60,586 nucleotides of DNA from Candidatus Microgenomatus sp. Lineage in GTDB: Bacteria > Patescibacteriota > Microgenomatia > UBA1400 > PJMF01. A model generated the notes under the pieces. It had not been told where the DNA came from. It saw nothing but the letters and a program-made list of their open reading frames with translations, and did not search any database. The translations under genes and the position numbers were made by a program. The stretch covers positions 1-60,586 of the forward strand of contig DYGL01000001.1 of NCBI GenBank assembly GCA_020724725.1, written 5' to 3'. Below, one piece after another: positions 1 through 60,586 of the stretch (position 1 is its first letter; the number at the start of each line of letters is the position of its first letter).

Positions 1-28
1 CCTAAACCCTGCGGTATAATAAGCTTTC

Positions 29-1165
29 GTGCAAAAAATCAAAATTAAAGGTCAAGATTATCAGCTACCCATTTATTTGCCAGACGCCACTCTTGGTGTG
101 GCCCGCAATCTAGATAGTTTAGATTTGCTTCAAGTGGGACTTGAAGGTGTAATGGTTAATACCTATCACCTCATTCAAAAACCAGGTGAAGAAATCTTAC
201 AAAAAGTTGGTGGTATTAAAAAACTGATGAATTGGTCTGGTTTTGTTTCTTCTGATTCTGGTGGTTTTCAGCTTTTTTCTTTGATCCAAAAAAATCCTGA
301 GTTGGGCAAGATTACTGATGAAGGAATTGTGCTTTACACTGGTCCTAAAAAACAAAAAAAGACTCTTTTTACTCCCGAGGATTCAATTCGTATGCAGTTT
401 GCTTTGGGTAGTGACGTCATGATTTGTTTGGATGATTTTTCACCCCCAAAAGCCAATGAAAAGCGCATTAGGGAAAGTGTGGAACGCACCATTGCTTGGG
501 CTAAACGCGCCAAAGTTGAGTTTGAAAAACAACTGCAAAAACATGGTTTCACCGATGATAATCGCCCTCTCCTACTCGCCCCAATTCAAGGTCACAATAG
601 TCACAAGTGGCGTGAGTTTTGCAGCCAAGAGTTACAAAAAATTGGTTTTGATATTTACGGTTTGGGTGGTTGGCCACTAGATGAGCAAGGCAAATTTGAT
701 TACTCATTTTGTCAAAAAAATGCTGAATTAACGCCAAAAGACAGTTTGAGATTTGCTCTAGGAGTTGGTACTCCAGAAAACATTGTGAAGCTTTTCTTTA
801 TGGGTTATCAGTTCTTTGATTGCGTTTTGCCAACTAGAGATGCTCGCCATCAACGCTTATATGTTTTTAAAGTTGATCCAAAAAATCTGAACCAAGAAAT
901 TCTTAAAAAGCTAACAGAAGAAAATCGTCTGCAAGAAATTTTTGATTATACCTACATCGGCAAGGGTAAATTTGCCACCGATAATAGCGCAATTAGTCAG
1001 TTTTGTGATTGCACTCTTTGTAAAAAAACAGATGATATTGCACAGGTCAGTAAGGCCTATCTACACCACCTCTTTAAAATCGAAGACGGCAGTGCTTTCC
1101 GTCTGGCAAGTCTACACAATTTGCGCACCTATACACTGTTGATTGAAGCTTTGCGTCGCGCCTAA
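29..1165 (+). CDS. tgt: tRNA-guanine transglycosylase (queuine tRNA-ribosyltransferase)
   Basis: 378-aa ORF with TGT hallmarks by eye: NTYHL, SDSGGFQLFSL, MICLDD, and the C-terminal Zn motif CDCTLC...HHL. The GTG start lies 8 nt after a TATAAT (15-20). Confidence 0.85.
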   Translation: MQKIKIKGQDYQLPIYLPDATLGVARNLDSLDLLQVGLEGVMVNTYHLIQKPGEEILQKVGGIKKLMNWSGFVSSDSGGFQLFSLIQKNPELGKITDEGIVLYTGPKKQKKTLFTPEDSIRMQFALGSDVMICLDDFSPPKANEKRIRESVERTIAWAKRAKVEFEKQLQKHGFTDDNRPLLLAPIQGHNSHKWREFCSQELQKIGFDIYGLGGWPLDEQGKFDYSFCQKNAELTPKDSLRFALGVGTPENIVKLFFMGYQFFDCVLPTRDARHQRLYVFKVDPKNLNQEILKKLTEENRLQEIFDYTYIGKGKFATDNSAISQFCDCTLCKKTDDIAQVSKAYLHHLFKIEDGSAFRLASLHNLRTYTLLIEALRRA

Positions 1166-1477
1166 TCAATCCCACAGCTTGTGTTCTTTGAGAACCTTTT
1201 TGATCTGTATGAGCTCTAGCTCAATTTTTTTCAATTTTAATTGGAGGTCAAAATTCTCTTCAATTTCTTGTTCTTCTTCGAGAAAATAATTAATTGATTT
1301 GTGAGTTAAATTGCTAATACTTTGCAGTGTATCAAGTGGTGGTAAAGCTCTGCCTTTTTCATAAGCACTAATGGTGCGGTCTGACAATTTTAAGGCGCTA
1401 GCCAATTCTTTTTGTGATAAAGCTGCTTCTACTCTGGCTTGACGGATTTTTTTAGAAAGTTTGTCTGTTTTTGTCAT
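1166..1477 (-). CDS. XRE-family helix-turn-helix transcriptional regulator
   Basis: The N-terminal HTH_3 pattern (LSQKELASALKLSDRTISAYEKGRALP) is followed by a coiled-coil tail. Confidence 0.8.
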   Translation of the reverse strand: MTKTDKLSKKIRQARVEAALSQKELASALKLSDRTISAYEKGRALPPLDTLQSISNLTHKSINYFLEEEQEIEENFDLQLKLKKIELELIQIKKVLKEHKLWD

Positions 1478-1546
1478 ACTTTGTTTACTTGACTAAATGC
1501 TTGTTCGCGATTACTCTATTTTTATTAGAAAAAATCTAATTTAATT

Positions 1547-1924
1547 ATGTCTGCTGTCTCCAAGCAAAAATCTATCTTGATTATTGAGCCTAATTCAAAC
1601 TTGGATCAGCCTTATGCTTTCTTTGACAAAAAAATCTTTGAATTAACTCGCTGCAGTAATCCTAATCTTGCGAGAGAATATTTAGGGCAGAAAAAATTCT
1701 CTCTCGTTTGCTTGAGTTGCAGTTTTTCCAACAAAAAAATGTTAAATTTACTAGAGTTGATCAAAGATGCTAGTCAAACTTCAATCATCCCTATTATTTT
1801 GGTTGTAGATCTGCAAAAACCCTACAGTATCGTGCCTGGCTTGACTTGGAATGGGCAACTTGCTGTTCTAAGCTCCGTTTCCACCAATCAAGATTTACAG
1901 CTACAACTTAGCAAACTTCTCTAA
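1547..1924 (+). CDS. hypothetical protein, receiver-domain-like (pseudo-receiver)
   Basis: Alternating beta/alpha pattern (SILIIEP..., FSLVCLSCSF, IPIILVV) resembles a CheY-like receiver. The phospho-acceptor Asp position reads S/C. Confidence 0.4.
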   Translation: MSAVSKQKSILIIEPNSNLDQPYAFFDKKIFELTRCSNPNLAREYLGQKKFSLVCLSCSFSNKKMLNLLELIKDASQTSIIPIILVVDLQKPYSIVPGLTWNGQLAVLSSVSTNQDLQLQLSKLL

Positions 1925-1971
1925 TTGTTTTTTGCAACCTTCCTGCAACCTATTCCAATTATAGTAGACTT

Positions 1972-2661
1972 GTGTCAAAACAAAAGACCAAGAAAAAAAT
2001 TGCGCTCAGAGAGCTAGCTCTGCGCCACAGGCCGAGAGAAAAAGCTCGACAGTTAGGCCTAACCGCACTCAGTGATCATGAGCTTTTAGCCTTGATGATT
2101 GGGAGTGGTCAGAAAAATTCCAATGTTTTAGAAATTGCCAAAAAAGTCGAAAAAGTGCTTCATTCAAGCACTCCTCATGTAGCTGAGCTTTGCAAAATTA
2201 ATGGTATTGGTCAAATTCTGGCCACCAAAATTCTAGCTAGCTTAGAGTTTGCTGAGCGTTTTAATAAGTTAAGTCATTTTGAACAAGTTGATTCTCCAGA
2301 TAAAATTTTTACTCTATCACTAGAGATTCATGACAAGAAACAAGAATATTGTCTAGCCTTCTATCTTAACGGTCGCCAAGAATTACTACACAAAAAGATT
2401 ATTGCTGTAGGAGGTCTGAATTATAATTTTCTGGAGCCTCGAGATATTTTTGCCCCCGCTTTTAGTCTTGGAGCCAGTGGCCTAATCCTAGTTCACAATC
2501 ATCCCTCAGGCAACCCAGAGCCCTCAGATGAAGACCTGCTACTAACTGAGAAAGTGCGACATTTAGCTGAACTTTTGGGCGTCAAATTTTTAGATCACTT
2601 GATCGTAAGCAAAAAAAACTATTTTTCTCTGAGAGAACATTTTAGAGAATTACTACACTAA
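1972..2661 (+). CDS. radC: RadC-like JAB/MPN domain protein
   Basis: N-terminal HhH-like region (LSDHELLALMIGSG) and a C-terminal JAMM motif (LVHNHPSGNPEPSDED). GTG start. Confidence 0.85.
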   Translation: MSKQKTKKKIALRELALRHRPREKARQLGLTALSDHELLALMIGSGQKNSNVLEIAKKVEKVLHSSTPHVAELCKINGIGQILATKILASLEFAERFNKLSHFEQVDSPDKIFTLSLEIHDKKQEYCLAFYLNGRQELLHKKIIAVGGLNYNFLEPRDIFAPAFSLGASGLILVHNHPSGNPEPSDEDLLLTEKVRHLAELLGVKFLDHLIVSKKNYFSLREHFRELLH

Positions 2662-4088
2662 AGCGACTCGATTAAAACCGTGTCTTTTTGATCTGTTAAC
2701 TTGTAACCAGCCTGAGCAAATTGTTTTCTAATTTGATCTGCTTTGGCAAAATCTTTACTTTGTCTGGCTTGCTCACGCTCTCTAAAAAGCTCTTGCAGTT
2801 CTTCACTTAAATCTTTTAATTCTAAATTAGCCTTCTGCTCCATTTTCGTCATTGAAGCCAAACCCAAACCCAAAACACGGTCAAACTCCAAAAGCAGACG
2901 GTATTTCCAAGTATTATCCAAATCACTCTTCAGCATTTGCCACATAACAGCCAGTGCCTCAGCAGTGTTTAAATCATTCTCCAAAGCCTTAAAGAAATCG
3001 CTTGTAAATTTTTGGGCTTGAGCCTCATCTACCAAAGCAGCTGAAGAACGATTTTCCTTAATTTCTAAATAAAATTGCAAAAGCTTGTCGAAAGCACTCT
3101 GGCTAGCTTGTAAACTGGACCAAGTGAAATTTTGCTCGCTACGATAATGGCTCTGCAAAAATAAGAGGCGCAAAGCTTGAGGGGTGAAACCTTTCTTTAA
3201 AACATCATCAATGGTGTAGAAATTACCCAAAGACTTGCTCATTTTCTCCCCATCAACTCGTAAGAAATTATGATGTACCCAAAATTTAGCGAATGGTTTA
3301 TGACCAGTAAAAGTTTCTGACTGAGCAATTTCATTGGCGTGATGAACAGCAATGTGATCAATACCTCCAGTATGGATATCCAATTGTTCGCCTAAATGCT
3401 CAATGCTCATTGCGCTACATTCAATATGCCAACCAGGAAAACTACGAGGGTGCCAAGGACTAGGCCAAACCATTTGACGTTCTTCGCCAGTTTTCTCAAA
3501 TTTCCACAAAGCAAAATCGCTAGGGTTCCTCTTGCCAGTCACCTCACCTAAGCGACTCTCGCGAGTGGCTAAACGTGGATCATGACCACTTAATTCTCCA
3601 TAGCTGTTTAATTTGGCAGTGTCAAAATAAACGCCGTCGTCCTCGATTAAATAAGTAAAGCCTTTTTTCTCCAAATCCAAAACCATCTCTAGTTGACTCT
3701 GAATATGCTCAGTAGCGCGACAGCTTAAAGTAGGGCGCGCCACACCCATCAAATCCATGCTGTACCAAAAATAGGCTTCAAATTTTCTAGCCACCTCCCA
3801 AGCGGTTTGACCATATTTGCGCGCCCCTTTTTCCATTTTGTCTTCACCTTCGTCACTATCAGACGTCAAATGACCGACGTCGGTGATATTTTGAACATGT
3901 TTTACCTCATATCCAAGGTGACGTAAAACCCTCACTAAAATGTCGTCCATTACGTATTTACGCAAATGACCGATATGAGTGTAATCGTAAACAGTTGGTC
4001 CGCAAGCGTAAATTTTGACTTGCTTTAAGTCTTCTTGGAGAGCTTTAAACTCTTCGACTTTTTTGGAAAGAGTGTTGTAGAGTTTCAT
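2658..4088 (-). CDS. cysS: cysteine--tRNA ligase
   Basis: 476 aa with a class I HIGH region ([12 protein letters not shown]), KMSKS (KMSKSLGN) and the Zn-binding CGPTVY context. Confidence 0.95.
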
Positions 4089-4126
4089 TAGTTCTAGATT
4101 TTAGCCTGAAAAAGCTATTTGCGCCA

Positions 4127-4801
4127 CTAGCCATCAGCCTGACTCATTTGAGTACGTTTGTTTTGCATCAATTGAGCAGTTTGTTGCTTCTTATTGCCTG
4201 AAGGACCAACTGGGCCTTTTTTGGGACTGCTGGGAGGCGCAATGCTTTGTTCTTCTGCTTGTCTCGCCTCTTCTTCTTTACGTTGCTGTTCTTCCTGCAT
4301 TTCTTGCTGTTTTTTTTGCTGTTCTTCTTGATATTTTTGTTGGACGTAAGCTTGTTCTTCTTGAGTCAGCTTTTGCCAATTTTGGGCAATTTTTTGTTTT
4401 TTTGCTTTTTTCTCTGGAGGATCTTCTGTGTTGATTCCCAGTAAGGCATTGAGGTCAAAAAATGATTTGAAGGCATTTACAATATCTTTAGCTGGACGAA
4501 GAACCAACTCTTCTCCTAAATTGGCAATATTTCTCGGATTGGGAGGTGCCTGCTGTTGCTGACCATCTGGTGAAGCTAGTGGCGTTTGCCCTGTTCCGCT
4601 CGCCACTGCCTGTTGCTTGGCGACTCCTTGCTGACCAAGTACGGAAGATTGTTGAGCGATTTGTTTTTGGGCAGTGGCGCTATTTAAAGCAGCAGCACTT
4701 TCATGTTCATCACTAAAACCAGAACCAAAAGTTTGGCGGAAACCTCCTCCAGGTCTCATTTGTGTTTTTGCTCCAGCTTTTGGCGATCCAAAACTAGACA
4801 T
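4127..4801 (-). CDS. hypothetical low-complexity Q/E/K-rich protein
   Basis: Longest ORF in the interval; no recognisable domain. The antisense ORF 4247..4444 is a low-complexity mirror. Confidence 0.5.
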   Translation of the reverse strand: MSSFGSPKAGAKTQMRPGGGFRQTFGSGFSDEHESAAALNSATAQKQIAQQSSVLGQQGVAKQQAVASGTGQTPLASPDGQQQQAPPNPRNIANLGEELVLRPAKDIVNAFKSFFDLNALLGINTEDPPEKKAKKQKIAQNWQKLTQEEQAYVQQKYQEEQQKKQQEMQEEQQRKEEEARQAEEQSIAPPSSPKKGPVGPSGNKKQQTAQLMQNKRTQMSQADG

Positions 4802-4815
4802 TTTTTCCCTTTATT

Positions 4816-5145
4816 TTAGCTATCCAGATGCTTAAGTTGAAAAATTCTAATACTACGCTCTTCTAATTTTTTTTGCTCTGATAAAGCTTCGTTGTTAATT
4901 TTTTGACTCATTCTAGCTTGATACTGTGGAGTGTCTTTGAGCTCGTCTTTCATAATCGTCAATTGCTCAGCAATTTTGATTTGATCCTCCAGTTCTTTTT
5001 GTTTTTGCAGTAAAGCAATTTCTTCCGCACTCAAACCAGGAGCTTTTTCCTCAGGTACAACGTCAGTTGGTGCAGTAGTTCCTTGCTTTTTTTGTTCTTC
5101 AAGAAGTTTCTGGAGAGCTGCTAAAGGATCTTGATTGTCTGCCAT
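4816..5145 (-). CDS. hypothetical coiled-coil protein
   Basis: 109-aa charged, heptad-like sequence, co-directional with its neighbours. Confidence 0.45.
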   Translation of the reverse strand: MADNQDPLAALQKLLEEQKKQGTTAPTDVVPEEKAPGLSAEEIALLQKQKELEDQIKIAEQLTIMKDELKDTPQYQARMSQKINNEALSEQKKLEERSIRIFQLKHLDS

Positions 5146-5216
5146 AGGAAAATAAATAGATTAACTAGCTCATGTTAGCAGAAAAAAGCCAAGCAAAGCA
5201 AGAACCCTAAAAAGAT

Positions 5217-5561
5217 TTAGCTCAAACTCAAGTCATGTTTACTCAAACGCCTGTAATCAGTTTTTTTCTCTTTGGTTTTACGCATTTTGCGCAGTGCTGC
5301 GTTTGTAGCATCAACGATGGCATCATAAAAATCATAGCCATTGATCTCAACCCAAAGATCTTTGCCAGGAATTTCGATACTGTATTTCACCGACACTTTT
5401 TTGCTGTCACTAGCTTTTTTAGTGTCTTGCTCCAAATAAACAGTAACCTTGCTTACCTTAAAATCTCTTAGTTTGCTTAATTTATGGCTTTGTCTCTGGA
5501 TAAATTCGCGTAGCGCTCTCGTCACTCTCAGGCTTTTGGCTTGAACAATCACGTCCGTCAT
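5217..5561 (-). CDS. hpf: ribosome hibernation promoting factor / RaiA family
   Basis: S30AE/HPF-like pattern (ITVQ...LREFI...KL.K......V.VYLE). Start moved to the ATG at 5561, which is preceded by GAAAGGAG. Confidence 0.8.
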   Translation of the reverse strand: MTDVIVQAKSLRVTRALREFIQRQSHKLSKLRDFKVSKVTVYLEQDTKKASDSKKVSVKYSIEIPGKDLWVEINGYDFYDAIVDATNAALRKMRKTKEKKTDYRRLSKHDLSLS

Positions 5562-5891
5562 AGTTCTCCTTTCAACTTTCACCCTTCTGATGAAAGCCAT
5601 AATTGATAGACTCGTAGCGAAATAATAAATCGAGTTAATTAAACTTAGATTTTAATATATTTTAGTCTTTTCTGATGACGATAGTAGCTGGGTCTACTTG
5701 AGGAAGAAGAAAAGAACTAAAATATGTAAAAGATAAGTTAAGGAACCGTTTTAATATTTTGCTATGAGTCTAACCAAAAAAAACGACCCCCAACTAGCCT
5801 TTAACTAATCGAAAATCGTTTAACATCTATCTTTCATATTAACAAAAATGAGCGAAAAAGCAAGTTAAAACAGCAGTGTATAATAGCTGAT

Positions 5892-6104
5892 ATGACAGGA
5901 GAAAAGATCACTATCCCGGCTGGAAAAGAGTTTAACGCAGGAGATCATGAAGATGGTGACGAAGGTTTCACTTCTGATAAAGATTTGGAAGCTGAAGTGG
6001 TCGGCACAGTTGAAGAAAGTGGCTCACTAAAAGTTGTTATTCCCGAAGTTGATCCAGATCGCCAATTCTTTATCCACCAACCTCCCAAAAAAGAAAAATC
6101 TTAA
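5892..6104 (+). CDS. hypothetical small acidic protein
   Basis: 70-aa ORF with no SD. A TATAAT lies about 7 nt upstream of the ATG. Its end converges on and overlaps pyrF by 4 nt. Confidence 0.3.
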   Translation: MTGEKITIPAGKEFNAGDHEDGDEGFTSDKDLEAEVVGTVEESGSLKVVIPEVDPDRQFFIHQPPKKEKS

Positions 6105-6910
6105 ATTCGATATTGGTTGATTTCATCTCGCAACTGCTTGGCAGCAACACTTGGGTCTGGAGCAAAAATAATTCCTCTAGCAGAGTTGATGATTAAGCCT
6201 TTTTTCTCCTTGTTTAAGCCTGCCTTCATTACAGAACTAAGTTCTCCACCCTGTGCACCAATCCCTGGCACCAAAAAAGTCATTTCGCCAGTCAACTCCC
6301 TCACCTGCTTCATCTCTTCGGGATAAGTGGCACCCACTACCAGCAGGCAATTGCCATTTTGATTCCACTGCTGACTAACCTTGATTGCTACTTTTTGCCA
6401 AATTTTTTCACCAGAATCTAAAACCAAATTCTGTAGCTCTCCAGATTCAGGATTGGAAGTTTTGCAAAGAATAATGCAAGCTTTATCTTGGCGCTCTAAA
6501 AATGGCTGTAGAGCTTCCCGACCAAGGTATGGGTGTAGGGTCACCGCGTCAAAACCCAACCAATCAAAAATAGCAGTCACATAGCCCTCATTGGTACTAC
6601 CAATATCTGCTCTCTTGGCGTCAAGAATTAAAGCAATTTGTGGATATTTTTCTTTCAAATAAGCGGTGGTCAAACGTAACTCATGTAAGCCTCGATCGCC
6701 TCTTGCCTCATAAAAGGCCGAGTTGGGCTTGTAGGCGCTGACATACTGATGAGTTTGATCGATGATCCACTGATTAAAAGCAAATTGAGGATGTTCCATA
6801 CTCTTAAATTGATCAGGAATTTTGGCAAAATCACTGTCTAAACCTACACAAAGCAAGGAATTAACTTGATCAACTCGTTGATTGTATTTTTCAAGAAATG
6901 TCATGGCCAT
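6101..6910 (-). CDS. pyrF: orotidine-5'-phosphate decarboxylase (long/type 2 form)
   Basis: Motifs LCVGLDSD, ILDAKRADIGST and PGIGAQGG. The start overlaps the pyrE stop. Confidence 0.85.
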   Translation of the reverse strand: MAMTFLEKYNQRVDQVNSLLCVGLDSDFAKIPDQFKSMEHPQFAFNQWIIDQTHQYVSAYKPNSAFYEARGDRGLHELRLTTAYLKEKYPQIALILDAKRADIGSTNEGYVTAIFDWLGFDAVTLHPYLGREALQPFLERQDKACIILCKTSNPESGELQNLVLDSGEKIWQKVAIKVSQQWNQNGNCLLVVGATYPEEMKQVRELTGEMTFLVPGIGAQGGELSSVMKAGLNKEKKGLIINSARGIIFAPDPSVAAKQLRDEINQYRI

Positions 6911-7544
6911 GGCGCTTTCCCCAGCCCCAAGGATCTTGGAACCAGTCTTCTAAAATTGCTTTTTGAGCTTGATCAAACAGACCCATTTCTAAAGCTTCCT
7001 CTAAAATCACTTCAAAGTTGGTTAGAGGATGTAGCTTAACTTTAGCTTTGTTGAAAGCTTCATCAGCTTCTTTAAAACCGTAGCCAACAATGATTAAACA
7101 ATCGTCAACTTGAGCACCATCCTGACGCAAAGCTTCTACTCCAGCTAGACTACTCATGCCTGTAGTAACTAAGTCTTCTAACAAAATCACTTTTTTGCCA
7201 GCAACCGACCCACCTTCAACCCGACTTTTGGTCCCGTGATCCTTGATTTTTTTACGCACAAAAACTGATGGCTGATTCATCGCATAACCCAAAGCAGCGC
7301 TATGTGGTATCCCAGCGGTTTCAATACCGGCAATTACTTCAAATGCCAATTTGTCGCGCACAATAAGTTCTTGGAAACCACTAATCACTTGTTGCCAAGC
7401 ACTTGGATAAAAAGGAAAGCGTCTGTTATCAACGTAAACTGGCGAAATAATACCTGATTTAAAAGTAATTGGCTCTGTTGGTTTAAATCCTACCGCGCCA
7501 ATTTCTAAAAGCGAGCGAGCAATTTTTTTTGCCAAATTATTCAT
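6891..7544 (-). CDS. pyrE: orotate phosphoribosyltransferase
   Basis: PRPP-binding loop KVILLEDLVTTGMS, typical length, and pyr operon context. Confidence 0.9.
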   Translation of the reverse strand: MNNLAKKIARSLLEIGAVGFKPTEPITFKSGIISPVYVDNRRFPFYPSAWQQVISGFQELIVRDKLAFEVIAGIETAGIPHSAALGYAMNQPSVFVRKKIKDHGTKSRVEGGSVAGKKVILLEDLVTTGMSSLAGVEALRQDGAQVDDCLIIVGYGFKEADEAFNKAKVKLHPLTNFEVILEEALEMGLFDQAQKAILEDWFQDPWGWGKRHGHDIS

Positions 7545-7548
7545 ATGA

Positions 7549-8628
7549 TCAGCCTTTCTTGTTTTGCAATTCCAATATTTTTAAAGCCAAATCTGGATGC
7601 CACATTGCGCCGGTAGCACTCATTACAGCGTCGGCACCAGCTTCTTTGTAGTCAAAATAATCAGTAGGCTCCGTCACTCCACCCACACCAATAATGCTAA
7701 ATTTTTGGCCAAACTCTTGACGAAATTTGGACAGACGTCTCACCATATCTAAGCCAGCCCATTTGATGGCGGCACCACAAACACCACTACGCAAGCGTCC
7801 TTCTCCTGGCAAAGCTTGTTGACCAAAAAGATTAACAATCGGCGCTGCAATTGTATTGATCACGCTCAAGCCATCTACGAGAGGACCAACTTGTCGCAAG
7901 TAGTTTCGCAAGTGCTCTTCTTCTTTAAAATAAGCCAATTTTAAAATGAGAGGCGTGTTGCCAATTTCATTTTTGATTTTTTCTGCAATCAAACGCACCC
8001 TAGCTGTGTCAAAACAAAGTAAATCAGTTGTGCCTTCGTTGGGACAGCTTAAATTGGCTTCCAAAATTTTGGCGCCAGTAGCTTTGACCAAGCGAGCAGC
8101 TAACGCATAATCTTGAATCAAATCTTTAGCACTGCCACCTTCTTTTTTGCTACCTTGAAAACTACCAATTAAAACTTGACCCTGACCAGCGTCCTGCACT
8201 GCTTCAGCCATATCTTGCTGCCAAAAATCTGGATCCATCGAAGGTACACCAAAAGAATTGGTGATCGAAAGTGGCTCACTGTAGCTCATCTCTGCCTGCA
8301 AATTATTTTCTGCCTGAGTCAAAGTCAAATCTCCTTTAACTTTCACTCCTAGAACATTGGGCCATGGATGACAGGGATAGGCTCTGGTGCGAACTGTCTT
8401 GTAAACACATAGATCAAAACCTTTTTTGAAAGCAGCTTTTACAAATTTAGCATTTAAAAGTGGTCCGGCTGGAATACCAAAAGGCAAATAGACTTTCTGA
8501 CCCAGGAAGTTAAACTTTGGCTCACCAATTCTTGCCAACTTTTGCGAGTTAGCAAAATCACCAAAGGGACCTTGTTCAAAATTTTCCTGATATGTTTTCT
8601 TAGGATCGTAAAAAGGAATTTGCAACAT
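7549..8628 (-). CDS. pyrD: dihydroorotate dehydrogenase family protein
   Basis: DHOD/DHPD TIM-barrel motifs (IPAGP, ANLSCPN, IIGVGGV, SATGAM), located between the amidohydrolase and pyrE. Confidence 0.75.
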   Translation of the reverse strand: MLQIPFYDPKKTYQENFEQGPFGDFANSQKLARIGEPKFNFLGQKVYLPFGIPAGPLLNAKFVKAAFKKGFDLCVYKTVRTRAYPCHPWPNVLGVKVKGDLTLTQAENNLQAEMSYSEPLSITNSFGVPSMDPDFWQQDMAEAVQDAGQGQVLIGSFQGSKKEGGSAKDLIQDYALAARLVKATGAKILEANLSCPNEGTTDLLCFDTARVRLIAEKIKNEIGNTPLILKLAYFKEEEHLRNYLRQVGPLVDGLSVINTIAAPIVNLFGQQALPGEGRLRSGVCGAAIKWAGLDMVRRLSKFRQEFGQKFSIIGVGGVTEPTDYFDYKEAGADAVMSATGAMWHPDLALKILELQNKKG

Positions 8629-8632
8629 ATTT

Positions 8633-9604
8633 TTAGATTAAACCCAAAACTTTTCTACCATTGGTAGTGGCAATTTTTACTAATTCTTGGAGATCATAAT
8701 AATGACAAGCTTCCAGTAAGAAGCGTAGTTCTGTCCACATATCACCATCAGTAAAAGGCTTGTAGTAGTCAGCAATATTATCTGGACCGATGGCAACCGT
8801 GACTCCAGCGGGAATCATCTCATCCACTGGCGTAACACTATTGTGAGAAGGCACCAAATCCTCACGACGTCGGTGATCAATCCAAGCGCTTGGACAAGCA
8901 ATCATCATCACTCCTGCCTTCACCATATCTTGATATAGTTTTTGACGCACGGTTTGTGGTTGTGCTGCAATAGAGATGCCATGCACTCCCACTACTTTAC
9001 CTTGCATTTGATGCTCAATAGTTTTTTGCACCAAAAGAGCGGTTTCTTGTTCTTTGGGAGTATTGAATTGATCGACATGAACATGAACCATTTTGCCGTA
9101 TTTCTTGGCAGTACTCAGCAAAACATCCAAATGCTCAGCCTCATGACCCAAATCTTTACCTGGTAAACCACCAATAATATCGACAAACTCTGCACCTTTA
9201 TCAAACCATTCTCTAGCTTGTGGCTCCAAGACTCCTTTGACTGTTTGGTTGGCAAAAAGCAATTTGATTTGTGACTTGTAACGTTCTCTGACTCGCTCTG
9301 CTGCAAGCATTGATTTGTCTTGAATGAGCGGATCAACGTCAATAAAAGTACATAGAGCAGTTACACCCTGAGCGATTTGTTGCTCAATTCCAAAAGCCAT
9401 TCGATCATAAATGTCGTCTACCGTCTGACTTTGCTTAAGATCGTCAATTAGATCCCATTTTTCTTGCAAAGAAATATCAGCTAAGCGCAAATCTTCGGCT
9501 TTGATTAAATAGGCTTTATCGAGATGATTGTGAGCACTCACCCATCCACCATACGCTTTAATTTCTTTCAATAAGTGTGCTTTGAGATCCCAATTGTTTT
9601 GCAT
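8633..9604 (-). CDS. amidohydrolase-superfamily protein, cytosine-deaminase (CodA/AtzC)-like
   Basis: Metal ligand motifs AHNHLD, VHVHVDQ and GVHG, plus GPDNIADYYKPFT (compare CodA ...HDDVFDPWYPLGT). The canonical dihydroorotase signature D-x-H-x-H-L-R is absent. It occupies the pyrC position of the operon. Confidence 0.6.
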   Translation of the reverse strand: MQNNWDLKAHLLKEIKAYGGWVSAHNHLDKAYLIKAEDLRLADISLQEKWDLIDDLKQSQTVDDIYDRMAFGIEQQIAQGVTALCTFIDVDPLIQDKSMLAAERVRERYKSQIKLLFANQTVKGVLEPQAREWFDKGAEFVDIIGGLPGKDLGHEAEHLDVLLSTAKKYGKMVHVHVDQFNTPKEQETALLVQKTIEHQMQGKVVGVHGISIAAQPQTVRQKLYQDMVKAGVMMIACPSAWIDHRRREDLVPSHNSVTPVDEMIPAGVTVAIGPDNIADYYKPFTDGDMWTELRFLLEACHYYDLQELVKIATTNGRKVLGLI

Positions 9605-9609
9605 TTATT

Positions 9610-11244
9610 TTAAGTACTACGACGCTTTCTCACGACCAATCTTTTTTGTAGTTCCTTGACCAAACCAACAGCTGTTTCCACATCTCTGACCAAAGTTACA
9701 CCGTTCTTAACTGCCCATTTCTTGATGACTTGCTCATCAGATTTGGCTTCTTTAGTCTGATTGTCATATGGCAAGTTAATAACCAAGTCAAAAACATTTT
9801 GGCGCAGGATGTCTTCCAAAGATGGATAAAGATCTTTGTACATTTTGTGCACCATCACTGAGTGGATATTATGTTTTTTCAAAAATAAATGAGTGTTTTC
9901 AGTTGCATAGAACTGAAAGCCTAATTCAGCTAATTGTTTGATGCTTGGAAGCAAAGCTTTTTTATTCTTCTCTTCACCAATTGTCAGCAAAGCAAAGCGT
10001 TCATTGTCCTGAGCCAAACGCATTTGCAAGGTATAAATTTCGATGAAGCCTGCAGAAGCATTTTGGTTAAAGGTGTCATTCTTCATAAAGGTGGCCAATT
10101 TCTCATCAAAGATAGTATTAGCAGTTTCTACAGCCACCACTTCTGCCTGACCCTTAAATAATTTAACTGTTACTAAGCCACTCACCTTTTGATTGACTCT
10201 GTCAAGGTAGGCATTTAAATCATCCATCAAGGGTTCGTACCAAAGTGCTCCATAACACAAGTAAGCCCATTTAGTATCAACTAGCGACTTAAACTCGTTT
10301 TCTTCGCGAGTGGAAACATATTTTTCTAAATTAAAATGAGCGTTAATAATTATCTCGGCGGCTGGTGCTTCATAAAGACCTCTGACTTTAAGTCCCACTA
10401 AGCGATCTTCAATGTGATGGGTTACACCAACTCCGTGCTTAGCGCCGACTTTGTTTAAATGCATGATCAGATCTGCCAAACGCATCGGTTTACCATCAAC
10501 TTCCACTGGCAAACCTTTGACAAAGCGTAGTTTGACGTAAACTGGCTTGTCTGGAGTTTTTTCAATCACCCGACAAACTTGTAAAATTTTGTCCAGAGGT
10601 GGAATAAGGGCTGGATTCTCGATTTCACCACTTTCTCCAGTCACACCCCACATGTTGTCATCATAGGAATAAGGAGAGGCTTTGGTTTGCTTGACTGGAA
10701 TATTATGTTTTTTGGCGTAAGCCAACTCTTCATCGCGACCCATACTCCATTCGCGCACTGGAGCGATAATTTTCATTTCTGGTGCCAAAGTCAAAATCGA
10801 GCCCTCAATTCTAACTTGATCGTTGCCTTTACCCGTACAACCATGAGCGATAGTATCGGCCCCATATTCTCTGGCTACTTCGACGGCAATTTTGGATAAA
10901 AGAGGTCTGCCAAGCGGAGTGCTCATGTGATATTTACCTTGATAGCTGGCGTTGGCCTTAATGCCTTTGGCTAAATAGTGATAAGCAAATTCATTTTTGG
11001 CATCAATCACAATTGCCTCTTTTGCACCGAGCTTAAGAGCTTTCTTTCTAATTTCTTCCAAATCATCTGCTTGCTGACCAATATCAATAGTGAGGGCAAT
11101 CACTTCTGCCTCATAGGTGTCTTGAATCCACTTCAACATGACTGAGGTGTCTAAACCACCAGAATATAGTAGTACTACCTTGTGTACACTGCCCTTACGA
11201 CCCTCATAAGAAGAAACCTTAGTGTAAGTTGAAGCTTGTTGCAT
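9610..11244 (-). CDS. argG: argininosuccinate synthase fused to a C-terminal MGS-like domain
   Basis: ArgG motifs are YSGGLDTS, GCTGKGNDQVR, YSYDDNMWG and EDRLVGLKVRG. An extra ~130 aa (about 9613-10002) matches the MGS-like/CarB allosteric-domain pattern (LGFQFYATENTHLFLKKHNI...FDLVINLP...TLVRDVETA). Start set to the ATG at 11244, downstream of the recR terminator. Confidence 0.8.
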   Translation of the reverse strand: MQQASTYTKVSSYEGRKGSVHKVVLLYSGGLDTSVMLKWIQDTYEAEVIALTIDIGQQADDLEEIRKKALKLGAKEAIVIDAKNEFAYHYLAKGIKANASYQGKYHMSTPLGRPLLSKIAVEVAREYGADTIAHGCTGKGNDQVRIEGSILTLAPEMKIIAPVREWSMGRDEELAYAKKHNIPVKQTKASPYSYDDNMWGVTGESGEIENPALIPPLDKILQVCRVIEKTPDKPVYVKLRFVKGLPVEVDGKPMRLADLIMHLNKVGAKHGVGVTHHIEDRLVGLKVRGLYEAPAAEIIINAHFNLEKYVSTREENEFKSLVDTKWAYLCYGALWYEPLMDDLNAYLDRVNQKVSGLVTVKLFKGQAEVVAVETANTIFDEKLATFMKNDTFNQNASAGFIEIYTLQMRLAQDNERFALLTIGEEKNKKALLPSIKQLAELGFQFYATENTHLFLKKHNIHSVMVHKMYKDLYPSLEDILRQNVFDLVINLPYDNQTKEAKSDEQVIKKWAVKNGVTLVRDVETAVGLVKELQKRLVVRKRRST

Positions 11245-11284
11245 GAAAACTTTTCTTTCTTGTTTAACTAATGATTTTTGGGCA

Positions 11285-11319
11285 TAAAAAAAGAGCAAGG
11301 TTTTTAGGCCTTGCTCTTC
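11285..11319 (-). terminator. rho-independent terminator after recR
   Basis: The minus strand reads AAGAGCAAGG-CCTAAAAA-CCTTGCTCTT followed by TTTTTTAT. Confidence 0.65.
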
Positions 11320-11402
11320 ATGGATTCGCTAGTTTTTGGCTAATCTTGTTTTGCACCAAAAAGCCATTTTAATGGCAAAATTTGAATTAAACAAGTCGAA
11401 TT

Positions 11403-12014
11403 TTAAAGCTGTCTTCTGCCTTCTAATGCTCTAGCCAAAGTCACCCCATCAGCATACTCAATATCTGCTCCGATGGGTAAACCATGACCAATGCGCGTAA
11501 TACTTAATTGATCCTTGTTTGGTAGATTAGAATTAGCAATCATTTCTTTGATATAGAGAGCGGTAGCTTCACCTTCCATAGTTGGATTAGTGGCCAAAAT
11601 TAACTCTGTCACACCGTCTAGTCTCTTAAGTAAATCTCTTAAATACAACTGATCTGGACCAATGTTGCTAAGTGGAGCAATGCAACCATGCAAAACATGA
11701 TATAAGCCATGATATTTGTCTGATTTCTCGATAGCCAAAAGATCCAAAGGTTGCTCAACTACACAGATTGATTCAAGGTGACGGTTTGGGTCACTACAAA
11801 TAGAACAAGGGTTATGCTCGGCGATATTATGACAACTTTCACACATCACCGTCTCTCTCTTGAGAGCTAGTAGCTTATCAGCAAAATCTTCCAATTGAGA
11901 GCTAGGGTTATGAAGCAAATAAAAAACCAAGCGTTGCGCCAAACGTGGCCCAATGCCTGGCAAACGCTCGAATTTTTCCACTAGTTGGCGAACTGCTTTG
12001 GGCAATTTTTGCAT
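11403..12014 (-). CDS. recR: recombination protein RecR
   Basis: HhH (LPGIGPRLAQRL), a C4 zinc finger (CESCHN...CSICSD) and a Toprim region. Confidence 0.9.
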   Translation of the reverse strand: MQKLPKAVRQLVEKFERLPGIGPRLAQRLVFYLLHNPSSQLEDFADKLLALKRETVMCESCHNIAEHNPCSICSDPNRHLESICVVEQPLDLLAIEKSDKYHGLYHVLHGCIAPLSNIGPDQLYLRDLLKRLDGVTELILATNPTMEGEATALYIKEMIANSNLPNKDQLSITRIGHGLPIGADIEYADGVTLARALEGRRQL

Positions 12015-12016
12015 TT

Positions 12017-12724
12017 TTACTCTTCTCTATAATCAACCGACACATCCTCCAATTGATTTTCCCAATCTTTGGTTTGTTTTTTGGCTAAAAACTTTTCTGT
12101 AGCCGACCAAATTTGTCTCTCAACTTCTTCAGCGTTGACACTAGCATCAATAATTTGCCAACGTGAATGAGCTGAATACTTTTTCATATCATTTTTGGCA
12201 GTTTGCAAATAAGCCTGACGGACTTTCTCATGGAAATCTTTGGCCTCATAATCAATGCGGTTGGCACCTTCTTCACTCATGCGACGACCAAGACCAATTT
12301 CAACTGGAGCATCAAGTAAAAATGTAATATCTGGATAAGTTTTTTTTGTAGAAATATCATTAAGCTGGTCGATAATCTCCACCCCAAAACCTCTGACCAT
12401 GCCCTGATAAACCACACTACTGTCTCTAGAACGATCCATTACTACAATTTTGCCAAGTTCCAAAGAAGGTAGGACAATCTCTCGATAGATTTGGGCGCGA
12501 GCAGCTTGAAAAAGCAGAACTTCAGTTGTGTAAGCCATGCCAACATTTTTATTGGATAAAACTACTTCGCGAATTTGCTCACTAATTACTGTGCCACCAG
12601 GCTCACGCAAAACTACCACGTCTTTACCAGCCTTAATCAAGCGTTCTTTTAGCCTAACTACCTGTGTGGTCTTACCCACTCCCTCGCCACCTTCCAAAGT
12701 GATCAACAAACCTTTTGTTTTCAT
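12017..12724 (-). CDS. tmk: thymidylate kinase
   Basis: P-loop LEGGEGVGKTTQ, a DRS motif (MDRSRDSS) and a lid region. There is a ~25-aa C-terminal extension. Confidence 0.9.
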   Translation of the reverse strand: MKTKGLLITLEGGEGVGKTTQVVRLKERLIKAGKDVVVLREPGGTVISEQIREVVLSNKNVGMAYTTEVLLFQAARAQIYREIVLPSLELGKIVVMDRSRDSSVVYQGMVRGFGVEIIDQLNDISTKKTYPDITFLLDAPVEIGLGRRMSEEGANRIDYEAKDFHEKVRQAYLQTAKNDMKKYSAHSRWQIIDASVNAEEVERQIWSATEKFLAKKQTKDWENQLEDVSVDYREE

Positions 12725-12751
12725 TATTAATTCCCTTCTTCTTTTATAGTT

Positions 12752-13660
12752 CTAAACCCAAAAAACTGTCCCTCTTCCCAGAGTAGCATTTGCTGCATTG
12801 TTTTGCAAAACTGCCTGAGCTCTAGAAGATCCTACTTCCACTCCACCAGCAATTGCTAATTTGAGTTGCAAAAGTGAATCGTTTGACTTAAGTCCTCCAG
12901 TTATATTCCAAGCTACTTCATTGCCTACTTGTTGTCTAAATAAAGCCAATTTAGCTTTAAGTTTTTGTAAAGAAACACGACTATTTCGCCAATCTAAAAT
13001 CTCTTCTTTGAAAAAGTCAGTAATCCAAGGCTGTAGTGCAATTTCATAACCAACTTGGTTTTTCAAAAAACCGCGAATGATCGATAAAGCTTCAAAAGTG
13101 TGATTGTTTTTAGCCAAAACATCTTCCTCAGTCATATTGGGCTCAAGCTGAAAAAAACGAGGTTCACGATTGGCAAAAAGCTTGGCTTCCACCAAACGAG
13201 CCAAGAATTCGCCTTGAAAATCTGGACCGAGTTGCTTAACAAAGGAAAATAAGGTAGTAAATAACGATTCAAAATTTTTTAAAATGTTACCTTCAGTCAA
13301 ATTCAGAGTTTGTTCCTTAAGTTGGCTGAAATCGCCGTGAAACTGACCATTTACTTTGGCAAAAATCGTCTCTTCTACACTAAAACGTAGATTTAACTTG
13401 CGTTTTAGAATTTGCAGCATAACAATAAAATCGGCAAACTCTAATAATAATTCTTTACTAGGAGGTAATTTTTTCTTTTTCTCTTCTCTACTTCGTTCAA
13501 GTTTTGCTTGCTCAACTTCCCATTCTTTGACTTCAGTTAAAGTGTAATTAATCAAGGCAGTCGGAGAAGCCAATTGATTGGCCAAAATTAAAACTGGATG
13601 AGTTTCATCAGTGTAACCAACTTCAAATAATCTTGCTAATCCTTCTTGCTGACTTGCCAT
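12752..13660 (-). CDS. hypothetical all-alpha protein
   Basis: Start set to the ATG at 13660, 1 nt after the dut stop and preceded by AGGAAA. No confident domain; a weak MazG-like helix (EFADFIVMLQILKRKL). Confidence 0.5.
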   Translation of the reverse strand: MASQQEGLARLFEVGYTDETHPVLILANQLASPTALINYTLTEVKEWEVEQAKLERSREEKKKKLPPSKELLLEFADFIVMLQILKRKLNLRFSVEETIFAKVNGQFHGDFSQLKEQTLNLTEGNILKNFESLFTTLFSFVKQLGPDFQGEFLARLVEAKLFANREPRFFQLEPNMTEEDVLAKNNHTFEALSIIRGFLKNQVGYEIALQPWITDFFKEEILDWRNSRVSLQKLKAKLALFRQQVGNEVAWNITGGLKSNDSLLQLKLAIAGGVEVGSSRAQAVLQNNAANATLGRGTVFWV

Positions 13661-13661
13661 T

Positions 13662-14096
13662 TTATTTCCTGCCGGTACTCCCAAAGCCACCGCGGTTGTC
13701 AGCTGGCAAAACTGATAATTGCTCTAGTTTTATTTCCGGTCTTTTAAGAATCAGCATTTGCACTAAACGCTCGCCTTTTTCAATTTTAACGACCTGATCG
13801 CTGAAATTGTAAAGGGCGGCCAAATACTCATCACCATCACCTCGATAATCGTAATCCCCAATTCCAATACCATTAGCCATCAACAAGCCTTTTTTATGTA
13901 AAGAACTACGAGCAGATAATAAAACAAAATGATCTTCTGGAATCTGCAAAGCAACATTAAGTGGCACATAGGCTACTTGCCTAGGTTCGACCTGCATGGC
14001 CAAGCGACTATACAAATCCAGAGCTGCTGCTCCAGAGCTTTTATATTCTGGTAAAGGCAAACTTGAATCAAACAACTTGATTTGAACTTTAAGCAT
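13662..14096 (-). CDS. dut: dUTP diphosphatase (trimeric dUTPase)
   Basis: Motifs GAAALDLYS, GIGIGDYDYRG and a C-terminal GGFGSTG. Start moved to MLKVQIK. Confidence 0.85.
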   Translation of the reverse strand: MLKVQIKLFDSSLPLPEYKSSGAAALDLYSRLAMQVEPRQVAYVPLNVALQIPEDHFVLLSARSSLHKKGLLMANGIGIGDYDYRGDGDEYLAALYNFSDQVVKIEKGERLVQMLILKRPEIKLEQLSVLPADNRGGFGSTGRK

Positions 14097-14161
14097 TTTC
14101 TTGTTATCAAAACTAACGCATTGCGAGAAAAATAGCAACAGCTTCGTGTTAGCATAAGCTA

Positions 14162-14767
14162 ATGCTGATTGAAACTTTTAAGTTGGGAGCGCTTGATACT
14201 AACTGCTATCTTTTGTGGCAAGAAAATAAGACTGAGGCGGTAATTATCGATCCAGCCGATGATGGTGACTTTTTAAATGAAGAACTATTACGCCGCGGTT
14301 TACAACTTAAAACCATTGTTTTGACTCACGGTCATTTTGACCATTGCTTGGGTTTGTTGAGTTTGGCTAGTGCCTGGCAGGTACCTATCGCCATGCATTT
14401 TGCTGATCAATTTTTGCTTCAACAGGCTCAAGCCAGCGCCAAGCATTGGTTGAAAATAACCTGCGATCCAGTGCCTCCGGCTAATTTAGATTTGGGAAAA
14501 ATTAAAAACATCTCTCTAGTTGATCAAGAGTTTGAAATTATTCACACTCCTGGACATACTCCAGGGAGTATTTGTTTGCTTGACAGAGAAAATAAAATTT
14601 TATTTAGTGGCGACACTATTTTTGCCAATGGCAATCTTGGTCGCACTGATTTTGCCTATTCAAATCGCCAAGCAATGACCAAAAGCCTCAAAAAACTAAA
14701 TGATTTAAAAAAAGAAGGCTTGTATGGACAAGTTTTTGCCGGTCATGGAGAGAGTTTTTTTGTTTAA
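14162..14767 (+). CDS. MBL-fold metallo-hydrolase
   Basis: HxHxDH motif (THGHFDH), TPGHTPGS, and GD..F. Confidence 0.8.
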   Translation: MLIETFKLGALDTNCYLLWQENKTEAVIIDPADDGDFLNEELLRRGLQLKTIVLTHGHFDHCLGLLSLASAWQVPIAMHFADQFLLQQAQASAKHWLKITCDPVPPANLDLGKIKNISLVDQEFEIIHTPGHTPGSICLLDRENKILFSGDTIFANGNLGRTDFAYSNRQAMTKSLKKLNDLKKEGLYGQVFAGHGESFFV

Positions 14768-14790
14768 AAAAATGTTTATAATTAAAACCT

Positions 14791-15342
14791 ATGAATTGGT
14801 TAGTTTTCTTTAGCGTTCTGTCTTTCAGCGGTTATTTTTTAACCAATAAAAAACCCTTTAAATACAGTTTTCAAACCAATCTTGATCGAAAAATTAAAGC
14901 TGTGCCCCTTTTTGTCATACCTTATGTTTTGTTTTTCCCTCTTATCATATTTACCTACCTATATCTAGAAAACAATTTTAAAAATGATTTCGCCATAAGT
15001 TTAATTATAGGCAATCTAATGGCGACAATTTTTTGGCATCTTTTGCCAAACGGTGTGGTGAGAGAAGTTTTGCCAAGTCAAAGCTACCTAGCTCGATTAA
15101 TTAATTTTATCTATCGCCATGATGGCGACACCAATGGTTTCCCATCAGGGCATGTGTTCGTCAGTTTGCTTTGTAGTTATTATTTAAGCTTAACAACACC
15201 AAGCCTAGATTTGATCTTCTATCTGATTGGCGCAAGCATTTCTATTTCCACTGTGCTCACCAAACAACATTATCTTTTAGATATCTTAGGAGGAGTGATT
15301 TTTGCAATGCTGGCCATCCTGAGCACTCAGCTATTTTTCTAA
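14791..15342 (+). CDS. PAP2-family membrane phosphatase-like protein
   Basis: Polytopic membrane protein with FPSGHVF and a later HYLLD motif. Confidence 0.55.
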   Translation: MNWLVFFSVLSFSGYFLTNKKPFKYSFQTNLDRKIKAVPLFVIPYVLFFPLIIFTYLYLENNFKNDFAISLIIGNLMATIFWHLLPNGVVREVLPSQSYLARLINFIYRHDGDTNGFPSGHVFVSLLCSYYLSLTTPSLDLIFYLIGASISISTVLTKQHYLLDILGGVIFAMLAILSTQLFF

Positions 15343-15867
15343 GATTCTTTTGTAAAAAAAGGCAATTGTGCCGTTTTCATTCAATTTCTCTTGTTTGACC
15401 AAAGTGAACCTCTGATCCAAGTTTTCATTAAATAACTTAATGCCTTGACCAAAAACATAAGGCTCAACCGTTAAAATCAACTCATCCACCAAATTTCGTT
15501 GCATAAATAAAGTGTAAATTTGCGAGCCACCACATAAAGCCACTTCTTTAACACCTCGTTTAGCCAAATTACTGAGAATTTCCTCTGGACTTTCTCCAGT
15601 AAAAATCAGACTAGGATCTTGGAATTCAGAGTATTTTTCTTGGTGGCTGGTCATAACAATCATCTGACGCTCAGGTAAAGCACGTTTGATAGTTTCAAAA
15701 GTTTTGGAGCCCAAAATCATCGTGCCGATGGCTTTACTTTGACGGGTAAAAAACTGCCAATCTTCTTTGCTGGTCCAAGTAGTTGATGGCAAAGCTTCCT
15801 TGTCAGCTGGAGCAATAAAACCATCAATACTCATAGCTGCTATTAAAGTTACTTTAATGTTAGTCAT
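15331..15867 (-). CDS. dihydrofolate reductase family protein (RibD C-terminal-domain type)
   Basis: Motifs LIAAMSIDGFIA, ILGSKTFE and ALCGGSQIY. The ATG at 15867 is preceded by GGAGG and overlaps the upstream gene's stop by 8 nt. Confidence 0.7.
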   Translation of the reverse strand: MTNIKVTLIAAMSIDGFIAPADKEALPSTTWTSKEDWQFFTRQSKAIGTMILGSKTFETIKRALPERQMIVMTSHQEKYSEFQDPSLIFTGESPEEILSNLAKRGVKEVALCGGSQIYTLFMQRNLVDELILTVEPYVFGQGIKLFNENLDQRFTLVKQEKLNENGTIAFFYKRILEK

Positions 15868-16684
15868 GAGAATTTCCTCCTTTTTGCCAAGAAGCACTAT
15901 TTAATAATGGAGCATAAGCATCATCTGCTAATGCAATTTTGTTCGAAGCTAATTCTGTAGCACTTGGTTCATGGTCAACAAACTGTACTTTTTCGAGTTC
16001 GCTCGCAAGTGCCAAAGGTGTACGCTCGCCCACCTCCCCCATAGCAAATGTTGTTGCAACTCCTAAAGCTTCAGCGGCATTAACTTGAACCATGTGAATT
16101 TGGCGACCAAAAAGATCCTTTTGACCAATATGATTATTAAGACCTTTAAAACCACAGTAAGCTAAAGTTGTGCCCACCACTCCCCAACGAAGAGGAAAAG
16201 AGCGAGAGTCTGTGCTGATGACGCCAAAATTTTTGAGACCATATTTCTGACGACAATGATGCCAAACTTGGTTGAGTGTCGCCTGCAAATCTGTTGGCCA
16301 AAGCACGAAACATTCCTCACCGTCCAAATTGGCATTAGACTCATCAATGCCGGCATTAACCGCCAAAGTCGAATCTTTGATCGTCAACATTAAATCATAT
16401 TTAGAAGAGTGCGGATCAGTATAGAGTTCAGCTTCTTTTTGAACTAAAGCGTGCTTTTCAGCTCGTGCTTGTTCTTTGGAAAAACCTTGTATTTCACTTT
16501 GAGTTTTTTTGACTAGTCTACCCTGACAATAACTAATAATTTTGGAGCTAATGGCTAGGACTGAGTTTTCAGGCAAATGAGCCTGTAGTTTGGTATCCGC
16601 CGCAATAGACTCATCAATCACCTGTAAAAGATCATCATTGGCTTTTACTAAACGAGTTTGGAGAGCTTGAACTTGCATTGTCAC
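15860..16684 (-). CDS. CofE/FbiB-N family (F420-0:gamma-glutamyl ligase-like) protein
   Basis: By-eye match to CofE motifs: LAISSKIISYCQGR, NAGIDESNAN, VISTDSRSFPLRWG, and MGEVGERTPLALA. Confidence 0.7.
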   Translation of the reverse strand: MTMQVQALQTRLVKANDDLLQVIDESIAADTKLQAHLPENSVLAISSKIISYCQGRLVKKTQSEIQGFSKEQARAEKHALVQKEAELYTDPHSSKYDLMLTIKDSTLAVNAGIDESNANLDGEECFVLWPTDLQATLNQVWHHCRQKYGLKNFGVISTDSRSFPLRWGVVGTTLAYCGFKGLNNHIGQKDLFGRQIHMVQVNAAEALGVATTFAMGEVGERTPLALASELEKVQFVDHEPSATELASNKIALADDAYAPLLNSASWQKGGNSHD

Positions 16685-16741
16685 AATTATACATCAGTAA
16701 CACTTGCCTTCCCTGCCTACAATTGCTACATTAACCTTAAC

Positions 16742-17614
16742 ATGTCTCATCAACTTTCCCCCTACCAAAACTTACTCAAAGAAGTCTTAGAGACTGGTGC
16801 TCGTGGCCAGAGTCAGCAAGAAATCGACACGATCAGTAAAATTGCTCCAGCTCCACTGCGTTTTAAGTTGAGCGAAGGTTTTCCTATTATTACTGAGCGC
16901 AAAATTAGTGAAAAAATGTGGAAGGGTGCGATCGGAGAAATCATCGGCTTTATCAATGGTGCGCGCACTCAAGCTGAGCTAGAAACTTATGGCTGTCACT
17001 GGTGGAAAGCTTGGGTCACTGAAGCCAAATGTCACAAAAGAGGCTTGGAAACTGGCGACCTTGGCCCCGGCTCTTACGGCGCAGCTTTTCATGATTTTCC
17101 AACTAGTGAAGGTGGCACTTTCAATCAATTTAAAGAAATTATCGAACAAATTAAAGAGTTTCCTCATCTTAAAACTCACTTTATCAGTCCATGGATCCCT
17201 CAGTACACTATTCGTGGCACCGGCAAACAACAGAAAGTCGTCGTTTGTCCTTGTCATGGTTGGATTCACATTCGTGTCATTGATGGTAAATTAACCCTAC
17301 ACATGTTTCAGCGCAGTAGCGACGTGCCCATTGGTTTACCAGCTAATTTGGCTCAATACGCTGCCTTGACGATGATGATTGCGGAAGTAACTGGTTATGA
17401 GGCCTATGAATATGTGCACAGTTTCTCTGACGCTCATATTTTTGTCGACCAAGTTGATCACGTCAAAGAATTGTTGAAACGCGAAACTCGTCCACTTCCT
17501 CGCATGATTCTAAAAAATAAGAAAAAAAATCTTTTTGACTACCGCGTCGAAGATTTTGAGTTAGTTGATTACAACCCTCACCCTGGCATGTGGGACATTC
17601 CCGTAGCAGTTTAA
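16742..17614 (+). CDS. thyA: thymidylate synthase ThyA-family protein (divergent)
   Basis: Motifs YQNLLKEVLETG, GDLGPGSYG, CPCHGW (catalytic Cys), FQRSSDVPIGLPANLAQY, PLPRM, DYNPHPG and PVAV. Start set at MSHQL (ATG 16742). Confidence 0.8.
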   Translation: MSHQLSPYQNLLKEVLETGARGQSQQEIDTISKIAPAPLRFKLSEGFPIITERKISEKMWKGAIGEIIGFINGARTQAELETYGCHWWKAWVTEAKCHKRGLETGDLGPGSYGAAFHDFPTSEGGTFNQFKEIIEQIKEFPHLKTHFISPWIPQYTIRGTGKQQKVVVCPCHGWIHIRVIDGKLTLHMFQRSSDVPIGLPANLAQYAALTMMIAEVTGYEAYEYVHSFSDAHIFVDQVDHVKELLKRETRPLPRMILKNKKKNLFDYRVEDFELVDYNPHPGMWDIPVAV

Positions 17615-17616
17615 GT

Positions 17617-18087
17617 ATGGCAAAAAATAAAAATAACTTTATCAATCTAAACAATGCTCGCGAAGATGAGCAAATCGAGGTCATGCAAAAAATCGCTGAC
17701 CAAGCTCACTGTCCATTTTGTAGCGAGAACTTGCGACTTTATCATCAACAACCCATTCTGAAAGAAGGCCAATATTGGCTCCTTACCAAAAACCAATGGC
17801 CCTATGCTCACACCAAACATCATTTGCTTTTGATCTACAAAACTCACGCTAGCAAACTAACAGACTTAGAAGATCAGGCCGGAGCTGAACTTTTTGCTAT
17901 GATTAAAGAATTGGAACAAAAATTGAACTTTGAAGGTGGCGGACTCGCTCTCAGATTTGGAGACACTGACTTCTCTGCTGGCACAGTCAATCACTTGCAT
18001 GTGCAACTCATTATCCCAGACGCCATGGCTAAAGATTTTGAACCAGTCAGAGTGAAATTGGGCTTGCAGTGGGAAAAGAGAAAATAA
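17617..18087 (+). CDS. HIT-superfamily nucleotide hydrolase/transferase (HxHxQ variant)
   Basis: C-terminal NHLHVQLI and N-terminal CPFC. The start is 3 nt after the thyA stop. Confidence 0.75.
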   Translation: MAKNKNNFINLNNAREDEQIEVMQKIADQAHCPFCSENLRLYHQQPILKEGQYWLLTKNQWPYAHTKHHLLLIYKTHASKLTDLEDQAGAELFAMIKELEQKLNFEGGGLALRFGDTDFSAGTVNHLHVQLIIPDAMAKDFEPVRVKLGLQWEKRK

Positions 18088-18092
18088 AAAAA

Positions 18093-19040
18093 TTAAAGCA
18101 CGTAGCAATCTTTAACTTTAGATCTTAATTGCTCAAGTTTCTCAATTTCTTCAAACTCATCTTTACTGAATTTAACCAACACCACTTCCACTCCAAAACT
18201 CTTGAGGATTTCCAAGCCATCTAGAACCGCATAGCCTTTGGCGTAATAAACTCTTTTGATGCCTGCGACAGCAATTTGCTTGGCACAAACTGGGCAAGGA
18301 AAAGTGGTCACAAACATCTCCGCTCCAGCCAAAGCAAGACCTCTTTTGGCAGCTAGAGCAATTAGATTAGCCTCTGCATGAATTGAGCTACTAAAATCAG
18401 CGCCTACTCCAGATGAAAATGAGATGCGTGGGTCACCATTTTTGTACTGTTGATCGGGGCTTGGCAAGTGTTCATTAGAGCCAAGGGAAATAATTTGTCC
18501 ATCTTTAACAATAACACTGCCTACATGGCGCCACCAATCACTACTTAGACCAGCTGCTTGAAAAGCCTGAGTCATGGTTTGACGAGCGAAATCATCTTTA
18601 GTAATGATCACATCTGGCGAAACTTCTTTCTGCTCGCTCATCAGGTTTTTATCCCAACGTAAAAAAATTGGCTCAAAGATTTTTTCTTCCACATTGGCAA
18701 AAAAATGTTCAGCCAAAAAATGACCAATGTCATCATTGGTAAAAATCAGTTGAAATTTTTCGGGTGCATTGATAGTTGATTTTAATGAGTAAATAATTTT
18801 ATCTATATCATTAATTTTAATTGATTTAACAATCTCAAATATATCAAATGATTTGATGGCCTGCTGGGCTTTGGAGACACTCAAAACCCGAATGTCTTTT
18901 TTGAGATATTCTAACTCTTCAAAAGCCAACAACTCTTCTCTGTTGATTAAATAAAGAGTAGCGCCAGCATATTTGGCAAAAAACTCTTCATAGCCACGAT
19001 GTAAAACTGGCACATAAGCAAAGAGAATTTGTTTGGTCAT
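18093..19040 (-). CDS. dCMP/CMP deaminase with uncharacterised N-terminal domain
   Basis: The C-terminal ~165 aa carries HAEANLI and PCPVCAKQI zinc motifs. The N-terminal ~150 aa (AYVPVLHRGYEEFF...) is unassigned. Confidence 0.8.
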   Translation of the reverse strand: MTKQILFAYVPVLHRGYEEFFAKYAGATLYLINREELLAFEELEYLKKDIRVLSVSKAQQAIKSFDIFEIVKSIKINDIDKIIYSLKSTINAPEKFQLIFTNDDIGHFLAEHFFANVEEKIFEPIFLRWDKNLMSEQKEVSPDVIITKDDFARQTMTQAFQAAGLSSDWWRHVGSVIVKDGQIISLGSNEHLPSPDQQYKNGDPRISFSSGVGADFSSSIHAEANLIALAAKRGLALAGAEMFVTTFPCPVCAKQIAVAGIKRVYYAKGYAVLDGLEILKSFGVEVVLVKFSKDEFEEIEKLEQLRSKVKDCYVL

Positions 19041-19051
19041 ATGTCCTTACA

Positions 19052-19615
19052 TCAAGAAGTTCTTAGTTCTTCCAAAACTTCTTCAATACTTTTAATCAAT
19101 TTGCTCTTCATGCGATCTTCAAACTTACGAGCAGTGTTCATTTGCATTAAACGAATTTTGGCTGTTGTTGAAGTAGTGGCCATAGGATCAAGCACCACCA
19201 CCTTGCCACAAATTTTCTCCAAAGTTTTAATCGTTTTTTCATCATAAGTTTGGGCAGTTGCAATTAAAACATCTGGCTTGATCAATTTAATCAAATTAAA
19301 CTTGGCTTCACCAGCTTCCTTAAGCACTACATAATCAACACTACGTAAATGCATGAGCATTTCCATGCGCTCGTCTTCAGGCACAATGGGACGATTCGGA
19401 CCTTTTCGCTGACGAACCTTTTCATCACTATCTACTCCGACAATCAAAACATCACCATACTCTCTAGCCTTAGCGCAATAACGAGCGTGTCCGATATGAA
19501 CCAAGTCAAAAGAACCTTGGGTCAAAACAATCTTTTTCTTTTGCTCACGTAGTTGCTTGACAATCGGCTCAATGTCAGTAGCTTGAAGAATAATTCTGCC
19601 ATGTAAATTGGTCAT
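19052..19615 (-). CDS. cytidylyl/adenylyltransferase-family protein (HxGH nucleotidyltransferase)
   Basis: Motifs GSFDLVHIGHARY and VGVDSDE. It resembles RfaE domain II / TagD / RibL-type enzymes. Confidence 0.7.
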   Translation of the reverse strand: MTNLHGRIILQATDIEPIVKQLREQKKKIVLTQGSFDLVHIGHARYCAKAREYGDVLIVGVDSDEKVRQRKGPNRPIVPEDERMEMLMHLRSVDYVVLKEAGEAKFNLIKLIKPDVLIATAQTYDEKTIKTLEKICGKVVVLDPMATTSTTAKIRLMQMNTARKFEDRMKSKLIKSIEEVLEELRTS

Positions 19616-20361
19616 AGTTTGTAGGGTACTTCCTGTTTAAAAGCCATTTGCTCTACTCTTGTGAGAACTTTCTGCACCATTTGTTGCTCAACTTCTGGAA
19701 AGAGCTCTAAAATTTCTTTCTGGCTTAAGTGACGATCGATTAAATAAGTCAAGACTTGATCGGCCAGCTCATAACTAAAACCAAATTCAGCTTCATCACT
19801 CTGGTTTTCCCATAAACCAGCAGAAGGAGCTTTTTGTAAAAATATTTCCGGCAAAGCCAATTCTTGAGCTAATTGTCTAACTTCGGTTTTATAAAGATGG
19901 ACCAAAGGCTCAATGTCAGAAGCAGCATCACCAAAGCGAGTGAAATAACCTAAATAATGTTCTGATTTGTTTTCCGTACCTACCACCAAAGCGTCTTTAC
20001 TTTTGGCATAGTCAAAAACTGCAATCATTCTAGTTCTAGCCATCAAATTGCCCTTTCGCACCTGATCAGCGTCCTCCACTTGCAAAGATTGACAAAGTGC
20101 ATCAACTACAGAAGCTATATTAAGAGTTTTGCGATTAGAAACAGGAAATTGCCAAAAGTCTAAAATCGCATTGGCGTCAGCCATATCTTGACGATGATAA
20201 GGTAGCAAAATAGGCCAAATTTGCTCTTTTGGCAAAGCCTTGACTAAAAGTGAAAAAGAAACCGCACTATCAATTCCTCCAGAAACAGCAATCACTGCTT
20301 GTTTTTTACCAGTAGCGAGAAAAGTCTTTTGTAAAAAATTGATAATCTCCAAAGACTGCAT
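19612..20361 (-). CDS. nadE: NH3-dependent NAD+ synthase
   Basis: PP-loop VSGGIDSAV, 249 aa, ATGA-type overlap with the upstream gene. Confidence 0.85.
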   Translation of the reverse strand: MQSLEIINFLQKTFLATGKKQAVIAVSGGIDSAVSFSLLVKALPKEQIWPILLPYHRQDMADANAILDFWQFPVSNRKTLNIASVVDALCQSLQVEDADQVRKGNLMARTRMIAVFDYAKSKDALVVGTENKSEHYLGYFTRFGDAASDIEPLVHLYKTEVRQLAQELALPEIFLQKAPSAGLWENQSDEAEFGFSYELADQVLTYLIDRHLSQKEILELFPEVEQQMVQKVLTRVEQMAFKQEVPYKL

Positions 20362-20370
20362 AAATTAATT

Positions 20371-20670
20371 CTAGCGGGCGAGGCGTTTTTTAGTTTTGCT
20401 TTTAGCTTTGACACTAGTTTGCTTGCTGGCTTGTTTTTGCCAAGTTTGATACAAGGGCTCTTGAGAGAAAAAAACCAAATAAATAATAGGCAAAATACTC
20501 ATGGTATTAAAAAGCAAAAGAGCTATAAACCAGAGGATTTGGTTGGCGCGCGCAGCGCGCCAAAGAGAAACTGCTCTCAAAACTATATCCACCAAAAAAA
20601 GAAGAAAGACAAATGAAGCTAAAATAGGGAAAATTGACCAATATTCAAAAATTTGCGTCTTAGTAAACAT
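20371..20670 (-). CDS. small membrane protein (PLD_N-like, two TM)
   Basis: Two hydrophobic helices with a W/R loop and a Lys-rich tail. It contains the in-frame GC-rich palindrome (WRAARAN). Confidence 0.5.
   Translation of the reverse strand: MFTKTQIFEYWSIFPILASFVFLLFLVDIVLRAVSLWRAARANQILWFIALLLFNTMSILPIIYLVFFSQEPLYQTWQKQASKQTSVKAKSKTKKRLAR
20544..20563. repeat. GC-rich hairpin repeat copy A (TGGCGCGCGCAGCGCGCCAA)
   Basis: Exact 20/20 match, in the same orientation, to 39143..39162. The stem is TGGCGCGC/GCGCGCCA with loop GCA. Confidence 0.9.
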
Positions 20671-20700
20671 AAATTAATTCTAGCATAATTTATGCGAAAA

Positions 20701-21009
20701 CTAGATTTTCTGCTTGATTTTGACTCCTACCATGTCGATTTGGTCAAAATCTTTTCTGGCTAATTCCCAAAATTTTTCTGATAATTTTTGAGAGTAAGTA
20801 CTAAAAACACCTCGACCCATAGCGCTGCATAAGCGACGATCGAAATCGCGAATTTTATCCACTACTTTTTGACCAACCTGATGAAAGTTGGCTTCATTGG
20901 CAGCTTTGTCTAGCTTGTAATCGTCATGAATCTTGAGAAATTCGTCAAAAAGTTGGCGATTTTCTGCCACCATTTTTTGATAATATTCTCGATATTTAGT
21001 TTGTGCCAT
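20701..21009 (-). CDS. hypothetical protein
   Basis: 102-aa helical ORF packed between nadD and the small membrane protein. Confidence 0.45.
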   Translation of the reverse strand: MAQTKYREYYQKMVAENRQLFDEFLKIHDDYKLDKAANEANFHQVGQKVVDKIRDFDRRLCSAMGRGVFSTYSQKLSEKFWELARKDFDQIDMVGVKIKQKI

Positions 21010-21010
21010 A

Positions 21011-21619
21011 TCAATCCTCGATAAAAAGTTTATTAGCCTTAATGTATGTAATTACTTTATCATCTAGCAAACCCTTTAGGCTAGACTTTTGGGCTAAAGC
21101 TTGGCGAACTTTTGTTGAAGAAACTGCCATTTGTGGAAAGTCTGTCAAAGCAATCATGCCTTGCAAAATGGGTTGCAAAGGAAACCCTAGTCTAGGATAT
21201 ACATAGAAAGGATATTTGCTCAACATAGTTTCGTAGTGGTGCCAGAGTTGAAATTTGGCAAGATTGTCTGAACCGATGAGAAAAGAAAAGTTTCTATCTT
21301 GATGTTTGGCTGATAAAGCTTCTAAGGTGTTAAAGGTTTGACTTTCTTCGGCCCTACCTAATTCATAAGTCTCCAGGAAAATTTTTCCCACCAAAGCTGG
21401 ATTTTTAGCAACAAGACTTTCAATCATTAATTCAAGCATGGCTAAGCGATGCTTTTGATCAACAAATTGTTTGGCAAAGCTATGTTTGCCAACTGGCAAA
21501 ATCCAAACCTGATCTACTGTACTGCCATCCGGCAAAGATTTGCTTAAAACCTGCTCAACCATTAATTGATGACCAAGATGTGGAGGATTAAATGTGCCGC
21601 CAAAAACTAAAACTTTCAT
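21011..21619 (-). CDS. nadD: nicotinate-nucleotide adenylyltransferase
   Basis: GGTFNPPHLGH motif. The start overlaps the topA stop (ATGA). Confidence 0.85.
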   Translation of the reverse strand: MKVLVFGGTFNPPHLGHQLMVEQVLSKSLPDGSTVDQVWILPVGKHSFAKQFVDQKHRLAMLELMIESLVAKNPALVGKIFLETYELGRAEESQTFNTLEALSAKHQDRNFSFLIGSDNLAKFQLWHHYETMLSKYPFYVYPRLGFPLQPILQGMIALTDFPQMAVSSTKVRQALAQKSSLKGLLDDKVITYIKANKLFIED

Positions 21620-23823
21620 GATTTGGATTTTTTTCCTACAGTTTTTTTGGTTTTAGAAGCTTTTTTGGCAGTGGTTTTTTTAGCGCCAGTTTTTGCTTTA
21701 CTTGACTTCGGCTCAGTTGGTTTTTTATTTTTATTCATCTTGGCTTTCCACTCTTCTCTCTTGCGCTTCATTTCTTCCCACTCAGCTTGAGTCAATTTAT
21801 AATTTTGTTCTGGTTTTTTCCAAGAAGCAAAATCGCACTTTGGATAGAGAGAGCAGCCATAAAATGGCTTGCCCCATCTAGTGTTTTTGACCACCACATC
21901 TCCTGAACCACATAGTGGGCAATGTTGATCCGGCAAAGTCTCAACGATATTCTTGGTAAACTTACAATCTGGAAAACGACTACAACTTTTGAATTTGCCA
22001 AAACGACCAGAACGGATTACTACTTCACCTTCATTGCATTCTGGACAAGTTTCGCCAGTTTTTTCTACCGGAACCTGAACTCGATCTGCCACATCAGTTA
22101 CTTCACCAATTTTTTTGGCCAGAGGCTTATAAAACAAGTCAATAATCGCCACCCAATCTTTTTCACCCAAAGCAATTAAATCTAGATCCTCTTCCATTGA
22201 AGCAGTGAAATCATAATCCATAAAATTGGCAAAATGCTCAACCAAAAAATCACAAACAGTAATTCCAATAGCCGTCGCAAAAAACTTCTTTTGAACACGC
22301 TCTACATAAGCGCGGTCAACAATTACAGAAATAATTGAAGCGTAAGTACTAGGACGGCCGATGCCTCTTTTTTCCAATTCTTTAACCAGAGAAGCGTCGT
22401 TGTATCTGGGCGGAGCCTGAGTAAATTTCTGCAAGGCAATCTGATCAAGACGAGATAAATCATCTTTTTCCTTTAAATCTGGTAAGATTTGATCAGCTGC
22501 CAGATTAAATAGTTTGCGCCAGCCATCGAAACGAACTACCGAGCCACTACTACGCAACGAATACTTATTGGCAGCATCCTGACTCTCAGCTTTGACCAAA
22601 ATGGTGGTCTGATCATAAATTGCTGCATTCATTTGCGAAGCCAAGAATCTGCGCCAAATTAGGTCGTAAAGCTTGGCATGTTGCTCAGTCAAAGAAGCTC
22701 CCTTGCTTAAAACAGTGTTTTGATCTATGGCCAAATCAGTCACGCGAATTGCTTCGTGAGCTTCTTGAGCGTTTTTGGATTTTTTGGCAAAAATTCTCGC
22801 TTTATCTGGCAAATAATCCTTGCCAAAATTCTGCAAAATGTATTCTCTAGCCTTATCTAAAGCCGAAGTAGAAAGGTTGAAAGAATCTGTACGATGGTAA
22901 GTTATCAAACCTTCTTCATAAAGTCTCTGCGCTAGACTCATAGTCTGCTTGGCTGAAAAACCAAAACTAGTAGCAGCAGCTTGTTGTAAAAGTGAAGTGG
23001 TAAAAGGAGGCAAACTTTGACGATTACGTTGAGTTTTTTCGACACTGCTGACAACATAACTAGCTCCCAACAAATCTTGGCTAATTTTATCTGCTTTATC
23101 CCCATCCTTAATAACTGCTTTTTTATCTCCTATTTTGTCTAAGCTGGCAATAAAAATATTGGGGTTCAAATTATCTTGAGATTTACCTTCCTTATCAAAA
23201 ATTTTTTGCTCTTTAAGTAAACCTTTTTTGCTTAAAGCCACCGACAACTCCCAAAACTCTTCTGGTTTAAAAGCAGAGATTTCTTTTTCTCTCTCAACAA
23301 TTAAACGCAAAGCAACTGATTGCACGCGTCCAGCAGACAAGCCACGACGAATTTTTTTCCATAAAACTGGTGAGACTTGGTAGCCTACCAAACGATCCAA
23401 AACACGTCTGGCTTGTTGAGCATTAACTAAGTTCAAATTCAACTTACTAGGCTTGTTTATGGCTTCTTGAACAGCTGATTTGGTAATTTCATGAAATGTA
23501 GAGCGATAAAATTTGTTCTTGCTTTTAGCATCCGTTAATAAAAATTGAATATGCCAAGCAATCGCCTCTCCCTCGCGATCAGGGTCAGTAGCCAAATAAA
23601 TTTTGTCAGCACTCTTGGCTAGTTTACGTAAATTGGCGACTACCTTTTTCTTATCACTACTAACTTCATAAACTGGCTGATAATGATTCTCCAAATCAAT
23701 TCCTAAGTTCTTTTTAGGCAAGTCACGCACGTGTCCAACAGAAGCCTCGATCGTATACTTGCTACCTAAATAATCCTTAAGTTTTCTTGCTTTGGTGGGT
23801 GATTCAACGATGACTAAATCCAT
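21616..23823 (-). CDS. topA: DNA topoisomerase I
   Basis: Toprim (VIVESPTKA, DPDREGE), catalytic Tyr region (ITYHRTDS), C-terminal C4 zinc ribbons and a Lys-rich tail. Start set at MDLVIVE. Confidence 0.95.
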   Translation of the reverse strand: MDLVIVESPTKARKLKDYLGSKYTIEASVGHVRDLPKKNLGIDLENHYQPVYEVSSDKKKVVANLRKLAKSADKIYLATDPDREGEAIAWHIQFLLTDAKSKNKFYRSTFHEITKSAVQEAINKPSKLNLNLVNAQQARRVLDRLVGYQVSPVLWKKIRRGLSAGRVQSVALRLIVEREKEISAFKPEEFWELSVALSKKGLLKEQKIFDKEGKSQDNLNPNIFIASLDKIGDKKAVIKDGDKADKISQDLLGASYVVSSVEKTQRNRQSLPPFTTSLLQQAAATSFGFSAKQTMSLAQRLYEEGLITYHRTDSFNLSTSALDKAREYILQNFGKDYLPDKARIFAKKSKNAQEAHEAIRVTDLAIDQNTVLSKGASLTEQHAKLYDLIWRRFLASQMNAAIYDQTTILVKAESQDAANKYSLRSSGSVVRFDGWRKLFNLAADQILPDLKEKDDLSRLDQIALQKFTQAPPRYNDASLVKELEKRGIGRPSTYASIISVIVDRAYVERVQKKFFATAIGITVCDFLVEHFANFMDYDFTASMEEDLDLIALGEKDWVAIIDLFYKPLAKKIGEVTDVADRVQVPVEKTGETCPECNEGEVVIRSGRFGKFKSCSRFPDCKFTKNIVETLPDQHCPLCGSGDVVVKNTRWGKPFYGCSLYPKCDFASWKKPEQNYKLTQAEWEEMKRKREEWKAKMNKNKKPTEPKSSKAKTGAKKTTAKKASKTKKTVGKKSKS

Positions 23824-23875
23824 AATTTTATTTTTCCTACAAAAAATGTGCAACAGTTGCCCATTCTAACGGCAC

Positions 23876-25030
23876 TCAACTAACTAAGCAATATTTGCCC
23901 CATTTTTTGCTAATTTTACCTTGTAATTCTAGGTCGAATAAGAGCTGATTAAGTTTTTCTTGATCAAAACCAGTATTTTGCTCCAATTCGCTTAAGCTCA
24001 GTTCAGGATAAAAACTCAAATGCTCTAAAACAGTTTTAGCTTGGACCGACTGTTTAAAACCTGAAGAATCAAATTGATCATTCAAAGCATTTCCCCCATT
24101 CACTCCAAGCTCCGATAAAATATCAAAAGCGTTATTAACCAAAATCGCTCCTTGATTAATGAGGTCTTTGGCACCAACACTAAAAGGATTGTTGATTGGA
24201 CCAGGCACAGCCATAACTAAGCGTCCATAATCATTGGCGTAACTTGCCGTGATATGAGAACCACTGCGCCTAGCTGCTTCGATCACGAGGGTCGCTTTAG
24301 ACAGGCCAGCCACAATGCGATTGCGCATAACAAAATTGGCTGGGCGAGCTGCAATTTCTGGAGGAAATTCGCTTAAAAAGATAGCTCCTCTTTGCAAAAA
24401 TTCTTGCATTATTTTTAGTTGGCTTTTTGGAAAGCAGTGATCAAAACCAAAACCAAGTACGGCAATGGTCTGACCATGACAATCAAGGGCCATTTGAGCA
24501 GCTAAAAGATCAACCCCATACATGAAGCCAGAAACTACACTTTGCTTGGCTTCAATTAAGGAAGGAATGATTTGTCTGATCACCAGTCGGCCATAATTGG
24601 TCATTTTTCGCGTACCAACTACAGAAATTGTCTGAGCAAAAGTGTTTTGCCAAGCTTCGCTACCAACTTTTATCAAGCTTTTGACAAAGAGAACAGTTGG
24701 AAAGTCTTCGCTAGCCAACAAAAGCTTGGGATAGCTTTTATCCTGAAAAGAAAGCAGTTGCAAACCCGAAGCCTCAAGCTTTTCCAAATTGTCTAGTAAA
24801 CTGTGTGCTATTTTAAATTTTTTGATCGATTCCACAATCTTTTCAGATAAAGAAATTTTTTGCCAAATTTGATTTTTGTTGGCCCAAAACTCATCATCGC
24901 TTAGTTGATATTTTTGGCAAATTTTTAAAATTTTGAGACTAGTACGAGCGCCTACTCCAGTCACAGAATTTAGAGCAACTAGAAAAGCTAAGCGCTTACG
25001 AGAAACCAAGTGAAAATGATTATTTGACAT
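23876..25030 (-). CDS. dprA: DNA processing protein DprA (Smf)
   Basis: N-terminal SAM/HhH-like region, a Rossmann core (VVSGFMYGVDLLAAQ, RSGSHITA, AVPGPI) and a C-terminal winged-helix-like tail. Confidence 0.85.
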   Translation of the reverse strand: MSNNHFHLVSRKRLAFLVALNSVTGVGARTSLKILKICQKYQLSDDEFWANKNQIWQKISLSEKIVESIKKFKIAHSLLDNLEKLEASGLQLLSFQDKSYPKLLLASEDFPTVLFVKSLIKVGSEAWQNTFAQTISVVGTRKMTNYGRLVIRQIIPSLIEAKQSVVSGFMYGVDLLAAQMALDCHGQTIAVLGFGFDHCFPKSQLKIMQEFLQRGAIFLSEFPPEIAARPANFVMRNRIVAGLSKATLVIEAARRSGSHITASYANDYGRLVMAVPGPINNPFSVGAKDLINQGAILVNNAFDILSELGVNGGNALNDQFDSSGFKQSVQAKTVLEHLSFYPELSLSELEQNTGFDQEKLNQLLFDLELQGKISKKWGKYCLVS

Positions 25031-25075
25031 TTCACTGCTGATTATCCATCAACTAGTTTGCAAAAAGCGTGATTT

Positions 25076-26881
25076 TTAGAAAATTCCTTTAATAATGGAG
25101 GCGATGACCGGAGCTGCGTCTTGAGAGCCTTCTGAGTAGATTTTCTCACCATCACTTTCAACCAAAACAGTGATGATTAACTTATCTGGGAAACCTTGTT
25201 CCTTAATAAGTTTTTGCCAATTCGACTTGAGAATATTTTCTTCGCCTTCTACTGGAGAGATTTTTTCTTTATCTATACCAACGATTGCCGTCGTCCAAGC
25301 ATGGGTTTTGCGATAACCTCTTTCATCTGCAGCTCCAAATTCAGCTGTTCCAGTTTTACAAGCAATCATACCCTGACTGATTTGCTCGCTAGCTGACAAA
25401 CTAGGATCCAAGTTGACCAAAATTTGTGCGTTATGAGGAAATAAAGGATAAGCAGTTCCACCCTGACTACAAGCAGCGATCATTCCTTGGAGAACTATTT
25501 CTAAATATTGATCTTCAATTCCCAAATCTCGACAATTTTGCTTAACTGTTGACAAAAGTGAACTTTGACAAAGTTGACCATGATTGGCCAAAGCTTGAGT
25601 CATACTAGCAACTTGAATTGGCGTAACTAGAAGATCACCTTGGCCAATGCCAAAATGATAAGTGTTGCCTAAATACCAATTCTCTCCTCTAGTAAATTCT
25701 TTCCATTTGGGATCGGGAACCAAGCCAGCAAGTTCTTGACCCAACTGCAAACCAGTGGGACTGCCAAAACCAAATAAGCGAGCATATTCTGCCAACTTGT
25801 TTGGACCAAGCCACTCAGCGGCCTTATAAAAAAAGATGTCATTACTGCGAGCCAAAGCCTTTTTAACATCAACTACGCCCTCTGTTCTGCCATATTGGGT
25901 GAAATACCAGTTAGCATATTCAAAATCACCCACTTTCAAAGTTCCCTGATCATCAACTGTGGTGTTTTCCTCAATTGCTCCTTCCTGTAAAGCTGCTACG
26001 GCGGTAACCAACTTAAAAACTGACCCAGGAGGATAAGCTCCAGAAATACTGCGATTAAAAAAAACTTGATTTTCATCTTGCAAATAAGCTTGGATTTTTG
26101 TGGAACTCAAGCGTTCTCGATTGTATAAAGATTCGAGCCAATTATCTTCAAAAACATTTGGGTCAAAGCTTGGAGAACTAAGTAGACTTAGAATTTCGCC
26201 ATTTTTAGCATCCATAATAACCACTGCTCCTTTTTTACCAGCCATGGCTTGATAAGCCAAAACGCTTAGATATGGATCTAGAGAAGTTGAAATGTTGTCA
26301 CCATATTGAGCTGCCTCCAAAGAAACCAAGCGTTGTCTTTGACCAAGAGCGTTAACCTCAAATTTGTTCACTGAACCTATTGAGCGTAAGTTTTGATCAA
26401 AAAATTGCTCTAAACCCATTCTGCCAAGTCGACTATTAAGCGCTAAGTTCGGATTTTTTGCCAAATCATCAGCTGTGACTGGAGAAAGATAACCCAAGAT
26501 GGAGGCTAAAGCTTCTTTATGTGGATAATTTCTTTTAAATTCATAGCCTACGCTAGCGCTATCGCTGGCAAGCAAACGTAGAGCCTCATCCTTATCCAAA
26601 AACTCCTTATCACTATAAAAACTATCTTGATTTAGATATTTAAAATAAATTTTTTCATTACTAAGTAAAGGCTGACCATAGCGATCCAAAAAAATTGCTC
26701 TTTCAGCAACATTCTTTTTGGTAAAGTAACGGTTATTTTCAGCTAAATTGAAAAAATTCTCACCTTTAAAGATTTGTACGTCAAAAAGACGCACTAAAAG
26801 CAAGGCAAAAGTCGCCTGAAAAAACAACAATAAAAACAAAAGCTTAAGGCGCATAATTTTTGAGCTTGGTTTTGTAAACAT
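25076..26881 (-). CDS. mrdA: penicillin-binding protein 2 (class B transpeptidase)
   Basis: N-terminal TM plus SxxK (SVFK), SxN (RSND) and KTG (KTGTA). Follows mreC and the mreD-like gene. Confidence 0.85.
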   Translation of the reverse strand: MFTKPSSKIMRLKLLFLLLFFQATFALLLVRLFDVQIFKGENFFNLAENNRYFTKKNVAERAIFLDRYGQPLLSNEKIYFKYLNQDSFYSDKEFLDKDEALRLLASDSASVGYEFKRNYPHKEALASILGYLSPVTADDLAKNPNLALNSRLGRMGLEQFFDQNLRSIGSVNKFEVNALGQRQRLVSLEAAQYGDNISTSLDPYLSVLAYQAMAGKKGAVVIMDAKNGEILSLLSSPSFDPNVFEDNWLESLYNRERLSSTKIQAYLQDENQVFFNRSISGAYPPGSVFKLVTAVAALQEGAIEENTTVDDQGTLKVGDFEYANWYFTQYGRTEGVVDVKKALARSNDIFFYKAAEWLGPNKLAEYARLFGFGSPTGLQLGQELAGLVPDPKWKEFTRGENWYLGNTYHFGIGQGDLLVTPIQVASMTQALANHGQLCQSSLLSTVKQNCRDLGIEDQYLEIVLQGMIAACSQGGTAYPLFPHNAQILVNLDPSLSASEQISQGMIACKTGTAEFGAADERGYRKTHAWTTAIVGIDKEKISPVEGEENILKSNWQKLIKEQGFPDKLIITVLVESDGEKIYSEGSQDAAPVIASIIKGIF

Positions 26882-27224
26882 AAAACAAAAAAACTAAGAA
26901 ATGAAAAAAGTAAAAATAATTAAGCTGAAGTTTGCTTAAATGAAAGAAAATAATGTTGAAAATGAAAAATAGTAGCAATTTTAAAAGAGGCTTGTCATGA
27001 TATCTTTGAGCAAAGTAATGAAGGATGAGCAATAAACCAGCTATAACTGGCCAAGAGACTGTATAAAAAATTGCCAAAGCAAAAGCGATTAAAAACAGTA
27101 AAAAAATAAGGCTTTGATTGCGACGACGTTTAATTAGTTTGTAAGATATGTACAGAAAAAAGATTGGCAAGCCGACTGTGGCTTCCAAACTTAAAATAAT
27201 TATTAAAAACAAAAACATCAACAT
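26844..27224 (-). CDS. polytopic membrane protein, MreD-like by position
   Basis: Very hydrophobic 126-aa ORF between mreC and mrdA. No sequence-level proof. Confidence 0.4.
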   Translation of the reverse strand: MLMFLFLIIILSLEATVGLPIFFLYISYKLIKRRRNQSLIFLLFLIAFALAIFYTVSWPVIAGLLLILHYFAQRYHDKPLLKLLLFFIFNIIFFHLSKLQLNYFYFFHFLVFLFYVYKTKLKNYAP

Positions 27225-27228
27225 AGAT

Positions 27229-27990
27229 TTATTTAATTTCTACCAAGCCTACTTCATAAAAATTGACCAATTGTTCAACAACTGCTGTTTTGGTAGCCAA
27301 AGCTTGATTCTCAGCAGAAATGTGAGTAATTCGACCAATCAATAAACCATCTTCAATGCCCAAAGAAGCAGCGGTAAAAACCAAATCCCCTACCTCCAAA
27401 GGTTCGTTTATAGAAACTTCACTTAAAATAATCTCTCGCCCATTGCCTGCGAGTAAACCTTTAACGCCTTTATTAGTTTTCACCAAAATTGAATTGCCAT
27501 GCAATTTATTTAAAAGAGTCACTAAAGATTGTTTTTCCTCAACTGAATCGACCAGACCAAGCAGAGTTCCCTTATATAGAACTGCTGAGCCTGGTTTAAT
27601 TCCATCTTTTGCTCCGACTGCAATAAAGGTTTGAGCAAAAGAAATAATAGGGGCTGCTACAGTTACTTGATTGTAACTTCGATCACTATTTTCCAAAATT
27701 CGACGTAATTCTTGATTTTCCTTTTCCAAAGCTTCAACCTTACTAAAAGCCACGGCGGCTTCACTATAGCGATACTGTAAATCTTCTAAATTGGCTGTTA
27801 AATTCCACATTAAAGTTAAACGTTGCAAAGGATTATTAAGCTGACTCAAAACTGCGAAATTTTGTGCCTTAAGCTGATTGGCTAAGTTGCTAAACCAACT
27901 TAAATTCAAAAGACCCAAGAATTGCAAAAAAAACAAAAGTAAAATCAAGCAAAAAGCCACAATGTAATGCTTGTTTTTTTCATTCAACAT
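27229..27990 (-). CDS. mreC: rod shape-determining protein MreC
   Basis: N-terminal TM, a coiled coil (LEKENQELRRILE) and two beta-barrel-like repeats (GSAVLYKGTLLGLV; GDLVFTA...GLLIGRI). Confidence 0.75.
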   Translation of the reverse strand: MLNEKNKHYIVAFCLILLLFFLQFLGLLNLSWFSNLANQLKAQNFAVLSQLNNPLQRLTLMWNLTANLEDLQYRYSEAAVAFSKVEALEKENQELRRILENSDRSYNQVTVAAPIISFAQTFIAVGAKDGIKPGSAVLYKGTLLGLVDSVEEKQSLVTLLNKLHGNSILVKTNKGVKGLLAGNGREIILSEVSINEPLEVGDLVFTAASLGIEDGLLIGRITHISAENQALATKTAVVEQLVNFYEVGLVEIK

Positions 27991-28625
27991 AATTTATCTA
28001 TCTCAATCGCTTCTAAATTTAGACTTTTAGATAAAGGTGCGAGTAAAGTTTTGTCTGGAAAATTATTATTAAAAAAATAGAAGCAATCCGGTTGTTTAAA
28101 TTCAAACTTCAGTTTAGCCTTTTGCCAAAAATCATGGCTTGCCAAAAGCAAATTTCTGATCAAGACCTTTTCGTAAGCCAAGAGCTTATCCTGATCAAAA
28201 AGACTAAGTTCGACACAATCATTAAATAAATTAACAATCAGCTTTGTTTTAGAAAAATTTCTCTTTTGTATAAGATAAAAATTGTAAAAAAAGTGGCGAT
28301 CAACAAAAGAAACTTGCTTGAGAAATGGCGACACCGCTTTAATCGCTTTTTTTTCCAAATCACTGGTTTCCGGAGCCAATAAAAAAACCAGACTATAGTG
28401 TTCTAGCTCAAAAGCTTTAAGATTTTTGTGAAGCAGTTGTTCAAAAAGAACTTCATCGGCCAATAAATTTTCTTGGCAAAGCTTAGTGTTTAAAACTTTT
28501 TTAAGCAAAGTTAGGTTGGAAAAATCGATTGAAGATAGATCCTGAAGATCTTTGGCTAAATAAAAAAACAAGCCACTGCTATTTAGATCAAGCAAAAGAA
28601 GATGTTGGTAAGCAAAAAAATTCAT
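27984..28625 (-). CDS. hypothetical protein in the mreB position
   Basis: 213 aa. Weak actin-fold-like strand patterns only (LLLDLNSSG, LVFLLAPETSDLEKKAI, IVNLFNDCVELSLF). Confidence 0.4.
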   Translation of the reverse strand: MNFFAYQHLLLLDLNSSGLFFYLAKDLQDLSSIDFSNLTLLKKVLNTKLCQENLLADEVLFEQLLHKNLKAFELEHYSLVFLLAPETSDLEKKAIKAVSPFLKQVSFVDRHFFYNFYLIQKRNFSKTKLIVNLFNDCVELSLFDQDKLLAYEKVLIRNLLLASHDFWQKAKLKFEFKQPDCFYFFNNNFPDKTLLAPLSKSLNLEAIEIDKLC

Positions 28626-28656
28626 GGTTAGACTTGTTTCAAGTCTACCGCAGTCA

Positions 28657-29769
28657 CTAGCTATTAAGCAAGTTAGCTGCTTGGCGCCATAGGTTGCGAC
28701 TAATCAAGCCTTCGGCTTGTTTAACCTTGGCTAGGGTTGCTTCATCAGCTCCCTCTTTCATTTTACTCAAACGCTCGCCCATCATTTCCGATTTAAGCTC
28801 CAGAGCTTTTTCGTACAAAACTTCGTCCAAGTCTGGAATAATTTTTTCCAAATAAACAATCAAGTCTTCTTTTTTCTGGTTCTCATCGCTAGCTGAATCA
28901 AGAATTTCTCTAGCCTTGACATATTCTTCACTGGTCAGCAACAATTCTAAATCATGAACGACAAAATCATCCCAAATCATACTCTCCAGTTCATCTAAAA
29001 ATTGATTTTTCTCTTCATCACTAATTTTAGCTAAACCAAGCATCTCAAAGATATTTTGGGCACGAAGTTCTTCTGATTCATCACTATTTTCTAAGCTCTT
29101 TTCCTCAGCAGGCTCTGGAGCCAAAATTGCTTCGGTGGCGGCTTCTTGATCTTCAACCAAATTCTGACTTGGAGCGCGATTTTTTCTAAAATCATCTGCC
29201 GAGTCCGAAACCAGAGTTGACTCTTCTAAAGATGGAGTTGTTGGAGCTGGATCAGGAGGCACAACAGAATCACCTTGAGGATTTTCTGCCTTGGCAGCTT
29301 TGATCTTGGCTGATTCCTCATCAATCTTTTTTTCCAAATCATCTAAGAAAGCATCAAAATCAAATTTTTCCTCTTCTTCAGAGGGAGAAGTTTCTACTTT
29401 GTCTGGCACATCCATTGTTGGTGCTAAAGGTTGAACTACTGGAGGCTCAGTCGCTGGTGGCTCAACTACCAAAGGCTCAACCATTGGCGATTCAACTGGT
29501 TCACTTTTTACTTCACTAGGAGCGACAGCTTGACTTTCCAAATTTTTAGAAAGCTCATCTAATTCAGCTAAAAGACGATCGATCTCAGCGGCATTATTCT
29601 TGGTGTTATCCTCAACCTTTTGCATGGTAGCCTGCACTGCTTGATTAATCTGCTCATTTTGATCAGGGACGGTGTCAGAAACTACCACGGGAGGTGTTGA
29701 ATTATCAGTTGCTTGAATTGGTGCAGCAGGCTGACTTTGATTGACAAAGTCATCTTGTATCTGGATCAT
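28657..29769 (-). CDS. hypothetical acidic Pro/Glu-rich protein
   Basis: 370 aa with a low-complexity PxxP/E-rich centre and a helical C-terminal domain. Confidence 0.5.
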   Translation of the reverse strand: MIQIQDDFVNQSQPAAPIQATDNSTPPVVVSDTVPDQNEQINQAVQATMQKVEDNTKNNAAEIDRLLAELDELSKNLESQAVAPSEVKSEPVESPMVEPLVVEPPATEPPVVQPLAPTMDVPDKVETSPSEEEEKFDFDAFLDDLEKKIDEESAKIKAAKAENPQGDSVVPPDPAPTTPSLEESTLVSDSADDFRKNRAPSQNLVEDQEAATEAILAPEPAEEKSLENSDESEELRAQNIFEMLGLAKISDEEKNQFLDELESMIWDDFVVHDLELLLTSEEYVKAREILDSASDENQKKEDLIVYLEKIIPDLDEVLYEKALELKSEMMGERLSKMKEGADEATLAKVKQAEGLISRNLWRQAANLLNS

Positions 29770-29846
29770 AGGCAGGTTTCCATCTAATATAGATTACTGT
29801 ACAATTCCAATTTAGCACAAGCAAAATAAAAAAATAAGTATTGGTT

Positions 29847-31949
29847 ATGTCTAATCGTTCAAGTCTTGCTCATTTTCTCCAACAAGCAATTTTTATCGCT
29901 TTTAATCTTTTGTTTTTTATGACTCCTTTCATCTTCACTTGGATGAATCAGGAATTGTTTGAGTTTAGCAAAATGCTTTTCGTTTATGCCTTTGCTGTCA
30001 TAATTCTAGGCTTATGGTCGCTACGCATGGCGGTAGAACAAAAAATTATCTTCAAGAGAAGTCCCTTGGATTACTTTCTATTAATTTTTCTCTTATCTCA
30101 AGTCATTTCTACAGTTTTTTCACTACACCCCCGCACTTCTTGGTTTGGCTATTACACTCGCTTTAATGGCGGATTACTTTCAACTTTAAGCTACATCTCC
30201 ATTTTTTACGCCATGATTGCCAACCTCAAAAAAACTCAAGTTCAAGGCATCATTTCTAGTCTGTTGCTCTCGATGTTACTTGTCAGTTTGTATGCCATTC
30301 CTGAACACTTTGGTCATTCTCCGAGCTGTTGGCTGATTACTCAAAAATTCGATGTCGCTTGTTGGGTTCAAGATGTCCAGAATCGAGTCTTTGCCACTTT
30401 TGGTCAGCCAAATTGGCTAGCCACTTTTCTTATCACTCTTATTCCTCTCAATGTCGATTATTTGCTTAGAGAGAAAAAATGGCTCAATCGGCTTTATTTG
30501 CTTCTTGTTTTATTAAGTAGTGTCAGCGCACTTTTGTTTAGCAAGTCTAGATCAGGACTTTTAGGTCTGGCCCTGGGTTTAAGTTTTTATGGAATAGCTA
30601 AGCTTTGGAAAAGCAAAAAAAATAGATTCCTACAATTCAAAAAGTTAAGTATAGTCGCTAGCTTAATTACTCTACTGATCATTCTCATCGGCACACCCTA
30701 CACCCCCAATTTTAAAGAGTTATTAAGCGGTCAAAGCAAAATTTTACTTTCACCAGCTCCTGCTCCAGAAATCCAAGTTGGTGGCACACCTTCTGAAGAA
30801 ATTAGAAAGATTGTTTGGCAAGGTGCAGTTAAAGTCTGGCAACGTTACCCTATTTTTGGTTCTGGAGTGGAAACTTTTGCTTATAGTTACTACTTGGATC
30901 GACCAGTAGCTCATAATCTAGTTTCTGAGTGGGATTTTCTTTACAACAAAGCTCATAACGAGCTACTAAACTTATTGGCTAACACCGGTCTGGTTGGTTT
31001 GCTTAGCTACCTCACTCTACTTGGAGCTGCTTTTTACTTAGGCAGAAAGTCAGTTGCCATCTTAGCTGGCCTTATGGCCATGTTTGTGGCAAACTTCTTC
31101 GGCTTCTCTACGGTGATGAGTAATTTGTTGTTATTTGGCTTTATGGCGATAATTGTCTTACAAAATCAAGACCAGAAAAAGCAAAGTTTTAATAAAAATG
31201 ATGACATTAAAAAGATTGATAATAAAGAAAATATTGATAATAAAGAGTATTATATTTACTCTACAATTGTGCTAGCTACTCTTATTTTATTGGGTAGAGT
31301 TCATGCCATTTGGCAAGCTGATTACCTGTTCACCAAAGGTCAAAATGCTTTTACTCAAGGTAATTATCAAGTGGGTTTGCCACTGATCCAAGAAGCAATT
31401 TTAAAATCACCCAAAGAAGCCTTTTTCTATGATGAGTTAGCCGACAACTATGCTCAACTTAGTATTGCTTACGCTAATGAAAAACAAAGCACCGCCAGCT
31501 CACAATTAGCCCAGAGTGCTATCGAAAGCAACCGCAAGGCCATTGAGTTAAACGGCGCTCATTTAAATTTTTATAAAAGCCAAGCTCGTATCTACATTCG
31601 CTTGGGTCAACTCGATCAAAGATTATATTCTTACGCCAAGCAAGCTCTGGAAAAAGCCATTAGCCTCTCACCTACCGATGCCAAACTTTACTACAATTTA
31701 GCCTTGGTCTTGGAAATCATGGGGCAAAACGAGGAAGCTCTAGCAAAAATGGAATACGCAGTGCAAATCAAAAGCAATTATCTACAAGCTAGAGGTGAGC
31801 TGGCGAGAATGTATTTCACCAGAAATGAGCTAGAAAAAGCCAAAGAACAATATATTTACAGTTTAGAAAAAATTGCGCCAAATGACGAACTGGTCAAAGA
31901 AAAACTCAAGATTGTAGAAGCTAGTCTAAGCGCTCAAAGACAGAAATAA
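29847..31949 (+). CDS. O-antigen ligase/polymerase-like membrane protein with C-terminal TPR repeats
   Basis: At least 10 predicted TM helices with a Wzy_C-like loop region; the C-terminal ~230 aa is TPR-like (AxxYxxLAxxY repeats). Confidence 0.65.
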   Translation: MSNRSSLAHFLQQAIFIAFNLLFFMTPFIFTWMNQELFEFSKMLFVYAFAVIILGLWSLRMAVEQKIIFKRSPLDYFLLIFLLSQVISTVFSLHPRTSWFGYYTRFNGGLLSTLSYISIFYAMIANLKKTQVQGIISSLLLSMLLVSLYAIPEHFGHSPSCWLITQKFDVACWVQDVQNRVFATFGQPNWLATFLITLIPLNVDYLLREKKWLNRLYLLLVLLSSVSALLFSKSRSGLLGLALGLSFYGIAKLWKSKKNRFLQFKKLSIVASLITLLIILIGTPYTPNFKELLSGQSKILLSPAPAPEIQVGGTPSEEIRKIVWQGAVKVWQRYPIFGSGVETFAYSYYLDRPVAHNLVSEWDFLYNKAHNELLNLLANTGLVGLLSYLTLLGAAFYLGRKSVAILAGLMAMFVANFFGFSTVMSNLLLFGFMAIIVLQNQDQKKQSFNKNDDIKKIDNKENIDNKEYYIYSTIVLATLILLGRVHAIWQADYLFTKGQNAFTQGNYQVGLPLIQEAILKSPKEAFFYDELADNYAQLSIAYANEKQSTASSQLAQSAIESNRKAIELNGAHLNFYKSQARIYIRLGQLDQRLYSYAKQALEKAISLSPTDAKLYYNLALVLEIMGQNEEALAKMEYAVQIKSNYLQARGELARMYFTRNELEKAKEQYIYSLEKIAPNDELVKEKLKIVEASLSAQRQK

Positions 31950-31950
31950 G

Positions 31951-32772
31951 ATGCAAAAATACCTCTTAAGTAGTGACGGGGTAAAAATCAATTACGAAGT
32001 TTACGGCTCCAGCAAAGCCAAAAAAAATTTAGTTTTTATTCACGGTTTTGGCGGTTGTCTCAAAGCTTTTACTCCCCTGATTTTAAGCCTACAAAAATCA
32101 AATTATCAAATCATTAACATAGATCTACGTTCTCATGGCCAATCAGAAAGACCAAAAAATGGCGCCCAGTATAAAATTGATTATTTTATAAATGATCTTG
32201 TCGAAATTTTAAAAAAAGAAAAAGTTGAACAAGCAACGATTATTGGTCATTGTTTTGGTGGCATACTTGCCTTGATCCTTGGAGCTCACCATCCGCAACT
32301 CGTAAAATCAATAATTTTAATCAACTCTTCCTACAAAGCTCCAAACTTTTCCAAGTTGGTTTATAACTACTTTCCTCTCAAGGGAATTATCTTCTTTCTA
32401 CTGAGATTTTTTCCCAATCTTTACATCAAAAGATACCCCGCCTATGAAAAATACGAGCGAAGTGGAGATTTTAACGTTATGAGAATTGGTTCAGACGTTC
32501 TTCATACTTCACCCAAAAGTTATCTCTATATTGTCCGAGAAATTGCTAAATTAGATTTAGCTAGTGAATTGCCAAAAATTAAACAAAATGTGCTTTTGAT
32601 CCATGGCGATAAAGATCATGTTTTTAACTTAAAAGGCACTTTTGAACTTAAAAGCAAGCTACAAAATGCCAAATTAGAGATTATCAAAGACGCCAACCAC
32701 TTAATTGTTTTGGGACAAAGACAAAAATTATTGCAAATTCTTGAAGAAAACATTAGGCAAAAATTCATCTAA
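31951..32772 (+). CDS. alpha/beta hydrolase (Cys in the nucleophile elbow)
   Basis: HGFGG oxyanion region, a nucleophile elbow GHCFGG, and late GDKD and NH motifs. Confidence 0.75.
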   Translation: MQKYLLSSDGVKINYEVYGSSKAKKNLVFIHGFGGCLKAFTPLILSLQKSNYQIINIDLRSHGQSERPKNGAQYKIDYFINDLVEILKKEKVEQATIIGHCFGGILALILGAHHPQLVKSIILINSSYKAPNFSKLVYNYFPLKGIIFFLLRFFPNLYIKRYPAYEKYERSGDFNVMRIGSDVLHTSPKSYLYIVREIAKLDLASELPKIKQNVLLIHGDKDHVFNLKGTFELKSKLQNAKLEIIKDANHLIVLGQRQKLLQILEENIRQKFI

Positions 32773-32811
32773 ATTCCTTCTGTTATATAATAAGCAGGTT
32801 ATTCTAAAAAA

Positions 32812-33414
32812 ATGAAAATTATTATCGCTCCAAACCAAGTTTTACGCCAAAAAGCCAAAGAGGTTGAAGTTTTTGATAAAAAATTCTTTACTTTCGCCAA
32901 AGAACTCGCTCAAACTTTAATTGAAAAAGAAAATCCTCGTGGTGTTGGTTTAGCAGCCCCTCAAGTTAATAAGTCTTGGCGGGTTTTTGTAGCTGTTCTC
33001 GGAGAAAAAAACCAAGAGAGCGATCGACCAACTTTAGAATTTTTTATTAATCCTCGCTTCACCAAATTAAGCAACAAAAAAATTCTAGGCGCCATGGATG
33101 GTTCAGAGCGCTTTGAGGGTTGCTTGTCGATTCCTCTTTTGTATGGACCGGTGCCAAGACACGAATGGGTGGAAGTAGAATATCAAAGCTTGGATTACAA
33201 AGAGTTGCAAAAAAAAGGTCAGGCTCAAATTGTCAGCAAAATGGCTCGCCTAACTGATTTTGACGCCAGAATTGTCCAACACGAATATGATCATTTGGAG
33301 GGTGTTTTGTTTACTGATTATAGTCTGCAAAATAATTTACCCATCTACATCACCAACAAAGAAGGTCAATGGGTAGAAGTAGAAAACAAAAAAGAAGTTT
33401 TAAAAGCCCTATAA
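32812..33414 (+). CDS. def: peptide deformylase
   Basis: The three canonical motifs are present: GVGLAAPQV, EGCLS and HEYDHLEG. Confidence 0.9.
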   Translation: MKIIIAPNQVLRQKAKEVEVFDKKFFTFAKELAQTLIEKENPRGVGLAAPQVNKSWRVFVAVLGEKNQESDRPTLEFFINPRFTKLSNKKILGAMDGSERFEGCLSIPLLYGPVPRHEWVEVEYQSLDYKELQKKGQAQIVSKMARLTDFDARIVQHEYDHLEGVLFTDYSLQNNLPIYITNKEGQWVEVENKKEVLKAL

Positions 33415-33425
33415 ACTGATTCAAA

Positions 33426-34415
33426 ATGCCATATCAAATCGCCATTGCTGGCTCAACCCACTACACCGTGCAAATGGCTCAAGCCTTGGCCAATGACTCT
33501 CGTTTTGAGCTTGCTTTTACTCTCTCTCCAGAACCAAAGACTATTGGTCGTCAGCAAATTCTGACCAAAAATCCTCTCCACCAATGGTCGCTAGAAAAAA
33601 ACTTAGCTCACTTGCTGGTTGAAAAAAAAATTGACGACAACTTGCACCAAAAGATTAAAACTTTAAATAAAAAAATAGATTTTTTGCTAGTGGTCGACTT
33701 TGGCTACTTAGTGCCTCAATGGTTGTTGGATTTGCCCCAAATCGCTCCTCTCAACATCCACCCTTCCCTATTACCAAAGTGGCGCGGTAGTTCCCCTGGT
33801 CAATTTGCTTTGCTGATGCAAAATTTGATGGAAAACGGTCAAAAATCAGCAGTTACTCTCATGGTCATGAATGCTGGTCTTGATCAGGGACCAATCATCT
33901 CTCAACTACCCTTCACTATCGATTCCGCTTGGACTCAAACTGAGTACTATCAAACAGCTTTTAACTTAATCGCGGCGCAATTGGGGGATTTGGTTTCTAG
34001 TTTTGCGGAGGGCAAAATCAAGTCTCAAGCTCAACCCTTAGAAAGTCCTACTCTCATTGCTCGTCGTTTAAATAAGGAAGATAGCTTTATTGCTTGGCAG
34101 GATTTACAGATACTTATGGATATAAAGGCTGAAAAAATCAAAGCTCAAACCAATTGTTTTGGTCTACTCTACGACTTACTAAGCAATCCAGAAATTTGTC
34201 CCACTCGTCTCGCTCAAATTAAGCTTGTGACAAATGCCAGTCACGCTTTTAATCCTTGGCCCATGTTATGGACTATTGTTCAAACCAGTAAAGGCGAAAA
34301 AAGAATGAAAATTCTGGCAAGTCAGGGTCAAGGCGAACAACTACTTCTAACTAAAGTGCAAATTGAGGGCAAAAACCCCTGCTCCTTTAATGAGTGTAAA
34401 AACTCTATTCTTTAA
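33426..34415 (+). CDS. fmt: methionyl-tRNA formyltransferase
   Basis: Motifs NIHPSLLPKWRGSSP and GLDQGPI. Follows def. Confidence 0.85.
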   Translation: MPYQIAIAGSTHYTVQMAQALANDSRFELAFTLSPEPKTIGRQQILTKNPLHQWSLEKNLAHLLVEKKIDDNLHQKIKTLNKKIDFLLVVDFGYLVPQWLLDLPQIAPLNIHPSLLPKWRGSSPGQFALLMQNLMENGQKSAVTLMVMNAGLDQGPIISQLPFTIDSAWTQTEYYQTAFNLIAAQLGDLVSSFAEGKIKSQAQPLESPTLIARRLNKEDSFIAWQDLQILMDIKAEKIKAQTNCFGLLYDLLSNPEICPTRLAQIKLVTNASHAFNPWPMLWTIVQTSKGEKRMKILASQGQGEQLLLTKVQIEGKNPCSFNECKNSIL

Positions 34416-34428
34416 AAATTTAGAAAAA

Positions 34429-34641
34429 TTAAACAGCCTTTTTGAAATGAGTGGTGAGACCCAATTTCTTGAGTTGTTTGAGGACTCTGCTGGGGACTTT
34501 AACCTTTTTCTTGACACCATCAATCATGACGGTAGCAGCGTGTAAGTTGTATTTGAAACCCTTCTTGGTGCGATTCTTGGCATGAGAAACATTGTTGCCA
34601 ATGTGAGCGACTTGAGAGTATTTGTGCAAATTGATTTTCAT
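34429..34641 (-). CDS. rpmB: 50S ribosomal protein L28
   Basis: GNNVSHAKNRTKKGFKYNLH matches the L28 core (GNN.SHA.N.TKR.F.PNL). The start is uncertain (34641 or 34662). Confidence 0.75.
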   Translation of the reverse strand: MKINLHKYSQVAHIGNNVSHAKNRTKKGFKYNLHAATVMIDGVKKKVKVPSRVLKQLKKLGLTTHFKKAV

Positions 34642-34727
34642 AATGAAGAGTGATTTTATCACATGATCTAAAAAAAATGTAGATCAAGCTTTAAAAAATT
34701 CCTTTCCTCACCTATAATCAGCTCACT

Positions 34728-35345
34728 ATGCTCGATTTACTTTTTGCGAGTCCGATTGCCTTCCTGATTTTTATCACTGGTCTGCTCTTATCAATTGCTA
34801 TTCATGAATTTACTCATTGCTACGTGACAGATAAATTAGGCGATCCCACTCCCCGCATCAAGGGTCGCTTGACTCTCAATCCTCTAGCCCACCTTGATCC
34901 AATTGGAACTGCAGCTATTATTTTGACTGGTTTTGGTTGGGGTAAAGCTGCTCCCTATGATCCCTATAATCTCAAAAGTCCCGTTCGCGATGCAGCTTTG
35001 ATTGCTGCTGCTGGACCATTGAGTAATATTTTAATTGCCACTCTCTTGGCAATTTTGCTCAGATTTAACATAGGTGGCGATTTTGTGGCCCTTTTTTCGA
35101 TGCAATTGATTTTTATCAATCTTGCTTTGGCAATTTTTAATCTCATTCCTATTCATCCTCTGGATGGTGGCAAAATTATGCGCGCTCTTTTACCTCACCA
35201 AGCTAGCCTAGAATATGAGGATATTATGGAGCGTTACGGCACGATGATTTTGATTATGATGATCTTCCCTTGGGCTGGTGGGCGCTCAGCCGTCAGCGCT
35301 TTGCTGAGTCCTGTGCTAGATGTTTTGATGAGACTTTTCGTCTGA
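34728..35345 (+). CDS. site-2 protease family (peptidase M50) membrane protein
   Basis: HEFTHC (HExxH), NLIPIHPLDGGKI, multiple TM helices. Confidence 0.8.
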   Translation: MLDLLFASPIAFLIFITGLLLSIAIHEFTHCYVTDKLGDPTPRIKGRLTLNPLAHLDPIGTAAIILTGFGWGKAAPYDPYNLKSPVRDAALIAAAGPLSNILIATLLAILLRFNIGGDFVALFSMQLIFINLALAIFNLIPIHPLDGGKIMRALLPHQASLEYEDIMERYGTMILIMMIFPWAGGRSAVSALLSPVLDVLMRLFV

Positions 35346-35347
35346 GG

Positions 35348-35887
35348 TTAAATTTCAAATCGAAAAAATTCACCTTTTTGTAGCCAGCCAGCTTCTTTAG
35401 TTTCTGGCAAATGCTTGTCTTCACTTAGTTCTAAACTGTGTAGATGAGCATAGAGAGTTTGCAAAGGATCGCCGTGGCTACAAATAATAACTCGCTCATC
35501 TTTTTGCAACTGAGGCAATAAATCCTGATAAAAGTCTACCATGCGTTTTTGAATATCAAGAATTCCTTCACCGCCCAACTCTCCGTTGTGAGCAAAAAAG
35601 TTTTGCCAGCTCTCTCTGACCCAATAGCCTTGATAAGCAGAGAGCGTTTCTAACAGGCGTTGATCAAAAAACACTGGAATTTGTCCATTGGCAATAATTT
35701 CCGCAGTTTGGAGACAGCGCAAAACCGCGCTACTGTAAATTTTGCTAATTTTCTCTTTGGCAAAAAATTCTTGTAACTCTTTGGCCTTCTTGCGACCTGC
35801 GGCCGACAGCTCAACTGGTAAACGCCCAGGCAGAATTTGACGAGGATTGTCGTAATCACAGTGGCGAAGGAGATAAATGGTGGGCAT
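35348..35887 (-). CDS. histidine phosphatase (phosphoglycerate mutase) family protein
   Basis: N-terminal LLRHCD (RHG-type motif) and a late SHG motif (CSHGDP). Confidence 0.75.
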   Translation of the reverse strand: MPTIYLLRHCDYDNPRQILPGRLPVELSAAGRKKAKELQEFFAKEKISKIYSSAVLRCLQTAEIIANGQIPVFFDQRLLETLSAYQGYWVRESWQNFFAHNGELGGEGILDIQKRMVDFYQDLLPQLQKDERVIICSHGDPLQTLYAHLHSLELSEDKHLPETKEAGWLQKGEFFRFEI

Positions 35888-35890
35888 ATT

Positions 35891-36778
35891 TTAAAGTTTA
35901 TTTATTTTTCTAACTTGTTGTTGACCCATGCCAACAAAAACATTTTTGAGTAATTGTTCAACTTGTTTTTGCAAACCCAAGTCTTGTTTGGCTAGGGATT
36001 GCCAAGATTGATACTTTTCTTGCAAATGCTGATCGCGGTAATTTTCCGAGAGATTTTTAGTTAATTCTTTGAGCAAAAACATTCTCAATTCAGAGTGATT
36101 CTTGAGAGACTTAAGCAGAATGTCTAAGCAACCAGCAGTTTGTATAAAATCCTTGGCTGTTACCGCACGACCAAGCATTCTAGCGCTAACAGTAATAAGC
36201 TGATTTGCATCCATTTTTTCACTTGCTGGACCGAAGCTATGTAAAAAATCTACATAGGCTTGTTTAGCTTGAGGATAAGGGGCTTCTTCACATAAGAAAA
36301 TTAGGCTAAAGCGCTCGCCACGTTTTTCGTCACTAATTTGACCCAATAAATGTTGTAAACCCGCTGCGAAATCAGCAACTTCTTCGTCTGGAAAAATCTG
36401 TGCAATAATTCTCGATAAATGCAGAACATCACGAAGACAAATTAACTGTGCTGATTCAGAGCCTAAGGTAGCTTCAAAATAATCACCTCTTAGACTTGCT
36501 TCTTCCATCCGATCAGCTAAAGGAAAATGCTGGAGAGCTGTCGCTAAACTCAACTCTAAACCTTCCTGAGCTTGTTCCCAATTCTCACTGTGTTTAACAG
36601 CGGCCGTAGCTGTCACCAAAGTGGAACGGGAATACTCAGCGTGCGCAACGGCTCTTGTGAAATCAGTGAAATTACTGGTGTCAATGCCATCAAGCTCATT
36701 TTTGGCCAATTTAGCCGCTTTGTTTGAATCACCTTGTAAGTGGATATCCCAGATTTCTTTTGGAGAAAGACTTGGCAT
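35891..36778 (-). CDS. hypothetical all-alpha protein
   Basis: 295-aa ORF with no recognised motif. Confidence 0.5.
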   Translation of the reverse strand: MPSLSPKEIWDIHLQGDSNKAAKLAKNELDGIDTSNFTDFTRAVAHAEYSRSTLVTATAAVKHSENWEQAQEGLELSLATALQHFPLADRMEEASLRGDYFEATLGSESAQLICLRDVLHLSRIIAQIFPDEEVADFAAGLQHLLGQISDEKRGERFSLIFLCEEAPYPQAKQAYVDFLHSFGPASEKMDANQLITVSARMLGRAVTAKDFIQTAGCLDILLKSLKNHSELRMFLLKELTKNLSENYRDQHLQEKYQSWQSLAKQDLGLQKQVEQLLKNVFVGMGQQQVRKINKL

Positions 36779-36815
36779 GAATTTGATTATACATGGTCAG
36801 TTATAATCAAAGCCA

Positions 36816-37037
36816 ATGAATAAAAAGCTCCAACTTGGTGTCTACCAACACTACAAAGGTAATAAATATTTGGTTCTCGGCACTGCCAAGCACAGCGAAA
36901 CTCTAGAAGAGCTGGTGCTCTACACCACTCTTTATGAGAATAAAGAATCTGCCCTCTGGGTCAGGCCATTGGAAATGTTTCTAGAAAATGTAGTGGTGAA
37001 TGGAAAAAAAGTGGAGAGGTTTAGGAAGGTGGAGTAA
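36816..37037 (+). CDS. DUF1653-family protein
   Basis: Motifs YQHYKGNKYLVLG...HSETLEELVLY...WVRPLEMF. Confidence 0.7.
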   Translation: MNKKLQLGVYQHYKGNKYLVLGTAKHSETLEELVLYTTLYENKESALWVRPLEMFLENVVVNGKKVERFRKVE

Positions 37038-37071
37038 AGAAATCACAATAACGTGTGATTTCTCATTTCTG

Positions 37072-37142
37072 CAGGGCGGGAAGGAATCGAACCCTCATCA
37101 AAGGTTTTGGAGACCTCTATTCTACCGTTGAACTACCGCCCT
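37072..37142 (-). tRNA. tRNA-Trp (anticodon CCA)
   Basis: Hand-folded cloverleaf: acceptor AGGGCGG/CCGCCCT, anticodon arm GAGGT-CTCCAAA-ACCTT, T arm GAGGG-TTCGATT-CCTTC. 71 nt, no encoded CCA. Confidence 0.85.
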
Positions 37143-37216
37143 TTGTTAATTTAATTTCGAAGGCAATTATAATCGACTTATCGTAAATAGCCAAGCAACC
37201 TGCTACACTAAAAAGC

Positions 37217-38695
37217 ATGCAAAATCATGACCTCTCTAAGGACATTAGAAGCATTTACGAACAAGACAAAAAACTGCTGGAACAAAGCGCCGTTCCCATT
37301 ATCACTGTTTCCGCTACTTTCCTTGAAGATCTCAAGGGGTTGCACAAAAAGAAAGAAACCGACAGCAAAACCGATATTGTTTTGTCTCGAGCTCACTACT
37401 CGATGGCCATGGGCATTGCTATAGAAGCTTGGGGCGATAAAATCGATCCTAAAAAAGCCTGGCTCGTTGATAGCACCAACTATGTCAGTCTCAAAGACAC
37501 CAAAAGTGTGGAAATTACTCACGCCATTGGCAAGGTGATTGCTCGCTGGCCAATTTTGAAAACTTTCAAAGATCTGGTTGATAAATTTGGCCGCTCGAAA
37601 ATGCCAATTCTAGACAATGTCACTCCACCTACTATTTATTTAGGTTCAGGCATTGAAAAAAGCATTCTCTCTTTTCACATCGTCACTGGCAATATCCTCG
37701 CCAGTGAGGGTAAAAAAGTTGTCCAAATGATCACAGATCCTCACGTGAGAAGCGATTATTTGGCCAACGCTCATTTGCCTAATATGAAATTTTTGGTTTT
37801 TGATGAAGCCACCAAAAAAGAGTTTTTTCAAGTCGCTAAAGAAATTGGCCAAAAAATTCCCCAAGCTCAATTGGCTGACAAAGTAATTGTTACTGGCCCA
37901 CCCATTGACCCCCGCATCGTTGCTTGCAACCAGACCAAAAAAGCTTGGACCAAAGATCGACCACTGCGCATTTGTCTAACCACTGGCGGTCTTGGTACCA
38001 ACAAAACAGAGATTAAAGCCATTCTAGAACAACTCCTGCCCATCCTAAAAGAGCAAGCTCTTGGCAAAAAAACTGCCTTGCCAGAAACTCAAGTCCTGTT
38101 TTACGCCGGCACACACCTCGACCACAAAGAGATGGCGGCGGAAATTGCTCAAGCCAATCAACTCGCCTACCAAATCATTAGTCCCAAAGATCCGGCTAGT
38201 TTTAGAATTGGTGGCAAAATTAAAAGCAAAGATGATCTAATCAAGGAAGATTCAAGGTTTAGCATCATTTATCATCCACAAATAGTCGACGCCAATGAGC
38301 TCTTCGTCAACAACGCTTTCCCTTGGACTGATCTTTTTATCAGCAAACCTTCGGGTGATATGGCCTATGACGCCGTGGTTTCTGGCGCTGCTCTTCTCAC
38401 TCTTAAAGAATGGGGTGAATGGGAACATAATGTGCGCCAAACCTTTGAAAAGAATGGTACAGCCATGATTGCTCAGGTTGACAATATTGTCGAACAGTTA
38501 ATAGAAATTAGCGCTGACCAAGAACAAAACTTGAAAATCAAAAAACTAAATAGCAGTAATTTGCCAAGCCCAGCTCTAGAAGAACAAGCAAATAGTTCTT
38601 GGCTGAATCAAGCCATGAAAAATAGCAAAAAACTAGACAAAACCTTCTACCAAGGCGCCAAAAATATCTTGCGTGCGCTGAAAGCCAATAATTAA
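37217..38695 (+). CDS. GT28-like (MGDG synthase/UgtP/MurG-type) glycosyltransferase, divergent
   Basis: Architecture matches by eye: VTGPPIDPR, LTTGGLG, and ISKPSGDMAYDAV...GEWEHN...NGTA (compare KPGG.T..EA...PGQE..N...G.A). Confidence 0.45.
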   Translation: MQNHDLSKDIRSIYEQDKKLLEQSAVPIITVSATFLEDLKGLHKKKETDSKTDIVLSRAHYSMAMGIAIEAWGDKIDPKKAWLVDSTNYVSLKDTKSVEITHAIGKVIARWPILKTFKDLVDKFGRSKMPILDNVTPPTIYLGSGIEKSILSFHIVTGNILASEGKKVVQMITDPHVRSDYLANAHLPNMKFLVFDEATKKEFFQVAKEIGQKIPQAQLADKVIVTGPPIDPRIVACNQTKKAWTKDRPLRICLTTGGLGTNKTEIKAILEQLLPILKEQALGKKTALPETQVLFYAGTHLDHKEMAAEIAQANQLAYQIISPKDPASFRIGGKIKSKDDLIKEDSRFSIIYHPQIVDANELFVNNAFPWTDLFISKPSGDMAYDAVVSGAALLTLKEWGEWEHNVRQTFEKNGTAMIAQVDNIVEQLIEISADQEQNLKIKKLNSSNLPSPALEEQANSSWLNQAMKNSKKLDKTFYQGAKNILRALKANN

Positions 38696-38698
38696 AAA

Positions 38699-38902
38699 CT
38701 ATTTAAGCTTCTTCATCAATTTGTGAGGAGTGTGCTTGCGACAGACACTGCAATACTTACTCAAAGGAAAACTACCTTCGCCTGAAGTTTGCTTCTTGAG
38801 AGTTTCGTTGTTTTTGTTGTATTCGCTGACGTAACCAAAAGCGTTGCAAACACTACATTGTAAACCGATTGCTTGTCTTGGACCTTTTTTCTTACTTGCC
38901 AT
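38699..38902 (-). CDS. rpmG: 50S ribosomal protein L33 (zinc-ribbon form)
   Basis: Small basic protein with CSVC...CSVC. Adjacent to the tRNA-Thr/Tyr cluster, as in many bacteria. Confidence 0.8.
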   Translation of the reverse strand: MASKKKGPRQAIGLQCSVCNAFGYVSEYNKNNETLKKQTSGEGSFPLSKYCSVCRKHTPHKLMKKLK

Positions 38903-38952
38903 AGATTTGATATTCTAACACACTTTAAAATTATTTTAAGAATGACAATTTG

Positions 38953-39026
38953 AGCCACCCCCGGGAATCGAACCCGGAACCTCCTGTTTACAAAACAGGT
39001 GCTCTAACCAATTGAGCTAGGGGGGC
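38953..39026 (-). tRNA. tRNA-Thr (anticodon UGU)
   Basis: Hand-folded: anticodon arm CCTGT-TTTGTAA-ACAGG, T arm CCGGG-TTCGATT-CCCGG. There is one C-U mismatch at acceptor pair 4-69. Confidence 0.85.
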
Positions 39027-39051
39027 AATTTCCAATCCAGTTAGAGTTGAG

Positions 39052-39133
39052 TGCCAAGGGAAGGGTTCGAACCTTCGTAGGCTAAGCCAGCAGTTTTACA
39101 GACTGCCCTCGTTGACCACTTGAGTACCTTGGC
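39052..39133 (-). tRNA. tRNA-Tyr (anticodon GUA)
   Basis: Hand-folded: acceptor GCCAAGG/CCTTGGC, anticodon arm GCAGT-CTGTAAA-ACTGC, and a long variable arm. 82 nt. Confidence 0.9.
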
Positions 39134-39142
39134 GCCTTGATG

Positions 39143-39162
39143 TGGCGCGCGCAGCGCGCCAA
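39143..39162. repeat. GC-rich hairpin repeat copy B (TGGCGCGCGCAGCGCGCCAA)
   Basis: Exact copy of 20544..20563. It sits in the spacer between tRNA-Thr(GGU) and tRNA-Tyr. Confidence 0.9.
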
Positions 39163-39167
39163 CAGTG

Positions 39168-39240
39168 AGCCTTTGTCGGGGATCGAACCCGAGACCTCAG
39201 TCTTACCAAGACTGCGCTCTACCGACTGAGCTACAAAGGC
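39168..39240 (-). tRNA. tRNA-Thr (anticodon GGU)
   Basis: Hand-folded: GCCTTTG acceptor, anticodon arm CAGTC-TTGGTAA-GACTG, T arm CTCGGG-TTCGATC-CCCGA region. 73 nt. Confidence 0.9.
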
Positions 39241-39285
39241 AAAAGAACATGAGTATTATATTGAAAATACACGAAAAATACAGAT

Positions 39286-39436
39286 CCACTTCCCTTTGCA
39301 GGAAAGCAAGCCTCTTTCCCCGGAAAAAACCAAGGTGGCAGGAAGATCTTGATTCCAAGGAAACAAAATACTCCCATGAGCCAATAAAAGAGCTGTTGAG
39401 GAAAACATTGCTTGACTTTCCTGCAAAAGAAAGTGG
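39286..39436 (-). ncRNA. candidate structured RNA (long-stem element), function unknown
   Basis: Arms at 39286-39310 and 39411-39436 form a ~25-bp helix. Its two non-Watson-Crick positions are G-U on the minus-strand transcript but C-A on the plus strand. Confidence 0.3.
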
Positions 39437-39545
39437 AATTTAAGGTGCGTTTTGCGTAGAGATCTAACTAAAATTTAAAACAAATCCCAAAAGAAAAAAA
39501 GCTGTTTTTGCAAAAGGAAAAATGCTATAATAGACGGTATTGTTT

Positions 39546-40439
39546 TTAGCTAGCAGCTAAAATTTCCTCCACCCAAGACTTGACCTTTTTACCATACTTT
39601 TCTTGTTCAATGACGAACTTAAGATGAGCTTTGAAATAGTTCTCTGGATCGCCACTAGTTAGCCATTCGCCTCTGGTTTTCTCTACCAGAACTTGTTTGG
39701 TTTTGGCAATTTGAGTGATAGCATCAGTCGTCCACAATTCGCCATCTTTTCCAGAATTTCCTGGAACAAGATATTCAAAAATAGCTGGTGTCAACAAATA
39801 ACGGCCATAAGAAGCCAAAAGAGAAGGTTCTTCACCAATTTCTGGTTTTTCAATGATGTTATCAAGATAAAGCTCACTGTCTGGTCGGAAAGAAATAATC
39901 CCATATTTATTAACCACTGCTTGCTCGACTTCCTGAGACATGATTACGCCAGCTAACTCAGGGTTAGCATGAAAAGCGTCTGCCATGACTTTGGCATCAC
40001 CAGGCTGACCAAAAACCACATCATCACTGTAAATTGCCAAAAAAGCCGCTTCATTTTCAACATAAGCTTTGGCAGAAGCAATTGGTGAGCCGTTGCCATA
40101 TGGCAGACTAGGATCTTGAACAATCACTGTAATTTTAGGGTAGTCCAAAACATGCTGGACAGGCTCATAGCGATCTTCCTTGCCCTGAGCGGCCAACTGT
40201 TTACGAATGCGATTGACATTATTGTTGAAATAATCCTCATAAATAGGCTTGCCTTCTGGAGTGGAAACAATAATGATCTCCTCTATTTCTGCTTCCACAC
40301 ACTCTTCAATTACCAACTGCATTACTGGGCGATTGCCAAAAGGCAACATGCCTTTGGGAATAGTCTTGGTGATAGGCAAGTAACGACTGGCAAAACCAGC
40401 ATCGGTAATAATCGCTTTACGGACAAGTTTTTCGGACAT
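39546..40439 (-). CDS. galU: UTP--glucose-1-phosphate uridylyltransferase
   Basis: N-terminal KAIITDAGFASRYLPITKTIPKGMLP (G-x-G-T-R-x-LP-x-TK type). Start set at MSEKL. Confidence 0.85.
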   Translation of the reverse strand: MSEKLVRKAIITDAGFASRYLPITKTIPKGMLPFGNRPVMQLVIEECVEAEIEEIIIVSTPEGKPIYEDYFNNNVNRIRKQLAAQGKEDRYEPVQHVLDYPKITVIVQDPSLPYGNGSPIASAKAYVENEAAFLAIYSDDVVFGQPGDAKVMADAFHANPELAGVIMSQEVEQAVVNKYGIISFRPDSELYLDNIIEKPEIGEEPSLLASYGRYLLTPAIFEYLVPGNSGKDGELWTTDAITQIAKTKQVLVEKTRGEWLTSGDPENYFKAHLKFVIEQEKYGKKVKSWVEEILAAS

Positions 40440-40497
40440 ATGCAAAAAGTATAACATACAAGCAATGCCCTCTTGACCAGTAGTAAGAAAAAGCGCT

Positions 40498-42492
40498 ATG
40501 CTGGAGTTGATGTCGCAAACTCATAAGCAAAACCCCTTTGCCGTCTTCGGCTTATTCACCATTATCCTCGTCACCTCCATCGCCCTTTTGGCAGTGATGT
40601 TTCTCAAAAAACCAGCTTCTGAATTAAGTTTAGACACTCGTAAAGCAGCCATGGTCGATTCTGGCCTAGCTGAACTCAACACTTATCCTTTTAATCAAAG
40701 TACTTTAAAGGTAGACGAAGAACAAAAAATTAATCTTCAGCTCAACACCAAAACCAAATCACTTGATTCAATTGAATTGGTTTTTGAAGTCATTGCTGAT
40801 AAAGGCTTACTTGATGCAGACAAAATTAAATTTACTGGTACAGTCCCCACAGAACTAGAGGTCAACAAACAAGAAGTGGTGCCAAGCATTTGTGAAAAGG
40901 ATTGTTACACCGTCACTCTTCTTTTAAGCGTCAAGGATCCAGCAACCAGCTTTAACACCAACGACCAGATGAAAACCATTTCTCAACTGAGTTTTACTCC
41001 CCAAAAAGAAGGTAGTTTGAAGTTAAAAATCAGTCAGGACAGCACCGCCATCGAACACGAAACCAGCGAAGACATTTTACAAAAACCAACTGTTTTAGAT
41101 TTTCAATATTATGTCACCGAAAACGGCATTGACCGTTCCCAATGTTACTTTGAATATTCAGCTTGGGGAGAATGTAAAAACGGCTGGCAGACTCGTCAAT
41201 ATTCAGTCCAACCAGACAAATGTTATTGGTATGAGGAAGAAACTCTCAAAGAGCTTAGTCAAAAATGTGTTGACGAGGATGTAATTACAGCCAACGGTCA
41301 ATATTTTTACCTTTACTCCAATGATCGTTGCTGGAACAAGCCTTCAGAAGGAGAATCTCTCTACGTTATCTGGAATAAGAAACAATACAGCAACGTAACT
41401 TGGATTGACGTCAGCAGTAGCCCAGATTTTGGTGACTACTACCACAAAAAAGTCGAAGGCAACATTGACCAAACCAATGGCGATTGGCTAATGGTTAACG
41501 CCAAGGGCTTTACTCACGCTACCGGCAACAAAGGCCCTTTGAGCTTTGAGCCCAACAAAGAATACTTTTTCCGCCTCTACACTACCAATAATGACGGTCA
41601 ACACATCTCTTCAGTTCGCTATTACATTACCTTCTGCAGTGGCGACCAAAGCAATTACAAAAACTGCAATGACGCCTGTGGCGAAGGTAGTGACCAAAGC
41701 AAGAGTTGTGCTCCAGGCTTAACTTGTCATGAGGGCCAATGTCGCAATGAAGATAACCTAGATAACACTCTCTGTCTAGCTACTCCAGGTATTCAAACCA
41801 ATGATCGCAGTTGTAACCAATACTGTGCCAACAGCAATGATTGCTCTGCCGGTCTGACTTGTTTCTGGAACCGTTGCCGAGCTCCACAAAATCTAGACAG
41901 CAGTAGCTGTGAAGTCAAAAAAACCGCTTCCAGTAGCCAACAAAGCACTGGTACTGCCTCGACAATTAATAAAGGGGGCAACATCAACTCCTACACCGAT
42001 AGCTCTGGCAAAACTATCCTCTTGCCTAGCGAAGCCTATGACTTAACTACCTACGGTTGCAATCAAGGCTGTAACACCAATCGAGACTGTGATGTCGACA
42101 TGCGCTGTTATAAGGGCAAATGTCGCCTTGCTGAAGATCCTGAGGAGATTGCCTGCAAGATCGATCAGGAAGCTGGTGATAAAGAAATAGATTCCAGTCC
42201 TAGCGCAGTCAAAACTCAAGTCAGTCCCACTCCCACAGAACAGAAAAAAGGTGGTTCTATGCAAAGTGGTTTGAGCAAGCTCATCTCCAACTTTTCTTGG
42301 CAATGGTTAGCTTTTGCTGGAGCACTACTCATCGTTGCACTGGGCCTTATTGTCAGCTCTATTGCTCGAGCCAAGAGAGATCCATGGCAAGCTAATTTAC
42401 CAAAGAGCCAAGAACCAATCAGAAAAGATGATTTTACCAATCGTAACGATGAGGAACTTAAAATTCCAGAAGACAAACCTTTGAGATTTTAG
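40498..42492 (+). CDS. membrane-anchored Cys-rich surface protein
   Basis: N-terminal and C-terminal TM segments with three tandem 6-Cys modules (C-x3-C-x5/9-C-x5-C-x4-C-x10-C) between about 41655 and 42160. Confidence 0.6.
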   Translation: MLELMSQTHKQNPFAVFGLFTIILVTSIALLAVMFLKKPASELSLDTRKAAMVDSGLAELNTYPFNQSTLKVDEEQKINLQLNTKTKSLDSIELVFEVIADKGLLDADKIKFTGTVPTELEVNKQEVVPSICEKDCYTVTLLLSVKDPATSFNTNDQMKTISQLSFTPQKEGSLKLKISQDSTAIEHETSEDILQKPTVLDFQYYVTENGIDRSQCYFEYSAWGECKNGWQTRQYSVQPDKCYWYEEETLKELSQKCVDEDVITANGQYFYLYSNDRCWNKPSEGESLYVIWNKKQYSNVTWIDVSSSPDFGDYYHKKVEGNIDQTNGDWLMVNAKGFTHATGNKGPLSFEPNKEYFFRLYTTNNDGQHISSVRYYITFCSGDQSNYKNCNDACGEGSDQSKSCAPGLTCHEGQCRNEDNLDNTLCLATPGIQTNDRSCNQYCANSNDCSAGLTCFWNRCRAPQNLDSSSCEVKKTASSSQQSTGTASTINKGGNINSYTDSSGKTILLPSEAYDLTTYGCNQGCNTNRDCDVDMRCYKGKCRLAEDPEEIACKIDQEAGDKEIDSSPSAVKTQVSPTPTEQKKGGSMQSGLSKLISNFSWQWLAFAGALLIVALGLIVSSIARAKRDPWQANLPKSQEPIRKDDFTNRNDEELKIPEDKPLRF

Positions 42493-42549
42493 CTTGAAAA
42501 AACAAGTGTTTAAGGCTAGAATCCTGTGCATCGTAAGAAAGATTTTCCT

Positions 42550-42732
42550 ATGCTAAATAAAATCAAAAAATATTTTCAGGAAGTTTTGACCGAAATTAAA
42601 AACACCACCTGGCCAAGCAAGCTAAGCACTAAAAATATGACCCTTCTAGTCATTGCTGTTGCCACTCTCCTCGCTCTTTACCTTGGGGGAATTGATTTAC
42701 TCCTACAAAAAATTATGGGGATTCTGATATAA
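42550..42732 (+). CDS. secE: preprotein translocase subunit SecE
   Basis: Single C-terminal TM with the (E)VK.V.WP-type motif (EIKNTTWPS). Immediately upstream of nusG. Confidence 0.75.
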   Translation: MLNKIKKYFQEVLTEIKNTTWPSKLSTKNMTLLVIAVATLLALYLGGIDLLLQKIMGILI

Positions 42733-42742
42733 TACTTCTCCT

Positions 42743-43363
42743 ATGACCGATCAAACGCAAGTTCCAGAAGTACCAGAAATCCAAGAAGTGCAGGTGCAAT
42801 CACCAAACTTGGTCAATATTTCTGACGTCGACAACAAAAAAGCCCGTTGGTATGTTGTTCACGTTTATTCTGGTCATGAGAAAAAAATTGCCGAGGCACT
42901 CCGCCAACGCGCTCAAACTTTACACTTAACTGACAAAATCATTCAAGTTCTTATTCCTACCCAAGACAAAATTCAGATTCGTCGTGGCCAACGCAAAACT
43001 GTAAGCGAGAAAATTTTCCCAGGTTACATGTTGGTCAAATTAGAAATGACTGACGACGCTTGGTTGGCTATTCGTACCACCGATGGCGTGACTGGTTTTG
43101 TTGGCATGAGTAGCAAACCCACTCCTCTACCAAAGAGCGAAGTTGAAGCTATCATGAAGTACACTCAACAATCTGGTGAAGCCTCCTATAAAGCTGATTT
43201 TGTCGATGGCGAAGCAGTCAAAGTGGTCGAAGGACCATTCAACGACTTCTTGGGTACTGTTGACAAAATTGATGAGGAAAAAGGCAAAGTCACCGTTTTG
43301 CTCAATATCTTTGGTCGCGAAACTCCAGTAGAATTAGATTTCTTGCAAGTCAAGAAGGTCTAG
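42743..43363 (+). CDS. nusG: transcription termination/antitermination factor NusG
   Basis: NGN domain (WYVVHVYSGHEKK) and KOW (GEAVKVVEGPFNDFLGTV), with a ~30-aa N-terminal extension. Confidence 0.9.
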   Translation: MTDQTQVPEVPEIQEVQVQSPNLVNISDVDNKKARWYVVHVYSGHEKKIAEALRQRAQTLHLTDKIIQVLIPTQDKIQIRRGQRKTVSEKIFPGYMLVKLEMTDDAWLAIRTTDGVTGFVGMSSKPTPLPKSEVEAIMKYTQQSGEASYKADFVDGEAVKVVEGPFNDFLGTVDKIDEEKGKVTVLLNIFGRETPVELDFLQVKKV

Positions 43364-43413
43364 TTTTTATGCTATGCATAGCATCTTTCATACCAGCTGC
43401 TTTTTGCATTACA

Positions 43414-43442
43414 TTGCAAAAAGACAGGGTCTGAAATATAAT
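43414..43442 (+). promoter_or_regulatory. sigma70-type promoter upstream of rplK
   Basis: TTGCAA (43414-43419), a 17-nt spacer, then TATAAT (43437-43442). Confidence 0.5.
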
Positions 43443-43542
43443 ACTCTTCTCAAGTATACAAAGTGGTGGATTAGGGATCCGCGCTTCTCACTTTTTAATC
43501 TTGAGATAATTAAACAAATTTAACTAATAATATGTGAAAGGA

Positions 43543-43563
43543 GTGCTTTGTATCACAAAGCAC
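43543..43563 (+). promoter_or_regulatory. perfect 9-bp hairpin between the SD and the rplK AUG
   Basis: GTGCTTTGT-ATC-ACAAAGCAC sits directly after GAAAGGAG (43536-43543) and 8 nt before ATG 43572. Confidence 0.45.
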
Positions 43564-43571
43564 GAATTTAT

Positions 43572-43994
43572 ATGGCCAAAAAAGTCAAACAAATTTTAAA
43601 ACTTAACCTACCAGCTGGCACTGCTACTCCAGCCCCTCCAGTCGGTCCTATTTTAGGTCAAGCTGGTATTAACATGATGGATTTCTTAAAGCAATATAAT
43701 GCTGCTACCTCAGATCAAAAAGGTCAGATTATTCCTGCAGAAATCACTATTTTCGAAAACAACTCCTTTACCTTTGTTCTTAAGTTGCCTCCTGTTTCAG
43801 ATTTGATCAAACAAGCCATCAAACTCAAAGCTGGTAGTTCTACCCCAGGCAAAGACAACAAAGCCAAATTAAGCATGGATCAAGTTAAGGCTATCGCAGA
43901 AAAAAAGATGCCAGACATGAACACTAAAAATTTGGAATCTGCCATGCAAAGCGTGATTGGTTCTGCCAAATCCATGGGTGTTGACGTCGTTTAA
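43572..43994 (+). CDS. rplK: 50S ribosomal protein L11
   Basis: MAKKVKQILKL...PAPPVGPILGQ. An alternative TTG start at 43548 is possible. Confidence 0.9.
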   Translation: MAKKVKQILKLNLPAGTATPAPPVGPILGQAGINMMDFLKQYNAATSDQKGQIIPAEITIFENNSFTFVLKLPPVSDLIKQAIKLKAGSSTPGKDNKAKLSMDQVKAIAEKKMPDMNTKNLESAMQSVIGSAKSMGVDVV

Positions 43995-44062
43995 TTGTAA
44001 ATAAAATATTAAGTGGGAGGCTTAAGCTTTACTCTAGCCGTTTGCACCACAGAAAGTTAAAT

Positions 44063-44791
44063 ATGGGAAGCAAAAAAAACGTCGATATGACGCAGACTGA
44101 GATGGAAATCAAAACCGTTGAAGTCGAAAATGCAACAGAAAATGCTGAAAATGGCGAAGAAACTGTTGTCAAAAAAGCAGTTAAAGCCAAAAAAGTCAGA
44201 AGTAAGCGCTACCAAGCTGTACGCGCTCAATTAGACAAAAGCAAGTTCTACAAAACTGAAGAAGCTGTAGAATTAGTCAAGAAACTCTCTTACAGTAATT
44301 TTGTTGGTTCAGTCGAAGCTCACGTTATCGTGCGCGAGGTTGGCAGTAGCGTTGATCTCACTTTGCCTCATTCCACTGGCAAAAGTGTCAAAGTAGCGAT
44401 TGCTGATGCAGCTCTACTTACAGATATTGAGGCTGGCAAACTTGATTTTGATATCTTGCTCGCCCATCCAGAGTTTATGCCTAAGCTAGCCAAGTTGGCT
44501 AGAGTTTTGGGTCCAAAAGGCTTGATGCCTAACCCAAAAAACGGCACTCTCACTCCCAACCCAGAACTCAAAAAGAAAGAACTGGAAGCTGGTAAGTTTA
44601 CCCTCAAAACTGAGAAAAAAGCTCCTCTCATGCACCTAGTAATTGGTAAAACTGACATGAGCGCTGCAGAGCTTGGAGAAAATATTGAAGCTTTGCTTAA
44701 AGCCTTAAAAGGAAAAGTGCTTAAACTAAGTATTTCTCCTAGTATGGGTCCAGGCATTAAAGTCTTGGTCGAAGACAAAGACGAGGAATAA
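44063..44791 (+). CDS. rplA: 50S ribosomal protein L1 (with acidic N-terminal extension)
   Basis: The core starts at KKVRSKRYQAVRAQLDKSKFY, with GPKGLMPNPK present. About 40 extra N-terminal residues. Confidence 0.9.
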   Translation: MGSKKNVDMTQTEMEIKTVEVENATENAENGEETVVKKAVKAKKVRSKRYQAVRAQLDKSKFYKTEEAVELVKKLSYSNFVGSVEAHVIVREVGSSVDLTLPHSTGKSVKVAIADAALLTDIEAGKLDFDILLAHPEFMPKLAKLARVLGPKGLMPNPKNGTLTPNPELKKKELEAGKFTLKTEKKAPLMHLVIGKTDMSAAELGENIEALLKALKGKVLKLSISPSMGPGIKVLVEDKDEE

Positions 44792-44812
44792 TTTCTTTAT
44801 CAATTTGAAGGT

Positions 44813-44842
44813 AAAAACCCGCCTTTTAAGGCGGGTTTTTTT
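44813..44842 (+). terminator. rho-independent terminator after rplA
   Basis: CCCGCC-TTTTAA-GGCGGG followed by T7. Confidence 0.75.
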
Positions 44843-44882
44843 GACCGAGCTTATGCGAGGAAATGTCTTGATTATGGACGAA
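44833..44882. repeat. inverted repeat, left copy
   Basis: 46/50 identity to the reverse complement of 47591..47640 (gggtttttttgaccgagYttatgcgaggRaatgtcttgaKtatRgacgaa). Confidence 0.85.
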
Positions 44883-44884
44883 TA

Positions 44885-44913
44885 TTGACATTTAATATCA
44901 TTTGTCATAAAAT
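44885..44913 (+). promoter_or_regulatory. consensus sigma70-type promoter of the TA pair
   Basis: TTGACA, a 17-nt spacer, then TAAAAT. The ATG is 11 nt downstream, so the mRNA is near-leaderless. Confidence 0.55.
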
Positions 44914-44924
44914 TCAATCCAACA

Positions 44925-45209
44925 ATGAAGTTCTACGATTGGAATGAAACAAAAAACCAATTGCTCAGACAAGAGCGAGACATTTCCTTCGAAGACGTGG
45001 TTTTAGCCATAGATAATAAGCAAATTTTAGCCATTGTTAAACACCACAATAAAAACCACTATCCCAATCAAAGTGTTTTTATCGTTAATATTAATCACTA
45101 TGCCTATCTTGTGCCCTTTGTAGAAGATGAGGAAAAGATTTTTTTAAAAACAATCATTCCCAGTCGCAAAGCCACCAGAAAATATTTAGTTGAAAAAGGA
45201 AAATTATGA
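44925..45209 (+). CDS. BrnT-like (DUF497) toxin
   Basis: Small protein with an N-terminal F/Y-x-W-(D/N)-E-x-K...ISFEDV pattern. Its stop overlaps the next start (ATGA). Confidence 0.65.
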   Translation: MKFYDWNETKNQLLRQERDISFEDVVLAIDNKQILAIVKHHNKNHYPNQSVFIVNINHYAYLVPFVEDEEKIFLKTIIPSRKATRKYLVEKGKL

Positions 45210-45466
45210 AATACTATCAATTAGAACCAGAGGAAAAACAGATTTTAGCTGACTTTGAAGCTGAGCAATTTGAAGAGGTAACAACTGATCTAGATAAATA
45301 TCAACAATACGCTGTCGCCACCCTCAGCAAAAGCAAAAATATCAACATTCGCTTGTCAGAAAAAGTTCTTCAAAAACTCAAAGCTAAAGCTGCCAACACT
45401 GGTATTCCCTACCAAACCCTAGCTTCCTCAGTTTTGCATCAATTTGCGTTACGAGATTCCAGCTAA
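45206..45466 (+). CDS. BrnA-like antitoxin (RHH/CopG-type C-terminus)
   Basis: INIRLSEKVLQKLKAKAANTGIPYQTLASSVLHQFA, coupled to the upstream toxin-like gene. Confidence 0.65.
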   Translation: MKYYQLEPEEKQILADFEAEQFEEVTTDLDKYQQYAVATLSKSKNINIRLSEKVLQKLKAKAANTGIPYQTLASSVLHQFALRDSS

Positions 45467-45490
45467 ACATTCATCACAAGCTTCTTTTTT

Positions 45491-47530
45491 TTACTTTTTC
45501 AAAAGCTGATTTAAGAAATCAATTGATTGCTGACCAAGGTCTCCTGAATGATTCATTTTAATTTGCAGTTGTTTGGCCTTAATCAATTCTTCTACTCTTG
45601 CACGAGCCTTGCCACGTACGCGCACGCCAACTTTCTTGGCTTCTAGCTCCTGATCGCCAATAATTAACATGATTGGAACTCTGGCTGTCTCAGCGGCACG
45701 AATTTTGGCTTGCAAACGCTCTGAGCGATCATCTAGCTCAACTCGCACACCTTGATCCAAAAGTTGCTCAAAAATTTCTCTAGCATAAGCATTGTGACGA
45801 TCGGCGATTGGCAAGACTTTGACCTGCACTGGCGCGAGCCAAGTTGGGAAATCTCCGCCATGATGCTCGATTAAGAAAGAAAAGAAGCGCTCAAAAGACC
45901 CAACTAAAGCGCGGTGGATCACAAAAGGACGCTGTCTTTCTCCATTTTCATCAACATAAGAGAGGTCAAAACGCTCTGGCAAGTTGAAATCAACTTGAAT
46001 GGTGGAAATACTATCTTCCTTGCCAAAAACATTGACTGCTTGGACATCTAGTTTGGGCCCATAAAAAGCTGCCTCGCCCTTGGCTTCCACATATTCAACA
46101 CCAGCTTCGTCAAGAATTTCGCGCAAGATGTTTTCCGCTTTTTCCCAATCACTGCGTTTGCCACAAGCTTGAAACTTCTCTTTGTCTGGATCAGAAAGTG
46201 AAAGGCGAAAATGATAGTTGTCAAAGCCCATGTCTTCATAAAAAATGTCCAGCATTTTCATCACTTCGCGAAACTGATCTTTAAGTTGTTCTGGGGTACA
46301 GAAAATGTGAGCATCATTCTGAGTAAAACCGCGCACTCTTTGCAAACCATGCAACTCGCCAGACTTTTCGCGACGATAGACCGTGCCAAATTCACCCATC
46401 TTAATTGGTAAATCACGGTAGCTATGGCTTTTGAGACGATAGACCATCATCCCTGCTGGACAGTTCATTGGTTTAGGGTAGTAGACCTCGTCCGAGCCTA
46501 TAACTTTTCCCGAATTATCTGTCTCCTCGTAAGTTAAAGGTGGGTACATACTTTCATCATAAAAACCTAAATGACCTGATTTTTCAAACAATTCTTTTCT
46601 ATTCAAATGTGGGGTTAAAATATGGACATAACCGAAACGGCGCTCCATTTTCATCATGTAATCTTCTAAAACACGACGCATGGCGTAACCATTGGGCAAC
46701 CATACTGGTAAACCTTGGCCAATCTCTGGAATAATGGCAAAAAGTTCCATTTCCTTGCCAATTTTACGATGATTGCGCTCCTCTGCCATTTGTTTTTTGC
46801 TGAGATAATCATCTAGCTCTGCTTGACTAGCAAAAGCCGTACCATAAATGCGGGTCAGCATTTTATTTTTCTCACTCCCGCGCCAATAGGCTCCAGCCAC
46901 GCTCAACAGTTTAAAAGCTTTAATTTCGGAAATTTTGCTAACGTGAGGACCTTTGCACAAATCGACAAAAGAAGCCAATTTAACACTAGTTTTAGCGCCA
47001 GCCGCCATCATTTCTAAACTAGCCAACAATTTTTTGTCAGCTTCAATTTGCTCGCTACGACCGGTTAGGTAAAAAGTCACTTGACTAGGTTTCTTTTCCA
47101 AAACCTGATGTTTAATCGGCGAGCTTCCATTGCTGATTGACTCACTTAATTCAAAATCCTCAGCATTTTCTAGACCATCTAACAACTCTTGCTTATAGAT
47201 ATTGTCGGCAAAAACTTGACGAGCAACTTTTATCGATACCTCTACTCGCTCCATCAACAAACTTTGTTGGATAAGCTTCTTCATTTCTTTTTCAATTTTG
47301 GGAAAATCTTTTTCCGTAATTCTTAAGCCCTGCTCACGAGCACTGTCAGACAAATCAAAATCAAAATAGAAACCATCGGCAATTGCCGGACCCATAGCCT
47401 TGATAATATTAGGATTGCTCTTGTTATCACTGCCATAAATTTTTTCCATCGCCATAGTTAGCACATGCTCGCTAGTGTGACGTAAACGAAAAAGTTGTTC
47501 ATCTTGATCTAAATTCTTTGCTTTGGGCAT
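45491..47530 (-). CDS. thrS: threonine--tRNA ligase (no N-terminal TGS domain)
   Basis: Editing-domain HxxxH/CxxxH (HTSEHV, CKGPHV), a class II catalytic core (FRLSLSDP, GTVYRRE, QNDAHIF) and a C-terminal anticodon-binding domain. Confidence 0.95.
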   Translation of the reverse strand: MPKAKNLDQDEQLFRLRHTSEHVLTMAMEKIYGSDNKSNPNIIKAMGPAIADGFYFDFDLSDSAREQGLRITEKDFPKIEKEMKKLIQQSLLMERVEVSIKVARQVFADNIYKQELLDGLENAEDFELSESISNGSSPIKHQVLEKKPSQVTFYLTGRSEQIEADKKLLASLEMMAAGAKTSVKLASFVDLCKGPHVSKISEIKAFKLLSVAGAYWRGSEKNKMLTRIYGTAFASQAELDDYLSKKQMAEERNHRKIGKEMELFAIIPEIGQGLPVWLPNGYAMRRVLEDYMMKMERRFGYVHILTPHLNRKELFEKSGHLGFYDESMYPPLTYEETDNSGKVIGSDEVYYPKPMNCPAGMMVYRLKSHSYRDLPIKMGEFGTVYRREKSGELHGLQRVRGFTQNDAHIFCTPEQLKDQFREVMKMLDIFYEDMGFDNYHFRLSLSDPDKEKFQACGKRSDWEKAENILREILDEAGVEYVEAKGEAAFYGPKLDVQAVNVFGKEDSISTIQVDFNLPERFDLSYVDENGERQRPFVIHRALVGSFERFFSFLIEHHGGDFPTWLAPVQVKVLPIADRHNAYAREIFEQLLDQGVRVELDDRSERLQAKIRAAETARVPIMLIIGDQELEAKKVGVRVRGKARARVEELIKAKQLQIKMNHSGDLGQQSIDFLNQLLKK

Positions 47531-47590
47531 GATGCCTTTCTTTTTTTATTTGTTTTTATCTTTTTGTTAGGTTAAAAAATGAGTTCGTCT

Positions 47591-47640
47591 TTCGTCTATA
47601 CTCAAGACATTCCCTCGCATAAACTCGGTCAAAAAAACCC
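47591..47640. repeat. inverted repeat, right copy
   Basis: Reverse complement matches 44833..44882 at 46/50 positions. Confidence 0.85.
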
Positions 47641-47654
47641 GCTCTCTGGCGGGG
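47631..47654 (-). terminator. rho-independent terminator after the DUF2207 gene
   Basis: The minus strand reads CCCGC-CAGAGA-GCGGG followed by T7. Confidence 0.65.
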
Positions 47655-47781
47655 TTATTTTTCAAACAACAACAAAACCCCGCTTCCTAAGCAGTGGTAG
47701 TGGTGGTGTTTGAAAAAATGATTGACACGGTTTGGATTATAAACCACTTTTGAAACAAGGTAAAGCCAAAAAAGCTAAGCC

Positions 47782-49896
47782 CTAACCAGCTCCACCTCCT
47801 CCACCTCCACCGCCACCTCCGCCACCGCCAGAGAAACCACCACTTGATCCAGAACCTGAGGCTCCATAACTGCGACTAGCGGAAGTTGTTAGGCCAGCAA
47901 AAGCTCCGCCCAAAGAATTGAGCGAGTCGCTTAAAGAACCTAAACTAATTGCATTAAGATCGCCCACTGAAGAGTCACTTAGATTGTTAAAGCTTGAAAC
48001 ACCCCAATAAGTTCTCAAAACCTGCTGATCGCTGTCAGAAAATTTAACTGGCAATTGTGATAGAGCCTTGACTGAAACCCCAAAAAGCGTACCGTAGATT
48101 AGGTATTTTTCCCACAAAATGATGCTGTCGATGGCGTAATCCTTAGTTTTTTGATAAGCAAACATGTGTTTTTTGAAAGCTCGCCAAGCACTAGCTTCTT
48201 CCCAGCCTTTTTTGCTACGCTTCTGAGCAAAATGCTGTAGAAAAGCAAAAATCATGCCCAAACTAAAAAAGACAAATAAATTAGTCGTACCCACAAACAA
48301 ACCCAGAGTGACCAAGTCGCCAGTCTTACTAGAAGGCTCTCCCTCCAACAAGGATCCCATTAGAAACAATAAAATAAAACTAAAAAAAGGCACTAATAAA
48401 ACTCTTAAGGCTGAAAAGCTTTTAGCGTAGAGATAAGATTCTTTTTCAAAATAACCAGCTTGCAAGCCCTCATCTAAAGCCATTTTTTCCAAACTCTTAA
48501 AGAAAGAATAGCTTGAAGATGGATAAGTCTTGAGATATTTACCAATATCCAATAAAGCCAAGCGACGCTTGCTTTCGGATGCCGGAGCCTTAGTCAAATC
48601 TAGCCTTGTTGACCAAGCTTGTTTGGTGGAATCAAAATATTGCAAGTAGCTTTTGGCAACTTTTCTGGTCAAAAACTCATAGACTGCTTGCTCCACTGCT
48701 GCCAACTTAAGCACTCTCGCGCCTTTTGTTAGTTCGTCCACTCCCTCAACTAAGCGACCTGTTTTCTCCAAAAAATAATGATATTCCTTTTTGAGAAAAC
48801 CAATTTTTTCCTGGCTACGAGTAATTTTGAAAAGTTTCTTTTGCACCAAAGACAAAACTGTGGCGGTAAAAACTTTGGGATTTAATTTGCTGGTGGCGGT
48901 CAGTAGTTGCAAAACTACTGCTGGCTCCAAATCACTTGGAGGCTCCCAAACACCACTTAAATTTTGTAGGGGTTTGTCTTTGCCCAGACGCCAAAATTTG
49001 CTAAATTCTACTATGGTGAGAAAAACTCCAAAGAAAAAGAGTAAAATACCTAAAACTAAATAAATCATTCCTAAACGCTCAGCTTTCTTGAGCTTTTGTT
49101 CGGTTTCCTGAATGAAAGCTTCCTCTTCCGCCAAAATGCTAGCCAAAGTCAGGTTACCATTATCTAATTCATCCTTTTTATTTGGAAAAAGATTTTTGGG
49201 CAACAAAAGCCTGCCTTCAAAAAATTTCCCGAGTTGCAGATCTTGAGTTTGCCAAGAAACAGCAAAAAGATTATTTGCTTTATCTGGCAAAGAAGCAATG
49301 CTAACTGTAGCACTAAGTGGACCATGGCCAAAAGCTTTCAGCTCATCAATCTGGCTAGCCAAAGTTTCTTTGGGCAAAAAGACTTGAGCCTGAACGTTTT
49401 GGCTGGTCACTTCCCAACCTTGACCAACGAACTGCCAATACAACTCCGCCACGTCTTGATGTTTGGTGAGAGCATTGGCAACTTTGTAACTTAAAATAAA
49501 AGTTTTAGGCTCGTAGTTAGCTTGAAAATGCCACTGCAAATAATATTCGTCTGCTCTTTCTTCAACAACAAAAGTATGGTCTGGATTGTTCCTGGGTTCA
49601 GTAAAATTAGTTTCTGCTGTCGATAGCTCTTTATAGCAAGTTTCACTATCCTTTTCGCAGAGCTTAAAATCAGACAAAAGATAATCCTCTTCTCTAGTGG
49701 TGCTTTGCTTGCTGATACTTTGATAAACAAAGCGATAATCACCTTGAAAATTAAATTGTCTGGTTTCAGTCACCTGCATTGATCCGTCTTGGTTGAGGAA
49801 AGCTTGAATGTCGACTTGATTGATAGAGTACTCTTTGGCAAAAATTTGACTTGGAAAAAGAAAAAACAAAGTTAGAAAAAAAAGAAGCAATTGCAT
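47782..49896 (-). CDS. DUF2207-like membrane protein with poly-Gly tail
   Basis: Signal peptide, a large extracytoplasmic N-domain, several TM helices, and a C-terminal GSGSSGGFSGGGGGGGGGGGGGAG tail. Start set at MQLLLFF. Confidence 0.65.
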   Translation of the reverse strand: MQLLLFFLTLFFLFPSQIFAKEYSINQVDIQAFLNQDGSMQVTETRQFNFQGDYRFVYQSISKQSTTREEDYLLSDFKLCEKDSETCYKELSTAETNFTEPRNNPDHTFVVEERADEYYLQWHFQANYEPKTFILSYKVANALTKHQDVAELYWQFVGQGWEVTSQNVQAQVFLPKETLASQIDELKAFGHGPLSATVSIASLPDKANNLFAVSWQTQDLQLGKFFEGRLLLPKNLFPNKKDELDNGNLTLASILAEEEAFIQETEQKLKKAERLGMIYLVLGILLFFFGVFLTIVEFSKFWRLGKDKPLQNLSGVWEPPSDLEPAVVLQLLTATSKLNPKVFTATVLSLVQKKLFKITRSQEKIGFLKKEYHYFLEKTGRLVEGVDELTKGARVLKLAAVEQAVYEFLTRKVAKSYLQYFDSTKQAWSTRLDLTKAPASESKRRLALLDIGKYLKTYPSSSYSFFKSLEKMALDEGLQAGYFEKESYLYAKSFSALRVLLVPFFSFILLFLMGSLLEGEPSSKTGDLVTLGLFVGTTNLFVFFSLGMIFAFLQHFAQKRSKKGWEEASAWRAFKKHMFAYQKTKDYAIDSIILWEKYLIYGTLFGVSVKALSQLPVKFSDSDQQVLRTYWGVSSFNNLSDSSVGDLNAISLGSLSDSLNSLGGAFAGLTTSASRSYGASGSGSSGGFSGGGGGGGGGGGGGAG

Positions 49897-49956
49897 CACA
49901 CAACATTCTAGCAATTGCAGAGAAGATTAGCAAAGAAATATGGATAAGACACCCTC

Positions 49957-49985
49957 TTCACAAAATTCTAGATTAGCGATATAAT
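49957..49985 (+). promoter_or_regulatory. sigma70-type promoter upstream of rplJ
   Basis: TTCACA, a 17-nt spacer, then TATAAT. It leaves a ~165-nt leader containing a bulged hairpin (CUUUUAGAC...GUCUAGCUAAAAG). Confidence 0.5.
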
Positions 49986-50156
49986 CTCCTCTTGTTCCAA
50001 AGACAGTGTGGCTTTTAGACAGATTAAGTCTAGCTAAAAGTTAAAAATCGCACCGAGGAAAAATAGCTTTTTTGTTATTTCTCCCCTTTTTGCTTTTTCC
50101 ACCCTAATGCTTTGGCTCAAAATAAGTCTAGTAATTTAGTAGTTTGAAAGATTTTT

Positions 50157-50660
50157 ATGCCAAACCAACACAATCAAGAACAAGTTAAGATTATTCAAGA
50201 GAAATTAGACAAAGCCGCTTCCATGGTCGTGATCGACTATGCCAAAACCAATGTCAAAGATTTGACCGAGCTTCGTGCTGCCTTAGTTGAAGCTGGTGGT
50301 GAGATGTTTGTCACCAAAAACACTTTAATTGACATTGCTGTAGGCAGAGGCAAGTTAACCGAATCATTACAAGGCATGAGTGCCGCTGTTTTCTCATACA
50401 ACGATCCAGTTTCTGCTATCAAAGCTTTGGTGAAGTTTCATGATGAGAAAGAGCTTTTGGAAATCAAACAAGGTTTCATGGATGGCAAAGTTTTGTCCAC
50501 TGCTGAAATCAAAGCTTTGAGCAAATTGCCAAGCAAAAACGAACTCATCGTTATGCTTATTCAACGCCTCAAGTCTCCTGGACAAGGTTTGGTCAATGTT
50601 TTGCAAGCCAATGCTCGCAACTTGGTCTACGTGATGAAGGCTATCGCCGACAAAAAATAA
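50157..50660 (+). CDS. rplJ: 50S ribosomal protein L10
   Basis: Typical L10 N-terminal pattern, positioned upstream of rplL. Confidence 0.9.
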   Translation: MPNQHNQEQVKIIQEKLDKAASMVVIDYAKTNVKDLTELRAALVEAGGEMFVTKNTLIDIAVGRGKLTESLQGMSAAVFSYNDPVSAIKALVKFHDEKELLEIKQGFMDGKVLSTAEIKALSKLPSKNELIVMLIQRLKSPGQGLVNVLQANARNLVYVMKAIADKK

Positions 50661-50710
50661 TATTAATTAGCTGTTAGAAAAAATAATAAGTAATAAAGAA
50701 AGGAATATAT

Positions 50711-51115
50711 ATGGCAGATGAGAAACAACTCTCAGAAAAAGTCCAAAAAGTCGTTGACGCTGTGAAAGAACTTTCCCTAATGGAAGTCTCTGAACTCGTA
50801 ACCGCTTTGGAAGACACCTTTGGTGTAACCGCAGCTGCTCCCATGATGATGGGTGCTATGCCTGCTGGTGCAGCCGGAGACGCTCCAGCCGCCGAAGCCA
50901 AGGATGAATTTGATGTCATCCTTAAGGAAGCTGGTAGCAACAAAATTGGTGCTATCAAAGCTGTGCGCACCATCAAACCAGAACTTGGTTTGGGTGAAGC
51001 CAAAACTTTCGTCGAATCCGCTCCTAAGCCAGTCTTAGAAGGTGTGAAGAAAGAAGATGCTGAAGCCGCCAAGAAAACCTTGGAAGAGGCTGGTTGTGTC
51101 GTTGAATTGAAGTAA
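50711..51115 (+). CDS. rplL: 50S ribosomal protein L7/L12
   Basis: Ala/Pro-rich hinge and a conserved C-terminal domain (KIGAIKAVR...LGLGEAK..VE). Confidence 0.95.
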
Positions 51116-51140
51116 TTTAACTTCTTTTTCAAAGTAAAAG

Positions 51141-51168
51141 AAAACCCGCGCCACAAGCGCGGGTTTTT
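51141..51168. terminator. bidirectional rho-independent terminator
   Basis: A-run, CCCGCGC-CACAA-GCGCGGG, T-run, between the convergent rplL and the 51191..51568 gene. Confidence 0.75.
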
Positions 51169-51190
51169 GGTTGTCTAAAAAATTGTTTTT

Positions 51191-51568
51191 TTATTTCAAA
51201 AACCTCTTGCCAATAAAGATACCAGTACCCAAGAAGAGATAAAACAAAGACACACTAATGTCATTTACCTTGGCAGTTTCTCTAGATTTGGCTACTCTAG
51301 AGAGACAAATCTCCTTCTGTTCTATCGCCATCTTTTCCTCATCAGCAGTAGCTTCTCTTGGCGTACCCTCCATACCATAATAGGTCATTGGGTAGGCACA
51401 ATCCTCTTCTCTTTCACCATAGTAATTGTTGAAAGACAAAACTCCTCCACTTGGATACTTATCAAACAAATAAAAGTTGAGGGTGGTTCTAATAGCACCA
51501 TAAACACCAAGTAAGACAAAAATTAAAGCCAAAACAGAAACAAAGTAAGAAATTTTGTTTTCTTTCAT
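51191..51568 (-). CDS. hypothetical membrane protein
   Basis: N-terminal and C-terminal TM helices flank a ~70-aa loop. Confidence 0.5.
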   Translation of the reverse strand: MKENKISYFVSVLALIFVLLGVYGAIRTTLNFYLFDKYPSGGVLSFNNYYGEREEDCAYPMTYYGMEGTPREATADEEKMAIEQKEICLSRVAKSRETAKVNDISVSLFYLFLGTGIFIGKRFLK

Positions 51569-51643
51569 ATGTTTTCATTATGAGCTTGGAGTCAAAAATA
51601 AGCAAATCTTGCCTAGATTTGGCAAGGATGAAATACTAGATCT

Positions 51644-51946
51644 ATGCCCAAAAAGACCAAAAGTAAAAAAGATAAAAATAGAAACGGCGTCGACGATCGC
51701 TTGGACTGGATTACCAACGCTTGCGCGGTAATTCTACCTTTCACCACTCTTGACCAACTTTACATTATCTATATCGAAAAAAAGATTGAAGGCGTCTCTG
51801 CCATCACTTGGTTTCTCTACGGCTTACTTAGTATTCCTCTCCTAATCTACTCTTTAAAGAGAAAAGATTTGCCCATGATCTTGCTCAACGGTCTCTGGGT
51901 ACTGTTTGATTTTGCTGTCTGGGCCGGCGTAGTTATTTTTTCCTAG
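51644..51946 (+). CDS. 3-TM PQ-loop/SemiSWEET-like protein
   Basis: Three TM helices after a basic N-tail. LDQLYIIY...EGVSAITWFLYG resembles the PQ-loop motif, with PQ replaced by DQ. Confidence 0.4.
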   Translation: MPKKTKSKKDKNRNGVDDRLDWITNACAVILPFTTLDQLYIIYIEKKIEGVSAITWFLYGLLSIPLLIYSLKRKDLPMILLNGLWVLFDFAVWAGVVIFS

Positions 51947-52574
51947 CCAAGCAATAAATCCACTTAACCTCCAAGCGCCCACCAATATCTGGCAGATTAT
52001 CTTGGATTTGCAAGATTTCAAAACCAGTCTTGCCAAGTAAAGTTTCAATTTCAGCCTTAGTGAACCACCTAAAAAACCGCTCATGAAAGGAAACATTATC
52101 TGCAACTACCGCAGTTTTTGCCTTACCGAGCTGCTGTTTGACGTAAACGTGCAAAACACCATTCTTTTTCAAAACTCGATTAAATTCCTCTAGCGCTTTG
52201 GTCACTTCCTCAATAGTTTCTAGGTGCAATAAAGAAGCCTGTGCCCAAACTCCAGCGAAGCTTTCATTTGCAAAAGGCAGATCTAGAAAATTGCCCTGCA
52301 CAAAAGTGAGATCTGGATAGCTCTCTCTGGCCAACTCTATCAAAGAATTGGATAGATCAAGACCAGTTACTTCCAAGCCTAGTTCGCTCAAAATTTTTGT
52401 GTCTCTGCCAGCAGCACAACCAGCATCCAAAACTTTTTTGCCTTGACCAACAGCTAAAGAAAATTTTTCTTGAAGCTCTCTGCTGGATAAATTCGAAATT
52501 GTACTCGCATATTGCTTGGCGTTGGCGTCATACCAAGCAATGGTGTCTTTGAAACCCTTAATCTTGTTTGTCAT
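51933..52574 (-). CDS. class I SAM-dependent methyltransferase
   Basis: Motif I VLDAGCAAGRD and post-I LDLS. The start is uncertain (ATG 52574 or GTG 52601). Confidence 0.8.
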   Translation of the reverse strand: MTNKIKGFKDTIAWYDANAKQYASTISNLSSRELQEKFSLAVGQGKKVLDAGCAAGRDTKILSELGLEVTGLDLSNSLIELARESYPDLTFVQGNFLDLPFANESFAGVWAQASLLHLETIEEVTKALEEFNRVLKKNGVLHVYVKQQLGKAKTAVVADNVSFHERFFRWFTKAEIETLLGKTGFEILQIQDNLPDIGGRLEVKWIYCLARKK

Positions 52575-52614
52575 GTCTATAGTTTTAACAAATTTTCCCA
52601 CATTTGCCTATTCT

Positions 52615-52850
52615 CAAAAGTTATAGGATATTAGTTTCGCCTTTTTTCGCCATTTCAAAAAATTATAGGATAATTATGTGGAAAGTCGGGTAAAACTTTG
52701 TTGCCAACCAAAACTAAAAACAAAATTGGGCAATTTTCCCTCTTGACCCATAGAGCCACAATCTGTTACTGTTGGATATAGATCAAAACAATACTTTGAT
52801 CTAAAAAGATTCATTCCTCACCAATTAACCCACAAAGTTATGGGATATAA
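52615..52850. repeat. three copies of an AA(A/G)TTAT(A/G)GGATA motif
   Basis: Copies at 52615-52633, 52656-52676 and 52833-52850, all in the same orientation, in the 300-nt intergenic region upstream of the HTH gene. Confidence 0.6.
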
Positions 52851-52907
52851 AATTTATTTAATCAAATAATCAAAGGGTCAAAGTACCCCAAGAGAGCGAA
52901 AGGAAGC

Positions 52908-53180
52908 ATGAACGACAACCTCAACATGATGAGCGAAGACGAAAAAAGAACTGGTCGAGCTGATGACGCCAGTAAGCTAGATATCAAAAATCTTCCTGAT
53001 CTATTAACTGTTCGTGAAGTAGCAGATTTACTGCGCGTTTCACCACTCACCATCAAGCGCTGGGGTAAAAGAGGTAAATTGCCCGCCATTCGCATTAATT
53101 CTAGAGGTGACAGACGTTACAAAAAAGAAGCTGTTCTCTGGTTGCTAGGTGTCAATCCTAGTGGAGCTGAAGAAGAATAG
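52908..53180 (+). CDS. excisionase/MerR-superfamily HTH DNA-binding protein
   Basis: LLTVREVADLLRVSPLTIKRWGKRGKLPAIRI...RRY matches the HTH_17 pattern. Confidence 0.75.
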   Translation: MNDNLNMMSEDEKRTGRADDASKLDIKNLPDLLTVREVADLLRVSPLTIKRWGKRGKLPAIRINSRGDRRYKKEAVLWLLGVNPSGAEEE

Positions 53181-53969
53181 TTAGTAACCTAAAATTCTTA
53201 GAAAAGTCAGCTTGATAAAAGCTAGTAAACGCAATTGGCGACGATAGCGCCATGGTTGTTTGATGAGACGATACAACCATTCTAGGCCAATTCTTTGGAT
53301 TAGCTGGGGTGCTCTAGGTATTTTGGCCAAGATAAAGTCAAAAGAGCCACCAACCGCCATCGCCAGTTTCACTTGACCATCTCGCAAAAGTTGCAAATGA
53401 TCAATAATCCATTTTTCCTGATCTGGAGCTCCCAGAGCCACAAAAACCAGACTTGGTTTTAGTTTTTTAATGATTTCAGTCAAAGCTTGTTCTTCAATTG
53501 GCAAGATTTCATTTTTTTCCTGATAAGCCTCTGTCCAATAGAGGTTGGGGCCAATTTTTAACAAACTGCTCTGATCCTCAAATGATTCTCCCTGATAAGA
53601 ACCCTTATAGTCTCGACCGCCAATCACCAAGGTTTTGAATCCTTGCTTCTGCGCTAAATCAAGTAAGTGTTCAACCACCTCTACTCCAGCCAAGCGCTCG
53701 GTCAAAGTTACTTTTTGGCGCCCAAAAAACTTGAGTAAGCGAGAAGCCCAGACCAGGCCAATCCCATCGGCCAACAAATAATCAGCTTGCTGGAGATTTT
53801 GCGCAAAAACTAAATCTTGCTTGGCCAAAACAACTTGTTCTGGATTGGGAGTGAAAATAGTCAGGGTTGGCTTTGCCTGACTTGCAAGCAAAAAATCTTG
53901 CAAAGTGGTAAAAAACTCTTTTTTTGAAGTGTTGAGAATTGGCAAACCAAAAAGCATGACTTTTTGCAT
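53181..53969 (-). CDS. tagA: WecB/TagA/CpsF-family (GT26) glycosyltransferase
   Basis: Motifs DGIGLVWASR, FVALGAPDQEKWI, GGSFDF, and a LEW.YRL tail. Confidence 0.8.
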   Translation of the reverse strand: MQKVMLFGLPILNTSKKEFFTTLQDFLLASQAKPTLTIFTPNPEQVVLAKQDLVFAQNLQQADYLLADGIGLVWASRLLKFFGRQKVTLTERLAGVEVVEHLLDLAQKQGFKTLVIGGRDYKGSYQGESFEDQSSLLKIGPNLYWTEAYQEKNEILPIEEQALTEIIKKLKPSLVFVALGAPDQEKWIIDHLQLLRDGQVKLAMAVGGSFDFILAKIPRAPQLIQRIGLEWLYRLIKQPWRYRRQLRLLAFIKLTFLRILGY

Positions 53970-54027
53970 AGCCCTAATTTTAACAGGTTTTTTCCGCTAA
54001 AGGCTAAATCATGCTAAAATTTAAGCT

Positions 54028-56706
54028 ATGGATTTAGCACATTTACGTCAAAAGCACCCGCGCCTCATTTATGAGGGTTTCAACCTACTTCAAGTTGACA
54101 AAGATTTGGTTTTAACTTTCAAACTAACTCTAGAGCCAGATCTAAAATTTGCCCCAACTTTAAAAATTAAAAATTTACCTCCAGAAATTTTGGAGCAAGT
54201 TAATGATCAAAAAACTCTCGACCCTACTCTTGAGCGCTTGTTTTTTCAGCTTGGCTTGGCAGAAATTCCTAGTTACTTCAAAGCCGCTTGCCCTGCTGAA
54301 GTGGTGATTAGACATCAAGGTCAAATTGAAACAGCTGCTTTGGATTTTTGGCAGGATCTGCTGATTAGGGGCTTGGGCGAGTTTTATTATCAAAATAAAA
54401 TTGATTTCACCCCCAAGAATTTCTTGCAGGTTAAAAGTGAATTAGTTGGTCAACCAGAAAATTTGAGCTTGAAAAAAAACTTTAAAAACCCAGGTGGCAG
54501 TAAAATTTTGATCCCAGTGGGCGGCGGGAAGGATTCGGCAACAGTCCTTGGAATGATTGAGGAGCGTCGTCTACCCTACGATGTTTTGTTGCTAGCTCCC
54601 CACGCTCCCGCCGCCAAGAAAATCGCCCTTCTTCTACAAAAAGAAGGCTTTTGCCAAAGAATTATTGAGGTAGAAAGAAGCATTGATCCAAAGCTCCTTG
54701 AGCTCAACCGACAAGGCTACTTTAACGGACACACTCCTTTTAGTGCTTATCTAGCTTTTTTGTCGAGCGCAATTGCCTATTTATTTGGCCAAGAAAAAAT
54801 TTTGCTGGGCAATGAAGCTTCCAGTGAAGAGGAGAATTTAATTTATTTGGGTCAAAAAATTAACCATCAATATTCCAAAAGCTTGGAATTTGAGAAAAAA
54901 TTCCAGAGTTACAGTCGCGACTTCCTTTTTCCAAAAGTCCAAGAAGCACCTCAATATTTGTCTCTACTTCGCTCGCTTTCTGAATTAGAAATCACTCAAA
55001 AACTTTGTGCTCTAGCCAAAAAAGACCAGCGCTTCACAGAAATTTTACATACTTTCAAAAGCTGCAATGTCGCTCAACAAAAAGATGCTTGGTGTCATAA
55101 CTGTCCCAAATGCGCTTTTGTCTTTACCATGCTAAGTGCTTATCTAGATGAAGAAGTGGTTAGTCGAGAAATTTTTCAGGAAAATTTACTAAACAAAGCA
55201 GCGTTAAAACAAACTTTTTTGGATTTGGCTGGTTTTGGTCAAAAAAAACCTTTCGAGTGTGTGGGGACTTTTGCTGAAGTGCGTCAAGCTTTGACACTAA
55301 ACTATCAAAAAAACCCTAGCCCTAATTCATTCTTGCGTGAAATACAGCAAAAAATCACTGCCTTGGAAATGATGGAAAAATTGAGTCAAAAATCAATTCT
55401 GATTCTAGGCATGGGTCGAGAAGGAATGTCGACTCTAACCTTCTTGCGTCAACATTTTCCGCACAAAAAAATCGCTGTGGCTGATGAACAAAACAAAGAA
55501 TTGCCTGACTCAGATTTAATCGTCAGCTATTTTGGACCAGACTATCTAGATAAACTTGATCAATATGAGCTGATTATCAAAACCGCTGGTATTCCTTTGC
55601 AAACTCCAGAAATTCAAGAGGCTGTCAAAAAAGGTACAGAAGTTTTATCCAACACTCAAATCTTTTTTGCTCTTTCACCTAGTTGGCATATTATTGGCAT
55701 TACTGGCACCAAAGGTAAAAGCACTACCAGCAAATTGCTCCATGAGATCCTACAAACTACTTATCCTGACACGGTTCTACTTGGCAATATTGGGGCAGCT
55801 CCACTTAGTAAGCTTGAACAAATCCAAGCTGAAACCCTCATTGTGGCAGAACTTTCCTGTCACCAACTGGCAGAATTAGAAGTTAGTCCTCATGTGGCAA
55901 TAGTTTTGGACATCAAAGAAGAGCATCTAGACTATTACAAAGATTTCAAAAGCTACTTCCAAGCCAAAAGCGCCATCGCTCGCTATCAAAAAAGCAATGA
56001 CTATCTGATCTACAATCCTGATTTAACTGGTGCCAAACAAATGGCTGAGCTTAGCAGCGCAAAAAAACTCACTCACTCGCTTCAAGCAGAATCAGGCGCT
56101 TTGGTTTGCCAAAAAGATAAAAAGCTTTTTTATCAAAACGAAGCCATCATTAATGTGGCTGAAATTCCCCTGATGGGTGAACATAATCTCTACAACGTCA
56201 TGCCCGCGCTGATTGCCGCCAAGCTTTTTGCCGTTACAAAAGAAAATATTCAAAAGGCAATCAAAGCCTTCAACAATCTTCCACACCGCTTGCAACTCGT
56301 CGCAGAAATAGCTGGAGTTAAATATTATGATGACTCAATTGCCGTTAATCCTCACGCCACGATTATGGCTATCAAAAGTTTTCCCAAAAACTCGGTGCTG
56401 CTTCTCGCAGGGGGTTACGAAAGAAATCAGGATTTTCAAGAGTTGGTGGAGGTGATGGCAGAATATCAGGTCAAAGCCTTATTTGCTCTACCCACTACTG
56501 GCGAGCGATTACTGAAAATGACCCAAGATAAATTTTTCCTATCGGCTCAGCTGGTGGATAATGTTCAGCAAGCAGTTGCTTTGGCTAAAGAACAAGCTCA
56601 TGTTGGAGATATTGTTCTGCTAAGCCCTGCTAGTGCCAGCTACAATAGTTTTGCCAATTACGAAGAAAGAGGAGCTGCTTTTGCTAAGGCAGTGAAAGAA
56701 TCATGA
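54028..56706 (+). CDS. murD: fusion protein: N-terminal PP-loop-like domain of unknown function + C-terminal MurD-type Mur ligase
   Basis: From residue ~455 on it is MurD: LGMGREG, GITGTKGKSTT, GEHNLYN, PHRLQ, DDSIAVNPHAT, LLAGGYERNQDF, LLSPASASYNSFANYEERG. Residues 1-450 carry PVGGGKDSATV and WCHNCPKCAF. Confidence 0.8.
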   Translation: MDLAHLRQKHPRLIYEGFNLLQVDKDLVLTFKLTLEPDLKFAPTLKIKNLPPEILEQVNDQKTLDPTLERLFFQLGLAEIPSYFKAACPAEVVIRHQGQIETAALDFWQDLLIRGLGEFYYQNKIDFTPKNFLQVKSELVGQPENLSLKKNFKNPGGSKILIPVGGGKDSATVLGMIEERRLPYDVLLLAPHAPAAKKIALLLQKEGFCQRIIEVERSIDPKLLELNRQGYFNGHTPFSAYLAFLSSAIAYLFGQEKILLGNEASSEEENLIYLGQKINHQYSKSLEFEKKFQSYSRDFLFPKVQEAPQYLSLLRSLSELEITQKLCALAKKDQRFTEILHTFKSCNVAQQKDAWCHNCPKCAFVFTMLSAYLDEEVVSREIFQENLLNKAALKQTFLDLAGFGQKKPFECVGTFAEVRQALTLNYQKNPSPNSFLREIQQKITALEMMEKLSQKSILILGMGREGMSTLTFLRQHFPHKKIAVADEQNKELPDSDLIVSYFGPDYLDKLDQYELIIKTAGIPLQTPEIQEAVKKGTEVLSNTQIFFALSPSWHIIGITGTKGKSTTSKLLHEILQTTYPDTVLLGNIGAAPLSKLEQIQAETLIVAELSCHQLAELEVSPHVAIVLDIKEEHLDYYKDFKSYFQAKSAIARYQKSNDYLIYNPDLTGAKQMAELSSAKKLTHSLQAESGALVCQKDKKLFYQNEAIINVAEIPLMGEHNLYNVMPALIAAKLFAVTKENIQKAIKAFNNLPHRLQLVAEIAGVKYYDDSIAVNPHATIMAIKSFPKNSVLLLAGGYERNQDFQELVEVMAEYQVKALFALPTTGERLLKMTQDKFFLSAQLVDNVQQAVALAKEQAHVGDIVLLSPASASYNSFANYEERGAAFAKAVKES

Positions 56707-58076
56707 AACAAAAACTAGCTCTACTAGTGCTCTACTACTTGAGATTTTTTGCTAAGCTCCAGCTACATAAAAACAAAAAAATGCAGATTATCGGCATCAC
56801 TGGGAGCGCCGGCAAAAGTAGCACTCGCGATGCACTTTACAGTGTTTTGCAAAGTAAATTCAAAGTCAAAGCTAGCTTCAAAGCCAATTCTGAATCAGGC
56901 ATTCCTCTTGATATTCTCGGTTTAGAAATGCGCTCTTACTCTGTTTTTGATTGGTTGAGAGTTCTCATTTTGGCCCCGATCAAAGTTCTCAGTTATTGGC
57001 CAAATTTTGATTATTACATTGTGGAAATGGGTATTGATAGTCCACTACCGCCAAAAAACATGAGTTTTCTTTTGAGTATCATTAAGCCACAAACTGGGAT
57101 TTTGTTGAATGCTGGCCTCAATCATGGCTTTGCCTTTGACCATTTGGTCAAGGAAAAAGATCCAAAAATACGCCGTCAAAGAATCACGCAGGAAATTGCT
57201 AAAGAAAAAGGCAAGCTAATTCTCTCTTTGCCAAAAACCAGCCTCGCTTTGCTTAATTTTGATGACAAAAATGTCAAAGCACTTGCTAAACAAACTATTG
57301 CTCCCATCTACTCTTTTGGCAGTCAAGCTGATTGTAATTGTCAACTACTTGATCAAGAAATAATCCTAAAAAACCAACAAGTTAAAACTCGATTTATTTT
57401 TCAACTCAAAGATTTGCAGGTTGGAGAAAAGCATAAATTAGAAATTGAAATCAACAATTTCTTGCTAGCCAAACATTATGGATATAGCCTGGCAGTGAGT
57501 ATTTTGTTGGGACTTAGGGCCAATTTAAGTCTTTCAGAAATCAAAGCTGCTTTAGAAAAGAAACTCAGCTTGCCAAAAGGCAGAGCTTCAGCAATTCAAG
57601 GCAAAAATCACAGCACCATCATCGATAGCTCCTACAATGCTTCCTCGATGAAAGACTTGATAGAAATGATTGGCCAAATCCAAAACCAGCAAGGTCGCAA
57701 ACTAGCTCTTCTAGGAGATCTTCGCGAACTTGGTGAGCAAAGTCCTTTAGTACACCAAGAAATTGCTAATTTGGCTAGCAAATACTTTGATCAAGTCTTT
57801 TTAGTTGGTCAAGAAATGAAGCGTTACGCCTTGCCCATTTTGCAAAAAAATTTAAAAAATAGAGTGAGCCATTTTGACAATTCTCTGGAAGCCGGCAAAC
57901 AAATTGCCACTCTACTTAGGAAGAATGACCTTATTTTGGTCAAAGGCTCACAAAACACCATTTTCTTGGAAGAAGCAGTCAAGATTATGATGCAAGAACC
58001 AGCAAAAGCTCGACAGCTACTCTGTCGTCAAAGCACTTGGTGGCTAAATCTCAAACGACAGGCCGCCACCAAATGA
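56703..58076 (+). CDS. murF: Mur ligase family protein, MurF-like
   Basis: Motifs GITGSAGKSSTRD, DSSYNASSMK and LGDLRELG. ATGA overlap with the upstream gene. Confidence 0.7.
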   Translation: MKQKLALLVLYYLRFFAKLQLHKNKKMQIIGITGSAGKSSTRDALYSVLQSKFKVKASFKANSESGIPLDILGLEMRSYSVFDWLRVLILAPIKVLSYWPNFDYYIVEMGIDSPLPPKNMSFLLSIIKPQTGILLNAGLNHGFAFDHLVKEKDPKIRRQRITQEIAKEKGKLILSLPKTSLALLNFDDKNVKALAKQTIAPIYSFGSQADCNCQLLDQEIILKNQQVKTRFIFQLKDLQVGEKHKLEIEINNFLLAKHYGYSLAVSILLGLRANLSLSEIKAALEKKLSLPKGRASAIQGKNHSTIIDSSYNASSMKDLIEMIGQIQNQQGRKLALLGDLRELGEQSPLVHQEIANLASKYFDQVFLVGQEMKRYALPILQKNLKNRVSHFDNSLEAGKQIATLLRKNDLILVKGSQNTIFLEEAVKIMMQEPAKARQLLCRQSTWWLNLKRQAATK

Positions 58077-59093
58077 ATCAATGTTTTTGAGCATTGTTGC
58101 AGCGCCCATGCTAGATAAAAGATCTGGCTCTCCAAGCAAAGCAACGGGTAAGTTTAATTTGGCACTCAGAAAATCTTCCAAACCTTGTATCTTAGCCAAA
58201 GCTCCAGAAAGCAACAAACCTTTTTGCAAAGCATCCTCAAGCAAGTCTGGCGGAATTTTGTCCAGCAAAGCCTTGCTCATTAGCTCCAACTCCAATTTGA
58301 ATTTATCTATGACAACCTGCAAATGATCGGTTTTAATTTTTAACTCTAAAGGATTGGCTAAAGTATTGGATTTGCCAAGCAAGGTCAGGCTTTTCTTGCT
58401 AGGAACAAGAGAAAAAACTTCTTTTTTTAACTGCTTGGCTCCACTTAGAGAAATTACAAAATTTTCCTCCAAAGCAAGCTGCTCCATAATTTCCAAATCC
58501 AAACGATTGCCAGCAAAATCACTTTGCTCATAAAACAACAAAGACCCAAGTGCCACAATGCCTAGTTGTAGGCTACCCGCCCCCATTTGTAAAAAAAATG
58601 TACCAGAAGAATCAGCCACTGGCACCCCAGCACCAATCGCCGCCGCCAAAGGTGAAGCAATCAAGTGAACTTTGGTAAAACCAAGGTCATAAAACAACTG
58701 ACTAAGCAACCTACGACTAAGAGCTGTAATTTTGGCGGAAGTAGTCAACATTAATTCTGGACTAAAAACCAAACCTCCAAAAGCTTTTTTTAGCAATTCT
58801 CTGAGCAAAACCAAAGCTGCTTCTTGATCCAAAATTCTACTATTAGAAAAAGGAAAAACTATTTCTGCCAAACTATCCAAGCGCCCTTGCATGGCCAAAG
58901 CCTCATTACCAATGGCCAATAATTTGTGATTGTCTTTGCGCCTAGCTAAGCAAGCCGCCTCTTCGATCAACTTGGCACGAAAATCAAGGGGAGAAAGCTC
59001 CCAAACCTCGCTTTTTAGATCGTCAACTTGGACAATTCTAATCGTGGCCGAACCCAGATCGATAGCAAGTTTTTTTGAAAGACTTTTGAACAT
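58044..59093 (-). CDS. MreB-like actin-fold protein with degenerate nucleotide-binding motifs
   Basis: Collinear with MreB: AIDLGSATIRIV, LLAIGNEALAMQGR, LIASPLAAAIGAGVPV, PPDL, and LPVALLGEPDL. However, DIGGGTT reads QMGAGSL and LTGGGA reads LSGALA. Confidence 0.65.
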   Translation of the reverse strand: MFKSLSKKLAIDLGSATIRIVQVDDLKSEVWELSPLDFRAKLIEEAACLARRKDNHKLLAIGNEALAMQGRLDSLAEIVFPFSNSRILDQEAALVLLRELLKKAFGGLVFSPELMLTTSAKITALSRRLLSQLFYDLGFTKVHLIASPLAAAIGAGVPVADSSGTFFLQMGAGSLQLGIVALGSLLFYEQSDFAGNRLDLEIMEQLALEENFVISLSGAKQLKKEVFSLVPSKKSLTLLGKSNTLANPLELKIKTDHLQVVIDKFKLELELMSKALLDKIPPDLLEDALQKGLLLSGALAKIQGLEDFLSAKLNLPVALLGEPDLLSSMGAATMLKNIDSFGGGLSFEI

Positions 59094-59116
59094 CTGCTTG
59101 TTATAATATCATTTGA

Positions 59117-60553
59117 ATGCCACACAAGTCTAAAAACTTTTTCAGTCGTTTTCTCGATATTATTAGCTCGAGAATTATTTACACTCTATTCTCTCTTGTG
59201 ATTATCGTGGTTGGTAGTTATTTTGCTATCCAATATGCTAGAGGCAGTTGGCGTATCACCAATAGCGGTATTGTTGCCAATGCTGGTCTACTCAATGCTA
59301 ATTCTTTTCCCATTGGAGCCCAAGTTTTTGTCAATGATAAATTGATCACCGCCACTGACGACACTATTTACTTGGAGCCAGATACTTATCAGGTTAAAAT
59401 CATCAAAGAGGGTTACTCTCCCTGGAGTAAAGAAATGATGATTCAAAGCGAATTGGTTGCTCAAACTAACGCTTTGCTCTTCCCCGTCGCCCCCAGCCTC
59501 ACCCCTCTCACTTTCACCGGCATTGATAATGTCAACCCTTCACCTGATGGTCAAAGAATTTTGTTCTTTACCAACCAAGCCGCCTCCAAACTCAAAAATG
59601 GTTTTTACGTTTTAGATCTAAACAGCAATTTTCTCTCCCTACAAAGCGGACCTAAACAAATCACTGATGACTTAGAGGATTTAGAGTTGGCCAAAGCTCA
59701 AATTATTTGGTCACCAGACAGCACAGAAATCATGATTTTGAGCAAAGAAAAAGAATTTTTGATTGGCACAGACAAGAAAATCAATCTTTCTGAACAAAAA
59801 GACATTAGTTTTCAAAAAAAAGAAATTCTCGCTTCATGGGAAAATGAAATCTACCTGCGTGAGAGACAATTCTTGGCTGAATTCCCCACTGAAGTAATCG
59901 ATTTAGCCAAAAACTTTGCCAAAAACGTCTATCTCTCTCCAGATAAAAAACGTCTGCTTTACACCGCTACAGACTCAGCCACCTTGGCTGACAACCTCAT
60001 TCCTCCTGTCCCAGCTACTAATACTCAAGAAGAGTCTCGCACCATCGAGCCTGGAGCAATCTACGTTTACGACCGAGAAGAAGATAAAAACTTCAAAATC
60101 TCCACTGTTAGCGCTTTGCCAGATCTTTTGAGTGAGAAAATTGCCAGTGCTTCTGGCAATTCAGCCAGTCCCTCTTCAATCTTAAACGTCGAAAAAAGTA
60201 TCCTCGCCAACGATCTAGAGCAAGCCAGTCCCAAATCACTTGAAGCCTCACCCACAGCCTTTAATCGCCTTCAGAAAGCCGATAATCTCTCTACTGCTCT
60301 CAGCTTTGCCAATTACTACACCGCCGCCAAACTCAACACCATTCAGTGGTTTCCTGATTCCAAACATTTGCTTTTTGTCGCTGATGGCAGAATTAGAATC
60401 ATGGAATACGATGGTCAAAACGATACTATCGTCTACTCTGGCCCTTTCGCCAACGACTTTGTTTACCCGTGGCCAGATGGTAGCAAGCTGATTATCAAGA
60501 CTAGCTTTAGTCCTGACTCACCCAACAATCTCTACGTCATTGATTTGAAATAA
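59117..60553 (+). CDS. PEGA-domain + TolB-like beta-propeller protein, N-terminally membrane-anchored
   Basis: TM helix and a PEGA motif (VFVNDK...YQVKIIKEGYSPW), followed by repeated (S/F)PDG/PDS blades (PSPDGQRILF, WSPDSTEIMI, LSPDKKRLLY, WFPDSKHLLF). Confidence 0.65.
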   Translation: MPHKSKNFFSRFLDIISSRIIYTLFSLVIIVVGSYFAIQYARGSWRITNSGIVANAGLLNANSFPIGAQVFVNDKLITATDDTIYLEPDTYQVKIIKEGYSPWSKEMMIQSELVAQTNALLFPVAPSLTPLTFTGIDNVNPSPDGQRILFFTNQAASKLKNGFYVLDLNSNFLSLQSGPKQITDDLEDLELAKAQIIWSPDSTEIMILSKEKEFLIGTDKKINLSEQKDISFQKKEILASWENEIYLRERQFLAEFPTEVIDLAKNFAKNVYLSPDKKRLLYTATDSATLADNLIPPVPATNTQEESRTIEPGAIYVYDREEDKNFKISTVSALPDLLSEKIASASGNSASPSSILNVEKSILANDLEQASPKSLEASPTAFNRLQKADNLSTALSFANYYTAAKLNTIQWFPDSKHLLFVADGRIRIMEYDGQNDTIVYSGPFANDFVYPWPDGSKLIIKTSFSPDSPNNLYVIDLK

Positions 60554-60557
60554 AAAA

Positions 60558-60586
60558 CGGAGTGTAGCGCAGATGGCTAGCGCGCG
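60558..60586 (+). tRNA. 5' part of a tRNA, truncated by the window end (identity undetermined)
   Basis: CGGAGTG-TA-GCGC-AGATGGCTA-GCGC fits an acceptor stem plus D arm. The anticodon is not in the window. Confidence 0.5.

Follow-up and report, generated by a model that had tools for sequence, protein, structure and literature searches.

A candidate carbamoyl-phosphate-independent entry into pyrimidine synthesis encoded by an ArgG–MGS fusion and a CodA/AtzC-branch amidohydrolase

In the 60,586-nt stretch of DNA analyzed here (the window), which comes from the tiny genome of the CPR bacterium Candidatus Microgenomatus sp., genes for an argininosuccinate synthase fused to an MGS domain (ArgG–MGS) and for an amidohydrolase (Amh) precede pyrD, pyrE and pyrF. 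The two proteins probably build the pyrimidine ring out of citrulline and aspartate, with no need for carbamoyl phosphate, and we rate the chance that they form such a front end to de novo UMP synthesis as somewhat better than even. If so, a two-protein route from citrulline and aspartate replaces the three usual first enzymes of the pathway in CPR; we found no published description of such a route. The computationally testable predictions of the first-pass annotation that raised this idea all came out in its favor, and the overall hypothesis is partly supported, with ornithine release and ring closure being steps that we infer.

Operon organization and encoded enzymes

The five genes form a tightly packed minus-strand operon just past the recR terminator, as originally described, with gaps of 5, 4 and 4 nt in operon order followed by a 20-nt pyrE/pyrF overlap. 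A hairpin at 11319–11290, between recR (11403–12014) and the pyrimidine operon, looks like an intrinsic terminator that ends the upstream tmk–recR unit and marks the 5′ boundary of the operon; an alternative TTG start for ArgG–MGS at 11298 falls within its stem. The features are as follows.

11290–11319, minus strand: terminator-like hairpin (11-bp stem with 5 GC pairs, 8-nt loop, T-run)
9610–11244, minus strand: ArgG–MGS, 544 aa counted from the ATG at 11244
9997–11244, minus strand: ArgG core of the fusion, residues 1–416 (similarity to NF001770, TIGR00032 and 1J1Z)
9610–9996, minus strand: MGS-like domain of the fusion, residues ~417–544 (similarity to Pfam MGS and the CarB C-terminus)
8633–9604, minus strand: Amh, 323 aa (NCBIfam NF005365/PRK06886)
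7549–8628, minus strand: PyrD, 359 aa (Pfam DHO_dh)
6891–7544, minus strand: PyrE, orotate phosphoribosyltransferase (TIGR00336)
6101–6910, minus strand: PyrF, OMP decarboxylase subfamily 2 (TIGR02127), its start overlapping the pyrE end by 20 nt

The identification of the first gene as an ArgG homolog with a C-terminal MGS-like domain is borne out by Pfam domains Arginosuc_synth (residues 22–183), Arginosuc_syn_C (192–410) and MGS (431–519; E 5e-13, 49 bits against a cutoff of 24), and by scores of 504 bits against NCBIfam argG NF001770 (cutoff 334) and 451 against TIGR00032. The core matches Thermus thermophilus ArgG (1J1Z) with E 2e-99. All citrulline and aspartate ligand positions (Tyr84, Thr88, Arg92, Thr116, Asn120, Asp121, Arg124, Ser173, Glu184, Glu258 and Tyr270 in T. 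thermophilus numbering) are invariant among the 38 fused and 17 unfused ArgGs compared, and argininosuccinate should therefore be the product; judged by its sequence, the core is a genuine argininosuccinate synthase. The C-terminal domain aligns to the CarB C-terminus (NF003671 positions 937–1050) and also matches the CPS allosteric domains 2yvq and 5dot in the PDB (6uel was matched too). Equivalents of the CarB nucleotide-phosphate residues Lys954, Thr974, Thr977 and Lys993 are invariant in it, in agreement with its homology to the CarB allosteric domain. The carrier of the MGS domain differs, being ArgG in CPR and Amh in free-living bacteria, and in at least 331 genome loci the domain is fused to Amh rather than to ArgG.

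Amh had been placed in the CodA/AtzC branch rather than among dihydroorotases (DHOases), and profile, PDB, Foldseek and residue comparisons all uphold this assignment. It matches Pfam Amidohydro_1/3, and the sole NCBIfam model above cutoff is NF005365 (PRK06886, "hypothetical protein"; 481 against 340 bits); cytosine deaminase models match weakly (76–101 bits; cutoffs 403–483), and dihydroorotase profile models do not match it. CodA/5-methylcytosine deaminase and AtzC are the closest solved sequences and folds. With the AF2 model of Amh (pLDDT 90.7) as the Foldseek query, CodA/5-methylcytosine deaminase came out on top (TMq 0.83–0.86) and AtzC gave 0.75–0.82, with DHOase absent from the top 50. 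His25, His27, His176, His208 and Asp275 are the counterparts of the metal and catalytic set of CodA. Gln179, which is invariant (57/57), stands at the position of the CodA proton-shuttle Glu217 (the Glu of the HxxE motif), and the CodA Asp314 position is Asn. Lys/Arg30 and Asn276 correspond to the AtzC pocket residues Lys65 and Asn304 (PMC4577212). The carboxylated-Lys binuclear signature is not present in Amh. Residue by residue, Amh thus reads as a mononuclear amidohydrolase of the CodA/AtzC branch with an intact metal-hydrolase site and AtzC-like pocket residues, and not as DHOase-like. An Amh–PyrD fusion exists (P0178), but its Amh domain has lost the metal ligands, and it therefore shows association only.

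The calls of pyrD, pyrE and pyrF were likewise confirmed, all three products scoring above cutoff. PyrD is divergent (DHO_dh 64.7 bits, cutoff 27); it keeps the LSCPN Cys motif of class 1, aligns weakly with DHODH 1B and class 2 entries of the PDB, and is best classified on these features as a divergent class-1-like dihydroorotate dehydrogenase. Its orthologs (53–83% identity) are found in Amh clusters and canonical PyrC clusters alike. PyrE scores 125 bits against TIGR00336 (cutoff 106.8) and PyrF 237.5 bits against TIGR02127 (cutoff 110.6).

Recurrence of the gene pair and displacement of the canonical module

The neighborhood is conserved in related genomes, as the first-pass annotation had anticipated: Amh lies within 2.5 kb of ArgG–MGS in 39 of 42 distinct ArgG–MGS contigs and ArgH in one, whereas contigs with unfused ArgG contain ArgH in 12 of 15 cases and Amh in three. 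In an Amh-independent search, Amh followed the fusion in 20 of 21 cases; the remaining fusion (L066) overlaps the start of another deaminase-type amidohydrolase, in a PyrE-like/Upp/PyrG context. The adjacency is kept across distant lineages, and the arrangement with pyr genes, seen again in dozens of distinct contigs, can hardly be due to chance. Genes in Amh contigs include those for PyrD (20 contigs), PyrE (19), PyrF (20), Udk (8), PyrK (7) and Prs (6). A gene for a DDAH/arginine-deiminase-fold protein, which reaches the cutoff of no named family, adjoins Amh in 11 of 62 contigs, overlaps the Amh start in L046, and stands between ArgG–MGS and Amh in loci of Saccharibacteria and Levyibacteria; neither the window nor most cassettes have it, and it is therefore not an obligatory step. 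The Amh genes of Melainabacteria stand alone.

A tblastn search of the whole 60.6-kb window with E. coli and CPR-type CarA, CarB, PyrB, PyrI, PyrC, OTC, ArgH, ArgB, ArgC and ArgE matched only the MGS domain, consistent with the earlier statement that the window contains no carAB, pyrB or pyrC. The 62 distinct contigs with unfused Amh, which total about 0.88 Mb, lack PyrB, PyrC, CarB and OTC, and Amh occurs in none of 14 pyr loci with canonical genes. In CPR loci, ArgG–MGS plus Amh and the canonical module are never found together: PyrB is always with canonical PyrC, and Amh with ArgG–MGS. The order in L178 is CarB–CarA / PyrC–PyrD–PyrE–PyrF, with PyrD, PyrE and PyrF 53–59% identical to those of the window; that in Saccharibacteria L183 is Prs–PyrB–CarB–CarA, PyrC, PyrD / PyrF–PyrE, and that in L020 and L023 is Prs / ArgG–MGS–DDAH-like–Amh, PyrD / PyrF–PyrE. 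ArgG–MGS plus Amh fills the CarAB/PyrB/PyrC slot beside orthologous PyrD, PyrE and PyrF (L178, L183).

The broader claim of a carbamoyl-phosphate-independent entry stood in part. Pairing, displacement and exclusivity in CPR loci speak for it, but the absence of the canonical pathway is not general for the Amh family, because in free-living bacteria MGS–Amh lies directly upstream of carA–carB (L035, L090) or, in L091 (Terriglobia), alongside canonical type-I PyrC, PyrB and PyrR; ArgH is also adjacent in a few loci (L038–40, L078). Elsewhere in Amh-bearing genomes there may be pyrB, pyrC, carAB (or arcB/arcC) and argH. The closest ATCase relatives are from Gottesman- and Beckwithbacteria and not from Amh-bearing lineages, which is a weak genome-scale hint.

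Proposed route to dihydroorotate and alternative explanations

Given its intact active site, ArgG–MGS would convert citrulline, aspartate and ATP to argininosuccinate, and this committed step is probably throttled by a nucleoside monophosphate of the UMP or IMP class bound to the CPSase-type MGS domain. As gene context and the AtzC-like active site suggest, the metal-bound hydroxide of Amh would then attack the bond between the guanidino carbon and N(δ), freeing ornithine, and the ureido carbon of citrulline would therefore become C2 of the pyrimidine ring. Argininosuccinate could first cyclize to its six-membered anhydride, whose hydrolysis to dihydroorotate would be the nearest parallel to the AtzC reaction, or dihydroorotate could arise via N-carbamoyl-aspartate with ring closure next; PyrD, PyrE and PyrF would lead to UMP by the standard steps. 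Citrulline would come from imported arginine or citrulline, and in many relatives the DDAH/arginine-deiminase-fold enzyme encoded beside Amh would convert arginine to citrulline. The net reaction would be arginine or citrulline plus aspartate plus ATP to dihydroorotate, ornithine, AMP and PPi. The conversion of argininosuccinate to dihydroorotate requires both C–N hydrolysis and ring closure, which counts against the proposal; we know of no single mononuclear amidohydrolase that does both.

It is possible, though unlikely, that Amh is instead a new CodA-fold dihydroorotase acting on N-carbamoyl-aspartate from an ATCase encoded elsewhere, with carbamoyl phosphate supplied by CarAB or citrulline/OTC, and that ArgG–MGS serves arginine synthesis and is co-transcribed only through arginine/pyrimidine co-regulation. 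The exact PyrC position of Amh in orthologous operons (L178), the carA–carB genes after MGS–Amh, the location of Amh within a pyrR–pyrB...pyrC region in L091 and the ArgH neighbors all fit such an enzyme. However, PyrB and Amh are combined in no CPR locus examined, Amh of L091 already has a canonical DHOase beside it, and Amh lacks DHOase sequence or fold similarity as well as the binuclear signature. A dihydroorotase would also leave unexplained the near-obligate ArgG–MGS/Amh adjacency, the MGS domain that sits now on one protein and now on the other, the DDAH-like neighbor of Amh and the alternative hydrolase of L066, and a nucleotide-sensing domain on it would be unusual. Quite improbable in our estimate is a ring precursor made by other chemistry, for example by ArgG–MGS adenylating another ureido compound, such as urea, to give guanidinosuccinate that Amh cyclizes and deiminates, or by the DDAH-like enzyme freeing ornithine from argininosuccinate so that Amh only closes the ring. 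The (iso)cytosine-type deaminases and AtzC, which Amh resembles, do hydrolyze exocyclic C–N bonds on six-membered rings, the gene order in Saccharibacteria and Levyibacteria fits three steps, and the below-cutoff scores of the DDAH-like protein do not fix its substrate; yet ArgG–MGS keeps without exception the residues that hold citrulline by its amino-acid end, which argues against a urea-like substrate, and the DDAH-like gene has the limited distribution described above.

The mundane alternative already considered in the first-pass annotation, in which Amh is a pyrimidine-salvage deaminase (cytosine, isocytosine or creatinine type) and an ordinary arginine gene shares the pyrDEF operon by chance, appears very improbable. 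Source annotations name the Amh family "cytosine/creatinine deaminase", a uridine kinase gene lies directly upstream of Amh in eight loci, and tmk, thyA and a dCMP-deaminase-like gene are present elsewhere in the window. Against this stand the replacement of the HxxE Glu and of CodA Asp314 in Amh, its scores far under cytosine deaminase cutoffs, the adjacency to ArgG–MGS in distant lineages while unfused ArgG goes with ArgH, and the PyrC slot, rather than a salvage context, that Amh occupies in most cassettes. Accidental co-location is disfavored because of module replacement, the DDAH-like neighbor, the MGS swap and the substitute hydrolase of L066.

Comparison with known systems

The proposed citrulline route resembles canonical CarAB/PyrB/PyrC in its position upstream of orthologous PyrD, PyrE and PyrF and beside Prs, in its presumed output, dihydroorotate, and in the MGS-type allosteric domain, with nucleotide-phosphate residues kept, that both CarB and the first enzyme of the cassette carry. 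It differs in having two proteins instead of four and no CPSase, ATCase or DHOase homolog, and its carbamoyl unit would derive from citrulline via an adenylated intermediate and argininosuccinate, with ornithine as co-product. Compared with ArgG (EC 6.3.4.5) of arginine synthesis and the urea cycle, the fusion is a full-length, above-cutoff ArgG with identical ATP, citrulline and aspartate ligand residues and presumably the same reaction, but it adds the MGS/CPSase allosteric domain, its partners are an amidohydrolase and pyr genes rather than ArgH, and its product is proposed to be hydrolyzed rather than split to arginine and fumarate.

Amh has the fold (TMq 0.75–0.86) of the subtype III amidohydrolases AtzC (N-isopropylammelide isopropylaminohydrolase) and CodA (cytosine deaminase), and shares their His/His/His/Asp metal site and essential second-shell His (AtzC His249). 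Its pocket also has a Lys/Arg and an Asn like those of AtzC (Lys65 and Asn304). The reaction catalyzed by AtzC, in which a ring carbon between nitrogens loses an alkylamine, is of the type that we propose for the freeing of ornithine. Amh differs from these enzymes in identity (only about 21–26%), in lacking the N-terminal β-sandwich domain (323 versus 403–427 aa), in the invariant Gln at CodA Glu217/AtzC His219, in having an NCBIfam equivalog of its own (named "hypothetical protein"), and in a context that is biosynthetic, not catabolic. In CPS-less Thermococcales, arginine is the pyrimidine carbamoyl source through the arginine synthetase ArcE and OTC (PMC13260591). There, as in the bacterial arginine deiminase system, a guanidino-modifying enzyme likewise supplies citrulline, and the Thermococcales and the proposed cassette have in common a carbamoyl unit taken from arginine or citrulline without CPSase. 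Those routes remake carbamoyl phosphate via OTC and still require ATCase and DHOase, whereas OTC is encoded in 0 of 62 cassette contigs and transfer in the cassette would run through argininosuccinate.

Architecture of the five-gene operon

The source of the window is a genome of Patescibacteria (CPR), and its nearest public contigs bear the label Candidatus Pacebacteria (Amh of locus L001, 89% amino-acid identity). Profile searches assign the five genes of the operon, which lie among the following features of the window:

9610–11244, minus strand: ArgG-MGS, argininosuccinate synthase with a C-terminal MGS domain
8633–9604, minus strand: Amh, 323-aa amidohydrolase
7549–8628, minus strand: PyrD, divergent dihydroorotate dehydrogenase
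6891–7544, minus strand: PyrE
6101–6910, minus strand: PyrF
11319–11290: hairpin and T-run between recR/tmk and the operon
11403–12014: recR
12017–12724: tmk
16658–17614: thyA
17590–18087: 165-aa ORF overlapping thyA, possibly folA
18093–19040: 315-aa dCMP/cytidine-deaminase-domain protein with an N-terminal extension of ~150 aa

The tight packing of five minus-strand genes after the recR terminator, as described in the first-pass annotation, is borne out by spacings of 5, 4, and 4 nt along the operon and a 20-nt overlap of PyrE and PyrF. Its statement that the canonical front-end genes are missing from the 60.6-kb window also holds: tblastn with E. coli and CPR queries finds no other match to CarA, CarB, PyrB, PyrI, PyrC, OTC, ArgH, ArgB, ArgC, or ArgE. 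By Pfam annotation, 20 further ORFs of the window comprise housekeeping genes, thyA, and a dCMP-deaminase-like gene, with no arginine gene among them. Upstream of the operon, an Rfam search reveals no known leader or riboswitch, and a promoter scan performs no better than on shuffled sequence.

The window PyrD is unusually divergent; it is recognized by PF01180 (64.7 bits; cutoff 27) and by PDB sequences (E about 1e-7), and its LSCPN motif aligns with the class-1 catalytic Cys region. It falls into no defined subclass, as every class-specific NCBIfam equivalog scores far below cutoff (64 versus 269). PyrD proteins of this type (53–83% identity) accompany either front end in pyr clusters of Acidobacteria, Anaerolineae-associated, and CPR origin.

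Several other features of the window are recorded here. The operon is part of a wider pyrimidine-nucleotide neighbourhood, which includes the genes at 12017–19040. Two adjoining low-complexity ORFs rich in Gln, Glu, and Lys (224 and 109 aa; 4127–5145, minus strand) reappear as clusters c17 and c18 in L001 and L002, which are the nearest relatives. ORFs of 312–664 aa at 12752–13690, 28657–29769, 37217–38695, and 40498–42492 lack any match to Pfam at E<=1e-4, and two of these four flank a four-tRNA cluster (Trp, Thr, Tyr, Thr) at 37071–39240.

Predicted activities of ArgG-MGS and Amh

Residues 19–415 of ArgG-MGS match the argininosuccinate synthase models NF001770 (504.2 bits; cutoff 334) and TIGR00032 (450.9 bits; cutoff 268), and the protein carries the motifs YSGGLDTS, with the N-type ATP-pyrophosphatase P-loop (SGGLDTS), and GCTGKGNDQVR. 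Eleven citrulline/aspartate ligand positions were mapped from the Thermus thermophilus ArgG structure 1J1Z, and their roles are presumed to be those known from ArgG structures and UniProt P00966. All of these residues (Y84, T88, R92, T116, N120, D121, R124, S173, E184, E258, Y270) are invariant among 38 fused and 17 unfused ArgGs, so the product of ArgG-MGS should be argininosuccinate. An altered substrate is rejected, as fused and unfused ArgGs differ at only three positions, all outside the pocket.

The C-terminal extension, called MGS-like by eye in the first-pass annotation, is indeed recognized by the Pfam MGS model (PF02142, 49.4 bits; cutoff 24.1; E 5e-13) and matches both the C-terminal allosteric domain of CarB (positions 937–1050) and PDB entries 2yvq, 5dot, and 6uel. 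Equivalents of CarB K954, T974, T977, and K993, which we take, from E. coli CPS structures, to hold the phosphate of IMP/UMP, are present as K, T, T/S, and K, each in 37–38 of the 38 ArgG-MGS proteins. These residues are also conserved in MGS-Amh, the form of Amh with an MGS domain fused at its N-terminus. This conservation points to nucleotide control of ArgG-MGS, predicted to act through the MGS domain.

Amh belongs to NF005365 (PRK06886), the sole NCBIfam model for which it exceeds the cutoff (481.4 bits versus 340). As of the June 2026 release, this equivalog is still labelled 'hypothetical protein'. On the same model, related proteins of Melainabacteria, Saccharibacteria, Hyphomicrobium, and Zavarzinella reach 377–473 bits. 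The family is large yet compact: clustering at 90% identity gives at least 1,728 groups (E<=1e-10) and clustering at 50% identity 73 (E<=1e-30), and its source names are generic only. Among solved sequences, Amh is nearest to cytosine/5-methylcytosine deaminases and AtzC (E 1e-19 to 1e-13), and the same enzymes are the top Foldseek matches (TMq 0.75–0.86) of its AlphaFold2 model (pLDDT 90.7). NCBIfam, PDB, and Foldseek matches thus agree in placing the amidohydrolase with CodA/AtzC and not with dihydroorotase, as had been judged from its motifs.

Neither established activity fits Amh by family. As a cytosine deaminase it is rejected because it remains below the cutoffs of the corresponding models (76–101 bits versus 403–483; best model, 100.8 versus 403) and because CodA residues Glu217 and Asp314 are replaced. 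As a dihydroorotase (DHOase) it is rejected because NCBIfam dihydroorotase models give no match at E<=0.01 and no DHOase fold is among the top 50 Foldseek matches; genuine DHOases of related loci score 244–396 bits on TIGR00857.

The active site was compared by homology-based residue mapping only, in an alignment that combined E. coli CodA, Pseudomonas AtzC, and 57 proteins of the family. Amh H25, H27, H176, H208, and D275 correspond to CodA H61, H63, H214, H246, and D313, and the mononuclear metal/catalytic set is therefore complete. The CodA proton shuttle Glu217 (HxxE) is replaced by Gln179 in all 57 members, and the CodA specificity residue Asp314 by Asn276 in 55 of the 57. In place of the CodA residues, K/R30 and N276 correspond to AtzC Lys65 and Asn304, and Amh also matches the His/His/His/Asp metal site of AtzC (H25, H27, H176, D275) and its essential His249 (H208), with the AtzC residue roles as described in PMC4577212. 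Unlike AtzC, Amh has Gln179 in the His219/Asp220 region; identity between the two is ~22% (E 1e-14), and the N-terminal β-sandwich domain of CodA and AtzC is missing from Amh. From these comparisons, Amh is predicted to be a catalytically functional hydrolase within the CodA/AtzC branch.

Genomic contexts of ArgG-MGS and Amh

A genome scan with Amh yields 41 loci, in most of which ArgG-MGS adjoins Amh, often followed by PyrD, PyrE, and PyrF. A reciprocal scan, its query restricted to the C-terminus of ArgG and the MGS domain, yields 21 true fusions, with Amh directly after 20 of them, and 16 unfused ArgGs, 13 of which adjoin ArgH (two of them with OTC too) and two of which adjoin Amh. After de-duplication, Amh lies within 2.5 kb of ArgG-MGS in 39/42 contigs and ArgH in 1/42, whereas for unfused ArgG these values are 3/15 and 12/15, respectively (Fisher p 2e-7, with part of the set ascertained through Amh). 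The fusion and its neighbourhood, whose conservation in relatives the first-pass annotation had left to be checked, are thus conserved. ArgH adjoins in L038–40 and L078, which weakens the case for a route through ArgG-MGS and Amh.

The only fusion of the reciprocal scan that lacks Amh (L066:5041–11576; CAYIUX010000006.1) runs into the start of another amidohydrolase gene, which encodes a 443-aa protein of the TRZ/ATZ / 8-oxoguanine-deaminase type with an HxxE motif. This non-orthologous, deaminase-type hydrolase in the Amh slot suggests that, after ArgG-MGS, an amidine or guanidine carbon would be hydrolysed. Downstream lie a radical-SAM/SPASM-like protein, a PyrE-like PRTase, Upp, and PyrG; as PyrD is absent from the L066 flank, the radical-SAM enzyme might replace the dehydrogenase.

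Two further observations concern the loci recovered. In the complete Roizmanbacteria chromosome CP066689.1 (L005), a 633-aa PyrD–PRTase fusion (3638–5539) lies ~0.8 kb upstream of ArgG-MGS-Amh. In addition, many MAGs labelled 'uncultured Gammaproteobacteria/Pseudomonadales' (L004, L008, L010, L014, L018, L021, L036, L050–L052, L056, L058–L060, and others) encode proteins 55–91% identical to those of the window in the same synteny, and L036 also has the tmk, recR, and thyA neighbours. These labels are probably wrong, and the apparent spread of the cassette into Gammaproteobacteria is therefore not to be trusted.

In 62 Amh contigs, the neighbours include PyrD (20), PyrE (19), PyrF (20), uridine kinase (8), PyrK (7), and PRPP synthetase (6); Melainabacteria copies have no informative context. 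A protein of the DDAH/arginine-deiminase fold (roughly 270–300 aa) is present in 11/62 of these contigs, encoded between ArgG-MGS and Amh, and in L046 its gene lies directly before Amh and overlaps the Amh start. The protein scores highest on dimethylargininase and arginine dihydrolase models without reaching the cutoff of any, and its simplest role would be to supply citrulline from arginine. The classical arginine deiminase system is reported to be missing in environmental Saccharibacteria (PMC12815258).

Amh is also found fused to PyrD in a 657-aa protein (P0178; L086:4011–5984 and L085:9420–11393); next come a 221-aa ORF, for which Pfam has no match on record, and PyrF. Its Amh domain has lost metal ligands (H25Y, H176Q, H208F, D275G) and looks like a pseudoenzyme domain retained on PyrD. 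P0178 as proof of consecutive catalysis is consequently downgraded; with a dead Amh domain, the fusion supports an association with PyrD, not catalysis.

A scan with PyrF relatives reveals clusters in which PyrD, PyrE, and PyrF are orthologous to those of the window (53–63% identity) and yet canonical genes are present; the gene assignments in these clusters were confirmed.

Gene order in pyr loci of relatives
L178: CarB-CarA, divergent from PyrC-PyrD-PyrE-PyrF
L173, L176, L177: PyrD-PyrE-PyrF-PyrC-PyrB
L175: PyrB-PyrI-PyrC-OTC-PyrE-PyrF
L179: CarB-PyrB-PyrC ... PyrF
L183 (Saccharibacteria): Prs-PyrB-CarB-CarA, PyrC, PyrD, then PyrF-PyrE
L020, L023 (Saccharibacteria): frame as in L183; Prs, then ArgG-MGS-DDAH-like-Amh, PyrD, then PyrF-PyrE

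The order in the window is Amh-PyrD-PyrE-PyrF, whereas that in L178 is PyrC-PyrD-PyrE-PyrF, with orthologous downstream genes. Since L020 and L023 share the frame of L183, Amh stands in the position of PyrC, and ArgG-MGS in that of CarAB/PyrB. The 62 distinct contigs that encode unfused Amh, together about 0.88 Mb, contain no PyrB, PyrC, CarB, or OTC, and the 14 pyr loci with canonical genes contain no Amh (one-sided Fisher p 0.015, the set being partly ascertained through Amh). The ATCase relatives nearest to a Microgenomates PyrB bear the names of Gottesman- and Beckwithbacteria and then of non-CPR phyla; these sources do not overlap with those of the Amh matches, which is a weak hint at genome scale.

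In several distant members of the family, the MGS domain is attached to the N-terminus of Amh. All are within equivalog NF005365, and the genome scan detects at least 331 loci encoding this fusion in free-living bacteria (examples, L088–L166), including Proteobacteria, Planctomycetota, Acidobacteriota, Myxococcota, and others. Cultured carriers are Hyphomicrobium zavarzinii (L125), Rhodomicrobium udaipurense (L119), and Zavarzinella formosa (L101). In large genomes the gene is mostly solitary, and no neighbour is conserved across large-genome lineages; ArgG, carAB, OTC, PyrB/PyrC, and PyrE appear only sporadically.

Sporadic neighbours of MGS-Amh
ArgG: 5 loci; a divergent neighbour in four of them, on the same strand in L111
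carA-carB, directly after MGS-Amh: L035, L090
OTC: L158, L164
PyrE: L133
canonical type-I PyrC, with PyrB and PyrR in the vicinity: L091

In L091 (8643–16131, a Terriglobia MAG), a pyrR-pyrB ... pyrC region contains MGS-Amh in the opposite orientation, with a 383-aa ORF behind it. The PyrB ORF of this locus has only 203 aa (the N-terminal two-thirds) and so may be disrupted or mis-assembled.

A possible carbamoyl-phosphate-independent route to dihydroorotate

At the sequence level, the argininosuccinate synthase is intact, the metal hydrolase is intact with AtzC-like pocket residues, and PyrD, PyrE, and PyrF are standard. Judged from context, Amh would consume argininosuccinate and supply the substrate of PyrD. 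On chemical grounds, hydroxide would attack the guanidino carbon, and ornithine would leave. Attack on argininosuccinate itself would yield N-carbamoyl-aspartate, for which ring closure would still be required; attack on argininosuccinate in its six-membered cyclic anhydride form would yield dihydroorotate directly, and most closely resembles the AtzC reaction, in which an alkylamine is released from an N-flanked ring carbon. Both routes fit the present evidence. Synthesis of dihydroorotate from citrulline and aspartate by ArgG-MGS and Amh is, overall, the reading that we favour, if only modestly.

The main rival is that Amh is a new class of DHOase and that a canonical ATCase is encoded elsewhere. 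The slot before PyrD that Amh shares with PyrC of L178 speaks for such an enzyme, as does the presence of MGS-Amh beside canonical genes in L091 and before carAB in L035 and L090; however, no mixed cluster of PyrB and Amh is seen in the CPR loci examined, which argues against Amh as a merely interchangeable DHOase, and we consider this explanation rather improbable.

The L091, L035, and L090 contexts also indicate that the role in free-living bacteria may differ: there, MGS-Amh may be a shunt, an isozyme of DHOase, or an enzyme that salvages or repairs cyclised argininosuccinate. One rationalisation of the two fusions would be that the sensor rides whichever enzyme commits argininosuccinate/citrulline to pyrimidines, namely Amh where metabolism branches at argininosuccinate, and ArgG where ArgH has no part in the system.

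In its widest form, the proposal is of a second, carbamoyl-phosphate-independent entry into pyrimidines, in which a UMP-sensing argininosuccinate synthase and an AtzC-like NF005365 amidohydrolase would convert citrulline and aspartate to dihydroorotate and ornithine; this would be the sole route in large parts of Patescibacteria (Microgenomates, Saccharibacteria), and the sensor-bearing amidohydrolase of many free-living bacteria would be a regulated argininosuccinate-to-pyrimidine shunt or serve in salvage of cyclised argininosuccinate. Taken jointly, these elements form a tentative picture, whose chances we put slightly below even.

CPR reconstructions now score these organisms as pyrimidine auxotrophs or as 'near-complete', with ArgG appearing as an orphan. 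If the proposal is true, such reconstructions of CPR/Patescibacteria metabolism change, and a function is provided for a large 'hypothetical' family (the clusters and fused-form loci enumerated here). Nucleotide supply would be tied to host arginine/citrulline, with ornithine returned, which bears on episymbiosis. It would also entail a new reaction without an EC number, a new pathway topology, a new entry into a supposedly universal pathway, and a compact module (about 2.6 kb) for engineered pyrimidine synthesis.

Carbamoyl phosphate is generally regarded as the universal pyrimidine precursor, and the six-step orotate pathway is among the most conserved in biology. A full-text literature search found no description of the route or of the ArgG-MGS fusion. 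A 2026 Saccharimonadia preprint mentions 'near-complete' pyrimidine modules and argG/argH enrichment. Carbamoyl phosphate has been stated to be the pyrimidine precursor in all domains of life (PMC13260591). The nearest published concept is the arginine-derived carbamoyl phosphate of CPS-less Thermococcales (PMC13260591), a route that differs from the one proposed here in that it still passes through OTC, ATCase, and DHOase.
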